Assembly (NCBI GenBank): GCA_002789635.1
Contig: PFTQ01000065.1
Location: 1-42,205 of the forward strand
From: Candidatus Aenigmarchaeota archaeon CG_4_9_14_3_um_filter_37_18
GTDB lineage: Archaea; Aenigmatarchaeota; Aenigmatarchaeia; CG10238-14
Reading direction: 5' to 3'
DNA: 42,205 bases
Shown here: positions 1-42,205 of the stretch, piece by piece
Layout of the letters: every line of letters begins with the position of its first letter
Position numbering within the stretch: the first letter of the stretch is position 1
The notes under the pieces: generated by a model
Database searches by the model: none
Told to the model about the DNA's origin: nothing
Seen by the model: the letters and a program-made list of their open reading frames with translations, nothing else
Translations under genes and position numbers: made by a program

Positions 1-56
1 TCCCTATTAAGCTGTTTTTGCGAATGTTTATCTCGCTTAATAGTTGTTAAATACAA

Positions 57-70
57 TAAATTTGGAGTCC
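57..70. repeat. Left arm of a 14-bp perfect inverted repeat (TAAATTTGGAGTCC) flanking ORF 155..508
   Basis: Read directly: 57..70 is the exact reverse complement of 573..586 (GGACTCCAAATTTA). Confidence 0.9.
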
Positions 71-154
71 TACTGAATAGGGCAAGAAAATAACTTCAAC
101 ATAATTCGAATCAATAACAAAATTTATATATTCTAAGCAATAGGAATAAATACT

Positions 155-508
155 ATGAGGAAAGAAATACTATTATTGATTTTCTTAGTTCTTGCAGTTA
201 CTTTATTAGTTGGATGTAATCCAAATACGGGTAAACAAAATAATCAACCGCAGGATCTTCCTGAAAAAAATAAAACTTGTGAAGATAAAGAAAATGGAAT
301 TGATTATTATGTTAGTGGAGAATTAACTGTTTGCGATTTCGTTACTTTAGAAGAACCAGATGGATCCCCAGTAGGTTGTGCCTTAAACAATGATTTATGC
401 GGAAGTGAACCTAATGTGTTATTTGAAAAATATTGTGATGGTGATGAATTAAAATTTGAAAAATATACCTGTCCAAATGGGTGTACAGAAGGCGCATGTA
501 TTCGATAA
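155..508 (+). CDS. Small secreted cysteine-rich protein with a lipoprotein-like signal peptide
   Basis: The N-terminus has a hydrophobic segment ending in LLVGC, which is lipobox-like. The mature part carries many Cys residues. No family was recognised. Confidence 0.6.
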   Translation: MRKEILLLIFLVLAVTLLVGCNPNTGKQNNQPQDLPEKNKTCEDKENGIDYYVSGELTVCDFVTLEEPDGSPVGCALNNDLCGSEPNVLFEKYCDGDELKFEKYTCPNGCTEGACIR

Positions 509-572
509 TATTTTATTTTCTTGTCCTTAATCTTTTTTTGTCTTGATTGCTCACTTTCTTCGCTTGATAGGC

Positions 573-586
573 GGACTCCAAATTTA
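573..586. repeat. Right arm of the 14-bp perfect inverted repeat
   Basis: GGACTCCAAATTTA is the reverse complement of 57..70. A partial third copy, TCCAAATTT, sits at 700..708. Confidence 0.9.
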
Positions 587-658
587 CTTTGAGTTTTTCG
601 GCTTCGCCGAACGTTGCACTAAAACTCAACCCTTCCAAGTTTTCAGGGGTATTTAACA

Positions 659-772
659 GGGCTTAACCGACTTCACTCGGTTGCACCTCGTTCCGTCCAA
701 ATTTTGCCCCATCTCTGAAAATTTCTCCAGCTCTGTTCGGATTTTCGAGGGGTCAAAACTTCGGTTAAGCCC
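659..772. other. 114-nt GC-elevated element closed by a 12-bp perfect inverted repeat; candidate structured RNA or MITE-like element
   Basis: GGGCTTAACCGA (659..670) pairs with TCGGTTAAGCCC (761..772). A competing local hairpin AACCGA-cttcac-TCGGTT lies at 665..682. A nearby hairpin TTCGGC-ttc-GCCGAA lies at 597..611. No ORF covers the element. Confidence 0.4.
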
Positions 773-853
773 GATGTTAAGTTCAATAATTTTTAGTGGC
801 TTTACGGGTTAATAGGGGGACATTTCTAAACGACGAAACGGGGGGGGAGTTCC

Positions 854-1708
854 TTATTCCTTACTTTTATCTGTGAGTTTCCTTTTTTTATCTGTTATAG
901 AAAGATAGTTTTGTCTGGTTGTTACTGGACGACCTAATTCTTTTTCAGCATTTATCCTAGCATTTCCTGCAACTTTTCCACCTCTTTTGGCAACATCTTT
1001 ACTTTTATCAAAAGTTTCTGGTTTTTCATCTTGTGAAAGTTCGGTTGTCATACGTTCACCCAGCATTGTAAAAATTAGCTTTAAATCATTCATGTGATCT
1101 CTTAAATTAGCTTGGGATTGTTTTGGAATATTTTTGAACTTTTTGTACCCAGTTGGAGTCATTCCGAATGTTGCTTTAGAAATCTCTGCTGTAAGAATAG
1201 CAAAATCTTTTTGTTCTTCAATGCCTCTTTCTCTCCATTCATCAGTCAAATTTTGCCTTATAGCAATACCTCTTAACCGTTTATCAATCCAATCTTTAGG
1301 ATATCCTTTTGCAGAGTAAATTTCTTTCATTCTTGCTTGAGCAAGCTCGGGATTTTCTATTTCATCAATTCGTTCTTTTCCTACTTCTGCAAGCCATCTC
1401 TTAAAAGGTTCAGCATTTTTACTTGGGATTGATTGAATAAGCCGAAAAACATCTTTTGTATTTCCTGCAAGAACGTTTCTCTTTTTACCTGTTTCAGTCA
1501 GCATTTCTACATGGGGACAATTTGTCCCTAGGTAACTTCCAAGTTCTGCATCTCTTTTTCGCAATTTTTTCAGATAATCGGTAGGATTAACACTTTCTGT
1601 TAAAGCTTGAACAATATCAACCAAAGAATAATGCCACTCATCTTTAAACCATATTCTTCGGATTTTCTTGCTCTGAAATACAACCAATGCTTTATCTTGA
1701 GGATTCAT
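854..1708 (-). CDS. Bro-N domain / DNA-damage-inducible protein D (DinD)-like protein
   Basis: The N-terminus (FQSKKIRRIWFKDEWHYSLVDIVQAL) matches the Bro-N fold pattern. The remainder resembles DinD-type proteins (KRWLAEVGKERIDEIENPELA). Recognised by eye only. Confidence 0.75.
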   Translation of the reverse strand: MNPQDKALVVFQSKKIRRIWFKDEWHYSLVDIVQALTESVNPTDYLKKLRKRDAELGSYLGTNCPHVEMLTETGKKRNVLAGNTKDVFRLIQSIPSKNAEPFKRWLAEVGKERIDEIENPELAQARMKEIYSAKGYPKDWIDKRLRGIAIRQNLTDEWRERGIEEQKDFAILTAEISKATFGMTPTGYKKFKNIPKQSQANLRDHMNDLKLIFTMLGERMTTELSQDEKPETFDKSKDVAKRGGKVAGNARINAEKELGRPVTTRQNYLSITDKKRKLTDKSKE

Positions 1709-2086
1709 TTTGTTTTGTCACCATTATCTTTAACTAATGATATCCATTTAATATTATCTTCAACGAATAATATACCTTCAAATTCACCTATTCTATAATC
1801 TTTTACTTTTGAATTCAACAATAAAACATCTTTGATGTCAAGTTTAGCTCGCCCCACCACCGACCACCCGCTCCTAATTTGAGAGGGGTTGCTTACGAAA
1901 CTAAAAAATCCTTCGCTTAAATAACGCTTTCACACCATTTATTCAATAAATCTTCCTTTTTAGGTGATGTTTACTTAACAGCTCAATTGAAGCTTAGGAT
2001 GTTGAAGGATCTAGAAGACAAGAAAATAATCGAACGATTCGAGATAATTTAGAATAAGCATAAAAATTAATTCCTGCCAAAAGATT

Positions 2087-2094
2087 ATTATAAA
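2087..2094 (+). promoter_or_regulatory. TATA-box-like element upstream of tRNA-Arg
   Basis: ATTATAAA begins 29 nt upstream of the tRNA 5' end at 2116. This is typical archaeal TATA spacing. Confidence 0.4.
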
Positions 2095-2115
2095 TCAAGG
2101 TTGAATATTATTCAT

Positions 2116-2190
2116 GGGTCCGTAGCTCAGTTTGGATAGAGCGGCAGCCTTCTAAGCTGAAGGTCGTGGGTTCGAATCCCATCGGGCCCA
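2116..2190 (+). tRNA. tRNA-Arg (anticodon TCT)
   Basis: Folded by hand into a 75-nt cloverleaf. Acceptor GGGTCCG/CGGGCCC, D arm GCTC..GAGC, anticodon loop CTTCTAA (TCT), T arm GTGGG-TTCGAAT-CCCAT, discriminator A. No intron and no encoded CCA. Confidence 0.93.
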
Positions 2191-2242
2191 TTAGGCATTC
2201 GCATTCAAGTCCCTAGAAGAATAAATAAAAGGGGATGAAATA

Positions 2243-2473
2243 ATGAAAACCAAGAAAAATGAGGATGAAAATTTCTGGTCTGATGAGATTTTTTATGAAA
2301 CGATGGGTTCTGAAGACATGAAAGAAAAGATGAAAACCTTTCACAAAAAACATGGCGAAGACATGAATTTCAGCTGCTCAAAATGCAGCAAAAGAATATC
2401 CGCCCACAATAAGGATTGGCATGCCGGGATGTGCGATGACTGCTTCAACAAAAAGTTTTTCCCAGATGATTAA
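2243..2473 (+). CDS. Small zinc-ribbon-like protein (CxxC ... CxxC)
   Basis: Carries CSKCSK ... CDDC motifs. A purine-rich AAAAGGGGATGA lies just upstream of the ATG. Confidence 0.5.
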   Translation: MKTKKNEDENFWSDEIFYETMGSEDMKEKMKTFHKKHGEDMNFSCSKCSKRISAHNKDWHAGMCDDCFNKKFFPDD

Positions 2474-2778
2474 CTCATACTACTAATTTTGCCCACATAT
2501 CTACCATCAGTAAAGTTTCAATATTACTTATTTCTATAATAATTATTATAAAAAGTGATAATGATGAATGTCGCCAACAAGTTTGTAAAGTATGTGAAAG
2601 AGGCATTCTCGGCTAAGATTTGACTCTTTAGTGGGAATATAGAAGTTGCTGGGGTTAATAAGGGCTTGAGATATTTTAATCCATAATTTTATATTTGATC
2701 ATCATCAAACGGCTGAAACCGAACATAATCCATTCCTTTATTAAGCCTTATCACCAAATTCAATTATCGGACGAGACC

Positions 2779-3744
2779 ATGGATAAAAAAATCAAAAAAG
2801 CAACCGAATTCGTGAAAACACACAAACTAGCTTCAGTAGGAATTGCTGTCGCCTTACTAGTTTTCGGTGTTATCCTCTTCAACTTCTTGGGAAACTTAAT
2901 GTTTTTGTCAGGCTATAAAACATACGCGCCTGGCGCTTATTCTCCGCTGCCGAACTTGGATTATATAGGTGGAGGCCAATACGAAAGGACTATAGACCAA
3001 AAAGCAACCGATATCCTAGCCAGCCCGACAGAATACAACATAAAGAAAGGCTCTATTAATGTTAAGACCAAAGACGCAGTGTCTGATTATGAGATCTTGC
3101 GCCAAAAAACCCAATCACTCAACGGCTGGATTGAATCTATGAGCAAGAATGATGATTTCAGCCAGGTTGCAATAACAGCCCAACTAAGAATACCTTATGA
3201 TAATTTTGATTCGTTCACAGATTGGATGGTAAATAATTTTGATGTAAGCCAAGCAGACATACAGCTCTACAAGGTAAGCGTTGAGAAAAAACAAGACGAA
3301 ATACAAATACTGACCGAAGCTTTAGACGTCTACGACCGCCTCTTAAAAAAAGCTGAGCAAGGACTAAACGTAACCGATTACAACCTCGAGATAATAATGA
3401 AGATAACCAACAAAAGGCTGGAAGTGATGCGGCTGCTTAGGGAATACGGATACTCAATAGAGCAGACACAAAAAGAATCCGACTACACAACAGTAACGGT
3501 GAGATTAACCCAAGAAAAGCAAATAAAACTTATCCCAGAAGATATGGGAAAAGAGTTGAGAACAAAAATAAGGAATAGCATTCAAGATGTCACTATGGTT
3601 GGAATTGACTTAATAACTGTCCCGATTGTTGTGCTCACAAAGGTCTTGGTGTGGATACTCTACGTGTTCATAGTATTGATTCCAGCGTTTATCGGGGTAA
3701 AATTGCTTGTAAAAATCTTCAAGTGGATCTGGAAAAAGGTGTGA
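2779..3744 (+). CDS. DUF4349-like membrane protein
   Basis: N-terminal TM segment, a central domain plus coiled coil laid out as in DUF4349, and C-terminal TM segments. The ATG at 2779 is preferred over the TTG at 2695 used by the ORF track. Confidence 0.65.
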   Translation: MDKKIKKATEFVKTHKLASVGIAVALLVFGVILFNFLGNLMFLSGYKTYAPGAYSPLPNLDYIGGGQYERTIDQKATDILASPTEYNIKKGSINVKTKDAVSDYEILRQKTQSLNGWIESMSKNDDFSQVAITAQLRIPYDNFDSFTDWMVNNFDVSQADIQLYKVSVEKKQDEIQILTEALDVYDRLLKKAEQGLNVTDYNLEIIMKITNKRLEVMRLLREYGYSIEQTQKESDYTTVTVRLTQEKQIKLIPEDMGKELRTKIRNSIQDVTMVGIDLITVPIVVLTKVLVWILYVFIVLIPAFIGVKLLVKIFKWIWKKV

Positions 3745-4035
3745 TTCATCATTATATAACTCAGCGGATATTTTCATCTGCAAACACAGGCACTTGTCTT
3801 TAGAAAAAAAGCCGCAAATCCAAAAAGCGCTAAAAATACGGTTAAAAATCCTAAAAGCACTCAAATAAAAGTTTAAATACATGCTTCATATATTAATTTA
3901 GTTATTGCTTTCCAAAAGAGGGACAAAAAACAAAATGCAAAATATTATATTGGACAGTGATAGTGAGGAGCCTCCCGAGCGGTGCGGGGAGAACGAATAT
4001 AACCTATTTCTAAGCTTAGTTCGAGGTTATGCCTG

Positions 4036-5037
4036 ATGAAAGTAGGCCTTACTTTTAATTCTATTCCCGAGGATTATGTCAGAGGAGAGTCTGACAGGTA
4101 TGCTGAATTTGATGATATGTCTACTATCAACGCTATCAAAGGTGCGATAGAATCCGGCGGGCATGAAGTCTTATTGATAGAAGCGGATGAAAATGCTTAT
4201 GAAAAACTCAAACAGTCCAAGCTGGATATCGTATTCAATATAGCAGAAGGATTGAATGGAGAGAGCAGGGAATCCCAGATACCGGCGATGCTTGATATGC
4301 TGAATATCCCTTATACAGGGTCTAATGCCTTAACACTGGGAATAGCTTTGGATAAAACGAGAACAAAAGAGATACTGTCTTATTATAAAATACCAACAGC
4401 AAAATTCCAGCTGTTTAAATCACCAAACGACCCCTTAGACAAAAATCTTAGGTTCCCATTATTTGTGAAGCCGAACACCGAAGGCTCAAGCCGCGGAATA
4501 ACAGGCAAGTCTTTAGTCAATAATGAGAAAGAACTTAGGGAGACTGCTGCATCAATAATAAAAAAATATCACCAGCCTGCTTTAGTTGAGGAGTTCTTGG
4601 ATGGAAGAGAATTCACTGTCTCGCTGATAGGCAATCCTTCTGAAATCATGCCTATAGTTGAAATCACTTTTGACAACCTGCCTGAAGGCGTCCCTAAATT
4701 TGACTGTTATGATGTTAAGTGGGTATGGGATTCTCCTGACAGTGAAGTGGAGACTGTGATATGCCCGGCAAAGATTGATAAAAAACTTGAAGATATGATC
4801 AAAAGAACTGCGTTAGACACTTTTCAAGCGTTGGAGTGCTTGGATTTTGGGAGGATTGACATGAGGCTTGACAGGAATGGAGTGCCGAATGTAATCGACG
4901 TCAACCCTATTGCCGGATTAATCCCAGACCCAAAAGAAAACTCAAGATTCCCAAAGGCTTGCTATACAGCTGGAATGACATACAATCAGATTATACTAAA
5001 AATTATTGAGTCTGCCTTGAAAAGGATTGGAAAGTGA
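4036..5037 (+). CDS. D-alanine--D-alanine ligase-like ATP-grasp enzyme
   Basis: Ddl-family layout: FNIAEG..GE.RE.Q.P..L....IPYTGS, followed by ATP-grasp motifs (FVKPN.EGSS.G, EEFL.GREFTV). GAGGT lies upstream of the ATG. Confidence 0.85.
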   Translation: MKVGLTFNSIPEDYVRGESDRYAEFDDMSTINAIKGAIESGGHEVLLIEADENAYEKLKQSKLDIVFNIAEGLNGESRESQIPAMLDMLNIPYTGSNALTLGIALDKTRTKEILSYYKIPTAKFQLFKSPNDPLDKNLRFPLFVKPNTEGSSRGITGKSLVNNEKELRETAASIIKKYHQPALVEEFLDGREFTVSLIGNPSEIMPIVEITFDNLPEGVPKFDCYDVKWVWDSPDSEVETVICPAKIDKKLEDMIKRTALDTFQALECLDFGRIDMRLDRNGVPNVIDVNPIAGLIPDPKENSRFPKACYTAGMTYNQIILKIIESALKRIGK

Positions 5038-5043
5038 TATAAA

Positions 5044-6555
5044 ATGAAAGAAACCAAAGAAAATGCTGATTTTTCAAATGAAACGCAAAAAACAGGCGGT
5101 AAATTCAACCACAAGCTTAGAAAATGGAGGGTCTGGCATGAAAGAGACATCCCAGTAAAAATTAATGGAATAACAATAAAAAAAGGCGTCAGGATTAAAA
5201 TTTCTTCGAAGCCTCTCTCAACAGATTTAAGCATTGAGTATCCGAATTCTATTTGGAAGGACTACCCTGAAGAGAACAAAGTGAAATTAGTCGACAACAT
5301 AACCTACATATTCACAGCGCATTTGCCTTTCCTGCTCAAAGAGACTATCCGATTGGAATATAACACAGGATACCCCCATGCTTATTCATGGGCAAACCAA
5401 TGCTTCATGAGATTTCTGCCTGCTTACTGGTATTTGTGCAAAGGCAAAAGGGGAACTTCAGTAGTCCCTATTCTAAAGACCATGCTAAACTCAAGAGCAC
5501 AATTCTCAGAGACAAAAGATGTGCCGCCAAAATTTCCTGAGACAATAGACGAAAACATAATTATTCCGTTCACATTCGGAAAGGACAGCTTCCTGACATA
5601 CAACATTGCTAAAGAGATAGGCTTGCATCCAACCTTAGTTTACTTTAATGAGCCGACAGAAGAATACGCAAGGAAGCATAAGCTGAAATTAATAGAAAAA
5701 TTCAGTGAAAAGGAAAATGAGAAAGTCTATTATCTGGAAAACCCACTCGGGAATTTGAGGGAATATGGGGAAGGCTGGTTCGGGTGGGAGCTCGCATTAA
5801 CTTCATGGTGTTTGTTATCTCTGCCTTTCGCCTACAAGAAGAAGGCTGGCTACATCGTTTTCTCAAATGAAGCGAGCTGCAATGAGTTCTTCTACGACAA
5901 GGATAATTTGAAGGTTATACCAGATTACGAGCAATCAGAACAAGCAACAGAAGAATTGTCTATTTTAACCCAAGCCTTATCAGAAGGAGAAGTATATACA
6001 ACAACCTTTTTGCAAGGGCTGCATGAGCTCGCTATTTTATCAATCCTTAAGAAGCGCTATCCAAAAAGCCTGAAATACCTGATGTCATGCTGGGCAGAGA
6101 CAGAAGCCGCAAAAGACAAAAGGTGGTGCGCCGACTGCTCAAAATGTGCAAGAATATTCGTATTCTTAAGCGCTTTAGGGATTAACCCTATGAAAGAAGT
6201 TGGCTACAAAGACAATATGTTTATGCCTGAGTTTGAAAGGCTTTACAATGTATTCGGCAAGACTGCTGCAGGGACTGGTTTTGACTCATTTGGAATTAAC
6301 AGGGATGAGCAGCTCCTGACATTCTATTTAACATATCTTAGGGGCAACAGGGACCTTTTGGTTGTGAAGTTTGCTGAGTCTTCATCCTTTAAGGAAGCCG
6401 AGTCCAGATTCGACGAATTGATTGAAAAATATTTTACACTCCACGAAGAGTTCATAACCCCGCCTCAATGGAAGGAGAGAATTGACAGCATATTCAGCGA
6501 AACACTGGAAAAAGTAAGGGAAGAAGCTAAAGCCCTTAAGAAAAGCCTCAAATAA
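5044..6555 (+). CDS. Uncharacterised 503-aa protein with a PP-loop-like motif and a C-x2-C-x2-C cluster
   Basis: FTFGKDS (5569..5589) resembles the SGGxDS PP-loop of adenine-nucleotide alpha-hydrolases. WCADCSKC (Cys codons within 6127..6147) resembles the QueC-type zinc site. The start lies 6 nt after the ATP-grasp stop. Confidence 0.7.
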   Translation: MKETKENADFSNETQKTGGKFNHKLRKWRVWHERDIPVKINGITIKKGVRIKISSKPLSTDLSIEYPNSIWKDYPEENKVKLVDNITYIFTAHLPFLLKETIRLEYNTGYPHAYSWANQCFMRFLPAYWYLCKGKRGTSVVPILKTMLNSRAQFSETKDVPPKFPETIDENIIIPFTFGKDSFLTYNIAKEIGLHPTLVYFNEPTEEYARKHKLKLIEKFSEKENEKVYYLENPLGNLREYGEGWFGWELALTSWCLLSLPFAYKKKAGYIVFSNEASCNEFFYDKDNLKVIPDYEQSEQATEELSILTQALSEGEVYTTTFLQGLHELAILSILKKRYPKSLKYLMSCWAETEAAKDKRWCADCSKCARIFVFLSALGINPMKEVGYKDNMFMPEFERLYNVFGKTAAGTGFDSFGINRDEQLLTFYLTYLRGNRDLLVVKFAESSSFKEAESRFDELIEKYFTLHEEFITPPQWKERIDSIFSETLEKVREEAKALKKSLK

Positions 6556-6588
6556 TTATTATTTAACTTCTTACTCTCAAGATTAATC

Positions 6589-7371
6589 ATGTCTATGCAG
6601 GAATTCTGGGAAGTAGTAAGGCAAGTCATAGAAGAGTCGAATGTAGTGATAGAAGTTCTCGACGCAAGGATGCCTCAGGAAACCCGAAACAGGAAGGCAG
6701 AGAAGATGGTTAAGCTTTATAGGAAGCCTCTGATCTTCGCAGTCAATAAAGCAGACCTCGTAAGGATGGGAACTGTGAGGGAGAATAGAAGGATTCTCGA
6801 GAAAGACGCCCCTTGTGTTTTTGTATGCACTAAGAACAGGCGCGGCATAACATTCCTGAAGAAGAAGATTTTTGAAATCGCTAAGAAAAGGTCCCGCAGG
6901 CGAATGCTGAGTGTTGGCGTTATTGGATACCCAAATACAGGAAAATCTTCCCTGATAAATGCACTTGCCGGCAGGAAAAAAGCTAAAGTCTCTCCTATCC
7001 CAGGGTTCACAAGAGGTGTTCAGTGGATAAGTGGCGGGCCTGATATAAGGCTGTTGGATACTCCTGGCGTTATCCCGCTGTCAGAAGAAGATAAGCTTAA
7101 ACAGGCTCTAACCGGTGTTTTGGATTCTTCAAGAGTTGAAGACCCAGAAGATGTTGCAAGAAGCATAATCAAAACTTTTCTGGAGAAAGACAAAAAAGCT
7201 TTCGAAAGGTTTTATGGGATTGAAGTCAAAACAAAAAGGTTTGATTTTATTATCAGCAAGCTAGGCAAGGCCAGAAACATGCTCAAGAAAGGCGGGATGA
7301 TTGATGAGAAGCGAGTCTACTTTATGATTATCAATGACTGGCAGAAGGGAAAGCTGCTGCTGAAAAAGTAA
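6589..7371 (+). CDS. Circularly permuted GTPase (YlqF/RbgA/Nug1-like ribosome-biogenesis GTPase)
   Basis: The G4 motif NKADL precedes the G1 motif GYPNTGKSSLINAL, and DTPG follows. This order is the permutation typical of the YlqF/YawG family. Confidence 0.85.
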   Translation: MSMQEFWEVVRQVIEESNVVIEVLDARMPQETRNRKAEKMVKLYRKPLIFAVNKADLVRMGTVRENRRILEKDAPCVFVCTKNRRGITFLKKKIFEIAKKRSRRRMLSVGVIGYPNTGKSSLINALAGRKKAKVSPIPGFTRGVQWISGGPDIRLLDTPGVIPLSEEDKLKQALTGVLDSSRVEDPEDVARSIIKTFLEKDKKAFERFYGIEVKTKRFDFIISKLGKARNMLKKGGMIDEKRVYFMIINDWQKGKLLLKK

Positions 7372-7636
7372 AAGGTATCAAATTGGTTGCTTCTCTTTCT
7401 AGTTGGAGTCTTGTTTGATAACAGAACGAAATGTTATTTTTAAATACTTGGCAATCCTAAATTTTAGGTTATGAAACTAGGTAATCAGAATTTCAAAAAT
7501 GTTAGATTAGATTACGTAGATTTCGATATCATCCACTTGCTCAGATGGTGCTGAGTGGAGTTGGGATGATTCTTTTTCTGGCTGATAAGAGGACTAACCT
7601 CTGATGTGGGTCGAAATAAAAGGAGGTTAGAGTAAT

Positions 7637-7894
7637 ATGGGAGGTTATCTAACACCAGGAAAAGTATCAGGAGGTTATTGCTATGTCGAAGTACGTAGCA
7701 GTGGAGTTTTGGGGGTAGCAACTGCTTATTTAAGAGAATCAGGATTTGAATTTCAAATGAATGGAGGGGGGGATTCTTTTTTTTTAACGGCTAGCAATCA
7801 AGCAGAAGTTGATCGTATTTGTGGCGCAATTGGTGAAAGATGTGCAAGATTAGGATATAGAAGTATGAAAAATAGGAAAAGAAAATATCATTAA
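7637..7894 (+). CDS. Hypothetical small protein
   Basis: A strong AAAGGAGGT lies about 8 nt upstream of the ATG. No family was recognised. The ORF contains adjacent G7 (7766..7772) and T9 (7777..7785) runs. Confidence 0.45.
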   Translation: MGGYLTPGKVSGGYCYVEVRSSGVLGVATAYLRESGFEFQMNGGGDSFFLTASNQAEVDRICGAIGERCARLGYRSMKNRKRKYH

Positions 7895-8038
7895 TGATTA
7901 AATAAATTTATGGAATAAGTATATCAGAAAATAATAACCTAAATATTGTCAACCTTCCGCCCACGGCGTGTCCCGTAGGGACGACTGAAGAAAAATAAAC
8001 TTAATAACCTAAAACACATAATAATTGCTTAGATAGCG

Positions 8039-8809
8039 ATGACAAGGCTAATAGTAGTAACATCAGGAAAAGGAGGAGTAGGAAAGACCACTCTGGCAAG
8101 CAACCTTGCAGCAGCATTAACAGACTTCGGACAGAAAGTAATAGTAATGGACGGCAATCTGACCACTCCAAACCTAGGAATGCATCTAGGCCTGCACCTC
8201 CCGAAAAACACGCTTCATGATGTTCTTAAAGGGGAATCTAGGCTTAAAGACGCAATCTATCCGCATTCTTATGGTTTTGATGTTATCCCTGCTTCGCTTG
8301 GATTGAATGACCTTAGGGGTGTAGACGTTTCAAGACTTCCGGAAATTACATTCTCGCTGCTCGGAAAATCAGATTATGTCATCATCGACAGCGCGGCTGG
8401 GCTTGGGAAAGAGGCCTTATCAGCATTGGCATCAGCAGACGAGTCCATAATCATCACCAACCCTAATCTTCCAGCAGTTACTGACGCATTAAAGATGATT
8501 AAGCTTGCTCAGGAATCAAACATCGATGTTATTGGTGTTGTTGTCAATAGAATTACTGGAGAGGATTATGAAATGACGCCGGAGCAGATAACCGAACTTC
8601 TTGGAGTGCCTGTGATCTCGCAAATTCCCGAAGATAGAAATGTTCCTTTAAGCTTAGGGCAAAAGCAGCCTGTTGTCTCTTATGACCCTGATTCTCCGGC
8701 ATCTGTTGAGATCAAGAAGCTTGCTGCAAACCTGACTGGGAGGAGTTATACGCCCCCCAAGCCGAAGGGATTCTGGCAGAGGTTCTTTGAAAGGTTTGTA
8801 GGTCAGTAA
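8039..8809 (+). CDS. minD: MinD/ParA-family P-loop ATPase (archaeal MinD)
   Basis: Deviant Walker A SGKGGVGKTT, with MinD-like length and layout. Confidence 0.88.
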   Translation: MTRLIVVTSGKGGVGKTTLASNLAAALTDFGQKVIVMDGNLTTPNLGMHLGLHLPKNTLHDVLKGESRLKDAIYPHSYGFDVIPASLGLNDLRGVDVSRLPEITFSLLGKSDYVIIDSAAGLGKEALSALASADESIIITNPNLPAVTDALKMIKLAQESNIDVIGVVVNRITGEDYEMTPEQITELLGVPVISQIPEDRNVPLSLGQKQPVVSYDPDSPASVEIKKLAANLTGRSYTPPKPKGFWQRFFERFVGQ

Positions 8810-9003
8810 TCATTGATAAATTTGTATTCAATTGAAGGTTTTTTTTCTATGCCATGGATCATGCCTAAATCCAAAGTCTTCAGCTTTATCATTTTTTCGA
8901 CTTCTTCTATTAGCTCTATTTTCTCCTGGTCTGATAATGTTTGAAGGAATCTTCTAACCTTATCCTCGCCTGTAAGAATTATCAAATTATCCATACTCTC
9001 CAC
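8803..9003 (-). CDS. Hypothetical small protein
   Basis: ORF only. Its 3' end overlaps the minD stop by 7 nt in convergent orientation. Confidence 0.35.
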   Translation of the reverse strand: MESMDNLIILTGEDKVRRFLQTLSDQEKIELIEEVEKMIKLKTLDLGMIHGIEKKPSIEYKFINDY

Positions 9004-9052
9004 AATGTGAATTTAGTGGGATGGTTTTAGTATCTTTTGGAGGAAAAGTGGG

Positions 9053-9322
9053 ATGAATGTGTCACAGCGGGAGAAAATCAAATATTTAAAGATTGAATTC
9101 CAGTTTTATAGCATGTTTAATGTAAAATCTGTTATTTTATATGTTCCTGATGAATTCAAAACTCTAGACTTTTTTGATTTTGCAAGAGCTTATTTTGGGT
9201 CCTCATTTAATAATATAAGAAATAAAAGAAACCCTAATGTTTACAAATCAAGAGAAGGTATCGATATGTTATTAGATCTAGAAAAATTTGCAGAAGATTT
9301 TAGACAAAGATTTGCAGGATAA
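9053..9322 (+). CDS. Hypothetical protein
   Basis: ORF only. No motif was recognised. Confidence 0.35.
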   Translation: MNVSQREKIKYLKIEFQFYSMFNVKSVILYVPDEFKTLDFFDFARAYFGSSFNNIRNKRNPNVYKSREGIDMLLDLEKFAEDFRQRFAG

Positions 9323-9362
9323 GATGACTCAGAAGATATAATAGTTTATTTTGGACTTTAAA

Positions 9363-11771
9363 TCACATTAAAGTAATTTCAACTCTTTCCTTCCCACCGC
9401 CTATGTTCTTTCTCTTCAACTTAATCTTTCCGATTTCAGAAGCATTTTTTACATGTGTTCCGCCGCAAGGCATTCCCCAGCTGCCGCACTTCCACCATCT
9501 TTTCTCGGGATCTTTTTTGTCAGGCTCTGACTTTATCTCCAATCCTTTTGCAATTGCTTCATTCGCTTCCTTCTCAATCTCAGGTATTATTTGTGTTATC
9601 GGCTTGTCATACAGAAAGTCTATCCTTGCTTTGTCTGGGTTTATGTTTGATCCGATAATTTTCGGCTTCCCAAGCTTTTCAACGAACGGGTAATAAACTA
9701 TATGTGCGGCTGAATGCAACTTCATCAGGTTGTATCTTCTTTCCCAGCCTAAGCTTAACTGGACAGTATCCCCTGTATTAAAATCAGGCTCTTTTTCAAG
9801 TATATGGACTATCTTATGATTAGCTTTCTTAACTTCAACAAGCGGTATTTCATTAATCGTTCCTCTGTCAGACGCCTGCCCTCCAGAGAACGCAAAGAAC
9901 AATGTTTTGTCAAGAATCACTTCTTTCCCATTGATTTCAATGACTTTAGCCTGCGCTTCTTTCATGTATGGGTCTTGGTAGAATAATCTTTCTGTGTCTA
10001 TTCTTTCAAATTCGACATCTCTTTTTTCTGGCGGTTTTTCAATTCCTTTCTCCTCAGCTAGCTTCACTTCACACTTCCCAGTTTTTGATGAAACTTCCTT
10101 CCCATTAATCAAGCCAAACAAAAGGTCAACGCAAATCTCTCCGCCAGCAGCAGGCATTTCTAATCCCCAGTTCTCAAGAACTTTAGGATTAATCTCGCCA
10201 AACCTTGCCAACACTTTCCCATTAACAACAAACTTTGCAGCCCTGCCAGTAATATAGCAAGGAGCATTTGATTCTTCAACTCCATAATCATTAACGCCAA
10301 CATTGCTTAGGATGCTCTCGACTAAAGATTTCATCTCGGAAAAATTCGCTTTAGAATGGCAAAGTGCAACAGCAAGCCTTTTCATTGATTTGTTTCCAAT
10401 ATCATTATCTTCCAGGGAGACTACATCTCCAACCTCAAACAAATTCTGCGGGTATTCATTGTGCTTATTTCTTGAAAGAACCTCGATCAGACTAGGCAGC
10501 AGCCAATTCCTGACAACATCATACTCGCTTGTCTTGGCATTAGCAGTTTCAGCAACAGGCTTAACATCCATGCACATTTTTTTGAAAAGGCTGTTTTTGT
10601 TTGAAAGAATGAATGTCACAACCTCCTGCATCCCATACCCGACAAGAAGCGAACGCAGTCTTGTGCAGAAGATTTCTTTCTCGTCTTCATCTCCAATCGT
10701 CGATATCTTCGGGATTTCAGGGTCGAATGCCTGATAGCCGTAAGCTATTGCCACATCCTCGACTATGTCTATGCCATGCATGATGTCTGTCCTGTAGCAG
10801 GGAGTTTTCACTTCAATCTTATCTTTTGTTACTTCTTCTGCATCATATCCCATTCTCTGGAGGCATTGGGTTATTTGTAGATTGGTTAGTATCAATCCGA
10901 GAAGCTTGTTGACGTAGTTTGGATTAATTGTGATTATTTTTGTTGATAAGTCAGGAGTGTAAACCATTCTGTCCTCGTATTTGATTTTTATTTTATGGAT
11001 TGCCGCCCCCCGGTCAGCAAAAGTGGTTGCGATTATATTCAGGACTTCATTCGCCGCTTTCTCATCTGTTGCTGTGATGTCGACGAAGATGTTTTTTGTG
11101 TTTTCTTCTACTTTCGTGTCTTCGGAGTTGATTATAGGCGGCATTGACAAGACTTTGCCTCGCCCGTCATGAAGCAGGGGATATTCTTTCATCCCTTCTA
11201 AGACCCAGGCATAATCCTTTCCTTTCGGCAATTCTTCGAGGATCTGCTGCAAGGTCATTTCTTCTTTCTGCTCCAAGGGAATGAATTTGAATTCTTTTGG
11301 TTTGGTTGTGTAGATGACTGGAAATGCAATCTTATCATAGTCATGCAGCCCTATCGCCACTTTCTTTCTTTTCCTGCAGTGGGTGATATGGAGTTTTTCT
11401 TGGACCTGCATTATTGACTTGATGAAATCATCTGTAAATTTGACATTTTTGATCACACACGAGACAAAGTATGGCCTTACCTTCGAGACTTTATCTTCTA
11501 TTATTACCATTTCTTCAGAGCCTTCCAGTTTGTACTTTCTTAAACCAGTTTTCACACCCATATAAGATGAGAATGCCCTTGCCAGACCCTCGACAGATAG
11601 CATGTCAGGCCTGTTTGGGAAGATTTCTACTGTGAATGTGTCTCCTTCTGACCCCTCCCATCCTGTTCCCATCATCGGGATATTTTCTTCTATTTGCTGC
11701 ATGGTGAAATCTTTTCCTACCAGCTGGCAAAAATCTTTTCTATCGATTGTTATTACTGCCATGATTACCAC
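9363..11771 (-). CDS. pheT: Phenylalanine--tRNA ligase beta subunit fused to a C-terminal AlaX-like editing domain
   Basis: Residues 1..~556 are a complete archaeal PheT and end in the usual ...GEINPKVLENWGLEMP..GEICVDLLF. Residues ~593..802 have the AlaX-M layout: LFYQDPY...FSGGQASDRG, HSAAH (9702..9716) and CGGTH (9453..9467). Confidence 0.9.
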   Translation of the reverse strand: MVIMAVITIDRKDFCQLVGKDFTMQQIEENIPMMGTGWEGSEGDTFTVEIFPNRPDMLSVEGLARAFSSYMGVKTGLRKYKLEGSEEMVIIEDKVSKVRPYFVSCVIKNVKFTDDFIKSIMQVQEKLHITHCRKRKKVAIGLHDYDKIAFPVIYTTKPKEFKFIPLEQKEEMTLQQILEELPKGKDYAWVLEGMKEYPLLHDGRGKVLSMPPIINSEDTKVEENTKNIFVDITATDEKAANEVLNIIATTFADRGAAIHKIKIKYEDRMVYTPDLSTKIITINPNYVNKLLGLILTNLQITQCLQRMGYDAEEVTKDKIEVKTPCYRTDIMHGIDIVEDVAIAYGYQAFDPEIPKISTIGDEDEKEIFCTRLRSLLVGYGMQEVVTFILSNKNSLFKKMCMDVKPVAETANAKTSEYDVVRNWLLPSLIEVLSRNKHNEYPQNLFEVGDVVSLEDNDIGNKSMKRLAVALCHSKANFSEMKSLVESILSNVGVNDYGVEESNAPCYITGRAAKFVVNGKVLARFGEINPKVLENWGLEMPAAGGEICVDLLFGLINGKEVSSKTGKCEVKLAEEKGIEKPPEKRDVEFERIDTERLFYQDPYMKEAQAKVIEINGKEVILDKTLFFAFSGGQASDRGTINEIPLVEVKKANHKIVHILEKEPDFNTGDTVQLSLGWERRYNLMKLHSAAHIVYYPFVEKLGKPKIIGSNINPDKARIDFLYDKPITQIIPEIEKEANEAIAKGLEIKSEPDKKDPEKRWWKCGSWGMPCGGTHVKNASEIGKIKLKRKNIGGGKERVEITLM

Positions 11772-12412
11772 ACATCCTCCTCGGTTGCTAGGAAGTCTTT
11801 GCGTTTTTTAAGAGTATTTTTGAGTTCCTTGCTAAAATCTTTGTTTTTTTCAATACCATTATTATCGATATCTGATGCCTCTTTTGTATAGAACTCAGAA
11901 TTTCTAATATCTGCATATGACATAAAAGTTTCTACTGATTTCTTTAAATCGTAACCAAATTCATAAGAAGCTCTAACCATAGGAAAAAGACTTAATAAAT
12001 CGCTTTTTTCAAGCTTATCTGCATCAAAAAGTATCTTTGCCTCAATGGTTTGAGGTTTAATTTTCGACTTAGTTTCACTATGTGAAGCTATGCAATGCGC
12101 GATTTGTCTGATTTCATCATTATTAAATCCGAATTTTGGGAGATCTCTCTCTGCAATTTTTGGCCCAGTTTCATTGTGTTTCCAGTAATCACCTTCTGTT
12201 GCTCCGATGTCATGCAAAAGAACAGCAGGAACGAGAACAGAATAATTGACTCCTTTCTCTGTGTCAGCAATCATTAATGTCCTGAATAAATCGCGGATGA
12301 TGTGCTCAAAATTGTGCTGTGGTAAGTCAGCCTGATCATACTTCTTCTTCGCATAATCATAGACCTTCTTTATTCTCGGGTCTTTTTTTGTTAGTTCTGT
12401 TAGTTTCCTCAT
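11765..12412 (-). CDS. HD-domain metal-dependent phosphohydrolase
   Basis: HNFEH ... LLHDIG ... H ... D pattern. Its stop overlaps the pheT start by 7 nt. Confidence 0.82.
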   Translation of the reverse strand: MRKLTELTKKDPRIKKVYDYAKKKYDQADLPQHNFEHIIRDLFRTLMIADTEKGVNYSVLVPAVLLHDIGATEGDYWKHNETGPKIAERDLPKFGFNNDEIRQIAHCIASHSETKSKIKPQTIEAKILFDADKLEKSDLLSLFPMVRASYEFGYDLKKSVETFMSYADIRNSEFYTKEASDIDNNGIEKNKDFSKELKNTLKKRKDFLATEEDVW

Positions 12413-12459
12413 TTACTCGCCTTTATTTTTTTCGGTCCATTCTCGGTCCATTTTGAACC

Positions 12460-12690
12460 TTAAACAAGAATATAATAGATATTTTTCCCATATCCCCCCC
12501 TATTTATTATTTTTTCCTCTAACAAATTATCAATATCTCTAAAAGCCGAATTTTTGGAAGCATTTGCCAATCCACAAATCTCTTCAACAATTCTATTTGA
12601 ATCTGACAAAGAGCTTTTTAACTCTAGAAATTCCGACTCTCCTTTTTTAATAATATCTGAAATGTTGATTTTACTCATACACCCAACCAC
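12460..12690 (-). pseudogene. Possible internally deleted remnant of an AlbA_2 (Schlafen-like)/HTH regulator gene
   Basis: The N-terminal 30 aa (GESEFLELKSSLSD..IVEEICGLANA) look like the start of an AlbA_2 domain. The C-terminal 30 aa (FRDIDNLLEEKIINRGGYGKNIYYIL) look like the terminal wHTH of such proteins. The several hundred residues normally between the two are missing. Confidence 0.3.
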
Positions 12691-14189
12691 ATTTGCGCTT
12701 CCCTTAGCTGTTTTAAATCTGATAAGTACAACTTTCTGATATCATCCACTTTATATTTGTCCATGATTATTCTATCAAACCCTAATCCCCAAGCAAGAAC
12801 CGGGACATCTTTTCCTAGCAACGGCTTAACAACCTCTGGCCTGAATATACCTGACCCCCCCAACTCCATCCACTGCTTATGAGCAGGATGCCATACTTCT
12901 ACTTCAAGGCTCATCTCTGTGTATGGAAAGTATCCTGGTCTAAACCTCGTCTTTGGGAATCCCATTTTTTCAAAAAATCTTCTTAGGTAGCCCTGCAGCT
13001 GTCGAAAGGTTACGTCTTCACCAACAACTATTCCTTCTGTCTGGTAGAATTCAGCAAGATGTTTCCAATCCAAAGTCTCGTTTCTGAAGCATCGACCTAC
13101 AGCAAAATATTTCACAGGTAAGTCTTCCGACTTTAATTTCGCAATTGTTCTCGCGGATAAAGATGTAGTATGAGTCCTTAAGACACATCTCCTCGCAAAT
13201 TCAGGATTCCATTTGTACTGCCACCCTAATGATCCAGTGTCCCAACCATTCTCGTGTGTGAGCTTAACCTTCTCAACTAATTGATTGTCTGGCAACTTCC
13301 CTTTCTCAGGTATTTTCATGTAGAATGTATCTGCCAAATCTCGGGCAGGATGATCCTGAGGCTGGAACAAGGAATCAAAATTCCAGAATGATATGTCCAA
13401 CAATGGGCCAGTCATCTCTTTGAACCCCATGTCAGTCCATATGCCACGGATGTACTCGATGATTTGGGTTATGTAGTGTTTTTTTCCAGGGTTGATTTTT
13501 GTTGACGGCAAAGTAACGTCATATGGGCGAATGAGCTGTGTTTTCCACAATTTCTCCTTTAGGATTTCTGTCGTCAACTGACCTATTTCGTCCTTTATCA
13601 CAAGCTTCGGAAGAATTTTTTTTCCTAGGTCTGTCAGGAATATTTCCCGCTTTTTTTTGACCTTTCTCTTGATCAGCCCTCTTTTCTCAAGGTTTTCTAA
13701 TGATGACCTGTCGGATAGCTTTGGCATTTGCTCATGGTTTTTCAGGCTAATGAGTATTTTTTCTTCTGGCAGCTGCTCTTTTGTTGCTTTGCTTCCTTTA
13801 GATGTCAATTCCAGCTGCCCTTTCTTGATTACAACCCAGTTGTTTTTCTTGACCCAGACCAAGCCTATATCGAATTTCTTGAGTTTTTTTTTCAATTCAA
13901 GAATAGATATTTCCCCATCCTCGACAAGTTTCAGAAGGTTTTTTTCTGGGAGGCCATGCTCAGCATATTCTTCGCCTTCTTTTGTTAATTCCAAAGTTTC
14001 AGACGTCTCCTCGTCTATTTTTAAGACGCCTTTCACTTTTGCCCATAAGGATGCTTTCTCGATTGAGTCCTTATTTAATCCTGTCTCATGCTCGAGCTCT
14101 TGGATTGTCAAGGATTTCTTGCCTTCTAACGCTTTTAGGATTCTTTTTTCGTGGGTATGCAGTCGATTGAGCAGCTCTTTGTCATTCAT
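12675..14189 (-). CDS. pheS: Phenylalanine--tRNA ligase alpha subunit (archaeal type)
   Basis: N-terminal winged-helix repeats followed by the class II core (HPARD, FRNE, GLGFDR). Confidence 0.92.
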   Translation of the reverse strand: MNDKELLNRLHTHEKRILKALEGKKSLTIQELEHETGLNKDSIEKASLWAKVKGVLKIDEETSETLELTKEGEEYAEHGLPEKNLLKLVEDGEISILELKKKLKKFDIGLVWVKKNNWVVIKKGQLELTSKGSKATKEQLPEEKILISLKNHEQMPKLSDRSSLENLEKRGLIKRKVKKKREIFLTDLGKKILPKLVIKDEIGQLTTEILKEKLWKTQLIRPYDVTLPSTKINPGKKHYITQIIEYIRGIWTDMGFKEMTGPLLDISFWNFDSLFQPQDHPARDLADTFYMKIPEKGKLPDNQLVEKVKLTHENGWDTGSLGWQYKWNPEFARRCVLRTHTTSLSARTIAKLKSEDLPVKYFAVGRCFRNETLDWKHLAEFYQTEGIVVGEDVTFRQLQGYLRRFFEKMGFPKTRFRPGYFPYTEMSLEVEVWHPAHKQWMELGGSGIFRPEVVKPLLGKDVPVLAWGLGFDRIIMDKYKVDDIRKLYLSDLKQLREAQMWLGV

Positions 14190-14310
14190 TACTATCCTCT
14201 CTTAATGGTTTAGTTTTAGGAGTAGAAAAAACTTCGGTTGCAGTTAGCGTAGAAATTGGAAGGGCATCACGTTCACTAAGAGTAATATTGGTAGGTTAGG
14301 CTTAAGTAAC

Positions 14311-14604
14311 TTACAGAAAATAAGCGTTTTCTAATTCAATTCTTGTAATGCCGAGATAATTGCATGTGAGGTCTATTTGTCGGTCTAAAACTCCTTGAAA
14401 ACCAAATCTGAGTCCTTGGACAAGCAGATTCCCATCTTCAGCAAATATAGAATAAAACACATCTAAAGCTTGTTGAAATGTATGTTGACTCGAACTTGTA
14501 GACGTATATTGGCTTATGGTATTTACCCATCTTCTGGCTTCTCTTTCATACCATGTCCAGTTTTCTATTCGAATTGGCAATGAGTTTGGCATTGAGTTTA
14601 CCAA
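14311..14604 (-). CDS. Hypothetical protein
   Basis: ORF located 27 nt downstream of the wHTH gene on the same strand. No family was recognised. Confidence 0.45.
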   Translation of the reverse strand: MVNSMPNSLPIRIENWTWYEREARRWVNTISQYTSTSSSQHTFQQALDVFYSIFAEDGNLLVQGLRFGFQGVLDRQIDLTCNYLGITRIELENAYFL

Positions 14605-14631
14605 TGGGAAAAAAACGATTAATACTTTATT

Positions 14632-14967
14632 TTACAATCTAGCCGCAACTGGCTTCATAATATTGTTTCTTTTTGGTTCAATCTCCTGCAGGCTAACCTT
14701 CATTTCTATTTCCATTACCTTTTTCACAATAGGCGACTGTAAGTTGATTTTATAGAGCTGTGTTCTGTTGATTTTTCTTGTTTTCACAACCAAGCCCCAT
14801 TTAATGAATTTATCCCATATTTTGTACAGTGTCGGCCTTGTTATGCCGGCGCCCTTAGCTATGTCAGTTTTTGTGTAGTCAAATATATTATTATCTAAAA
14901 GAAAGTCGAAAACTCTAAGAGCAGGTGTTCTTCCAAAAATTCCAATCATTATAGAGTCCTGTTCCAT
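14632..14967 (-). CDS. Winged helix-turn-helix transcriptional regulator
   Basis: ALRVFDFLL....YTKTDIAKGAGITRPTLYKIWDKFIKWGLV is a typical archaeal wHTH. Confidence 0.7.
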   Translation of the reverse strand: MEQDSIMIGIFGRTPALRVFDFLLDNNIFDYTKTDIAKGAGITRPTLYKIWDKFIKWGLVVKTRKINRTQLYKINLQSPIVKKVMEIEMKVSLQEIEPKRNNIMKPVAARL

Positions 14968-15062
14968 AGGATATTCTTGAAAAAGCTAGTATAAATATTT
15001 TTACTTTTATTGTAAAATTTAATTTACATATTTTTTATATTAAAGATAAACAAATTTAATAT

Positions 15063-15329
15063 ATGAGAGAAGAAGAAAGGGCCTGGATTCTGTTCAAATT
15101 ATTAAGGCATTGGGGTGGAAAACACACAAGTCTTGACAATCTTCCAAAAGGCCAGCCTAAGAATGTAGCGAAGCAGATAAAAGAAGCCTGCAAAGAAATG
15201 ATAAAAGACGGTTTGATACTTTCTAAACCCACCCATTACGGATTGGAAATATCGCTTAATCCTAGAAGGAAAAAAGAAATAATTGAAATTGTATCGAAAT
15301 ATTATGATATTCCTTTCGATATTTTTTAG
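15063..15329 (+). CDS. Hypothetical small protein
   Basis: ORF diverging from the wHTH gene across a very AT-rich 95-bp spacer. No family was recognised. Confidence 0.45.
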   Translation: MREEERAWILFKLLRHWGGKHTSLDNLPKGQPKNVAKQIKEACKEMIKDGLILSKPTHYGLEISLNPRRKKEIIEIVSKYYDIPFDIF

Positions 15330-15333
15330 GCTG

Positions 15334-16455
15334 TTAATCCCTTACAATAAAATCGTCCAGCCTGTCTTTAGCCTTTTCCCGCCTTTCCTGAAACCCTTTC
15401 AGGTACTCATTCAACTTGTCCACCAGAATCTGCTTCAACTCCCCTGTCAGCATCTTGCCAGACTTGTAGTCGTCGTAGATTTTCTTCAGCCTTTCATCGC
15501 TCTCCTCAAAGAATGCAAGCCATTGGTAGGAAACATCTATATCAGGATTGCCTCCGAACTTCCTGTGCTCCTCAACATTCCTCGCTCCGCCAGAGAACGC
15601 GTGCTTCATTACTTTCTCGCGGACAGCTTTCGGTGTGTCTGTAGTGAATATGCATGTCGATTCCACAGATGAGGACATCTTTCCCTCCTCTGACATCCCT
15701 TGCAGCCCTGGCAAAAACCTTCCATGTATTTGTGCGGGCTTGTAATAGCCTAACTTTTCAGCTACATCCCTTGCCATCCTCCAGTAATTATCTTGGTCGA
15801 TTGATGCTGGGATAAGGACAGGTATGTTCTTCCCGTTCAATTCAGATGGAAGAAAGCAGGGGACAGTCTGGATCGCAGGGAAAAACGTAATCCCGATGTT
15901 CGAGCTGTCTGTGAAGCCGAATATTGATTTTGCTGTCGAGAGCGTGGTTTTCTTCGCAACTTTTAACGCAATCTTGTATTGCGTCTTGATGTAATCAATA
16001 TCTGAGAATATGTGCGTTTTCTTCGGCTTGAATCCGACTGCTATAACGTCTAATGCATTCTCATACGCTGTTTTATTCACTTCCTCAAGCGGCTTGTCCT
16101 TGATCAGGAATTTCTCGTCATCAGTCATCTGAAACCAAAGCTCAGTGTCAAATTTATCCTGCAGCCATTTTGTGAATATCCACGGGACTAAATGCCCTAG
16201 ATGAACCTTGCCGGAAGGGCCTCTGCCTGTGTAGAGATGGAATTTCTCGCCTTTCTCGTATTTGTCAAGTATCCAGTTCATATCCCTATGTGAGAAGTAT
16301 ATTCCTCGCCTTAAAAAGTGATGCAATTCTCCTGTATGTTTCTTGATCCTTTTGAGGAGTTTCTCGTCGATTTTTTCAGTGCCGAAGTCCTTGATCAGTT
16401 TATCATAATCTACGTTCCCTTTGACTTCCCATGGTGTTACAACAAATTCAGCCAT
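15334..16455 (-). CDS. trpS: Tryptophan--tRNA ligase (archaeal/eukaryotic type)
   Basis: N-terminal VTPWEV.G.VDYDKLI.DFG, a HIGH-like GKVHLGHL and a KMSKS-like KMSSS. Confidence 0.9.
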   Translation of the reverse strand: MAEFVVTPWEVKGNVDYDKLIKDFGTEKIDEKLLKRIKKHTGELHHFLRRGIYFSHRDMNWILDKYEKGEKFHLYTGRGPSGKVHLGHLVPWIFTKWLQDKFDTELWFQMTDDEKFLIKDKPLEEVNKTAYENALDVIAVGFKPKKTHIFSDIDYIKTQYKIALKVAKKTTLSTAKSIFGFTDSSNIGITFFPAIQTVPCFLPSELNGKNIPVLIPASIDQDNYWRMARDVAEKLGYYKPAQIHGRFLPGLQGMSEEGKMSSSVESTCIFTTDTPKAVREKVMKHAFSGGARNVEEHRKFGGNPDIDVSYQWLAFFEESDERLKKIYDDYKSGKMLTGELKQILVDKLNEYLKGFQERREKAKDRLDDFIVRD

Positions 16456-16953
16456 TCACTCACTCTCATATATTATTGGTTTTTCTATCAACTTAAGCAA
16501 ATCTCCTGCATGGATTTTGACTGTTTTTGAATGGTTTCCAGGGTTGAAGTACAGGTAATCGAACCCTAACAATTCTTTGTCAAGGTAAGTTTTTATTTTA
16601 TTCCTGTGGCCGAAGGGTGGAACGCAGCCTATCGGGCAGCCGACTAGTCTCTCGACATCTTTCGGTTTTGCTAATAGAATTTCTTTCGTTACTTCCAGCT
16701 CCGCAATTTTACTTGTTTGGATTTTTTTATTTCCTGGACCTAGGACTACTATGAATTTCCCTTCAGTTGTTTCAAAGAGCAGGTTTTTTATCCCGCAGTT
16801 GTTTGAGTCCTCGTTGATTTTCTCCATTATTTTTCTGGTTTTATCGGCGGCTTCGCATGTGTAGACTGGATCATGGTCAAACTCCTTGTAGTCTATTCCC
16901 TTGCCTTTAAGCAACTGCTTGATTTTGTTCTCAATGAATGTCATAATTATCAC
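16456..16953 (-). CDS. YbaK/ProX-family aminoacyl-tRNA deacylase (trans-editing protein)
   Basis: Has the size and motifs of the YbaK/ProX fold (GCPIGCVPPFGH, YFNPG). Its stop codon directly abuts the trpS start. Confidence 0.8.
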   Translation of the reverse strand: MIIMTFIENKIKQLLKGKGIDYKEFDHDPVYTCEAADKTRKIMEKINEDSNNCGIKNLLFETTEGKFIVVLGPGNKKIQTSKIAELEVTKEILLAKPKDVERLVGCPIGCVPPFGHRNKIKTYLDKELLGFDYLYFNPGNHSKTVKIHAGDLLKLIEKPIIYESE

Positions 16954-16971
16954 TTGGGTTTGAAAGAATAA

Positions 16972-17340
16972 TTATCTTCTCGCCAAATTTATCAAAGTTC
17001 CAGAATCATACGGTTCTTTTGCTCTGATCATCACAGATTGTCCTAACTTTTGTTTAAGTCTTCGGAGATCATATTCGGAAAGTCCTTCAAAAGACTCCCC
17101 TGTATAAATATTTCCTAGAGCTCCCAATGCATTGATTTGATGATTTCTCCCATCGGCGATTAAGTCAACTCTAATTAGTCTTACAGGTATTTCCCGACTA
17201 TATATACCACCTACCCAACTTCCTCCATCACTTAAACCGTAGACACTGCCCGTAGCCACCTCTCCCTCCCCCAAGCTTAATACAGTAAGTTTCTTTTTAG
17301 AACCGAATAGTCCATCTGCTATTCTCCCAAATATATTCAC
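16972..17340 (-). CDS. Hypothetical protein
   Basis: ORF in a co-directional array. No family was recognised. Confidence 0.5.
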   Translation of the reverse strand: MNIFGRIADGLFGSKKKLTVLSLGEGEVATGSVYGLSDGGSWVGGIYSREIPVRLIRVDLIADGRNHQINALGALGNIYTGESFEGLSEYDLRRLKQKLGQSVMIRAKEPYDSGTLINLARR

Positions 17341-17355
17341 CTATTTTCAACTTTT

Positions 17356-17868
17356 TCACCCATTTATTTCAAGAATATTAAAAAAACCTGTTAATTCGCA
17401 TGGAAGATAAACATCATGCCTTCTCGCCAAAATTTTTATTCTTTTAAGAAGTTCTGATTCTCTACTCAAAGTATCTATTACTGAAGGGATTATTTTTTCA
17501 GGATATTTTATGTTTACACCAAAAAGGCATGGGGATAGATGAATACCAAAGTCTGTTGCAATTAAAGGATCATTTTCACAAAAACCCGCTCTAATTCCTT
17601 TAGCTACTAATTTAAACGGAAATACTCTACAATAGACAGGCCTATCTGGATAAATTTGGCAGTATGTCGTTGTTGTATCATATGCTGAGCAACCTCTTTC
17701 ATTTGATAACATAACTGGTATTCCAAAGTATTCTGTTTTCAAGTAACTTGGTATACTTCCTAACTCTCTATCCCCTAAAGGTATCAAAACATCTGGTTCC
17801 CCGCAACATTTTCTTGTGCAACTTAAACAATAACCAGAACCTTCCAATAAATTATATTCAATGTCCAT
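17356..17868 (-). CDS. YkgJ-family cysteine-cluster protein (CxxCxxCC, UPF0153-like)
   Basis: CLSCTRKCC near the N-terminus and C..YD....CQIYPDRPVYCRVFPF downstream. Confidence 0.72.
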   Translation of the reverse strand: MDIEYNLLEGSGYCLSCTRKCCGEPDVLIPLGDRELGSIPSYLKTEYFGIPVMLSNERGCSAYDTTTTYCQIYPDRPVYCRVFPFKLVAKGIRAGFCENDPLIATDFGIHLSPCLFGVNIKYPEKIIPSVIDTLSRESELLKRIKILARRHDVYLPCELTGFFNILEING

Positions 17869-17882
17869 CGTTTCTCACCTAA

Positions 17883-18614
17883 TTAAATACCCCAAAATCT
17901 AGGATAAGAGGTTGGTTGGAAATTACCAAGCATTCTTCCTAAAGTTTTTTTTAAATAATAAAAAGGTCCTAAAACAGCTGTTTGCGATTGAAGCAGTCTA
18001 TCGGCACTCCCTAATAATTTTTCATAATAAACTGTCTGTGCCCGATAGTATCTACTGGGGTCTCCAAACAGAGAAGCTAAAATTGGCCCTTGCATTACAC
18101 CCACTCTTCTAAATTCATGTTTTTCGCAAAGCCTTTGTGTTTTAGTATCGAATGTCTCGCAGAAAGCGCAAACATATTCAGTACCAGCATTTTCAATCGC
18201 AGTCATTGATTCATCAAATAAAATAGAACCTAGTCCTGTTCCTTGATATTCTGGGGATACCACTACTAAGGCTAATTCAGCGCTCATATTTTGGGGGTTT
18301 AAGATTATTGTTGACGTGGCTGGGATAATGCCTGATCTATCAGCGACCAAAATTCTAGTATTTCTATTTTGTAAAATATCTGGGTAGCATTCCGCTCTTG
18401 TGAATCCATCGTAAGAAGTATTCCTTAATTCTGGAAAGGCATTTGCATAGACTTCTGATACTCCAACATAATCTTCCTCATGTATTTCCCTAATTATATA
18501 TTCAACTCCATCTCTTCCAGTTCTTGAAATATCTACAGTCGGAAATACCAATCCTATTTCATCAATTCTTCCAGGGTTATCAAGCCGAAATATTCTTGTT
18601 CCAAAGTAATTCAC
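17883..18614 (-). CDS. GNAT-family N-acetyltransferase
   Basis: Motif A: LVVVSPEYQGTGLGSILF. Confidence 0.8.
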   Translation of the reverse strand: MNYFGTRIFRLDNPGRIDEIGLVFPTVDISRTGRDGVEYIIREIHEEDYVGVSEVYANAFPELRNTSYDGFTRAECYPDILQNRNTRILVADRSGIIPATSTIILNPQNMSAELALVVVSPEYQGTGLGSILFDESMTAIENAGTEYVCAFCETFDTKTQRLCEKHEFRRVGVMQGPILASLFGDPSRYYRAQTVYYEKLLGSADRLLQSQTAVLGPFYYLKKTLGRMLGNFQPTSYPRFWGI

Positions 18615-18620
18615 CAGTCA

Positions 18621-19304
18621 TTATAAGTCACCTCTTATCATTCTTTTAAAACTTGAATCAATCAAAACTTCAAGAGTATCAATTATCTCAACATCAAAAT
18701 CCCGAGGATTTACTACAAATTGCAAATCAGTACATCCAAGAACAATAGCATCAGCCCCTCGCCTAATCAGTTTTTCAATAATTTCTCGAATGAACCTTTT
18801 GTCTGCTTCTATGACCTGATTCCTTAGTATTTTGACGACTGTTTCTGAAATCCTATTTTGTTCTATTTTATCCGGAAGTACAGTTTGAAAATAGTTGCTA
18901 AACAGTTCAGAATTGATTGTTTCAGATGTTGCCAATAACCCTATCTTCTTGTAGCCTTTGTTCTCAACCACTTTTACCGTTTCTTCAATCACACTTAATA
19001 CCGGTATTTTGGATTCCTGCCTAATTTTGTCGATAAAAATATGCAATGTATTACAAGGCATGACTATGAAACCAGCACCGCCATCATTCAAATTTCTGAC
19101 ACTTCTGAGCAGGAATGGCAGCATTTTTTGCTCGTTTCTGCATTTCTGTATTATTTCTTCTTCTAATCTCTTTGGGAAAGACACGTTATCTATCAGAATT
19201 TGCGGGTAATAACCAGATTTTCCAGTAAATCTTCTAGTCAACTCCAGATAGAATTTAGACGTAGTCTCCGGACCCAAACCGCCTATAACGCCAAATGCAT
19301 TCAC
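18621..19304 (-). CDS. Aspartate/glutamate racemase family protein
   Basis: GVIGGLGPETT, and two catalytic-Cys motifs, MPCNTLH and LGCTDL. Confidence 0.85.
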   Translation of the reverse strand: MNAFGVIGGLGPETTSKFYLELTRRFTGKSGYYPQILIDNVSFPKRLEEEIIQKCRNEQKMLPFLLRSVRNLNDGGAGFIVMPCNTLHIFIDKIRQESKIPVLSVIEETVKVVENKGYKKIGLLATSETINSELFSNYFQTVLPDKIEQNRISETVVKILRNQVIEADKRFIREIIEKLIRRGADAIVLGCTDLQFVVNPRDFDVEIIDTLEVLIDSSFKRMIRGDL

Positions 19305-19513
19305 CTTTCATCATTTCCGCCTCCTACACGATAAACCCTGCACCGCATATCCTCAAGCACAACTAGCTCTTGGACAAGTTTCCTTTCCTTGAGAAATATC
19401 AGAGACCCTTTCACAGAACGTATAGACAAGCCAGTCAAACGCTGGATTTCCTTTTGCTTAAGATAACTGGAACTAGACAAGGCTAACAGAATCTTCCTAG
19501 CCGATTTCGGCAA
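19301..19513 (-). CDS. Small winged-helix DNA-binding protein
   Basis: LKQKEIQRLTGLSIRSVKGSLIFLKERKLV. There is a 4-nt overlap with the racemase start. Confidence 0.55.
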   Translation of the reverse strand: MPKSARKILLALSSSSYLKQKEIQRLTGLSIRSVKGSLIFLKERKLVQELVVLEDMRCRVYRVGGGNDER

Positions 19514-19578
19514 TCCAAACTAGTTCACCAGGCATAACTCTCACACATTTCTATGGAATAGAAGTATTTATAGGGTTA

Positions 19579-20847
19579 TTATAGGTGCAAATTAGAAAAT
19601 AGGCTTAGAACTCTCCCCCAGAATGCTTTGATTGAATTAAAAAATTCCACAAAGAAACCTGTCAATGGCGATCCTTGAGATTGCCCGGGTTCAGGTACAG
19701 TTATAGTAGTGGTTGATGATGTGGTTTGGGTTGTCGTGGTTTCTCTACTTTGGATAACTGAAAGGGTTATTTCTGTCGAATACTCTTTTTTGACTCCGCT
19801 TTTTAGCGATAGGCCTATTAGCTCTAGATTATAGCCTCCTGTTTTTGCAGTTTCTGGGATGTTAAATGTTATTGATATATCCGCAGCTTCTCCTGAATTG
19901 ATTGATTCTACATCATCTGGGTTAATTTCTGCCCAATTTCTATCGAAACCGTCCCCTGACATTGAGAAAGTAATATTATAAATAATGTAAGTCATGTTCG
20001 TGAAAAACTGGCCTTTTATTTTCTTTTCCTGTCCCTGTTCTACTGAAACTTTTTTTGGGAAATCCTGAAATTCGGCTATTCTCTTCTCTGAGGTTCCTCC
20101 ACCACCGCCGCCAGAATTTTGTATTGCGGATGTGATTGAAGTGGTGGTTGGCTTAGTTGTTGTTGAAGTTGAAGTAGTAGTGGTTGTAGAGGATGAAGTT
20201 GAAGTAGTAGATGTAGTGGTCGCTGATCCGCAAATATAGCCGTTTTCATGGCAGGTGCCTCCGCAGCATACGCAGTATTCAGGGCAGCCCATTCTACAAA
20301 AATCATTGATCGGGCAGCATCCGCTATCTGGATTTGATGAGCAGTCGTAATCTAAACAGTCTATATTTCCATCCACATCATTATCTATCCCGTCAGTACA
20401 GTTTGTCTCCACTTGCAGTATTGTTGTTGTGGTCAAATGGCAATCAGTCGGGCAAGTGTTAGAATTCTCCCCGACCTCAAAAGTAACAGAACCTCTCCAA
20501 TACCCGTCAAGATATGAATCAACTGATTTTACATAATATCCTATATTCCTATCAATGAATTGTTCCCCCCAGACAAAGGGGTAAGCAGTTTCATTTATAG
20601 AAATTCCTCCCCTATACTCTCCGAGCGCATAAAGAATAGCCTGGTAACTTGCCTGCTCAAAATCATAATAAACAAAATCATCAGTAGGAACTATAACTTC
20701 AATAACATTTTCTGAACAAACAGAATCTCCGCAGACAGAATCAGCTGCTGATAAGACAGGAAAACAAAATATCAATAAAAGGCCTAAAGTAAAGAAAGGT
20801 GTTTTTATTGTATTTCTTTTGATTAAAACGGTGTTTTTAATTATCAT
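19579..20847 (-). CDS. Secreted cysteine-rich surface protein with Ser/Thr-rich linkers
   Basis: N-terminal signal/TM segment, the metal-binding-like motif CTDGIDNDVDGNIDCLDYDC, a long S/T tract followed by G6, and a second T/S tract near the C-terminus. Confidence 0.72.
   Translation of the reverse strand: MIIKNTVLIKRNTIKTPFFTLGLLLIFCFPVLSAADSVCGDSVCSENVIEVIVPTDDFVYYDFEQASYQAILYALGEYRGGISINETAYPFVWGEQFIDRNIGYYVKSVDSYLDGYWRGSVTFEVGENSNTCPTDCHLTTTTILQVETNCTDGIDNDVDGNIDCLDYDCSSNPDSGCCPINDFCRMGCPEYCVCCGGTCHENGYICGSATTTSTTSTSSSTTTTTSTSTTTKPTTTSITSAIQNSGGGGGGTSEKRIAEFQDFPKKVSVEQGQEKKIKGQFFTNMTYIIYNITFSMSGDGFDRNWAEINPDDVESINSGEAADISITFNIPETAKTGGYNLELIGLSLKSGVKKEYSTEITLSVIQSRETTTTQTTSSTTTITVPEPGQSQGSPLTGFFVEFFNSIKAFWGRVLSLFSNLHL
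20164..20210. repeat. Two copies of the 17-nt sequence TGAAGTTGAAGTAGTAG spaced 30 nt apart, inside the Ser/Thr-linker coding region
   Basis: Read directly at 20164..20180 and 20194..20210. Confidence 0.8.
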
Positions 20848-20967
20848 ATTAACCGGTTTTTAATTATCAGCAGTAAATATTAAAATATTTGTAGCAAACG
20901 CAAGTGGTTCTTCTCGGTTTCAGAAATTCTTTATTTAATCCGTTTTCCATATTATAAAAAGATTGAT

Positions 20968-21900
20968 ATGCTGGAGATAGTAAAACACATCGAACTGAAA
21001 GGCACCGAAGCCAGAAAAGTGTCTAATGCAATAACATCTGTTATCAAAGAATTCAGCAAGCGCGCTGAAGTCAAAAAACTCGAGAAACTAGAAATATACG
21101 TCACGAAAAATCCTGTAAAAATAAGCAAGAAAATACTCTCAAATATAAGACTAAAAAGACATGGGGAGATCAGAGAATGGATAACAGAAAATGCCCCGAG
21201 TTTCACCTATTGGACTGAAGGGAGCACACCTATAATAATGCTTAACGCAAACGAAAAGAAGTTCCGAAAGATGGATTATGACGGTATCCGAGGATTATTC
21301 GCACATGAACTGATGCATCTCCTGAACAAACTCGATGGGATAGAAGACCGGTTAGAAGAAGAAATGGATAAAACAGGAAATAATGTCATTCGCCTATTGG
21401 AAAAACACAAGGAAAAAGAGCCATTCACAAGAGAAAGGCTTCTGGTATCATTCATCAGGATAACCACAACCACTGTGCTCCTAATTAAAGACATCCTGGC
21501 CAACAGCAGAGCCATGAGTTTTGGGTTTGATGAAGAGCTGTATGAGAACTACAAGTCTACATTAAGCGACGTGAAAAACTTCAAATACACAGAGAATAGC
21601 ATTATAACCGCCTTAAAACAAGACAGAAAACATGTCCTCGATGACTCATACTTGGCATACCTCGGGCTAAATATGCCATGGATCACCTTTAAGATGTTCA
21701 GGATAAAATGGTATAAGTACCTTCAGGAGCTCGCGAGGATAGAAGTCCCAGATATTGTAAAGAAGAACAGCAACAATGTCCTGAAAGAGATGCTGAAGCT
21801 AAGGTCAGGCCATGATGAGAAGCAGATAGCAAAAATATTAAAGGTTAGCCAAGACAGTTATTATAATATTGTGGAATATTTCTGCAAGAAGTTGATGTAA
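20968..21900 (+). CDS. Hypothetical protein with an HExxH zinc-metallopeptidase-like motif
   Basis: FAHELMHLLNK. No further family assignment was possible. Confidence 0.6.
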   Translation: MLEIVKHIELKGTEARKVSNAITSVIKEFSKRAEVKKLEKLEIYVTKNPVKISKKILSNIRLKRHGEIREWITENAPSFTYWTEGSTPIIMLNANEKKFRKMDYDGIRGLFAHELMHLLNKLDGIEDRLEEEMDKTGNNVIRLLEKHKEKEPFTRERLLVSFIRITTTTVLLIKDILANSRAMSFGFDEELYENYKSTLSDVKNFKYTENSIITALKQDRKHVLDDSYLAYLGLNMPWITFKMFRIKWYKYLQELARIEVPDIVKKNSNNVLKEMLKLRSGHDEKQIAKILKVSQDSYYNIVEYFCKKLM

Positions 21901-22023
21901 ACTTTTGATGCGAAAATTTGCTTTTTGTTAAGTGGGAGAAATTTTCAGCAATAGTGAAACATTATTAATATCTCACTCAGAATCTGGAGATATTATTTTG
22001 GTGGGTGAAAACACTACAAAACA

Positions 22024-22632
22024 TTATTTTTCGGCAACAATTGTGAAATTCCTCTTAATATTCTTAATATTCTCTTCTTTTATGATTTTAAACCCTATTT
22101 TTTTCAAATATTGAATAAAATCTACTCTTCTATACATCTTCTCATAAGGATGTTCTGAAGTTATTTTCATTATCTTTCCATATAAACCATCGAATGATTC
22201 TATTGAAACCTCGTAAATAAAAAATTTCCCCCCTGGTTTCAAAACCCTATAAAGTTCTCTCAAACAACCTTTCCAATCAGGAATATGATGAATTACAATG
22301 AAATCGAAAATGGCATCAAAATGGTTATTTTCAAACTTCAATTTGGAGGCATCCCCATTTTCGAAGGTGATTGAAGGGTCCTGAATTTTTTTTCTCGCAA
22401 CTTCAACCATTCTTTCATCTAAATCTATAGACACTATCTTATTAGGAGAGAAATAATTTTTAATCAGAAATGAACCAATTCCGCTGGCACACCCGATTTC
22501 CAGAAAAGTCCCTTTAGCTAATCCCTCTGAAAAACTTAAAAAATAGTTTGAAATAATTTTCTCTATAGAGCGTCTCCTAAACCAATGCTTACTAAAGAAG
22601 AAATACGAAAGGTTATTCATAGTCATAGTCAT
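22024..22632 (-). CDS. Class I SAM-dependent methyltransferase
   Basis: Motif I FLEIGCASGIGS and post-II LKPGGKFFIYE. Confidence 0.85.
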   Translation of the reverse strand: MTMTMNNLSYFFFSKHWFRRRSIEKIISNYFLSFSEGLAKGTFLEIGCASGIGSFLIKNYFSPNKIVSIDLDERMVEVARKKIQDPSITFENGDASKLKFENNHFDAIFDFIVIHHIPDWKGCLRELYRVLKPGGKFFIYEVSIESFDGLYGKIMKITSEHPYEKMYRRVDFIQYLKKIGFKIIKEENIKNIKRNFTIVAEK

Positions 22633-22748
22633 ACGAAAGAATAGAATTCGTATAATTAAATTCCTTACTCTTCAATCCCCCCTCAAAAACCACCTGAGAA
22701 AACCACACCCTATCTAAATATACAAGAAAAAAAAGAAGAATTTGAGAT

Positions 22749-22931
22749 TTACTTCTTCCTGCCTACAAAATAATACACTATTGCAGTAATTATGCTGAAC
22801 AGCACTGCACAGACCACCCAAATGACTTTTGTTGTTGTGTTCAATTTCTTGTTTTTCACAAGCACCTCATAAATTACCCAAATCGCACATACAAGCGCGA
22901 CAATTCCTAACAAACTTCCAAATAGTGCCAT
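22749..22931 (-). CDS. Small two-TM membrane protein (PLDc_N-like)
   Basis: Two hydrophobic helices, with a W...Y..GRKK ending as in PLD N-terminal-domain miniproteins. Confidence 0.55.
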   Translation of the reverse strand: MALFGSLLGIVALVCAIWVIYEVLVKNKKLNTTTKVIWVVCAVLFSIITAIVYYFVGRKK

Positions 22932-23068
22932 TCTCTATTACCTCCTATTCATTTATGGAAATTGGTATTTATTAAAATTTCTTGCGTTAAGCGAAGCATC
23001 AAAAAGTCACAAAACCTTTATTAATTTTAAATCTTCTAAATCATAGAGATTAATTAAATGGTGATTTA

Positions 23069-23572
23069 ATGGCTGTATTTAAGTTTGTGATCGCAGACCC
23101 AAAAACAAGAAAAAGCTACAAGGCAGAGATGGATCAAGACAAGGCTGCGGGTTTAGTCGGTAAAAAGATTGGCGATAAGTTTAATGGGGACTTGTTGGGT
23201 TTGGCTGGCTACGAGATTGCTATAACCGGAGGCACAGACAAAGACGGTTTTCCAATGCATCCTGATGTTCATGGGATGGTTAAAAAGAAGATAGTTCTTG
23301 CCAGCCCGCCATGCTTCCATCCAAAACACAAAGGCCTAAGAAGGAGAAAGATGATAGTAGGCAATACAATAAGCAGAACTATAGCCCAGATCAACTGCAA
23401 AATCATAAAAGAAGGCTCTAAAAAACCTGAAGAATTGCTTGGAAAGAAAGAAGAGGCAGTTGAAGCACCAAAAGAAGAACCTAAATCCCAGGAGAACAAG
23501 AAAGAGAAGAAATCAGAAGTAAAGGCAGAACCTAAAAAAGAAGAAAACCCAGAAGAGGAGAAGAAAAAGTAG
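23069..23572 (+). CDS. rps6e: 30S ribosomal protein S6e with a Lys/Glu-rich C-terminal extension
   Basis: GYEIAITGGTDKDGFPM... is the S6e core. Residues ~126..167 form a K/E/P-rich tail. Confidence 0.92.
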   Translation: MAVFKFVIADPKTRKSYKAEMDQDKAAGLVGKKIGDKFNGDLLGLAGYEIAITGGTDKDGFPMHPDVHGMVKKKIVLASPPCFHPKHKGLRRRKMIVGNTISRTIAQINCKIIKEGSKKPEELLGKKEEAVEAPKEEPKSQENKKEKKSEVKAEPKKEENPEEEKKK

Positions 23573-24808
23573 GTGATGAAGTTCGCTGAAAAAATAGACC
23601 CAAAAACAATCCCTGAAATCAATATTGGATTATTTGGCCATGTTGATCATGGTAAAACCACACTTACCCAAGCTATAACAGGCAAGATGACAGACACTCA
23701 TTCTGAGGAGATTAAGAGGGGTATTTCAATAAGGCTAGGCTATGCGGATGTAAGCATCTACAGATGCTCTAAATGCAAAGCATACTGCACAAGCAAGAAA
23801 TGCCCTAAATGTTTTGAAGACTGCAAAATTCAAAGGACAATATCTTTTATAGACGCCCCTGGCCACGAAAGCCTTATGGCAACTGTCCTAACAGGGTCTG
23901 CTATAATAGATGGGGCTATACTTGTCATTGCAGCGAATGAAAAATGCCCTTCCCCGCAGACATATGAGCATTTAACTTCTCTAGATGTGGTCGGAATCAA
24001 AAAAATAATCATTGTTCAAAATAAGATAGATATCGTTGACCAAGAAAGAATAAAAGCAAGCTACAAGGAAATCAAAGAATTTGTGAAAGGCACTATTGCT
24101 GAGAATGCTCCTATAATACCTGTTTCTGCAATGAGAGGGGTGAATATAGAGTATATCATCGAAGCTATGGAAAACAGCATTCCTACCCCAAAAAGAGACT
24201 TAACCAAAGATCCAAAGATGTATGTAGCTAGAAGCTTTGACATCAACAAGCCTGGCTCTGGGGTTGATAAACTGGTTGGGGGAGTAATTGGAGGCTCAAT
24301 AGTTGATGGAAAGCTTAAAAAGGGACAGGAAATAGAGTTAAAGCCTGGTATAAGAATCGGGGAATCATGGAAAATAATAACAACAAAGATAGTATCATTA
24401 GAAAAGGCTGGCAAGAAGCTGGAAGAGGCTGAAGCTGGCGGGCTGTTGGGTATATTAACAGAATTGGACCCATTCTTGGCGAAGGCTGATGGTTTAGTCG
24501 GAAATATAGTAGGCCTTCCAGGAAAACTGCCTGAAATAAGGAACAAGATAACTCTGAATATAAACCTATTAGAAAGGGTTGTTGGAACAAAAGAAGAGAT
24601 GAAAATGCAGAACATCCGGTTTAATGAGCCCTTAATGATCAACATTGGGACAGGCAGGTCGGTTGGGGTGGTTACAAAAATCAGGGGAAAGGATATTGAG
24701 ATGGATCTCAAGCTGCCTATCTGCGCTGATGCCGGGGAAAGAATTGTCCTGTCCCGCCAAGTCATGGGAAGATGGAGACTAATCGGGTATGGTATACTGA
24801 AAGGTTAG
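23573..24808 (+). CDS. eif2g: Translation initiation factor aIF2 gamma subunit
   Basis: GHVDHGKTTL, the zinc knuckle CSKCKAYCTSKKCPKC, DAPGH and NKID. The start is either GTG 23573 or ATG 23576, immediately after the S6e stop. Confidence 0.93.
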   Translation: MMKFAEKIDPKTIPEINIGLFGHVDHGKTTLTQAITGKMTDTHSEEIKRGISIRLGYADVSIYRCSKCKAYCTSKKCPKCFEDCKIQRTISFIDAPGHESLMATVLTGSAIIDGAILVIAANEKCPSPQTYEHLTSLDVVGIKKIIIVQNKIDIVDQERIKASYKEIKEFVKGTIAENAPIIPVSAMRGVNIEYIIEAMENSIPTPKRDLTKDPKMYVARSFDINKPGSGVDKLVGGVIGGSIVDGKLKKGQEIELKPGIRIGESWKIITTKIVSLEKAGKKLEEAEAGGLLGILTELDPFLAKADGLVGNIVGLPGKLPEIRNKITLNINLLERVVGTKEEMKMQNIRFNEPLMINIGTGRSVGVVTKIRGKDIEMDLKLPICADAGERIVLSRQVMGRWRLIGYGILKG

Positions 24809-25322
24809 GGTATCTCATTCATGAAAATTTTGGTTGCCTAATTTCTGGCGTGGTTGACAAAAATCTTCATGTTTATTCGTTCAATCAAAAATTCCTTTTA
24901 AGAGTTCAAAATTTCGGCATTTTACATGTTTTATTGAAAAATCATTTTTTACCTCATCTGCTTCACGTTTTCTGATTTTTTTGCTTTCAAATTCAACACG
25001 TATACTATTTTTTTCGCCAGTTGCCTTATAATTTTTTTAAAATGGCAATAGTTGCCGGCATTTTTGCGGTAAGTGTTTGAATTTCATGGTTTTAAGCAAC
25101 TTTCCAGGGTTTTGAATGGGTCTGAAACCCCGGGGATGACTTTTTTGGTTGGTTTTAGTAGCATTTTCTTTTTCATGGTCAACCTTTTCAGTTGTCTCGC
25201 CTTTTTCAGACCTCTCAGCTTCTGAAGACTTATTTTTCACTTTTTGGATACTTTCTGTTCAACTTAACCCAAACCTCTGTTGGCCAGCACAATCGTCCAT
25301 TCAATCAATTTAAAAATGCCTA

Positions 25323-25715
25323 ATGCCAATAAAAATCATGAAGATTATCATCTTAGACACAAACTTCCTGACAATCCCGTTCCAATTCGGATTGGATATC
25401 TTCAAAGAAATAGACGAGCTAATAGGCGAGGAGCATGAAACAGCAACAATAGACCAGGTAGTAAGAGAGCTTGAGAGCCTTTCAAAAGGCAGAAGCAATA
25501 ATTCAACAGCCGCAAGGATAGGCTTGGAGCTGATAAAGAAAAGACAAGTAAAAATCATTAAAACAAAAGGAAAGAATGCAGACGATGAGATAGTAGAATT
25601 ATCCAACGACAAGACAATAGTAGCAACAAACGATAAAGAATTAATTAATAGACTAAAGAATAAAAATATTAAAGTAATTTATTTAAGAGGTAAAAGTCGC
25701 TTAAATATGAGGTGA
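25323..25715 (+). CDS. PIN-domain ribonuclease (Fcf1/Utp24-like)
   Basis: IILDTNFL ... DDEIVELS ... VATNDKELINRLK, in the conserved position after aIF2-gamma. Confidence 0.8.
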   Translation: MPIKIMKIIILDTNFLTIPFQFGLDIFKEIDELIGEEHETATIDQVVRELESLSKGRSNNSTAARIGLELIKKRQVKIIKTKGKNADDEIVELSNDKTIVATNDKELINRLKNKNIKVIYLRGKSRLNMR

Positions 25716-27769
25716 AAATGTTGATAAATGGCTTGGCAATTAGTTTCATTTCAGCTTTTATTGCATTAGGGTATGCATTCTATTTAGCAATAGGGATAAA
25801 CAAACATAAGATCGGAAATAAAAAAATGAAGGATATATACGAAGCTATAAGGGAAGGATCTAAAGCCTATCTAAAAAGGCAGTACAAGACTATTATCTAT
25901 ATTTCAGTTGTTTTAGCGGTTTTACTCTATTTTGCGTTTGATTTTTCAGGGAACAAATTTCCCTACACATCTTTAGCATTCACTCTAGGCGCTATCTGCT
26001 CGTTAGTTGCAGGATATGTTGGGATGGATGTAGCAACAAAAGCTAATGCAAGAACAGCCTACGCTGGATTGAAAGGAATCAATGAACCAGTCCAAATCGC
26101 TTTTAGAGGCGGGTTGGTTATGGGCTTGTTCAATGTAGGAATGTCTTTACTTGGTGTGTCTGCATTATTCTACTTCTACGACTCTAACCCACACATGATT
26201 ATTGGTTTTGGGTTTGGAGCCAGCCTGTCTGCGTTATTTGCCCAGCTTGGTGGTGGAATCTTCACAAAAGCCGCGGATGTCGGGGCGGATTTGGTTGGAA
26301 AGGTTGAAGCTGGCATTCCAGAAGACGATCCAAGAAACCCAGCAGTTATTGCAGATAATGTTGGCGATAATGTCGGGGATATTGCAGGCAGGGGTGCAGA
26401 CCTTTTTGAGTCATTAACCGGGGAAAATATCGGGGCGATGATAGTAGGATTATCATTATACGCGCTGACAAAAAATTTCTTTTTTGTCTTATTTCCGCTT
26501 CTGGCTAGGAGTGTTGGAATATTCGGAACTATATTCGGCGTCCCGTTTGTTAAAGTGAAAGGGGGGGAAGACCCTATGCGCGGGCTGACAAGAGGTGTTA
26601 TAGCGACAACTTTGTTCTGTATAGTTGGCTTCTATTTTCTGATTAGATTCACTTTGCATAATGTCAACCTATTTTATGCAGGCATGGTCGGTCTGGTCGC
26701 AAGCATTGTAATGATCCTGATAACAGAATACTACACATCAAAGAAGTATAAGCCTGTCAGGGATATAGCAGAAGCGTCTAAAACAGGCCATGCAACAAAC
26801 ATAATCACAGGATTTGCAACAGGCCTTGAAAGCACAGCTTTGCCAGTTATCGTAATATCAATTGCCATTCTTATATCATACTACTTTGGGACTATATTTG
26901 CAGCTCAGGCTAATATAGATAGTTTCATTGGGGGCATATATGGGACAGCTGTTGCAACTATGGGAATGCTATCAATAGCTGGCATGGTTCTTGGATTGGA
27001 TGGTTTTGGGCCTATTGTCGACAATGCAGGCGGCATTGTTGAGATGTCTGGGGGAAGCAGTAAACTGAGAAAAATTACTGATTCTTTAGATTCAGCAGGG
27101 AACACTACCAAAGCATTAACAAAAGGTTATGCGATGGCTTCTGCTGGTTTGGCTGCATTATTGTTGTTCCAAGCATATCTGGAAGTCACTAAAATAACTG
27201 TTGTTGATATAGTTGTCCCGAAGATAATTGTCGGGTTGTTTATCGGGTGTTTGTTGCCGTTTATTTTTGCTTCATTCGCGATCAGGGCTGTGGGAAAAGC
27301 AGCTTTCAAGATGGTTGAGGAGGTAAGAAGGCAGTTCAAAGAAATACCTGGAATAATGACGGGCAAAGCAAAGCCAGACTATTCAAAATGCATTGAAATA
27401 AGCACAGTTGCTGCCCAGAAGGAGATGATCCTGCCTGGGTTGATACCAATAGCCGTCCCGATATTGATTGGGTTCACTTTAGGGGCTGAGGCCGTCGGGG
27501 CATTGCTTATAGGCGCAACCTTGACTGGGTTTATTTTGGCGATGATGATGAACACAGGGGGGGCAGCCTGGGATAATGCCAAGAAATACATAGAAGACGG
27601 ATTCTTGGGTGGAAAGGGATCTGAGGCTCATAAAGCCGCGGTAACCGGAGATACTGTCGGAGACCCATTCAAAGATACAGCAGGCCCATCACTTCATGTG
27701 CTAGTAAAACTATTAAATACTATATGCCTAACATTTGGTATGCTGTTTGTGCTGCATGCATTGTTGTGA
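25712..27769 (+). CDS. hppA: Membrane-bound H+-translocating pyrophosphatase, K+-independent type
   Basis: Canonical V-PPase motifs (DNVGDNVGD, GGAWDNAKK, GDTVGDP). GNTTKA has Lys (codon 27110..27112) where K+-dependent enzymes have Ala. Confidence 0.95.
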   Translation: MKMLINGLAISFISAFIALGYAFYLAIGINKHKIGNKKMKDIYEAIREGSKAYLKRQYKTIIYISVVLAVLLYFAFDFSGNKFPYTSLAFTLGAICSLVAGYVGMDVATKANARTAYAGLKGINEPVQIAFRGGLVMGLFNVGMSLLGVSALFYFYDSNPHMIIGFGFGASLSALFAQLGGGIFTKAADVGADLVGKVEAGIPEDDPRNPAVIADNVGDNVGDIAGRGADLFESLTGENIGAMIVGLSLYALTKNFFFVLFPLLARSVGIFGTIFGVPFVKVKGGEDPMRGLTRGVIATTLFCIVGFYFLIRFTLHNVNLFYAGMVGLVASIVMILITEYYTSKKYKPVRDIAEASKTGHATNIITGFATGLESTALPVIVISIAILISYYFGTIFAAQANIDSFIGGIYGTAVATMGMLSIAGMVLGLDGFGPIVDNAGGIVEMSGGSSKLRKITDSLDSAGNTTKALTKGYAMASAGLAALLLFQAYLEVTKITVVDIVVPKIIVGLFIGCLLPFIFASFAIRAVGKAAFKMVEEVRRQFKEIPGIMTGKAKPDYSKCIEISTVAAQKEMILPGLIPIAVPILIGFTLGAEAVGALLIGATLTGFILAMMMNTGGAAWDNAKKYIEDGFLGGKGSEAHKAAVTGDTVGDPFKDTAGPSLHVLVKLLNTICLTFGMLFVLHALL

Positions 27770-27778
27770 GGGGAATGA

Positions 27779-28360
27779 ATGTATAAGATAGCAACGATTA
27801 AGACGAAAATAAAAGTCCCGCCTACAAAGTTTGGGATGAGCCTTCAAAAAGCCATAAAGGAGAGCATCGCAGATTCTTATGAATGCAGGTTAGACAAGAG
27901 GATAGGCATGGGCTTGGCAGTGACAGAAATAAAAGAGATAGGGGAAGGAAAAATAATCGCAGAAGATGCAAGCATTCATTACCCAGTTACTTTTGATATT
28001 TTAAGCTTTAAGCCAGAGGTCCACGAAATTGTAACCGGGGATGTTATTGACAACACTGAGTTTGGAAGCTTCATAAGAATAGGCCCAATGGATGGTTTAG
28101 TCCATGTATCCCAATTGATGAATGATTATGTTAGCTTTGATGAGAAAAACTCGATTTTTTTAGGGAAAGAAAGCAAAAGGACCCTTAAAGAAGGCGACCC
28201 TGTCAGGGGGAAGGTCATCTCTGTGGCTATGATGCCTGGGAAAGAGAACAAGATCGGATTAACAATGAGGCAGCACAATCTTGGGGCGTTCAGCTGGATA
28301 GAAGACGAAAAGAAAAAGTTTAGAAAGGTTCTGAAAGAGACTCCGAGCAAGAAGAAGTGA
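27779..28360 (+). CDS. rpoE: DNA-directed RNA polymerase subunit E' (Rpo7) with an S1 domain
   Basis: Rpb7-like N-terminus followed by an S1 fold (G.V......FG.F...GP.DGL.H.SQ). Confidence 0.9.
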   Translation: MYKIATIKTKIKVPPTKFGMSLQKAIKESIADSYECRLDKRIGMGLAVTEIKEIGEGKIIAEDASIHYPVTFDILSFKPEVHEIVTGDVIDNTEFGSFIRIGPMDGLVHVSQLMNDYVSFDEKNSIFLGKESKRTLKEGDPVRGKVISVAMMPGKENKIGLTMRQHNLGAFSWIEDEKKKFRKVLKETPSKKK

Positions 28361-28557
28361 TAAAAATGGTTAAAAAACAATATGTATGCAGGAACTGCAA
28401 GATGTTTACCACAGAGAAAGAATGCCCTAACTGCAAGAGCAAGGACTTGTCAGCCAGCTGGAAGGGCGTGGTTATAATCAATAAAATGGAAGACAGCGAG
28501 ATTGTAAAAGCATTGAAAGTTAATAAGCCAGGAAAATATGCTCTATTTGTCGGCTGA
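28357..28557 (+). CDS. spt4: Transcription elongation factor Spt4 / RpoE''
   Basis: CRNC...CPNC zinc ribbon followed by W.G...I. There is a 4-nt overlap with rpoE. Confidence 0.85.
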   Translation: MIKMVKKQYVCRNCKMFTTEKECPNCKSKDLSASWKGVVIINKMEDSEIVKALKVNKPGKYALFVG

Positions 28558-28983
28558 TTTTGTGCTTTCTTCGGGTTGTTCAGGTTTTTCTTCTGCTTTT
28601 TTCTGTTCTTTAGCCTCTGGTTTAGATTCCTTGGGTGTTTCTTTTGGTTTTTCTTGGGTTTTAGTCTCTTCTTTTTTAGGCTTTTCTTTGGTTAATTCCT
28701 CTTCAAAGACATGGCCCCACATCTCTGCCTTAACAACATCATTGTCGTCTTCATCCTTAACTTTTATTGCCTTGATCTTGATTTTTTCAGGGGGTTTCTT
28801 AATGCTTCTATACCATATCGCTTTGTTTATGCTTGCCCCTATCTTGATGTTGTCTGCTTTCATGTGCCTCTTTAGGTATTTCCTGACTATAAATGAAGAT
28901 GCGTGGGATTTTCTTGTTTTTGGGCCTTTCAGGGCTTCTTTTCTTAGGTTTATTGTAAAGACCTTTTCTTCCATAAGCATCAA
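28543..28983 (-). CDS. rpl31e: 50S ribosomal protein L31e with a Lys/Glu-rich C-terminal extension
   Basis: The L31e core is INLRK........R...A...VRKYL.RHMK...I.I....N.AIW.R....PP..I.I. Residues ~94..146 form a K/E/P-rich tail. Confidence 0.9.
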   Translation of the reverse strand: MMLMEEKVFTINLRKEALKGPKTRKSHASSFIVRKYLKRHMKADNIKIGASINKAIWYRSIKKPPEKIKIKAIKVKDEDDNDVVKAEMWGHVFEEELTKEKPKKEETKTQEKPKETPKESKPEAKEQKKAEEKPEQPEESTKSADK

Positions 28984-29129
28984 CTCTATATTAGGGTGGA
29001 AAGTTTAAAAGGTTTGAGTTGAGTTTTTTCATCGGGGAAGTTGCCAAAATTTCATCCGTTAGTTAGACATTTAAGCCTATACTGAAAGTTTATATCCTAT
29101 GAATCAAATAACAAGAAGATATACTGCAA

Positions 29130-29363
29130 GTGGTTCCAAAGTTAATGACCTTGGTGAAAGAGGTTTTTGGACGGGTGTATTTACATATCCTTTGTGCCAA
29201 GGAGCTGAATGTGAGGAATATCAAGATGGTAGATGCTCCTTCAGAGTATATTGTGAAGCCTTTTAACGAGGAGAGAATGGGTGCCTTTGGGATAAATCTG
29301 GAAAAACTAATAGAATTTATATCAAATCAAAAAAAGCGTGTTTTTAAATTTCAAGATACCTAG
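29130..29363 (+). CDS. Hypothetical small protein (doubtful)
   Basis: ORF only, with a non-ATG start in the track. Its 3' end overlaps the convergent 29344..29703 ORF by 20 nt. Confidence 0.25.
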   Translation: MVPKLMTLVKEVFGRVYLHILCAKELNVRNIKMVDAPSEYIVKPFNEERMGAFGINLEKLIEFISNQKKRVFKFQDT

Positions 29364-29703
29364 AATTTTGTACATCATATATTTGATTAAGTCTCCAGTT
29401 TCCTGTATAATGCTCGCTTAATTTTCTTAATAATTCTCCTTCTGAACCCGCTTCTAATATCCAATATTCCCCTCCATCATAGAATGGTCGTGTCGCATCT
29501 AGCGCAACAAACCCGCATCCACCTAGTCTTATTACAGATACTTGATGGGAAATTTGATAAATAATCCTTTCGCCAATACGATCGTCAGATCTGGTAGTGT
29601 ATATTCTAGAATTTGGAAATTCCCTCTGTAATATTTTGCCTAAATCATTTGAGATAAAAACGCATTGACTGAATATTCTTTCAACTGACCATTCTCTTCT
29701 CAA
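29344..29703 (-). CDS. Hypothetical protein
   Basis: ORF with non-repetitive, globular-looking composition. No family was recognised. Confidence 0.45.
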   Translation of the reverse strand: MRREWSVERIFSQCVFISNDLGKILQREFPNSRIYTTRSDDRIGERIIYQISHQVSVIRLGGCGFVALDATRPFYDGGEYWILEAGSEGELLRKLSEHYTGNWRLNQIYDVQNSRYLEI

Positions 29704-29792
29704 CTATTTAATCGCAGATTCATATGTCATAAATATTGCTCAGGTTTTTACTCTCAGTATGGATTTAAATTTTTAACGATGTATCTATTATC

Positions 29793-30101
29793 ATGCTTAA
29801 ACAAGTGCCAGATAGAATAGATAGAATAACTAGAGGTATACCATTGCCTTTTGATCCTCTTCCAACCGTTGTGGTACATCACGGGGTTGATCACAAAGAA
29901 TCAACAATATCCCTTAGCCTCGTGGGAGTTTCCAAATATTTTTTTGTTGAGGGTACAGGGAGGCACATAGCAATATCAGATATAGAAAGACTTCCTATAG
30001 GCGGTTTACCGTTTAATGAAAATGAATATATCGTTGTGGAGCTTGATTGGAAAACGTTTAAACAGTATTGCCAACCCTACAGGCAGGTCAGTTATTGTTA
30101 A
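29793..30101 (+). CDS. Hypothetical protein
   Basis: ORF diverging from 29344..29703. No family was recognised. Confidence 0.4.
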   Translation: MLKQVPDRIDRITRGIPLPFDPLPTVVVHHGVDHKESTISLSLVGVSKYFFVEGTGRHIAISDIERLPIGGLPFNENEYIVVELDWKTFKQYCQPYRQVSYC

Positions 30102-30144
30102 CTTGCAAAGATCTTCTTCTCGCCTTTCAAACCAATCCACTCAT

Positions 30145-30179
30145 TTATAAGTCTTCTCTAACACAAATATTATTCATGA
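30145..30179 (+). repeat. Left copy of a 35-bp perfect direct repeat (ghost copy of the KH-gene promoter and start codon)
   Basis: TTATAAGTCTTCTCTAACACAAATATTATTCATGA is identical to 31922..31956. The flanking bases differ on both sides. Confidence 0.95.
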
Positions 30180-30204
30180 TTTGTCGACAAAAAACTGATT
30201 ATAT

Positions 30205-30480
30205 TCATTCTGAATTCCGAGAAGTAGAATCAGGTATTAACTCTGTTAATATTTTATACGCCTTTGGTAGATCTTTATTCTCAAACAAAAAGAACACTTC
30301 AGTTTCGATGTTAGACGTTCCAATCATATTTACATTATTGAAAGCTAGATTCTTGCTAAGAAGATAAAAGAATCCTGGTGTTGTAATATACTTTTTTGGA
30401 ATATACATGAGAATTATATCAAGATTATTTCTTGTAGTGACAATCTCATCTTTACTAAAAACTTTCAAAAATTTCTCCAA
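30205..30480 (-). CDS. Small ACT-like (ligand-binding fold) protein
   Basis: ILMYIPKKYITTPGFFYLLSKNLAFNNVNMIGTSNIETEVFFLFENKDLPKAYKIL follows the ACT/ACT_7 pattern (..G..tpG....is..La...iNi...s..e..i..lv...d..ka...L). Judged by eye only. Confidence 0.4.
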   Translation of the reverse strand: MEKFLKVFSKDEIVTTRNNLDIILMYIPKKYITTPGFFYLLSKNLAFNNVNMIGTSNIETEVFFLFENKDLPKAYKILTELIPDSTSRNSE

Positions 30481-30800
30481 AAGGAATGGAAAGACCTCCT
30501 AAAAAGAGCCAAAAAGAATAAACTGAAGATAGTCTTATTTACCAAGGAAGCACAGATAAGTAAAACATACGAAGAGTATATTGATAAGATGAAGGATAGA
30601 GTTTTTGATTCCATTAACATTATAGGAATGGGTGTTGTTGGACCAAAGGAAAAAGTAACTAGTTTTTCTGGCGACTTGACTTTGTTAAGATAGACTATTG
30701 TGTTATCCTGAATTGTTTGCAGCCTTCTCGTACCTATAAAATCTATCGAATCAGAAAGGAAGTGATCTTGATCGTTCAAACCAATATTCCTACAGTTCAT
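30465..30800 (-). CDS. Hypothetical protein with a soluble N-terminal half and two predicted TM segments
   Basis: The ATG follows the HEPN stop with no gap. The C-terminal half (LSFILSIYSSYVLLICASLV, IFSLFFLALF) is hydrophobic. Caveat: a plus-strand frame (30349..30690) is also open here but lacks a start codon. Confidence 0.35.
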   Translation of the reverse strand: MNCRNIGLNDQDHFLSDSIDFIGTRRLQTIQDNTIVYLNKVKSPEKLVTFSFGPTTPIPIMLMESKTLSFILSIYSSYVLLICASLVNKTIFSLFFLALFRRSFHSFWRNF

Positions 30801-31241
30801 TCAATTGTTTTCTATCTCTTTCCTCAAAATTTTAAGAATTTCTTCCCCGCATTTATCCCAAAAACCCAGTATTTCCTCTGTTTGGGGTATAGAAGTTCTG
30901 AAGCCCCTGTAATTCACATCATGCCTGATTTTCTTAAACCTGCCAAGGGAATTTAATTTGACTTTATCTCTTATATCAAATTCCTTGAGGATTTCCATGC
31001 TAACCTCATGATTCCCAGGCTCAAACCCAAGAAGCCCTAATTTGACATCCCCCAACTGCCGAATGGATTCATAAACTTCCCTAAAAATAAGAGTTGCTGT
31101 GTCTTTATTTAGTTTAATGGACTTGGCGACTTTTGCATTTATCTCTGCGGAGTTCATCATAGCCTTTATTTTCTCAATATCCTTCTGCTTATTCCTCAGA
31201 ACGCCGATTTTGAGCCAAGCGGAAATAACCTCTTTCCTCAT
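30801..31241 (-). CDS. HEPN-domain protein (toxin-type partner of the nucleotidyltransferase)
   Basis: R-x5-H motif RFKKIRHDVNY near the C-terminus, about 145 aa, and an ATGA overlap with the upstream MNT gene. Confidence 0.78.
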   Translation of the reverse strand: MRKEVISAWLKIGVLRNKQKDIEKIKAMMNSAEINAKVAKSIKLNKDTATLIFREVYESIRQLGDVKLGLLGFEPGNHEVSMEILKEFDIRDKVKLNSLGRFKKIRHDVNYRGFRTSIPQTEEILGFWDKCGEEILKILRKEIENN

Positions 31242-31822
31242 TTTTTAACCTCCAAAAATCCCCAAAGCAAAATGCCGTTTGCAATGTTGTTGAATACTCC
31301 TATATCTATATCGCTCCTGCTGAATAAATGTATTTGGATTTTTCTTCCTATAATCTGCTCAAACTCAGCAAGCTCCCTTAATCCTGTGATCTGGTATTCT
31401 TTGGCTTCATCGGTTTCTATGGCTATATCAATATCCGAATTCGACAAATCCTCGCCTTTCCTGAAGCTGCCAAACAAAACTACGGCTCTCGGATTCTTGT
31501 AAAAATCCACCAGAAACTCAACTAGACCGCTTCTATACACAAAATCGAGATTATAGACTATTTTGCTCCTTATGTAGAGCCAACTTGTTTGATTTGCCTT
31601 TATTCTCCATATTTTGCTCAGCTTCTCTATAGTTATCAGTCCTGCTTCTTGGAATTCCCCTAAAATTCCCCCGATATTCGGCTTTGCAATCCCCGCTTCT
31701 CTTGCAAGATCGCTTAGACTAAACTCCTTTTCTGGGTACCTGAACAAAACTTCTGCGACCTTTTGTTTAGCGGTTTCATCATATAACTTATGGTATTTTT
31801 TATGAACAATCGGTTTCATCAT
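31238..31822 (-). CDS. wHTH-fused minimal nucleotidyltransferase (MNT)
   Basis: N-terminal wHTH (FSLSDLAREAGIAKPNIGGILGEFQEAGLI) followed by the pol-beta NTase signature LFGSFRKGEDLSNSDIDIAI. Confidence 0.83.
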   Translation of the reverse strand: MMKPIVHKKYHKLYDETAKQKVAEVLFRYPEKEFSLSDLAREAGIAKPNIGGILGEFQEAGLITIEKLSKIWRIKANQTSWLYIRSKIVYNLDFVYRSGLVEFLVDFYKNPRAVVLFGSFRKGEDLSNSDIDIAIETDEAKEYQITGLRELAEFEQIIGRKIQIHLFSRSDIDIGVFNNIANGILLWGFLEVKK

Positions 31823-31921
31823 ATTACATATGTTATAAAATAGAACTATATAAACTTTACGCTTGTCAAATTTGCATCATTTTTAACGAAAAGCCATATA
31901 TTCTCCTTGAATCTGCAAGGC

Positions 31922-31956
31922 TTATAAGTCTTCTCTAACACAAATATTATTCATGA
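31922..31956 (+). repeat. Right copy of the 35-bp perfect direct repeat; the functional promoter and start of the KH-domain gene
   Basis: Identical to 30145..30179. It contains TTATAAGT (31922..31929) and the ATG at 31953. Confidence 0.95.
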
Positions 31957-32453
31957 AATACCCAATCTGCAAGCTATGCCTGAAGAACGAAATCCTATGC
32001 GGCAGCTGCGCTAAAAGAGTAGGCGAAAGCCTGATTAAAATCGACGAGATAGAAATGTTTAGAAAGCTCGAAAAGCTGACTAGAAAGTATGCCTTGCTGA
32101 AAGATGTGGAAATACAAAGGATAATAGACAGCCCAAACATGCTTCTTATACTAGCTGGGAAAGAAAACGCGTCCAAAATAATCGGGAAAGAAGGCGGAAT
32201 GATCAAGAAATTGAGCCAAGACCTAGGGAAACAGATAAGGGTTATTGCCGGCATGTCCAATCTTGAAGATTTTGTAAAAGAGATTTTCTTCTCAACAAAC
32301 ATACTCGGAATAAACGTAATTTATGGGGAAAGGGATATGTATAAAATAAGGCTGCCATCAGCAGAAAGAGAAATACTGCCGATAGACCCTGACAAGTTCT
32401 CGAAGGCTGCTAATTCTATCTTTGGCGTGGATGCTGAGCTGGTTTTTGAGTAG
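31953..32453 (+). CDS. NusA-like KH-domain protein with an N-terminal zinc ribbon
   Basis: CKLC....CGSC, then a KH GXXG loop in IIGKEGGMIKKL. Confidence 0.72.
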   Translation: MKYPICKLCLKNEILCGSCAKRVGESLIKIDEIEMFRKLEKLTRKYALLKDVEIQRIIDSPNMLLILAGKENASKIIGKEGGMIKKLSQDLGKQIRVIAGMSNLEDFVKEIFFSTNILGINVIYGERDMYKIRLPSAEREILPIDPDKFSKAANSIFGVDAELVFE

Positions 32454-32494
32454 GGTTTAGGGATTATTTATTTTATAAAATTAATATCCTCTGT

Positions 32495-33106
32495 ATGGAA
32501 ATTGAGATTTCTAAAAAGACGATAAAACTAGAGAAAGAGCTCAATTTAGTGGATGAATTTGTTATAGATGTTTCTAAAATATTGGGAGAATACTTCAATT
32601 ACGTAATAGTCTCCGGTTATTTGCCTATCCTTTTTGGCAAGGTTAGGGGAACAGAAGACGTGGATGTTTTTATCGAAGAGGTATCACTTGAAAAATTCAA
32701 AGAATTCTGTGAAGAACTTGATAGAAGGGGCTATGAAATCCTGAATTCAAAAGATGCAGAAGACGCCTACGATATATTGAAGGAAAGGCTTGCTATTAGG
32801 CTGTCAAAGGAAGGCGAGTTTATACCTAATTTTGAATTGAAGTTCCCAGAAGATGTTTGGGGAACAAGGTCTATTAAGGAGAGAATTAAGGTTGTGCTGA
32901 ATGGGAATGAGTTTTTCATAAGTTCAATTGAAATGAATATAGCATTCAAGATATACTTGGGGAGTAGAAAGGACATAGACGATGCATGCCATCTCTACTT
33001 GTTATTCAAAAAGCTAAAGCATTTAGACGAGGGAGAGATAAAAAAAATTTGTTCTGAACTAGGGGTTACCCCAGATATACTAAAAAGGTGTAAAGATGAG
33101 GAATGA
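32495..33106 (+). CDS. Nucleotidyltransferase-fold protein (DUF2204-like)
   Basis: SGYLPILFGKVRGTEDVDVFI (a G..x..DxD NTase-type motif) and a C-terminal ISSIEMNIAFKIYLGSRKDIDDACHL pattern. Confidence 0.6.
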   Translation: MEIEISKKTIKLEKELNLVDEFVIDVSKILGEYFNYVIVSGYLPILFGKVRGTEDVDVFIEEVSLEKFKEFCEELDRRGYEILNSKDAEDAYDILKERLAIRLSKEGEFIPNFELKFPEDVWGTRSIKERIKVVLNGNEFFISSIEMNIAFKIYLGSRKDIDDACHLYLLFKKLKHLDEGEIKKICSELGVTPDILKRCKDEE

Positions 33107-33260
33107 ACTGGAAAAAAAGTTGATTGACGAAAAGATAAGGTTCACGAGGATTTGGGTAGACCACATGCTAAATTCAACTAACAAGAAGTGGAGCTCTGAA
33201 CAGAAGAGGTTCATTAATTCTATAATAGGGGCCAGCAGGAAGAATAAGATTGATTCATAG
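33096..33260 (+). CDS. Possible 54-aa ORF overlapping the end of the NTase-fold gene (below the ORF-track length cut-off)
   Basis: Hand translation: MRNELEKKLIDEKIRFTRIWVDHMLNSTNKKWSSEQKRFINSIIGASRKNKIDS. Its ATG overlaps the upstream gene by 11 nt. Confidence 0.3.
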   Translation: MRNELEKKLIDEKIRFTRIWVDHMLNSTNKKWSSEQKRFINSIIGASRKNKIDS

Positions 33261-33363
33261 GTATCCTGAGTGTTTCTTTAGTAAGTAGAAGGGTTTTTCA
33301 AGGAAATATATATTAGCAGGAAAAATTGAAAAACGATGGATTTATATATGAATTAATATAATA

Positions 33364-33383
33364 AATTATATAGAATTATATAG
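33364..33383 (+). promoter_or_regulatory. Perfect tandem 10-bp repeat (AATTATATAG x2) just upstream of the wHTH/RelE-like pair; candidate TATA box or operator
   Basis: Read directly. It is followed by GGGAGA and the ATG at 33393. Confidence 0.35.
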
Positions 33384-33392
33384 GGAGATAAT

Positions 33393-33656
33393 ATGCTACA
33401 ACAAAAAATAATCCATTACCCAAACCTTAAGACAGTCCTTATGGTCGAAGAAGTGCTTAAAAATGCAGAAGAACCATTGACTAAAACACAAATTAAAGAG
33501 ATGCTGCCAAAATCAATAATGCACCAAACACTAAGTCTAATTCTAGAGTATTTCGAGAGCAGAGGGATGATAGCTTTCACGAGCCATGGGATAGTATGGA
33601 TATATAACCCTAGCCCAAAATTACAAGCCGCGATTGAAAGAGGTGTGGTGGTTTAG
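33393..33656 (+). CDS. Small winged-helix protein, antitoxin-like
   Basis: 87 aa with a wHTH-like pattern (LTKTQIKEMLPKSIMHQTLSLILEYFESRGMI). It lies immediately upstream of a RelE/ParE-like ORF. Confidence 0.55.
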   Translation: MLQQKIIHYPNLKTVLMVEEVLKNAEEPLTKTQIKEMLPKSIMHQTLSLILEYFESRGMIAFTSHGIVWIYNPSPKLQAAIERGVVV

Positions 33657-33660
33657 TTTT

Positions 33661-34038
33661 ATGGTCAAAAACAAACAGATTCAAGTTATATTATCCGAAG
33701 AAGCAGACGAGCAAATTATGAAACTAAATGAAATAGTTGGGGAAGAAATAAAGAGAGGTATAAAGAAATCTGAAAACCAAATACTACTAAAATCATCAAA
33801 AAGAGCTATTGATATTTTGAAATCAAACCCATTCGCGGGAACTCATGTCAAGAAATCACTCATGCCAGAAAAATACATCAAAAATTATGACGCTAGTAAT
33901 TTATGGAAATTCGATTTGTCTAATTTTTGGCGAATGATATACACAGTGAAAGGTAATGACATCGAAATAATTTCCTTTATTCTAGACATAGTCGACCATA
34001 ATACTTACAATAAAATATTTGGTTATAGGAAGAAGTGA
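33661..34038 (+). CDS. RelE/ParE-superfamily toxin-like protein
   Basis: NPFAG..V.K........L.K..L..FWRMIYTVKGNDIEIISFILDIVDHNTYNK matches the RelE/ParE C-terminal pattern. ATG 33661 is preferred over the TTG at 33634. Confidence 0.55.
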   Translation: MVKNKQIQVILSEEADEQIMKLNEIVGEEIKRGIKKSENQILLKSSKRAIDILKSNPFAGTHVKKSLMPEKYIKNYDASNLWKFDLSNFWRMIYTVKGNDIEIISFILDIVDHNTYNKIFGYRKK

Positions 34039-34084
34039 TGGAGATTTTTCAAGAAAATTTCATATCAATTCAACCTCTAATCAC

Positions 34085-34092
34085 TTATAAGT
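34085..34092 (+). promoter_or_regulatory. TATA-like TTATAAGT 31 nt upstream of the ABCE1 ATG (probable leaderless transcript)
   Basis: The same octamer sits at the same 31-nt spacing as at 31922..31929 upstream of the KH gene. There is no purine-rich RBS in between. Confidence 0.4.
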
Positions 34093-34115
34093 TTTCATAA
34101 TCATTAATTCTACTC

Positions 34116-35891
34116 ATGACAAGGATAGCAATAATCAACCGAGAGCTATGCAAGAAGGATAAATGCGGGTACCTATGCAAGAAAGTATGCCCCATCAACC
34201 GGACAAACGAAGAATGCATAGTCGTAGATGAGAAGACTGGATTTCCAATCATCGACGAGGGCTTATGCATAGGCTGCGGTCTATGCGTGAGCAAATGCGA
34301 CAAAGCCGAGTACAAGGCTATTCATGTGGTCAACCTCCCTGAACAACTCAAGGAAAGCCCTATCCACCGTTTTGGCAAGAACCAATTCATCCTTTACAGG
34401 CTGCCATTTCCCAGCCCTGGAAAGATCGTGGGCCTGGTCGGGTCGAACGGTCTTGGAAAAACGACAGCATTGGAAATACTTTCTGGCCAGCTTAAGCCTA
34501 ATCTTGGAGGGGAAAAAGAGTCCAGCATATCTGAAGTGGTCAAGATGTACAGGGGAACAGAGCTGCAGAACTATCTTGAAAGACTAGAAAACAAACAGAT
34601 GAGAGTCTCCTACAAGCTTCAGCGGGTCGACAAAATACCATCCGCATTCAAGGGAAAAGTCTCAAAACTCCTTGAAAAAACAGATGAGCGCGGCATCTTG
34701 AATGACTTAACAAAAAGGTTTGATATTGAAAGAATCCTGGACAATGATATCGATAAAATATCCGGAGGAGAATTGCAAAGAGTGGCAATAACAGCCTCGC
34801 TGGCAAAAGACGCTGATATCTACTATTTTGACGAGCCTACTAGTTTTCTTGATGTTTTCCAAAGATTAGAAGTTTCAAAGACTATTCGCGAACTTTGCAA
34901 AGACAAGTCAGTTATAGTTGTTGATCATGATTTGGCAACATTGGATTTTCTTGCTGACAACATCCATATCTTCTACGGTGTGCCTGGTATTTATGGGATA
35001 GTTTCGGTTCCTTACTCAGTCAGGGTTGGGATTAATGCATTTTTAGATGGTTATATCAAAGAGGACAATGTAAGAATGAGGAAAGAATCTATTCACTTTC
35101 AGTCAACATTCATTGAACAGCAAGGTGGGATAGAACAGATAATAAGCTTTGAGAATATTAAAAAGAAACTTGGTAATTTTGAATTAACTGTAAAGGGCGG
35201 AGAGCTTTACAGACAGGAAGTGCTTGGGATATTGGGTGCTAACGCTCTAGGAAAAACAACTCTTGCGAGAATTCTGGCTGGAGAAATTAAATCAGACAGT
35301 GGTAAGATAAATGGTAAAATAAAGATTTCTTACAAATCCCAATATCCAAAAACAGATTTTGATGGGACTATACGTGAACTCCTAAAATCAGTAACAAATG
35401 AATTTGGAACAAGTGATTATAAATCAAGAATACTTCGACCTCTTGGCTTAGACAAACTCCTTGAAAAAAATGTTAACAAGCTTTCAGGAGGAGAGTTACA
35501 ACGTGTGGCAGTGGCTGTCTCCTTAAGCAAAAAATCTGATGTCTATCTTTTGGATGAACCTTCGGCTTTCATGGATGTAGAACAAAGGCTAAACCTTGCA
35601 AAAATGATAAGAAATCTGGTTGAGAAAGATGAGACCTCGGCTTTAATAATTGACCATGATCTTTTATTTTTAAGCCAGATTTCAGATAAGGCAATGGTGT
35701 TTCTTGGAAAACCAGGAAAACAAGGTTATACAGAAGAGCCAGAATCAGTTGAAAATGCATTTAATAGATTTTTAGAACAAGTTCAGGTCACCTTCAGGAA
35801 AGATTCCCAAACAGGAAGACCTAGGGCAAATAAATTGGAATCACAAATGGATCAAGAACAAAAAAGTAAAGGGAAATACTTCATGAGTTAA
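34116..35891 (+). CDS. abce1: ABCE1 / RNase L inhibitor-type ribosome-recycling ATPase
   Basis: N-terminal 4Fe-4S ferredoxin Cys clusters (CPINR, CIGCGLC) plus two ABC cassettes (GSNGLGKTT, LSGGELQR x2). Confidence 0.95.
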   Translation: MTRIAIINRELCKKDKCGYLCKKVCPINRTNEECIVVDEKTGFPIIDEGLCIGCGLCVSKCDKAEYKAIHVVNLPEQLKESPIHRFGKNQFILYRLPFPSPGKIVGLVGSNGLGKTTALEILSGQLKPNLGGEKESSISEVVKMYRGTELQNYLERLENKQMRVSYKLQRVDKIPSAFKGKVSKLLEKTDERGILNDLTKRFDIERILDNDIDKISGGELQRVAITASLAKDADIYYFDEPTSFLDVFQRLEVSKTIRELCKDKSVIVVDHDLATLDFLADNIHIFYGVPGIYGIVSVPYSVRVGINAFLDGYIKEDNVRMRKESIHFQSTFIEQQGGIEQIISFENIKKKLGNFELTVKGGELYRQEVLGILGANALGKTTLARILAGEIKSDSGKINGKIKISYKSQYPKTDFDGTIRELLKSVTNEFGTSDYKSRILRPLGLDKLLEKNVNKLSGGELQRVAVAVSLSKKSDVYLLDEPSAFMDVEQRLNLAKMIRNLVEKDETSALIIDHDLLFLSQISDKAMVFLGKPGKQGYTEEPESVENAFNRFLEQVQVTFRKDSQTGRPRANKLESQMDQEQKSKGKYFMS

Positions 35892-35928
35892 GTAGTTAAG
35901 AATATAAGTCAGAAGAATATTTGATAAT

Positions 35929-36318
35929 ATGTTTAAAAGAGGTGTGGGAATGAGTATTTTAGTTTTAATTCTAATCAGTGTGAGTTTAGGTGCAGTTGGA
36001 CAATCTTTACTTAAATATGGTTTAGATTCAATGGGAAAACTAGTTTTAAAAGACCTATTAGTTTTGAAGAATTTGATATCTTTTGCAACGAATATTTTCA
36101 TCATAGGCGGTTTATCACTTTATGTTCTCGCTACTGGTATTTGGTTTGTTGTGCTGTCAAATGCAGATATAAGTTATGCATATCCACTAGTTAGTTTGGG
36201 TTATATAATAACTGCAGTAATTGGTAGGTTTGTTTTTAATGAGAATTTAACAGTAATGAGAATAACTGGAATCGGTTTAATAATAGCAGGTGCTTATTTA
36301 GTTGGCTCGAAAATTTAG
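35929..36318 (+). CDS. Small EamA/SMR-like membrane transporter (ArnE/ArnF-like candidate flippase subunit)
   Basis: About 120 aa with four hydrophobic helices and an EamA-type ending (RITGIGLIIAGAYLV). The true start may be the ATG at 35950. Confidence 0.6.
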   Translation: MFKRGVGMSILVLILISVSLGAVGQSLLKYGLDSMGKLVLKDLLVLKNLISFATNIFIIGGLSLYVLATGIWFVVLSNADISYAYPLVSLGYIITAVIGRFVFNENLTVMRITGIGLIIAGAYLVGSKI

Positions 36319-37828
36319 AAAAAATATTATAAAAAAAACTCAAGAAATAGCTCCGTTTTTAATTTTATCAACAATGATTTTAGGATATTTTTTGGTTTTA
36401 AATATTCTTAGTATAGATAACTTGAACAGATTTAAGTACTCTGCTTTTGATATAGGTATATTCGATCAGGGAGTTTGGTTATTAAGCACTTTTGAAAAAG
36501 CTTTTGTTACAGTAAGAGGTTTACATATATTTGGTGATCATCTACAATTCATTCTTTTGTTTGTCACTCCATTTTACTGGATATGGAATAATATAAGGTT
36601 TTTGTTGATATTACAAACTTTTGGTTTAGCTATTGGAGCTGTCCCGATATATCTTTTAGCCAAACAAAAATTGAAAAATAAGTGGCTACCTTTAATATTT
36701 TCTTTTTGTTATTTAATGTACCCTGCTCTTCATTATCTTAATTTAGAAAATTTTCATCCATCTGCATTAGCTGTACCAATGATAATATTTTCATTTTATT
36801 TTCTAGAGAATAAGAAGTATAAACCTTTTTTAACATTTCTTTTTTTAGCTTTAATTTGTAAAGAAGAAATAGTAATAACTGCTTTTTTTATGGGGATTTA
36901 CACTTTTTTTAAACATAATAAGAAACTTGGCATTTCTATCTGTTTATTTTCTCTTATCTGGTTATTTTTAGTTTTCAAAGTCATACTTCCATTTTATAAT
37001 GATTTTGGTTATATCCATGTTGGATATGGTGCATTCGGGGAATTTGGAAAAAGTCCAACAGAAGCTATTTTTAATATGATAAAAAATCCAGCAAAAGTCG
37101 TCCAAAAAATAGCGACTGAACAAAATATTGAATATATTATAGATTTGTTTTTACCTACTGGATTTCTTTCTTTCTTTAGTCCAATAATCTTATTTTTAAG
37201 TTCTCCAGCAATATTTTTAAATTTAATTACTGGCTGGCCTTATGCACATTCTATTCAATATCACTATACAATTGCAATCATCCCTTTCATTTTCTTTTCC
37301 CTAATTTATGGATTTTCTTGGGTTAGAAAAAAAACAATGAAAATCAAAAAATATAATTTAAATAAAATTATACCCGTAATATTCATGGTAATTTTTTTAG
37401 TTTCTACAATCTATGGAAGTTTTGAGATAGATCACTACGATACATCAATCAGAAATATTGATAAACTTTTCAAATATAAAATAGGAGAATTTTTCAAAAA
37501 ACAGGAAAATGACAAAATTAGATATGAAGCTATATCTCTTATACCAGATAATACTTCAGTTTCAGCATCTTATCTATTACTTCCACATTTAACACATAGA
37601 AAAATAATTTACATGTTCCCAAATCCATTTGAAGAGTCTTATTGGGGTCTAATGTATGGAAATTTTACTCCATCTACACCAACTCTTGTTACTGATTACA
37701 TAATTGTAGATGATACTGTTAGTGATTCTGAAAAAGAAAGTATAATAGACCCATTCATAAATCAAAACCTGTATGAGGTTATTTTCAACGAGACTAACGT
37801 GATTGTCCTTAAAAAAACCTTGAATTAA
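36302..37828 (+). CDS. DUF2079-family polytopic membrane protein (GT-C-like putative glycosyltransferase)
   Basis: FDIGIFDQGVWLLS motif near the first loop and many TM helices. The TTG start at 36302 overlaps the preceding gene. Confidence 0.75.
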   Translation: MARKFRKNIIKKTQEIAPFLILSTMILGYFLVLNILSIDNLNRFKYSAFDIGIFDQGVWLLSTFEKAFVTVRGLHIFGDHLQFILLFVTPFYWIWNNIRFLLILQTFGLAIGAVPIYLLAKQKLKNKWLPLIFSFCYLMYPALHYLNLENFHPSALAVPMIIFSFYFLENKKYKPFLTFLFLALICKEEIVITAFFMGIYTFFKHNKKLGISICLFSLIWLFLVFKVILPFYNDFGYIHVGYGAFGEFGKSPTEAIFNMIKNPAKVVQKIATEQNIEYIIDLFLPTGFLSFFSPIILFLSSPAIFLNLITGWPYAHSIQYHYTIAIIPFIFFSLIYGFSWVRKKTMKIKKYNLNKIIPVIFMVIFLVSTIYGSFEIDHYDTSIRNIDKLFKYKIGEFFKKQENDKIRYEAISLIPDNTSVSASYLLLPHLTHRKIIYMFPNPFEESYWGLMYGNFTPSTPTLVTDYIIVDDTVSDSEKESIIDPFINQNLYEVIFNETNVIVLKKTLN

Positions 37829-38014
37829 AACTAGGTATTACTATGAGAAATGGAAAAGAACTTAAAAAAATAGCAATTGAATTTAGTATTTTGATTTTTT
37901 GATCATTTTATCATTTGGTCTCTTGAATGTTATGTTTGAGATAAAACCTTCCAGAAGTATTTTATTGCCAATATTATTTTTAATTTCTTTATTTGTAAAA
38001 AAATGTCAAGAAAA

Positions 38015-38662
38015 TCATCTCAACCCAAATTTAAGTTCAAAAATATATCTTATTATCCTGAATGCTTCTGAAGCTGAAGATGTTGGTTTACCAGCCTTTC
38101 TTTTCTCAAAAACTATCGGAACCTCATAAATTTTATAGCCTTTCTTTTTTGCTTTATACATTATTTCTAGGTTTATTTTAAAACCAAGTGGGTTAATTCT
38201 CAAATTATCATAAACTTCTCTTTTGATTGCAGCAAAACCCGACATATTATCTTTTATCTTTAACCCAAGAACTAAAGAAGCAAAGTTTCTGTATACCCAA
38301 CTAATTAACCTTCTATGTGTTTTGTCATTTGTTAACCCACCTTTCACAAATCTTGATCCAATAACTATATCAAAACTATTAATTTTTTTTAGCAATTTTA
38401 GTATATCTTCTGGTCTATGACTAAAATCTCCATCAATAGTTACTATAACATCCCCTTTTGCGTGATTAAGTCCTTCCATTATAGCATTCCCAAGTCCTTT
38501 GGATTTTTGTTTTATCACTTTTGCCCCGGGAATCTCTTCAATTTCTCCAAACTCTACTATAATAACTTCATGATCTAGGCTTTTCAGATTTTTATGAATT
38601 TCATATGTCAGTTCCCTCAAAAGTGGTTCATTTTTTGATGGTATTAAAACTGATATTTTCAT
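38015..38662 (-). CDS. GT2 glycosyltransferase, Dpm1/ArnC-like polyprenyl-phosphate sugar synthase
   Basis: ISVLIPSKNE, DGDFSHRPEDI, about 215 aa and no TM domain. Confidence 0.82.
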   Translation of the reverse strand: MKISVLIPSKNEPLLRELTYEIHKNLKSLDHEVIIVEFGEIEEIPGAKVIKQKSKGLGNAIMEGLNHAKGDVIVTIDGDFSHRPEDILKLLKKINSFDIVIGSRFVKGGLTNDKTHRRLISWVYRNFASLVLGLKIKDNMSGFAAIKREVYDNLRINPLGFKINLEIMYKAKKKGYKIYEVPIVFEKRKAGKPTSSASEAFRIIRYIFELKFGLR

Positions 38663-38716
38663 GGGAATATATAGTTTATAATAACTTTTAAGCTTTATTG
38701 TATATTAATAATTATT

Positions 38717-39412
38717 ATGAAGTCTTTCACGGTAATAATTCCGGTCTACAATGAGGAAAAATTAATAGTTAAAAATACATATAAATTAATAAAATTTCTT
38801 AGAAAAATAACAGAAAATTTCGAAGTAATAATTGTGAATAATGGTAGCATTGATAAAACAGTTGAACTTGGGAAGAGTCTTGAGAAAAAATATCCTAAAA
38901 AATTCAAGATTTTGTCTATAAAAGAAAAGGGACATGTTGGTTTTGCTTTTAGGAAAGGTGTGGAAAATTCAATTTATGATAAGATAATTTCTCTTGATAT
39001 GGATTTAAGTATAGGCCTTGATTTTGTCCCAAAATGCATTGAACTCCTTGATGATTACAGTATAGTAATAGGAGCTAAGAAAGTTGGTAAACAAAATAGG
39101 AAATGGTTCAGAGTTTTTACAAGTAACATTTTTATCTGGTTAACAAGAAGTGTTTTGGGGATAGACTATGATGATTATTCAATGGCTGCAAAAGGTTACA
39201 GAAAAAAAGATATACAGAGATACTTAAATTACATTGATAAAGAATCGGCATATGTTTTTGAACTCATATATTGGGTAAAGAAAGAAAATAAAAAAATAAT
39301 CCAAATACCTACTTCATGTCATGACACCAGAAAAAGTAAATTCAATATACTAAATGAATCAGTCTATCGTTTTAAAAATCTAATAAATTTATGGTTATTC
39401 AAGAGAGTGTAG
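38717..39412 (+). CDS. GT2 family glycosyltransferase
   Basis: FTVIIPVYNEE, NNGSIDKT and LDMDL motifs. Confidence 0.78.
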   Translation: MKSFTVIIPVYNEEKLIVKNTYKLIKFLRKITENFEVIIVNNGSIDKTVELGKSLEKKYPKKFKILSIKEKGHVGFAFRKGVENSIYDKIISLDMDLSIGLDFVPKCIELLDDYSIVIGAKKVGKQNRKWFRVFTSNIFIWLTRSVLGIDYDDYSMAAKGYRKKDIQRYLNYIDKESAYVFELIYWVKKENKKIIQIPTSCHDTRKSKFNILNESVYRFKNLINLWLFKRV

Positions 39413-41466
39413 ATGATCAAGAATAAAATTCCGATAAAAGTTAAAATCTTTCCAAAAATTTCCCAAAAACCGGAACCATAATATAAAGTAACATTCTCAT
39501 CATTGGGTATTATTAACATAAATGAAGGGGAAACAAGATAAACCTTTTCTGCCCCTTTAACTTTCCAATTTGGGTGATAAGAAACTTTAACAATATGTGG
39601 TGCTCCAATACAATCAGTTTTAAAAAATATCTCTTCATTCATAATTTCTTCTTGAATATTACAATTATTCTTTGTTGAGACTTTTTCAATATCCTTTAAT
39701 TCTGTAATTTTTTGATAATTAAATGAATCATCTTTGGTGTAAATTATTGGGACATCTAGATACTCTTCTTTCTCGAACCATTCATAGAAAAATTTTTTCC
39801 AGTCACCTGAATAGGCAACTGGTTGATAATCTGGAACATATACGTAATTATTTTTGTTTGTTGTTAATTCATATATACTTAGGTCACCAGATTCTTTAAC
39901 TAGTTTATATTGAGTATAATTTTTCAATTCTTCCTTTACTTCATCACTTATCGCAATAAAGTCTTTTACATTAAACATTTCTAAATGCTTAGTTCCCATA
40001 GTAAAATTACGTTGAGTACATGGAAAAGTTCTCCAAAAAGGACATGAATTCTCTTTTGATATTTCCGACTGAATATAAAAAATGTATGGTGAGGAAATAG
40101 AAGATTGCATAAATAAACCCTCTAATGTCGACCTCCCTGAAAATAAAGGCAATGATTCAAATGCCCTTGATGTTCCGTATTGATTATGTTTGCTCGAGTG
40201 TTCATAAACAACCCTAGGGTCTGATTGGTCTCCTTTGAGAAAATCATTAATTTCTTTGTAGTCAAACCATGTACTTTTTTCTTCAAATCCTTCGTAATTC
40301 CATTTTATCCAGTGAGGTATAAAACCAACATTTTCCTGTAAAAACCAAGCAATTATAAAGAATATAATTAATGGTAAAATCCACAATAATTTAAATTTTT
40401 TATCTATTTTTATTTTTTTAAACTTTATACTAAACAAAGATACGGGAATTATCATTACCAGACATTGAAAGAACGGAGCAAATCTTATATTAACGAGGTG
40501 AATTGGTTCTGCTATATAAAATAAAAAGATTGCACAAAGAACCGAAAATCCTAGATACAAAATCTTTTCTTCTTTTTTTATTAAACCTGTAACAACAGTT
40601 AGTATGGTCAACCCAAGAAATATGTTTAGTGGTAATGGGAATATTTCGTTAAAACTTACCTTCCAAAAATCAGCATATGTTGTTGTATATTTCATATTCA
40701 TTATAAAAGGCAGTGACCAAAAAGAAAGCAATAAAAAGGCAATTAAATAAGTTTTAAACACATAAATGAAATTCTTAATAAAATTTTCTTTATTCAGTAA
40801 TTCTTTTACCAGAAAAAATCCAGTACATAAAACAGCAAATATTCCTGGTATTATATGTGTTAAAACTATCAATGTAAATATAACAGAATTCAAAATCCAA
40901 TGTTTATTTTCTTTTATTCCTTTGTAAAAAGTTCCAAGATAAAGAATAACTAACGAGAAACTAAAACTATATGAAAATTCACCTGCTAAGGTACTAGGTA
41001 TATTTCCTCCCCACATGGAATTTGCTTCCATGAAGAGGAATGGTAAGATCAAAATAGCAGCTATTATTGGAAGAGGAAATTTAAATTTCATGAATTTAAA
41101 ACAAAAATAGGTCATTAATGGCAAAAGAAAAGTCCCCATAAGTGTTACTATTTTAAAAGCAATTTCTAGTGGAATGATATAACTCATTATAACCATCAAA
41201 AAAAAACATGGAAAGAAATAAAATTGAAACATTGGCATTCCACCATACCACCCAGGAGCCCACCCAACAAACTTAAATTTTGGCATTAAATAATCTTTCA
41301 TATATTTTGCTGGATAATAATCTGAAGCCATATCTCCTCCGGAAGTTATAGTTTTCATAAGAATGTACTTTATATCAATAAAACTGAGAATTAGAAAAAA
41401 AACTAGAGTTAGGATTATAATATCAACAAAGATTTTTTTATTCTTTAAAATTTTCATTCTTTTCAC
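39364..41466 (-). CDS. Large polytopic membrane protein, PTPS-related/GT-C-like
   Basis: WAPGWYGGMPMFQFYFFP motif after the first TM, about 12 TM helices, then a large soluble C-terminal domain. Confidence 0.7.
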   Translation of the reverse strand: MKRMKILKNKKIFVDIIILTLVFFLILSFIDIKYILMKTITSGGDMASDYYPAKYMKDYLMPKFKFVGWAPGWYGGMPMFQFYFFPCFFLMVIMSYIIPLEIAFKIVTLMGTFLLPLMTYFCFKFMKFKFPLPIIAAILILPFLFMEANSMWGGNIPSTLAGEFSYSFSFSLVILYLGTFYKGIKENKHWILNSVIFTLIVLTHIIPGIFAVLCTGFFLVKELLNKENFIKNFIYVFKTYLIAFLLLSFWSLPFIMNMKYTTTYADFWKVSFNEIFPLPLNIFLGLTILTVVTGLIKKEEKILYLGFSVLCAIFLFYIAEPIHLVNIRFAPFFQCLVMIIPVSLFSIKFKKIKIDKKFKLLWILPLIIFFIIAWFLQENVGFIPHWIKWNYEGFEEKSTWFDYKEINDFLKGDQSDPRVVYEHSSKHNQYGTSRAFESLPLFSGRSTLEGLFMQSSISSPYIFYIQSEISKENSCPFWRTFPCTQRNFTMGTKHLEMFNVKDFIAISDEVKEELKNYTQYKLVKESGDLSIYELTTNKNNYVYVPDYQPVAYSGDWKKFFYEWFEKEEYLDVPIIYTKDDSFNYQKITELKDIEKVSTKNNCNIQEEIMNEEIFFKTDCIGAPHIVKVSYHPNWKVKGAEKVYLVSPSFMLIIPNDENVTLYYGSGFWEIFGKILTFIGILFLIIYTLLNNHKFIRFLKR

Positions 41467-42205
41467 GTATAAATTTAAAATTTATCTTGTTTTTCAATAA
41501 ATAAAAAACTAGAATAATTATAGATAAAGTTAATCCAACAATTGGTAACCATTTAGGTAAACTAAGTACATTACTTCCTTCAACAATCCTAACCATACCG
41601 CTAGCTAAACTAGAGTAATGATAATCATCCTCATATTCAATTGAAGCTAGAATAACATAACTACTTCCTTCCAAACCAGCAAAGTTAGAAATTTTGAATA
41701 TAATTTCTTCTTCTTTTTTTGAGCCCACATTAATATTTTTTTCAGTTATATCTGATGAAAGTTCATTTGGCAAGATTAGTTTGACATCTACATTATGGTC
41801 AACTTGATCCATATTCTTAAGTTTCAAAACAAGATTTTTACTTCTTTTTTCACTAAGTTCAATATTCTCAAAAATTCCATTAATTCTTGAAGAATAAGGA
41901 TTTTTGTAAGTCAGGGTAACAGGAGAAATTGAAGAGAAAGGATAACCATTTGCATCTGTGTATTCAGTCAATAAGACAACAGGATAGTTACCTTCTTTGA
42001 GATTATTTGTAGCAACAACAGACATTTCAGTTTCATATGGTTTATTGACATCTAGGGTACCAACATGAACAGGCTGAGAAGAAAAATTATCAGTGATCAA
42101 TGAGACTTGAACATTATATGCTGACTCATCACCAGAATTGCTCAGAGAAACTTGGATCTGGCCTTGATTTTTAGAAAGAACATCAGTAGTAACAGATGTA
42201 GTCAA
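41438..42205 (-). CDS. Cell-surface protein with a C-terminal TM anchor (partial; N-terminus lies outside the window)
   Basis: Beta-rich repeats resembling CARDB/COG1361 S-layer-like domains (NSGDESAYNVQVSL), plus the C-terminal anchor LPIVGLTLSIIILVFYLL. The ORF runs off the window edge. Confidence 0.6.
   Translation of the reverse strand: MTTSVTTDVLSKNQGQIQVSLSNSGDESAYNVQVSLITDNFSSQPVHVGTLDVNKPYETEMSVVATNNLKEGNYPVVLLTEYTDANGYPFSSISPVTLTYKNPYSSRINGIFENIELSEKRSKNLVLKLKNMDQVDHNVDVKLILPNELSSDITEKNINVGSKKEEEIIFKISNFAGLEGSSYVILASIEYEDDYHYSSLASGMVRIVEGSNVLSLPKWLPIVGLTLSIIILVFYLLKNKINFKFIREKNENFKE

Follow-up and report, generated by a model that had tools for sequence, protein, structure and literature searches.

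AlaX proteins are the textbook trans-editors of errors made by AlaRS, and PheRS is a textbook synthetase with an editing site of its own. Fusion of an AlaX to a synthetase has been described for the TrpRS of Plasmodium (PMC3240968). A bacterial SepRS carries a fused editing domain, and movement of the CCA end back and forth between its two sites has been proposed (PMC8762117). Our literature searches recovered no published description of AlaX joined to PheT, the beta subunit of PheRS, and the earlier note likewise knew of none. Such a fusion is encoded by a groundwater DPANN archaeon, on the minus strand of the window (the whole stretch of DNA that was analysed, 42,205 nucleotides). The gene, its neighbours and its PheT part are laid out as follows.

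12675..14189, minus strand: pheS, one small gene upstream of pheT, encoding PheRS alpha (504 aa), with which the fusion protein pairs
11765..12412, minus strand: HD-domain gene between pheS and pheT (Pfam HD, E 6e-9)
9363..11771, minus strand: the whole pheT-alaX fusion ORF, 802 aa from the GTG at 11771, with its stop codon at 9363..9365
10104..11762, minus strand: complete archaeal/eukaryal-type PheRS beta core (B1, B3/B4, B5 and catalytic-like module), residues 4-556
residues 37-71, minus strand: PhetRS_B1 (Pfam)
11058..11423, minus strand: B3/B4 editing domain, residues 117-238 (Pfam B3_4, PF03483)
10734..10934, minus strand: B5 domain, residues 280-346 (Pfam PF03484, E 1.4e-25)
10134..10715, minus strand: PheRS beta catalytic-like module, residues 353-546 (Pfam tRNA_synthFbeta, PF17759, E 7.7e-38)

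The true start of the gene is probably the ATG at 11762, giving a protein of 799 aa, because homologues begin with MAVIT or MPVIT. The stop of the HD-domain gene lies 2 nt ahead of this ATG, and in relatives the same slot is taken by a different small gene. The assignment of pheS was made through the orthologues in relatives' loci, which are 72-83% identical (tblastn) and carry Pfam tRNA-synt_2d; the Pfam scan covered those orthologues rather than the ORF in the window. No alaS was found in the 42-kb window, and a homologue search for AlaRS with the seed P0020, itself from Desulfurococcales, retrieved AlaRS of Desulfurococcales only.

The fusion is confirmed as genuine. A sequencing error that removed a stop codon, or an assembler join of two genes, would produce the same open frame, and one relative (locus L082) has a stop within its linker. 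An artefact is nevertheless hardly credible given the independent recovery of the gene. The stretch 9300-10600 is present in 23 groundwater or aquifer metagenome runs (21 at 100% and 2 at 99% of sampled words), and in four separately assembled runs single contigs span 9300-11900 without any difference, indel or joint, these being assembler contigs and not raw reads. Continuity of the frame through the PheT/AlaX junction, which the earlier note had wanted verified, is thus borne out by identical sequence in four independent run assemblies. The same open frame recurs in 15 protein clusters with the PheT-AlaX architecture, from Aenigmarchaeota- and Woesearchaeota-type archaea (sources JGI, NCBI, ENA, Logan and Tara). 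None of the RNA runs searched contains the stretch.

The PheT part is complete and has its normal C-terminal end, as had been proposed. It scores 580.2 bits against NCBIfam TIGR00471 (pheT_arch, cutoff 282.65), with residues 4-549 covering model positions 1-548 of 551, and matches human PheRS beta (3L4G_B, E 5e-82) and the P. horikoshii subunit (2CXI, E 3e-75). In the alignment to 2CXI, the B3/B4 residues L200, S209, N215, D231 and T233 stand opposite P. horikoshii L202, S211, N217, D234 and T236. Four of these counterparts, L202, S211, D234 and T236, are presumably editing-site residues, with roles reportedly assigned by Sasaki et al. in 2006. N217 is an editing-site residue of P. horikoshii PheT (PMC3275996). 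The other fusion types keep these positions save for the conservative changes D231 to E, T233 to S and, in one, S209 to C; the change of D231 to E gives the state of human PheRS beta. The Tyr-tRNA(Phe) editing site in B3/B4 therefore appears intact, placing two editing modules on one enzyme. AlaX as a substitute for a dead B3/B4 site was considered and ruled out, since the editing residues are retained in all fusion types.

Beyond the PheT core the gene continues into a linker and the AlaX module.

9996..10103, minus strand: linker, residues 557-592, about 36 aa, K/E-rich
9366..9995, minus strand: AlaX-M module, residues 593-802, 210 aa, an N-terminal beta-barrel and a Zn-dependent editing core, without C-Ala
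residues 568-677, minus strand: tRNA-synt_2c, C-terminal barrel part (Pfam)
residues 768-798, minus strand: tRNA_SAD (Pfam)
9966..9986, minus strand: LFYQDPY, barrel motif
9861..9890, minus strand: Gly-rich loop FSGGQASDRG, residues 628-637
9702..9716, minus strand: HSAAH, first Zn-binding motif (H686, H690), opposite E. coli AlaRS H564 and H568
9453..9467, minus strand: CGGTH, second Zn-binding motif (C769, H773), opposite E. coli AlaRS C666 and H670
9384..9386, minus strand: Arg796 in the last strand (GKERVEI), R207 in alignment A2, invariant

The linker had been described as charged and about 36 aa long, and 19 of its 36 residues (53%) indeed carry a charge. In the AlphaFold model, residues 559-589 have pLDDT below 50 and no secondary structure, and the whole-chain pTM is 0.47, so no fixed docking of AlaX is predicted. 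The linker is predicted to be a disordered, flexible tether. Among homologues it spans 35-55 aa, varies in length and sequence and is poorly conserved (alignment A1).

The module itself is a full AlaX-M. The C-terminal 246 aa of the protein match P. horikoshii AlaX-M (2E1B) over its entire length (E 9.8e-41) and the module matches 9IUW (E 1.8e-40). The module is modelled with a pLDDT of 93.3 and superposes on 9IUW and 2E1B at full length (Foldseek TM 0.93, rmsd 1.4-1.8 A). Together with the Pfam tRNA_SAD hit, these matches support the claim that the last 210 aa form an AlaX/SAD module in which the barrel, HxxxH and CxxxH are all present, and HSAAH and CGGTH lie exactly where the earlier note had placed them. 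With the NCBIfam AlaXM equivalog NF040865 (cutoff 300) the module scores 174-179 bits, in two stretches; it is an AlaX-M by fold and architecture class but falls outside that curated equivalog set. The protein ends 29 residues past CGGTH. The first Gly of the loop consensus GGGQxxDxG is Ser here, as it is in free DPANN and bacterial AlaX-M, and G41, G42, Q43, D46 and G48 of the loop are invariant (alignment A2). Across the 12 modules of this alignment, H686, H690, C769, H773, the GGQxxD loop and the Thr of the DKT motif do not vary. The suggestion that one synthetase carries two proofreading activities thus holds at the level of sequence, with B3/B4 residues unchanged relative to P. horikoshii PheT and AlaX catalytic residues invariant across the family. 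The pocket residues are identical to those of free DPANN AlaX-M. Free-standing relatives in other DPANN (215-257 aa) are 47-61% identical to the module.

In a MAFFT alignment with E. coli AlaRS, R796 stands opposite R694 and E795 opposite R693. Which Arg determines the G3:U70 specificity for tRNA(Ala) is reportedly given by Beebe in 2008 and Novoa in 2015. On this point PMC11295145 says only 'a single Arg'. Separately, ARAGORN calls for the tRNAs of locus L084, whose acceptor stems might have given a clue to specificity, were irregular.

The history of the fusion can be read from its relatives. At locus L082, pheT and alaX share a reading frame and are parted by one TAA codon in the linker region (read from one JGI contig), with GGTGAT and then ATG ahead of alaX. 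Its fused sister gene, L001, retains the same AAAGGTGAT...ATG, read as K-G-D-D-M. The split gene and the start region retained inside a linker point to an operon origin, in which the stop codon between pheT and an alaX directly downstream was probably lost. Adjacency of the two genes is specific to this lineage, C1. A simple loss of the stop between neighbours elsewhere in DPANN was considered and set aside, as free alaX in 19 DPANN loci does not lie beside pheT. Sequence comparison demonstrates inheritance of the fusion within a small Aenigmarchaeota clade, with later loss or re-splitting in close relatives. In those relatives, PheT proteins 76-83% identical occur without AlaX and without remnants of it, so the link to AlaX is not essential, and the comparison marks the fusion as evolutionarily labile.

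AlaX is present on other PheT proteins as well. In lineages C1 and C2 the AlaX modules are 69% identical and the PheT cores 41%, so the module evidently passed from one lineage to the other and came to sit on PheT once more. Transfer of the whole pheT-alaX gene from C1 to C2 was rejected, as the C2 PheT cores fall outside a clade of unfused PheT with support 100 (59 sequences from Aenigmarchaeota and Bathyarchaeia). The C1/C2 AlaX sequences form a clade with support 100 (14 rows), whose sole free-standing member in our data is the L082 split gene, in frame directly downstream of pheT. In another PheT lineage, AlaX is inserted within the B3/B4 editing domain, after residue ~167, and one further PheT (P0201) carries a third, more distant AlaX at its C-terminus. 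As judged from these sequences, AlaX occurs on PheT in at least three architectures: C-terminal in C1/C2, C-terminal with the distant module, and inserted in B3/B4. Independent origin of the three PheT-linked groups was not upheld; the unconstrained AlaX tree separates them, but a single clade is not rejected (AU p = 0.112). Fusions of close AlaX-M relatives with class I LysRS and with class II LysRS also exist, and one LysRS (P0017) carries B3/4 and AlaX together. The hosts seen are few, namely PheT and LysRS of both classes, and are not a random sample of synthetases. The lability, the at least three PheT architectures, the naturally split version and the occurrence of AlaX on LysRS go beyond what the earlier note had described.

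We suggest that the AlaX module rides on PheRS and edits Ser- and Gly-tRNA(Ala) in trans; this predicted mechanism is the most likely role and, on balance, a probable one. An (alpha-beta)2 enzyme would hold two AlaX modules on flexible tethers. Like free AlaX-M, these would hydrolyse, in trans and in a Zn-dependent manner, the Ser-tRNA(Ala) and Gly-tRNA(Ala) that AlaRS releases, while charging of tRNA(Phe) and clearance of Tyr-tRNA(Phe) through B3/B4 would fall to the PheRS core. The fusion would give PheRS no new specificity, and its benefit might lie in co-expression, fixed stoichiometry and a position beside the translation machinery in a reduced genome. Generic tethering of this kind fits the presence of AlaX-M relatives on class I and class II LysRS and the AlaX fusion of Plasmodium TrpRS. 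Some observations weigh against trans-editing by a passenger module. The module stays under the AlaXM equivalog cutoff (179 against 300 bits), the few hosts are no random sample of synthetases, and AlaX turns up on PheT more often than generic tethering would lead one to expect, as the C1/C2, the B3/B4-inserted and the P0201 AlaX all sit on PheT. A reduced genome could also make the module indispensable. If AlaRS lacked a working editing domain or were split, the PheT-borne AlaX would be the only editing of Ser/Gly-tRNA(Ala), and fusion to an essential gene would guard it against loss. This would be a special case of the trans-editing role rather than a contradiction of it. DPANN genomes are reduced, and one 509-aa protein among relatives (P0284) comprises only the C-terminal part of AlaRS (middle and editing region), so such organisms do not always have a one-piece AlaRS. 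Loss of the module in close relatives, however, argues against indispensability, and we consider such compensation unlikely.

A different possibility is that the AlaX module serves PheRS directly, as a second cis-like editing site that acts on the 3' end of tRNA(Phe) when this tRNA is bound to the enzyme or departing from it. Its target would be a mischarged tRNA beyond the reach of B3/B4, such as tRNA(Phe) carrying a small amino acid. AlaX joined PheT in three architectures, its C1/C2 clade has no free-standing member except the pheT-adjacent L082 split gene, and the module moved between C1 and C2 and landed on PheT again (69% against 41% identity). The LysRS P0017 also pairs B3/4 with AlaX, and the ~36-aa tether could reach the PheRS active sites. 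Against this, PheRS is not known to mischarge tRNA(Phe) with Ser or Gly, the pocket residues are as in free DPANN AlaX-M, and nothing was replaced, as B3/B4 is intact. The module is furthermore absent from close relatives, a similar one occurs on LysRS of both classes, and a single origin of all PheT-linked AlaX is not rejected (AU p = 0.11). We therefore hold action on tRNA(Phe) to be possible yet doubtful. The same doubt extends to a broader proposal, that this AlaX lineage might be a dedicated PheRS partner and not a passenger, with selection repeatedly bringing AlaX-M to the beta subunit. Tentatively, the pattern could be read as a laterally moving C-terminal module in two archaeal phyla, a module within B3/B4 in a third lineage and, in a fourth, a neighbouring gene whose translation is coupled to that of pheT. 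Such a partner might, speculatively, clear mischarged tRNA(Phe) or hand the tRNA on in ways that B3/B4 cannot. The module could instead be non-catalytic, an additional domain that helps PheRS to bind tRNA or to assemble. Barrels of the AlaX type bind the acceptor stems of tRNAs, no other part of the gene has given way to the module, and the bacterial B2 and B8 domains are absent from archaeal PheRS beta. Yet the four Zn ligands, the Gly-rich loop and the Thr stay unchanged among fusions with sequence differences of up to 53%, although a role in structure alone would have no use for them, making this explanation very improbable.

PheT-AlaX is a natural enzyme with both the editing site of PheRS and the AlaX trans-editor. 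It offers a ready-made system for asking whether a tether to the translation machinery improves the work of trans-editing factors, and comparative tests can draw on the forms that nature provides, whether fused, split, inserted or lost. The fusions hint that archaea with tiny genomes might arrange the quality control of translation by attaching editing modules to a small number of synthetases. Should AlaX act on tRNA(Phe), it would provide a new editing pathway for a well-studied enzyme. Were AlaX a dedicated partner of this kind, ultra-small archaea and bacteria would possess a second, undescribed route of proofreading for PheRS and, by analogy, for LysRS.

The fusion protein shares the domain set B1, B3/B4, B5 and catalytic-like module with P. 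horikoshii 2CXI and human 3L4G chain B. As in archaeal PheRS beta generally, the B3/B4 editing residues are conserved and pheS lies close upstream on the same strand. Normal archaeal PheT, however, is 551-565 aa long and ends at about residue 555, whereas the fusion protein runs 246 residues further. Free AlaX-M, or type II AlaXp (P. horikoshii PH0108, 2E1B, and P. furiosus 9IUW), has the same barrel and editing core fold as the module, with 36-45% identity over the full length and a shared Zn site, Gly-rich loop and lack of C-Ala. It stands alone, whereas the module here is the C-terminal part of PheRS beta after a predicted disordered linker. The cis-editing domain of AlaRS is homologous in editing core and barrel, and E. 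coli H564, H568, C666 and H670 are the counterparts of the Zn ligands; unlike AlaRS, the fusion protein has neither the AlaRS aminoacylation domain nor C-Ala. Related fusions occur on other synthetases. The bacterial SepRS (PMC8762117) resembles the fusion in that a short linker connects a PheRS-family synthetase with a heterologous domain for Ser editing, but differs from PheT-AlaX in its archaeal ThrRS-ED, DTD-like editing fold, its N-terminal fusion and its bacterial hosts. Plasmodium TrpRS, as here, places an AlaX-type trans-editing module on a synthetase for another amino acid (PMC3240968). There a class I enzyme of a eukaryote carries a distant AlaX homologue, whereas here an archaeal PheRS beta carries a full AlaX-M.

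The pheT-alaX fusion of the window joins an archaeal phenylalanyl-tRNA synthetase beta subunit (PheT), a linker and an AlaX-M module in a single reading frame.

9363..11771, minus strand, fusion ORF open for 802 codons from GTG
11765..12412, minus strand, HD hydrolase gene in the slot between pheS and pheT

Homologues start with MAVIT or MPVIT, which makes the ATG at 11762 the probable true start and yields 799 aa. The HD-domain gene upstream stops 2 nt before this ATG. Pfam detects PhetRS_B1, B3_4, B5 and a beta catalytic-like module reaching residue 546. The NCBIfam model pheT_arch aligns residues 4-549 to model positions 1-548 of 551 (580 bits, cutoff 283), and with near-whole coverage the PheT part is therefore complete. 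Related archaea usually have a PheT of 551-565 aa. The B3/B4 editing domain retains L200, S209, N215, D231 and T233 opposite P. horikoshii L202, S211, N217, D234 and T236. N217 is a named editing-site residue (PMC3275996). L202, S211, D234 and T236 of the P. horikoshii protein reportedly belong to the editing site as well (Sasaki et al. 2006).

More than half (53%) of the linker beyond PheT (residues 557-592) is charged, and residues 559-589 of the full-length predicted model have pLDDT < 50 and no secondary structure. The parts on either side fold confidently, with a whole-chain pTM of just 0.47. The model describes a flexible tether and predicts no docking of AlaX on PheT. Pfam assigns 568-677 to the barrel part of the AlaRS model and 768-798 to tRNA_SAD. 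The C-terminal 246 residues match AlaX-M of P. horikoshii (2E1B, E 9.8e-41) and of P. furiosus (9IUW chain, E 1.8e-40) over the full length. Modelled alone, the module reaches pLDDT 93.3 and superposes on both structures with TM 0.93 and rmsd 1.4-1.8 A. The 12 AlaX modules compared differ by up to 53%, yet all share H686, H690, C769, H773, the GGQxxD loop and the DKT Thr. The four zinc ligands pair in the alignment with E. coli AlaRS H564, H568, C666 and H670. Arg796 is likewise invariant and aligns with the adjacent R693 and R694 of E. coli AlaRS. It falls opposite R694, which makes it no more than a possible counterpart of the reported G3:U70 determinant. The earlier note had proposed a PheT carrying a C-terminal AlaX-type editing domain. 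Its motif coordinates are all exact on the ORF, the profile search places the C-terminal part in the AlaRS-barrel and tRNA_SAD families, and Pfam, NCBIfam, the 2E1B match and the structure model bear out the reading of PheT, linker and AlaX.

The fusion is confirmed not to be an artefact. The stretch 9300-10600 is present in 23 groundwater or aquifer metagenome runs (sampled words present: 100% in 21 runs, 99% in 2). Four separately assembled runs each yield a single contig spanning 9300-11900 without differences, indels or joints, so the frame across the junction, which the earlier note had wished to see verified, is intact as judged from assembled contigs rather than raw reads. PheT and AlaX occur in one protein in 15 protein clusters of 786-807 aa (JGI, NCBI, ENA, Logan, Tara), named, where names are given, Aenigmarchaeota or Woesearchaeota. 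When one genome per species was scanned, the 80 best AlaX matches included a single PheT fusion, in an Aenigmatarchaeota MAG (L001). Other DPANN loci encode free AlaX-M of 215-257 aa (47-61% identity) not adjacent to pheT, and bacteria have free forms at ~40% identity.

The Aenigmarchaeota-type C-terminal fusions (C1) were probably lost repeatedly. All seven fall in a 13-row clade of the PheT tree (100* support) whose basal members are fused. Interleaved with them are a split form and five unfused PheT, whose identity to the core of the window's protein is 76-83%. The most parsimonious reading of this tree is a single gain, then three or more losses and a single split. Synteny is kept at the unfused loci L081 and L083 (in order pheS, a small gene, pheT and MinD), and no AlaX remnant was found at either. 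In the split form (L082), a pheT of 576 aa retains the first 20 linker residues and a single TAA precedes a same-frame alaX of 219 aa; the tblastn alignment passes straight across this stop. The split state is known from one contig. The alaX is preceded by AAAGGTGAT-TTT-ATG, a Shine-Dalgarno-like site and start codon. The fused sister L001 retains AAAGGTGAT-GAT-ATG, translated as K-G-D-D-M, and the window's linker has lost both site and ATG. Such linker sequence is what would be left by stop-codon loss in a pheT-alaX operon. Alternatively, the L082 split could stem from a later nonsense mutation. The Shine-Dalgarno-like GGTGAT with ATG lies within linker-coding DNA of L001 (~3970..4000; L082 6729..6760), and might act as an internal start that produces free AlaX besides the fusion protein.

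Woesearchaeota-type C-terminal fusions (C2) lie beside the L34e-SecY cluster. Their PheT cores are only 37-45% identical to those of C1, against 60-78% for the AlaX modules; within C1, the core mean (77%) exceeds the AlaX mean (70%). The AlaX tree unites C1, C2 and the split gene in one clade (100*) with C2 nested among C1 rows, and the pheT-adjacent L082 gene is its only free-standing member. In the PheT tree, C2 cores fall outside a 100*-supported clade that includes 59 unfused PheT. The high-identity AlaX block starts at EFExIxTERLFY, the start point of the split alaX ORF. Because the modules group jointly, the cores lie apart and the block begins where the split ORF does, an alaX-sized unit must have moved between lineages, landing again on a PheT C-terminus. 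In the PheT tree, P0015 and P0016 form the sister group of C2. Their AlaX, which shares 53% identity with that of the window, lies within B3/B4, past the equivalent of residue ~167, and both proteins have the usual PheT terminus. P0201 is a further C-terminal fusion with an AlaX merely 44% identical. The three AlaX groups fall at different places in the unconstrained tree. An AU test did not reject a single clade of them (p = 0.112), and independence of the joinings therefore rests on positions and backbones, not on AlaX phylogeny. The slot between pheS and pheT also varies: it is empty in L082, and elsewhere its small gene changes from one relative to the next.

L081 2156..2572, NUDIX gene
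L083 2166..2951, inositol-monophosphatase family gene
L084 (C2 lineage) 8703..10013, LAGLIDADG-like ORF

In L084, a 14-tRNA array with an HNH endonuclease gene amid it lies directly 3' of pheT-alaX (13141..15364). Several of its tRNAs have odd acceptor stems in the ARAGORN drawing, and its 86-nt tRNA-Phe(GAA) is given an extra arm that is long and may reflect an intron missing from the model. In the window, a YbaK/ProX-type tRNA_edit gene (165 aa) ends exactly at the start of trpS (373 aa; 15334..16953, minus strand). Within the same 8 kb as the fusion, this pair adds another case of an editing factor coupled to a synthetase other than its cognate, and it also occurs 5' of pheS in L082 (1197..2806). 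The window's end (36000..42205) has G+C of 0.27-0.28 versus 0.35-0.43 elsewhere and encodes large membrane proteins (DUF2079, PTPS-related). Other neighbours are ordinary.

2115..2191, tRNA-Arg(TCT)
23573..24808, aIF2-gamma
25712..27769, H+-pyrophosphatase
34116..35891, ABCE1/RLI

AlaX is also joined to other synthetases. Among the top 150 AlaX-profile representatives are class I LysRS-AlaX (P0210, P0216), class II LysRS-AlaX (P0262, P0282) and LysRS-B3/4-AlaX (P0017, L087 103..3018, whose contig also has a Cdc6-like gene of archaeal type). AlaX-M modules close to the window's sit at the C-terminus of both unrelated LysRS classes, preceded in P0017 by an additional B3/4 domain of bacterial type. 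P0284 (509 aa) comprises the C-terminal AlaRS portion alone (middle and editing region) without a catalytic domain, and in this it resembles the split AlaRS known from Nanoarchaeum. The N-terminal 156 residues of P0277 (718 aa) are AlaX-like (E 9e-41 to the profile), and its remainder had no Pfam match at E < 1e-4.

The fusion protein consists of two intact enzymes in one chain with a flexible joint that is breakable or losable in nature. The AlaX part, present twice in each (alpha-beta)2 PheRS, would act in trans as free AlaX-M does and hydrolyse Ser-/Gly-tRNA(Ala), and B3/B4 would meanwhile deal with Tyr-tRNA(Phe). We regard this division of labor as reasonably likely. Compensation for an AlaRS without editing would be a special case of such trans-editing and seems improbable. 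The 42-kb window contains no alaS. As the main alternative, AlaX might act on tRNA(Phe) at PheRS, an option favoured by the recurrent PheT association, including insertion within the editing domain, and by one AlaX lineage being always PheT-linked. However, the AlaX pocket is unaltered, B3/B4 remains intact, the module has been lost from close relatives and both LysRS classes carry the same kind. Nor is any mischarging of tRNA(Phe) by PheRS with small amino acids known, and we consider action on tRNA(Phe) unlikely.

Databases annotate these fusion proteins as plain PheT. In reviews, AlaX features solely as a stand-alone protein or an AlaRS/ThrRS domain (PMC11580382, PMC11295145). Full-text literature searches found no description of a PheRS-AlaX fusion, in agreement with the earlier note. 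The fusion is an undescribed combination of known domains with an unusually informative natural history and a predicted function. SepRS, the closest relative of PheRS, bears a ThrRS-type editing domain (PMC8762117). Like the window's fusion, Plasmodium TrpRS joins AlaX to a non-cognate synthetase (PMC3240968).

Follow-up and report, generated by a model that had tools for sequence, protein, structure and literature searches.

A putative MNT/HEPN-like toxin-antitoxin module bracketed by 35-bp promoter repeats in a DPANN archaeon: a probable case of insertion with long target duplication

The DNA analyzed here, the window, is a stretch of 42,205 nucleotides from Candidatus Aenigmarchaeota archaeon CG_4_9_14_3_um_filter_37_18 (contig PFTQ01000065.1). 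A 35-mer, TTATAAGTCTTCTCTAACACAAATATTATTCATGA, occurs in it as two exact copies, at 30145-30179 and 31922-31956, both on the plus strand; a third match is absent from the 42 kb even at up to three mismatches, and shuffled sequences lead one to expect none. The outer flanks are ...CCACTCAT to the left of the left copy and AATACCC... to the right of the right copy, while on the inner side TTTGTCGAC... follows the left copy and ...CTGCAAGGC precedes the right one. The bases flanking the two copies are unrelated on both sides, and the sequence around the 35-mers shows no homeology. Ten contigs from independent assemblies of this population (megahit k141, JGI and two NCBI MAGs) were retrieved, and all ten carry the two copies without a single SNP; the copy number of the 35-mer is two in every population contig examined. 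Therefore, the repeat is not an assembly artefact, and the perfect 35-bp repeats with differing flanks described in the first-pass annotation are real.

The right copy (31922..31956) is the functional core promoter and start codon of a KH-domain, NusA-like housekeeping gene (31953..32453, plus strand), with which it is contiguous. The 35 bp run from the TATA box of this gene through one base past its ATG at 31953, so that it is the 5′ end of the KH gene that is duplicated. The product, of 166 amino acids, matches NCBIfam PRK06418 over its full length (2.6e-30), and orthologous promoters are found in related species. The left copy (30145..30179) is a ghost of the same promoter, complete with the TATA-like TTATAAGT and the ATG. 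That ATG now opens an ORF of 63 codons for which there is neither a homologue nor a Pfam match. Directly 5′ of the left copy stands TCATT, as in the orthologous promoters of two related lineages, L015 and L013. Both copies are thus what they had been taken for at first reading, one a working promoter and start and the other a ghost.

The segment between the copies (30180..31921, 1742 bp) is absent from related species. It had been read as four translationally coupled ORFs on the minus strand; only two of these prove to be real genes, an MNT gene (31238..31822) followed by a HEPN-like gene (30801..31241), with the start of the second overlapping the stop of the first by 4 nt (ATGA). The first encodes an MNT-type nucleotidyltransferase with an N-terminal winged-helix region, a putative antitoxin with matches in Pfam, NCBIfam and PADLOC. 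Its Pfam matches are to NTP_transf_2 (1.6e-10, above the cutoff) and Polbeta (1.9e-10), and in PADLOC it matches PDC-M05A at 3.6e-18. The match to NCBIfam MntA (1.4e-9) scores 37.8 bits, under the curated cutoff of 60. Homologues of 55-86% identity invariably adjoin a HEPN-like gene.

The second protein is a HEPN-like four-helix protein and a putative toxin, with 516 homologues in DPANN archaea. Its AF2 model has a pLDDT of 91, and the best Foldseek matches of the model are the HEPN toxins of MNT-HEPN pairs, at a probability of 0.97 but with a weak E of about 0.16 and a TM of about 0.5. PADLOC gives PDC-M05B at 7.8e-5, and there is no sequence match in the Pfam, NCBIfam or PDB profile searches. 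The canonical Rx4-6H motif is not evident in the family, whose invariant block is R-H-D-x-N-Y-R-G. The HEPN identity is thus a putative one, drawn from PADLOC and from a predicted fold whose matches are statistically weak. By homology and fold, the two genes would make up a toxin-antitoxin module.

This module has a conserved promoter of its own (31823..31864, minus strand), with BRE/TATA elements ...AAAGTTTATATAGTTCT..TTTATAACATATGTAAT before the ATG, and the promoter marks the upstream limit of the homology between genomes. Across unrelated contexts, that homology begins about 37-69 nt 5′ of the ATG and ends 0-44 nt past the HEPN stop. Modules as much as 89-92% identical occur in unrelated contexts, and between them the homology stops about 42-69 nt short of the ATG and 6-44 nt past the stop. 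The closest relatives of the module in the window (about 78% nucleotide identity) likewise sit in unrelated contexts, in other genomes. The unit conserved between genomes consists of the MNT and HEPN-like genes only.

The remainder of the insert is of a different nature. At 30478..30693, on the plus strand, lies the 3′ half of a DUF2000 gene, a 5′-truncated pseudogene that matches Pfam PF09391 at 6.2e-10 over profile positions 66-133 only. With a custom DUF2000 HMM the alignment is confined to positions 63-134, none of the six frames containing the N-terminal half. We had considered that the ATG of the left copy might start a frameshifted, full-length DUF2000 gene, an idea that is rejected since the N-terminal half is found in no frame. 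In an exhaustive HMMER search, the best homologues of the remnant were 36-42% identical and aligned at their C-terminal halves only; a word-indexed search for a donor context returned only the window's own protein. The DUF2000 pseudogene is debris carried in with the insert. One of the discarded minus-strand ORFs, at 30465-30800, merely overlies it. At the left end, 30180..30477 is filler that starts with a 12-bp palindrome, TTTGTCGACAAA, and holds a 91-codon minus-strand ORF (30205-30480) of doubtful reality, which has no above-threshold family match in Pfam, NCBIfam or PADLOC and no counterpart adjoining the module in about 140 other loci.

Related species reveal the state of the site in the absence of the module. 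Their KH orthologues, 62-72% identical, stand in a conserved Rpb7-Spt4-L31e|KH synteny. In three of the species (KH 64-72% identical) the L31e-KH gap is about 95 bp. A single orthologous copy of the promoter lies beside L31e, identical to the 35-mer at 29 of 35 positions in L011 (L011/L012) and L014 and at 26 of 35 in L015. In L013, the fourth relative, the only promoter copy is preceded by a different insert, consisting of a single gene. The module is missing from the L31e-KH site in all four lineages. Given one promoter copy beside L31e in three related species, the state in the window is a derived insertion, one that rebuilt the 5′ end of the KH gene, as was first suspected. Within the species the insert is present in all examined contigs carrying the exact KH or MNT protein, and an exact scan of JGI metagenome contigs found no empty site joining the left flank, the 35-mer and the KH gene. 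The expectation of an empty site was accordingly borne out in part, by single copies in related species and not by an exact junction within this one, and the polarity of the insertion rests on the other species. Next to the insert, from L31e to the left repeat, 28984..30144 is further lineage-specific DNA with three orphan ORFs, absent from L011, L014 and L015. An ancestral intergenic piece, TTAGACATTTA, persists at 29066-29080. This stretch came in by another insertion, older or separate, and no repeat can be recognized around it. A second cassette in the window (33393-34038) likewise has no bracketing repeat.

Is this scar peculiar to the KH gene? Beyond the window, the two-gene module is present at more than 100 DPANN loci, and the context differs every time. 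Of 84 non-identical loci, the window included, 15 have the module tightly enclosed by a perfect direct repeat 17-42 nt long, while mismatched pairs of upstream and downstream windows reach 17 nt in just 0.2% of trials. The first-pass annotation had called for a search for the same cassette between different repeats, and 14 such loci have thus come to light. Roughly one locus in six, no more, has such a repeat, so the process need not leave a duplication. The repeat sequence differs from locus to locus, and in each case it is a piece of the 3′ end, or of the promoter and start, of a local host gene. Sources include the 3′ end of CysRS, the last codons of uS7, the C-terminus of a UvrD-like protein, the zinc-ribbon end of a TopA-like protein and the start of a RadC-like gene. 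Other toxin-antitoxin pairs near these modules (DUF4258/DUF2283 and antitoxin/ParE) are bracketed in the same way.

Several of these loci have further structure. Around the perfect core there is longer, diverged homology at L145 (149 bp at 79%), L105 (128 bp at 89%) and L075 (47 bp), and diverged repeats of about 105-150 bp are found at L023, L105 and L145. Ghost copies retain differences that are compatible with the reading frame, as in the uS7 (...ADAAR*) and UvrD-like (NEWVWGL*) ends, and the mismatches pooled by codon position number 13/11/26. This bias is suggestive of an allelic origin for some of the repeats, and it is too weak to decide the matter. L100 and L072 are arrays in which three copies of one repeat, sharing one boundary, have cassettes between them; at L100, the host-gene tail that comes after the repeat is a different allele for each copy. 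At L019, the genuine end of CysRS follows the upstream copy, a fragment of a restriction-modification gene adjoins the downstream copy, and the duplicated segment is only 42 bp. A simple target duplication does not account for this locus.

No gene that might have moved the cassette was found. Scans with Pfam, NCBIfam and PADLOC detected no integrase or transposase among the ORFs of the insert or the large ORFs of the window, in agreement with the first reading, nor do the gene tables for the roughly 10 kb to either side of the insert list one. Cas1 is absent from the window, and no integrase adjoins the other repeat-bracketed modules. The ends of the insert form no terminal inverted repeats; their best inverted match is 9 nt long, a length that shuffled sequences also reach. 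Between 27500 and 35000 there is no tRNA or Rfam match, outside the promoter-to-stop interval of the module nothing is conserved that could act as recombinase arm sites, and visual inspection of the repeat sequences revealed no attC-like palindrome. IMG/VR, consulted for a viral or plasmid vector, contains neither the module nor the 35-mer.

We propose that a long target duplication gave rise to the 35-bp repeats when a foreign fragment of about 1.74 kb entered the short intergenic region between L31e and KH, a reading to which we would give a probability of about 0.6. The fragment would have carried a selfish MNT/HEPN-like module with its own promoter, together with debris from its previous genome, namely half a DUF2000 gene and some 300 bp of filler. 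Its two junctions would overlap on the target by 35 bp, and because of this overlap the stretch flanks the insert on either side. The KH gene would stay expressed from the right copy, the left being a dead ghost. No recombinase recognizing the 35-mer would have made the event. As to the enzymology, we infer that host break-repair or recombination acted on the incoming fragment, either by illegitimate joining in which the junctions are staggered or overlap, or by one crossover of a circularized fragment over a short run of identity. Insertions would then survive selection only if they spare neighboring essential genes, and an addictive module of the toxin-antitoxin type would resist loss. The direction of the insertion, its gene content, the lack of mobility genes and the return of the scar with other sequences are established, while the enzymology and the toxin-antitoxin function are deductions.

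An alternative explanation would have homologous recombination of the Campbell type do all the work: a circular fragment from a close strain, in which the module already lay beside the KH gene, entered by one crossover within the shared 35 bp. Some of the loci invite this idea. The perfect cores within longer diverged homology at L145, L105 and L075, the frame-compatible differences in the ghosts with their 13/11/26 mismatches, and the allelic tails at L100 all look as if two alleles of one gene end had met. However, the donor would need the module beside the same gene, which leaves the arrival of the module in new contexts unexplained, and the repeat in the window lacks flanking homeology. 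The whole shared segment should have been duplicated at L019, where only 42 bp is, and the lengths of the perfect cores at L105 and L075 are, by estimate, those of random decay of an initially identical repeat. As a complete explanation, pure Campbell-type recombination is rejected on account of L019 and of the near-identical modules in unrelated contexts; for the window itself we consider it unlikely.

The 35-mers were at first read as attL/attR cores. In such a scheme, the cassette would be a non-autonomous element with an attP mimicking the KH 5′ end, recombined in trans by an integrase encoded elsewhere. The repeats do have sharp boundaries, the end of the target gene is regenerated, and the triple repeats of L100 and L072, with their shared boundary and the allelic tails of L100, resemble tandem islands at one att site. 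Yet the repeats at the 14 independent loci have no common core and vary from 17 to 42 nt; since they differ in sequence as well as in length and are taken from neighboring genes, they are unlike the core of a site-specific recombinase. The absence of an integrase from the insert, from the window and from the surroundings of the other bracketed modules, the lack of a conserved arm-site sequence outside the promoter-to-stop interval, and the random pseudogene debris in the insert also speak against it. The att reading is therefore not upheld, and integration in trans strikes us as quite improbable.

Cas1-type integrases duplicate whatever lies between the two positions that they attack. Staggered cutting by an enzyme of this sort, or by a transposase or casposase, would leave a true target-site duplication, that is, direct repeats of target sequence flanking the insert, and 35 bp is near the length of a CRISPR repeat. 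Against this, terminal inverted repeats and conserved ends are both lacking, the window has no transposase or Cas1, and the ends of the insert are arbitrary to the point of including a truncated pseudogene. Nor is the length of the repeat fixed; it runs from 17 to 42 nt, and to about 150 nt if diverged copies are counted. A simple staggered-cut duplication is rejected as the general explanation, given that repeat lengths vary, that L023, L105 and L145 have diverged repeats of about 105-150 bp and that three-copy arrays exist; in the window we regard it as very improbable. Finally, the view that nothing was inserted, the two-copy state being old, a local promoter duplication or an assembly artefact, is scarcely credible: deletion between direct repeats would indeed leave the exact single-copy state of the relatives, and no empty site of the same species turned up in the JGI metagenome contigs, but four related lineages lack the module at the site, its closest relatives (about 78% nucleotide identity) lie in unrelated contexts, the repeat is perfect where orthologous promoters differ at 6-9 of 35 positions, and the same structure is recovered by k=141 assemblies and other pipelines.

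Returning to insertion with long target duplication, the arrays at L100 and L072, with three repeat copies and a shared boundary, suggest more site direction than would be expected of random break repair. It is tempting to speculate, at low confidence, that DPANN archaea possess a general process of cassette acquisition that dispenses with a cassette-encoded recombinase. Small toxin-antitoxin or defence cassettes would enter at the very ends of host genes, duplicating 17-60 bp, and could be stacked into integron-like arrays without an integrase or attC. A host or helper enzyme may drive such a process, because the junctions recur at start codons and the repeats of the arrays share a boundary.

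The same scar is thus present in archaea, at no fewer than 14 independent insertions of one MNT/HEPN-like module and around other toxin-antitoxin pairs, and its recurrence points to a general route of insertion in which no integrase need be encoded by the insert. Genome-reduced DPANN archaea, with their tiny intergenic regions, can in this way gain selfish or defence cassettes while essential neighbors are spared, since the duplication rebuilds the promoter or gene end. The loci also provide a natural set of junctions from which rules might be drawn, among them gene-end targeting, overlaps of 17-42 bp, junctions at start codons and three-copy arrays. A warning for annotation follows: ghost promoters, ghost start codons and pseudogene debris near such cassettes are easily miscalled as genes.

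How does this insert compare with known systems? As regards cargo, the order of an MNT gene first and a HEPN-like gene second, with overlapping stop and start, is that of type VII HepT/MntA and of the PADLOC candidate system PDC-M05, and the MNT domain, the predicted HEPN-like fold and the PDC-M05A and PDC-M05B matches agree with this. Unlike in HepT/MntA, however, the MntA match is below the cutoff, there is no Pfam HEPN match, Rx4-6H is not evident and the MNT protein has an extra N-terminal winged-helix region, the function here being a putative one. As regards movement, elements bounded by attL and attR at the 3′ ends of genes and tRNAs also have flanking repeats of the target end and a reconstituted target gene, and trans-mobilized or integrative elements form tandem arrays separated by one repeat, as at L100 and L072. 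Integrative elements, in contrast, have an integrase and conserved core and arm sites, whereas here each locus has a different repeat and the DPANN inserts are only 0.5-1.8 kb, with random pseudogene fragments. DNA transposons, IS elements and casposons have terminal inverted repeats and a duplication of fixed length, neither of which is seen here. Integron cassettes are similar in being small, promoter-poor or single-operon units, often toxin-antitoxin pairs, in arrays separated by repeats, but they depend on IntI and on the imperfect palindromes of attC, while the present cassettes have their own promoters and repeats made of host gene ends. Homology-facilitated illegitimate recombination and Campbell-type events, too, capture foreign DNA without a dedicated recombinase, through short identity or microhomology, and single-crossover Campbell-type products contain a direct duplication of the shared segment. 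The known examples of these come from naturally transformable bacteria and involve experimental donors; here, the process would be deduced from its products, the duplicated segments are very short and L019 does not conform.

The closest known kind is insertion with long target duplication, described for restriction-modification genes of bacteria (Nobusato et al. 2000, Gene 259:99; Furuta, Abe and Kobayashi 2010, NAR 38:2428, PMC2853133), the mechanism of which has been unexplained since 2000 (PMC2853133). The first-pass annotation had suggested a trans-mobilized or undescribed mechanism; insertion without an integrase of its own is sustained, whereas the term undescribed is not, given the fit to this class (PMC2853133). 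In both, a small selfish unit without mobility genes is bracketed by a long direct repeat unique to the locus. Only one copy of this repeat stands at the corresponding empty site in a related genome; the repeat frequently overlaps a neighboring gene's end, and its length varies among cases. The window conforms, with a unique 35-bp repeat that is single-copy in relatives, no mobility genes or tRNA att site, and repeats that vary among loci. The differences concern the cargo, which is restriction-modification there and MNT/HEPN-like and other toxin-antitoxin pairs in DPANN archaea here, and the length of the repeats, mostly shorter in DPANN (17-42 bp perfect) than in the bacterial cases, for which the threshold was >30 bp and lengths reach about 400 bp (PMC2853133). 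Three-copy arrays occur among the DPANN loci, and no archaeal case was recovered in the 2010 screen (PMC2853133). The leading idea for the bacterial insertions is that the restriction enzyme's own DNA breaks act as the trigger (PMC2853133). The DPANN cargo, unlike restriction-modification genes, encodes no DNA-cleaving enzyme, and the idea of a restriction break as the trigger is thereby weakened.

The 35-mer TTATAAGTCTTCTCTAACACAAATATTATTCATGA is found, as an exact match, at positions 30145-30179 and 31922-31956 of the window, and the sequences flanking the left and right copies are unrelated on each side, as the first-pass annotation had stated. No further copy exists in the window at up to 3 mismatches, and shuffles give an expectation of zero matches. 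Both copies, with zero SNPs in either, are present in 10 of 10 contigs, which come from separate assemblies of this population (megahit k141, JGI, and two NCBI MAGs). Therefore, the repeat is real and an assembly artefact is excluded. A 71% "third copy" at 34085-34119 was rejected: it is the ABCE1 promoter with its ATG, and what it shares with the KH promoter is layout only, namely TTATAAGT, about 24 nt, and ATG, which in archaeal promoters is a TATA box positioned for a leaderless transcript. The ABCE1 promoter is conserved far better among relatives than the KH promoter (40 of 44 aligned nt are identical in the related contig L015). A perfect 12-bp palindrome, TTTGTCGACAAA, which contains GTCGAC, lies at 30180-30191, exactly on the left junction of the insert.

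Since the window encodes S6e, eIF2-gamma, Rpb7, Spt4, L31e, and ABCE1, its source is an archaeon. The KH protein downstream of the right copy has 166 aa and matches NCBIfam PRK06418 (NusA-like KH) over its full length; orthologues, 62-72% identical, are located on contigs of four related lineages. In three of these (L011/L012, L014, and L015), the gene order is Rpb7-Spt4-L31e(-)/KH(+), the gap between L31e and KH is about 95 bp, and one promoter copy, identical to the 35-mer at 26-29 of 35 positions, lies directly 5′ of the KH ATG; in the window, the L31e-KH distance is 2.97 kb. Thus, the right copy is the orthologue of this KH promoter and retains its native downstream context, and the earlier proposals that this copy carries the KH promoter and start, and that the locus has received an insertion, are both borne out. 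The left copy retains the native upstream bases TCATT, as in L015 and in L013, the fourth lineage. To judge from this sequence comparison, all the DNA between the two copies (30180-31921) is extra. The search for an empty site suggested by the first-pass annotation succeeded in part: a single copy stands beside KH in related species, and an exact scan of JGI metagenome contigs found no empty site of the same species, nor did an excised circle come to light, so that the polarity of insertion rests on other species.

The L31e-KH spot accumulates insertions, given that L013 has a different one-gene insert in the same intergenic site and that the 1.16 kb between L31e and the left repeat (28984-30144) is lineage-specific and absent from relatives. 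This segment holds the orphan ORFs 29130-29363 (+), 29344-29703 (-), and 29793-30101 (+), and the ancestral intergenic piece TTAGACATTTA persists at 29066-29080. No repeat was found flanking it, so it looks like an older or different type of insertion in the same hot spot. Further cassette-like genes lie between KH and ABCE1 (32495-34038). A DUF2204-like nucleotidyltransferase and a 54-aa ORF are common to the window, L015, and L013, and a winged-helix plus ParE/YoeB-like pair (33393-34038) is seen in this species only; no direct repeat of at least 13 nt spans the pair, the best flank match being 12 nt, inside the ABCE1 promoter. Genes have also been replaced at the syntenic position flanked by PIN_9 and Rpb7, where the window has a membrane H+-pyrophosphatase (25712-27769) and L011, L014, and L015 have a soluble pyrophosphatase and pyruvate-phosphate dikinase. 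The PheRS beta-subunit ORF at 9363-11771 (802 aa) also matches AlaRS-type C-terminal and SAD editing domains, which suggests that PheRS beta has fused to an editing module of the AlaX type. A Bro-N domain protein (854-1708) about 400 bp from tRNA-Arg TCT (2115-2191), the window's only tRNA gene, may be left over from a virus or from an integrated element; no integrase was observed.

Within the insert, the gene at 31238-31822 (-) encodes a 194-aa product in which a winged-helix region at the N-terminus accompanies an MNT nucleotidyltransferase domain (Pfam, 1.6e-10; PADLOC PDC-M05A, 3.6e-18). The gene at 30801-31241 (-) overlaps the MNT stop by ATGA. Its 146-aa product has no Pfam or PDB sequence match, but also matches PADLOC PDC-M05B and has 516 homologues, up to 87% identical, the source-named ones being from Woese-, Pace-, Nano- and Aenigmatarchaeota. 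Its AF2 model is confident (pLDDT 91), and the best structural match, a weak one (probability 0.97, E about 0.16), is to the HEPN toxins found in MNT-HEPN pairs; no canonical Rx4-6H motif is evident. The product is here called HEPN-like, and from homology and predicted fold only we infer a putative toxin-antitoxin function for the pair. The insert had been described as a four-gene cassette, of which only these two genes are real. The ORF over a plus-strand DUF2000 piece (30478-30693) was rejected as a gene, with the family's N-terminal half absent in every frame, and ORF 30205-30480 (-), for which no family could be assigned, was judged not to be one; neither the latter nor the DUF2000 piece is found beside the module at any of about 140 other loci. 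Therefore, the insert consists of a two-gene module and debris of an earlier genomic home.

The same pair occurs in 60 species-representative genomes and 80 metagenome contigs, with the two genes adjacent in every locus and the neighbourhood different every time. Some modules are 89-92% identical to one another at the nucleotide level; their homology begins, at a conserved BRE/TATA promoter, only 42-69 nt 5′ of the MNT ATG and stops 6-44 nt past the HEPN stop, with no similarity beyond. What is transferred between genomes is therefore a unit of roughly 1.1 kb, at times accompanied by arbitrary flanking DNA.

In 15 of the 84 non-identical loci with enough flank, the window included, or about one locus in six, the module is closely bracketed by a perfect direct repeat 17-42 nt in length; 14 of the 15 represent independent lineages. 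The distance from the upstream copy to the ATG is 26-423 nt. The downstream copy follows the stop within about 140 nt, except in the window and L164, where the distance is about 600 nt. In a control, upstream and downstream windows paired across different loci reached 17 nt in 0.2% of trials. The same cassette is thus bounded elsewhere by other repeats, a check that the first-pass annotation had proposed: the sequence is different at each locus, and each is a piece of local host DNA. For example, the repeat is 42 nt of the CysRS 3′ end in L019, the final codons and the stop of uS7 in L075 (29 nt perfect, 47 nt with synonymous-type differences), 34 nt of a TopA-like zinc-ribbon end in L100, the beginning of a RadC-like gene in L072, and the C-terminus of convergent genes in L065, L145, L105, and L156. 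Some perfect cores lie within longer diverged repeats (128 bp at 89% in L105; 149 bp at 79% in L145).

Neighbouring toxin-antitoxin pairs bear the same scar: DUF4258/DUF2283 in L100, L072, and L104, and antitoxin/ParE in L023 and L123. In L100 (3297-5301), the array reads R-[MNT-HEPN]-R-[DUF4258-DUF2283]-R, where R is 32-34 bp of the 3′ end of the TopA-like gene, and the host-gene tail that follows R is a different allele at each copy; the array is integron-like, but it has neither integrase nor attC. In L072 (5222-7976), three serial insertions within the 5′ end of the RadC-like gene have left the gene start present three times. The inserted units are the MNT-HEPN module, a pair that includes DUF2283, and an ORF of 157 aa. 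Each has its own bracketing repeat (23 nt; 25 nt if perfect or 36 nt if 1 mismatch is allowed; 17 nt), and two of these repeats start exactly at the ATG. Small cassettes with unique 21-29 bp direct repeats are found at L023 6927-7579, L123 3310-3926, L104 2431-2983, and L113 1841-2745, with toxin-antitoxin family matches (antitoxin/ParE, DUF4258) in the first three, whose ORFs were scanned; several of these repeats resemble BRE/TATA promoters. Target duplication is not universal in these lineages, however, since the related genomes L033 and L111, with flanks 85-97% identical, differ by two insertions (L033 4600-5027 and 6456-8440) without a long repeat at either: a 428-bp insertion of one gene, exactly between the TATA region and the ATG of a 100-aa gene, and one of roughly 2 kb 3′ of the HEPN gene.

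Because the window matches the pattern called "insertion with long target duplication", we read it as such an event. An incoming fragment would have been joined by host repair or recombination, with junctions overlapping by 35 bp on the target, and selection would have retained the insertion, as the overlap restores the promoter and start of KH. Either of two sub-mechanisms could apply. Illegitimate junctions that overlap, or template switching, would be in keeping with the sharp repeats and with microhomology at module-repeat joins (AAATAA in L019, AAAGAAG in L123). Alternatively, a circularised fragment could have entered by a single crossover at a short identical stretch. This would be in keeping with perfect cores that lie within diverged homology, with ghost gene ends whose differences are compatible with the reading frame, with a distribution of mismatches biased across codon positions (13/11/26), and with the allelic variation among the L100 tails. 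L019, however, fits neither cleanly, and neither accounts for all observations. The boundaries common to array repeats hint at some site preference. The earlier interpretation of the repeats as attL/attR cores of a site-specific recombinase does not hold up, as repeats at homologous modules are locus-specific, length-variable, and host-derived, the large ORFs of the window (as first reported) and the flank gene tables include no integrase or transposase, and neither inverted repeats at the insert ends nor a tRNA or known RNA at the insertion site were found. These observations also speak against a stagger of fixed length, as made by enzymes of the transposase or casposase type.

The name insertion with long target duplication goes back to Nobusato et al. 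(2000); Furuta et al. (2010; PMC2853133) later surveyed such cases. The described cargo consists of restriction-modification units that lack mobility genes. The repeats on either side of them are long, variable, and unique to the locus, exist in one copy at the empty site, and frequently overlap with the end of an adjacent gene; the cases came mostly from naturally competent bacteria, none from archaea passed the screen, and the mechanism was given as unknown (PMC2853133). The recurrence across DPANN genomes is enough to merit systematic study. The repeats described here are likewise locus-specific and variable between loci, and the cargo, which in the window has no mobility genes, is of the putative toxin-antitoxin kind in archaea rather than restriction-modification in bacteria. 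The finding is thus a variant of a known, mechanistically unsolved form of gene mobility, new for archaea and for toxin-antitoxin cargo.
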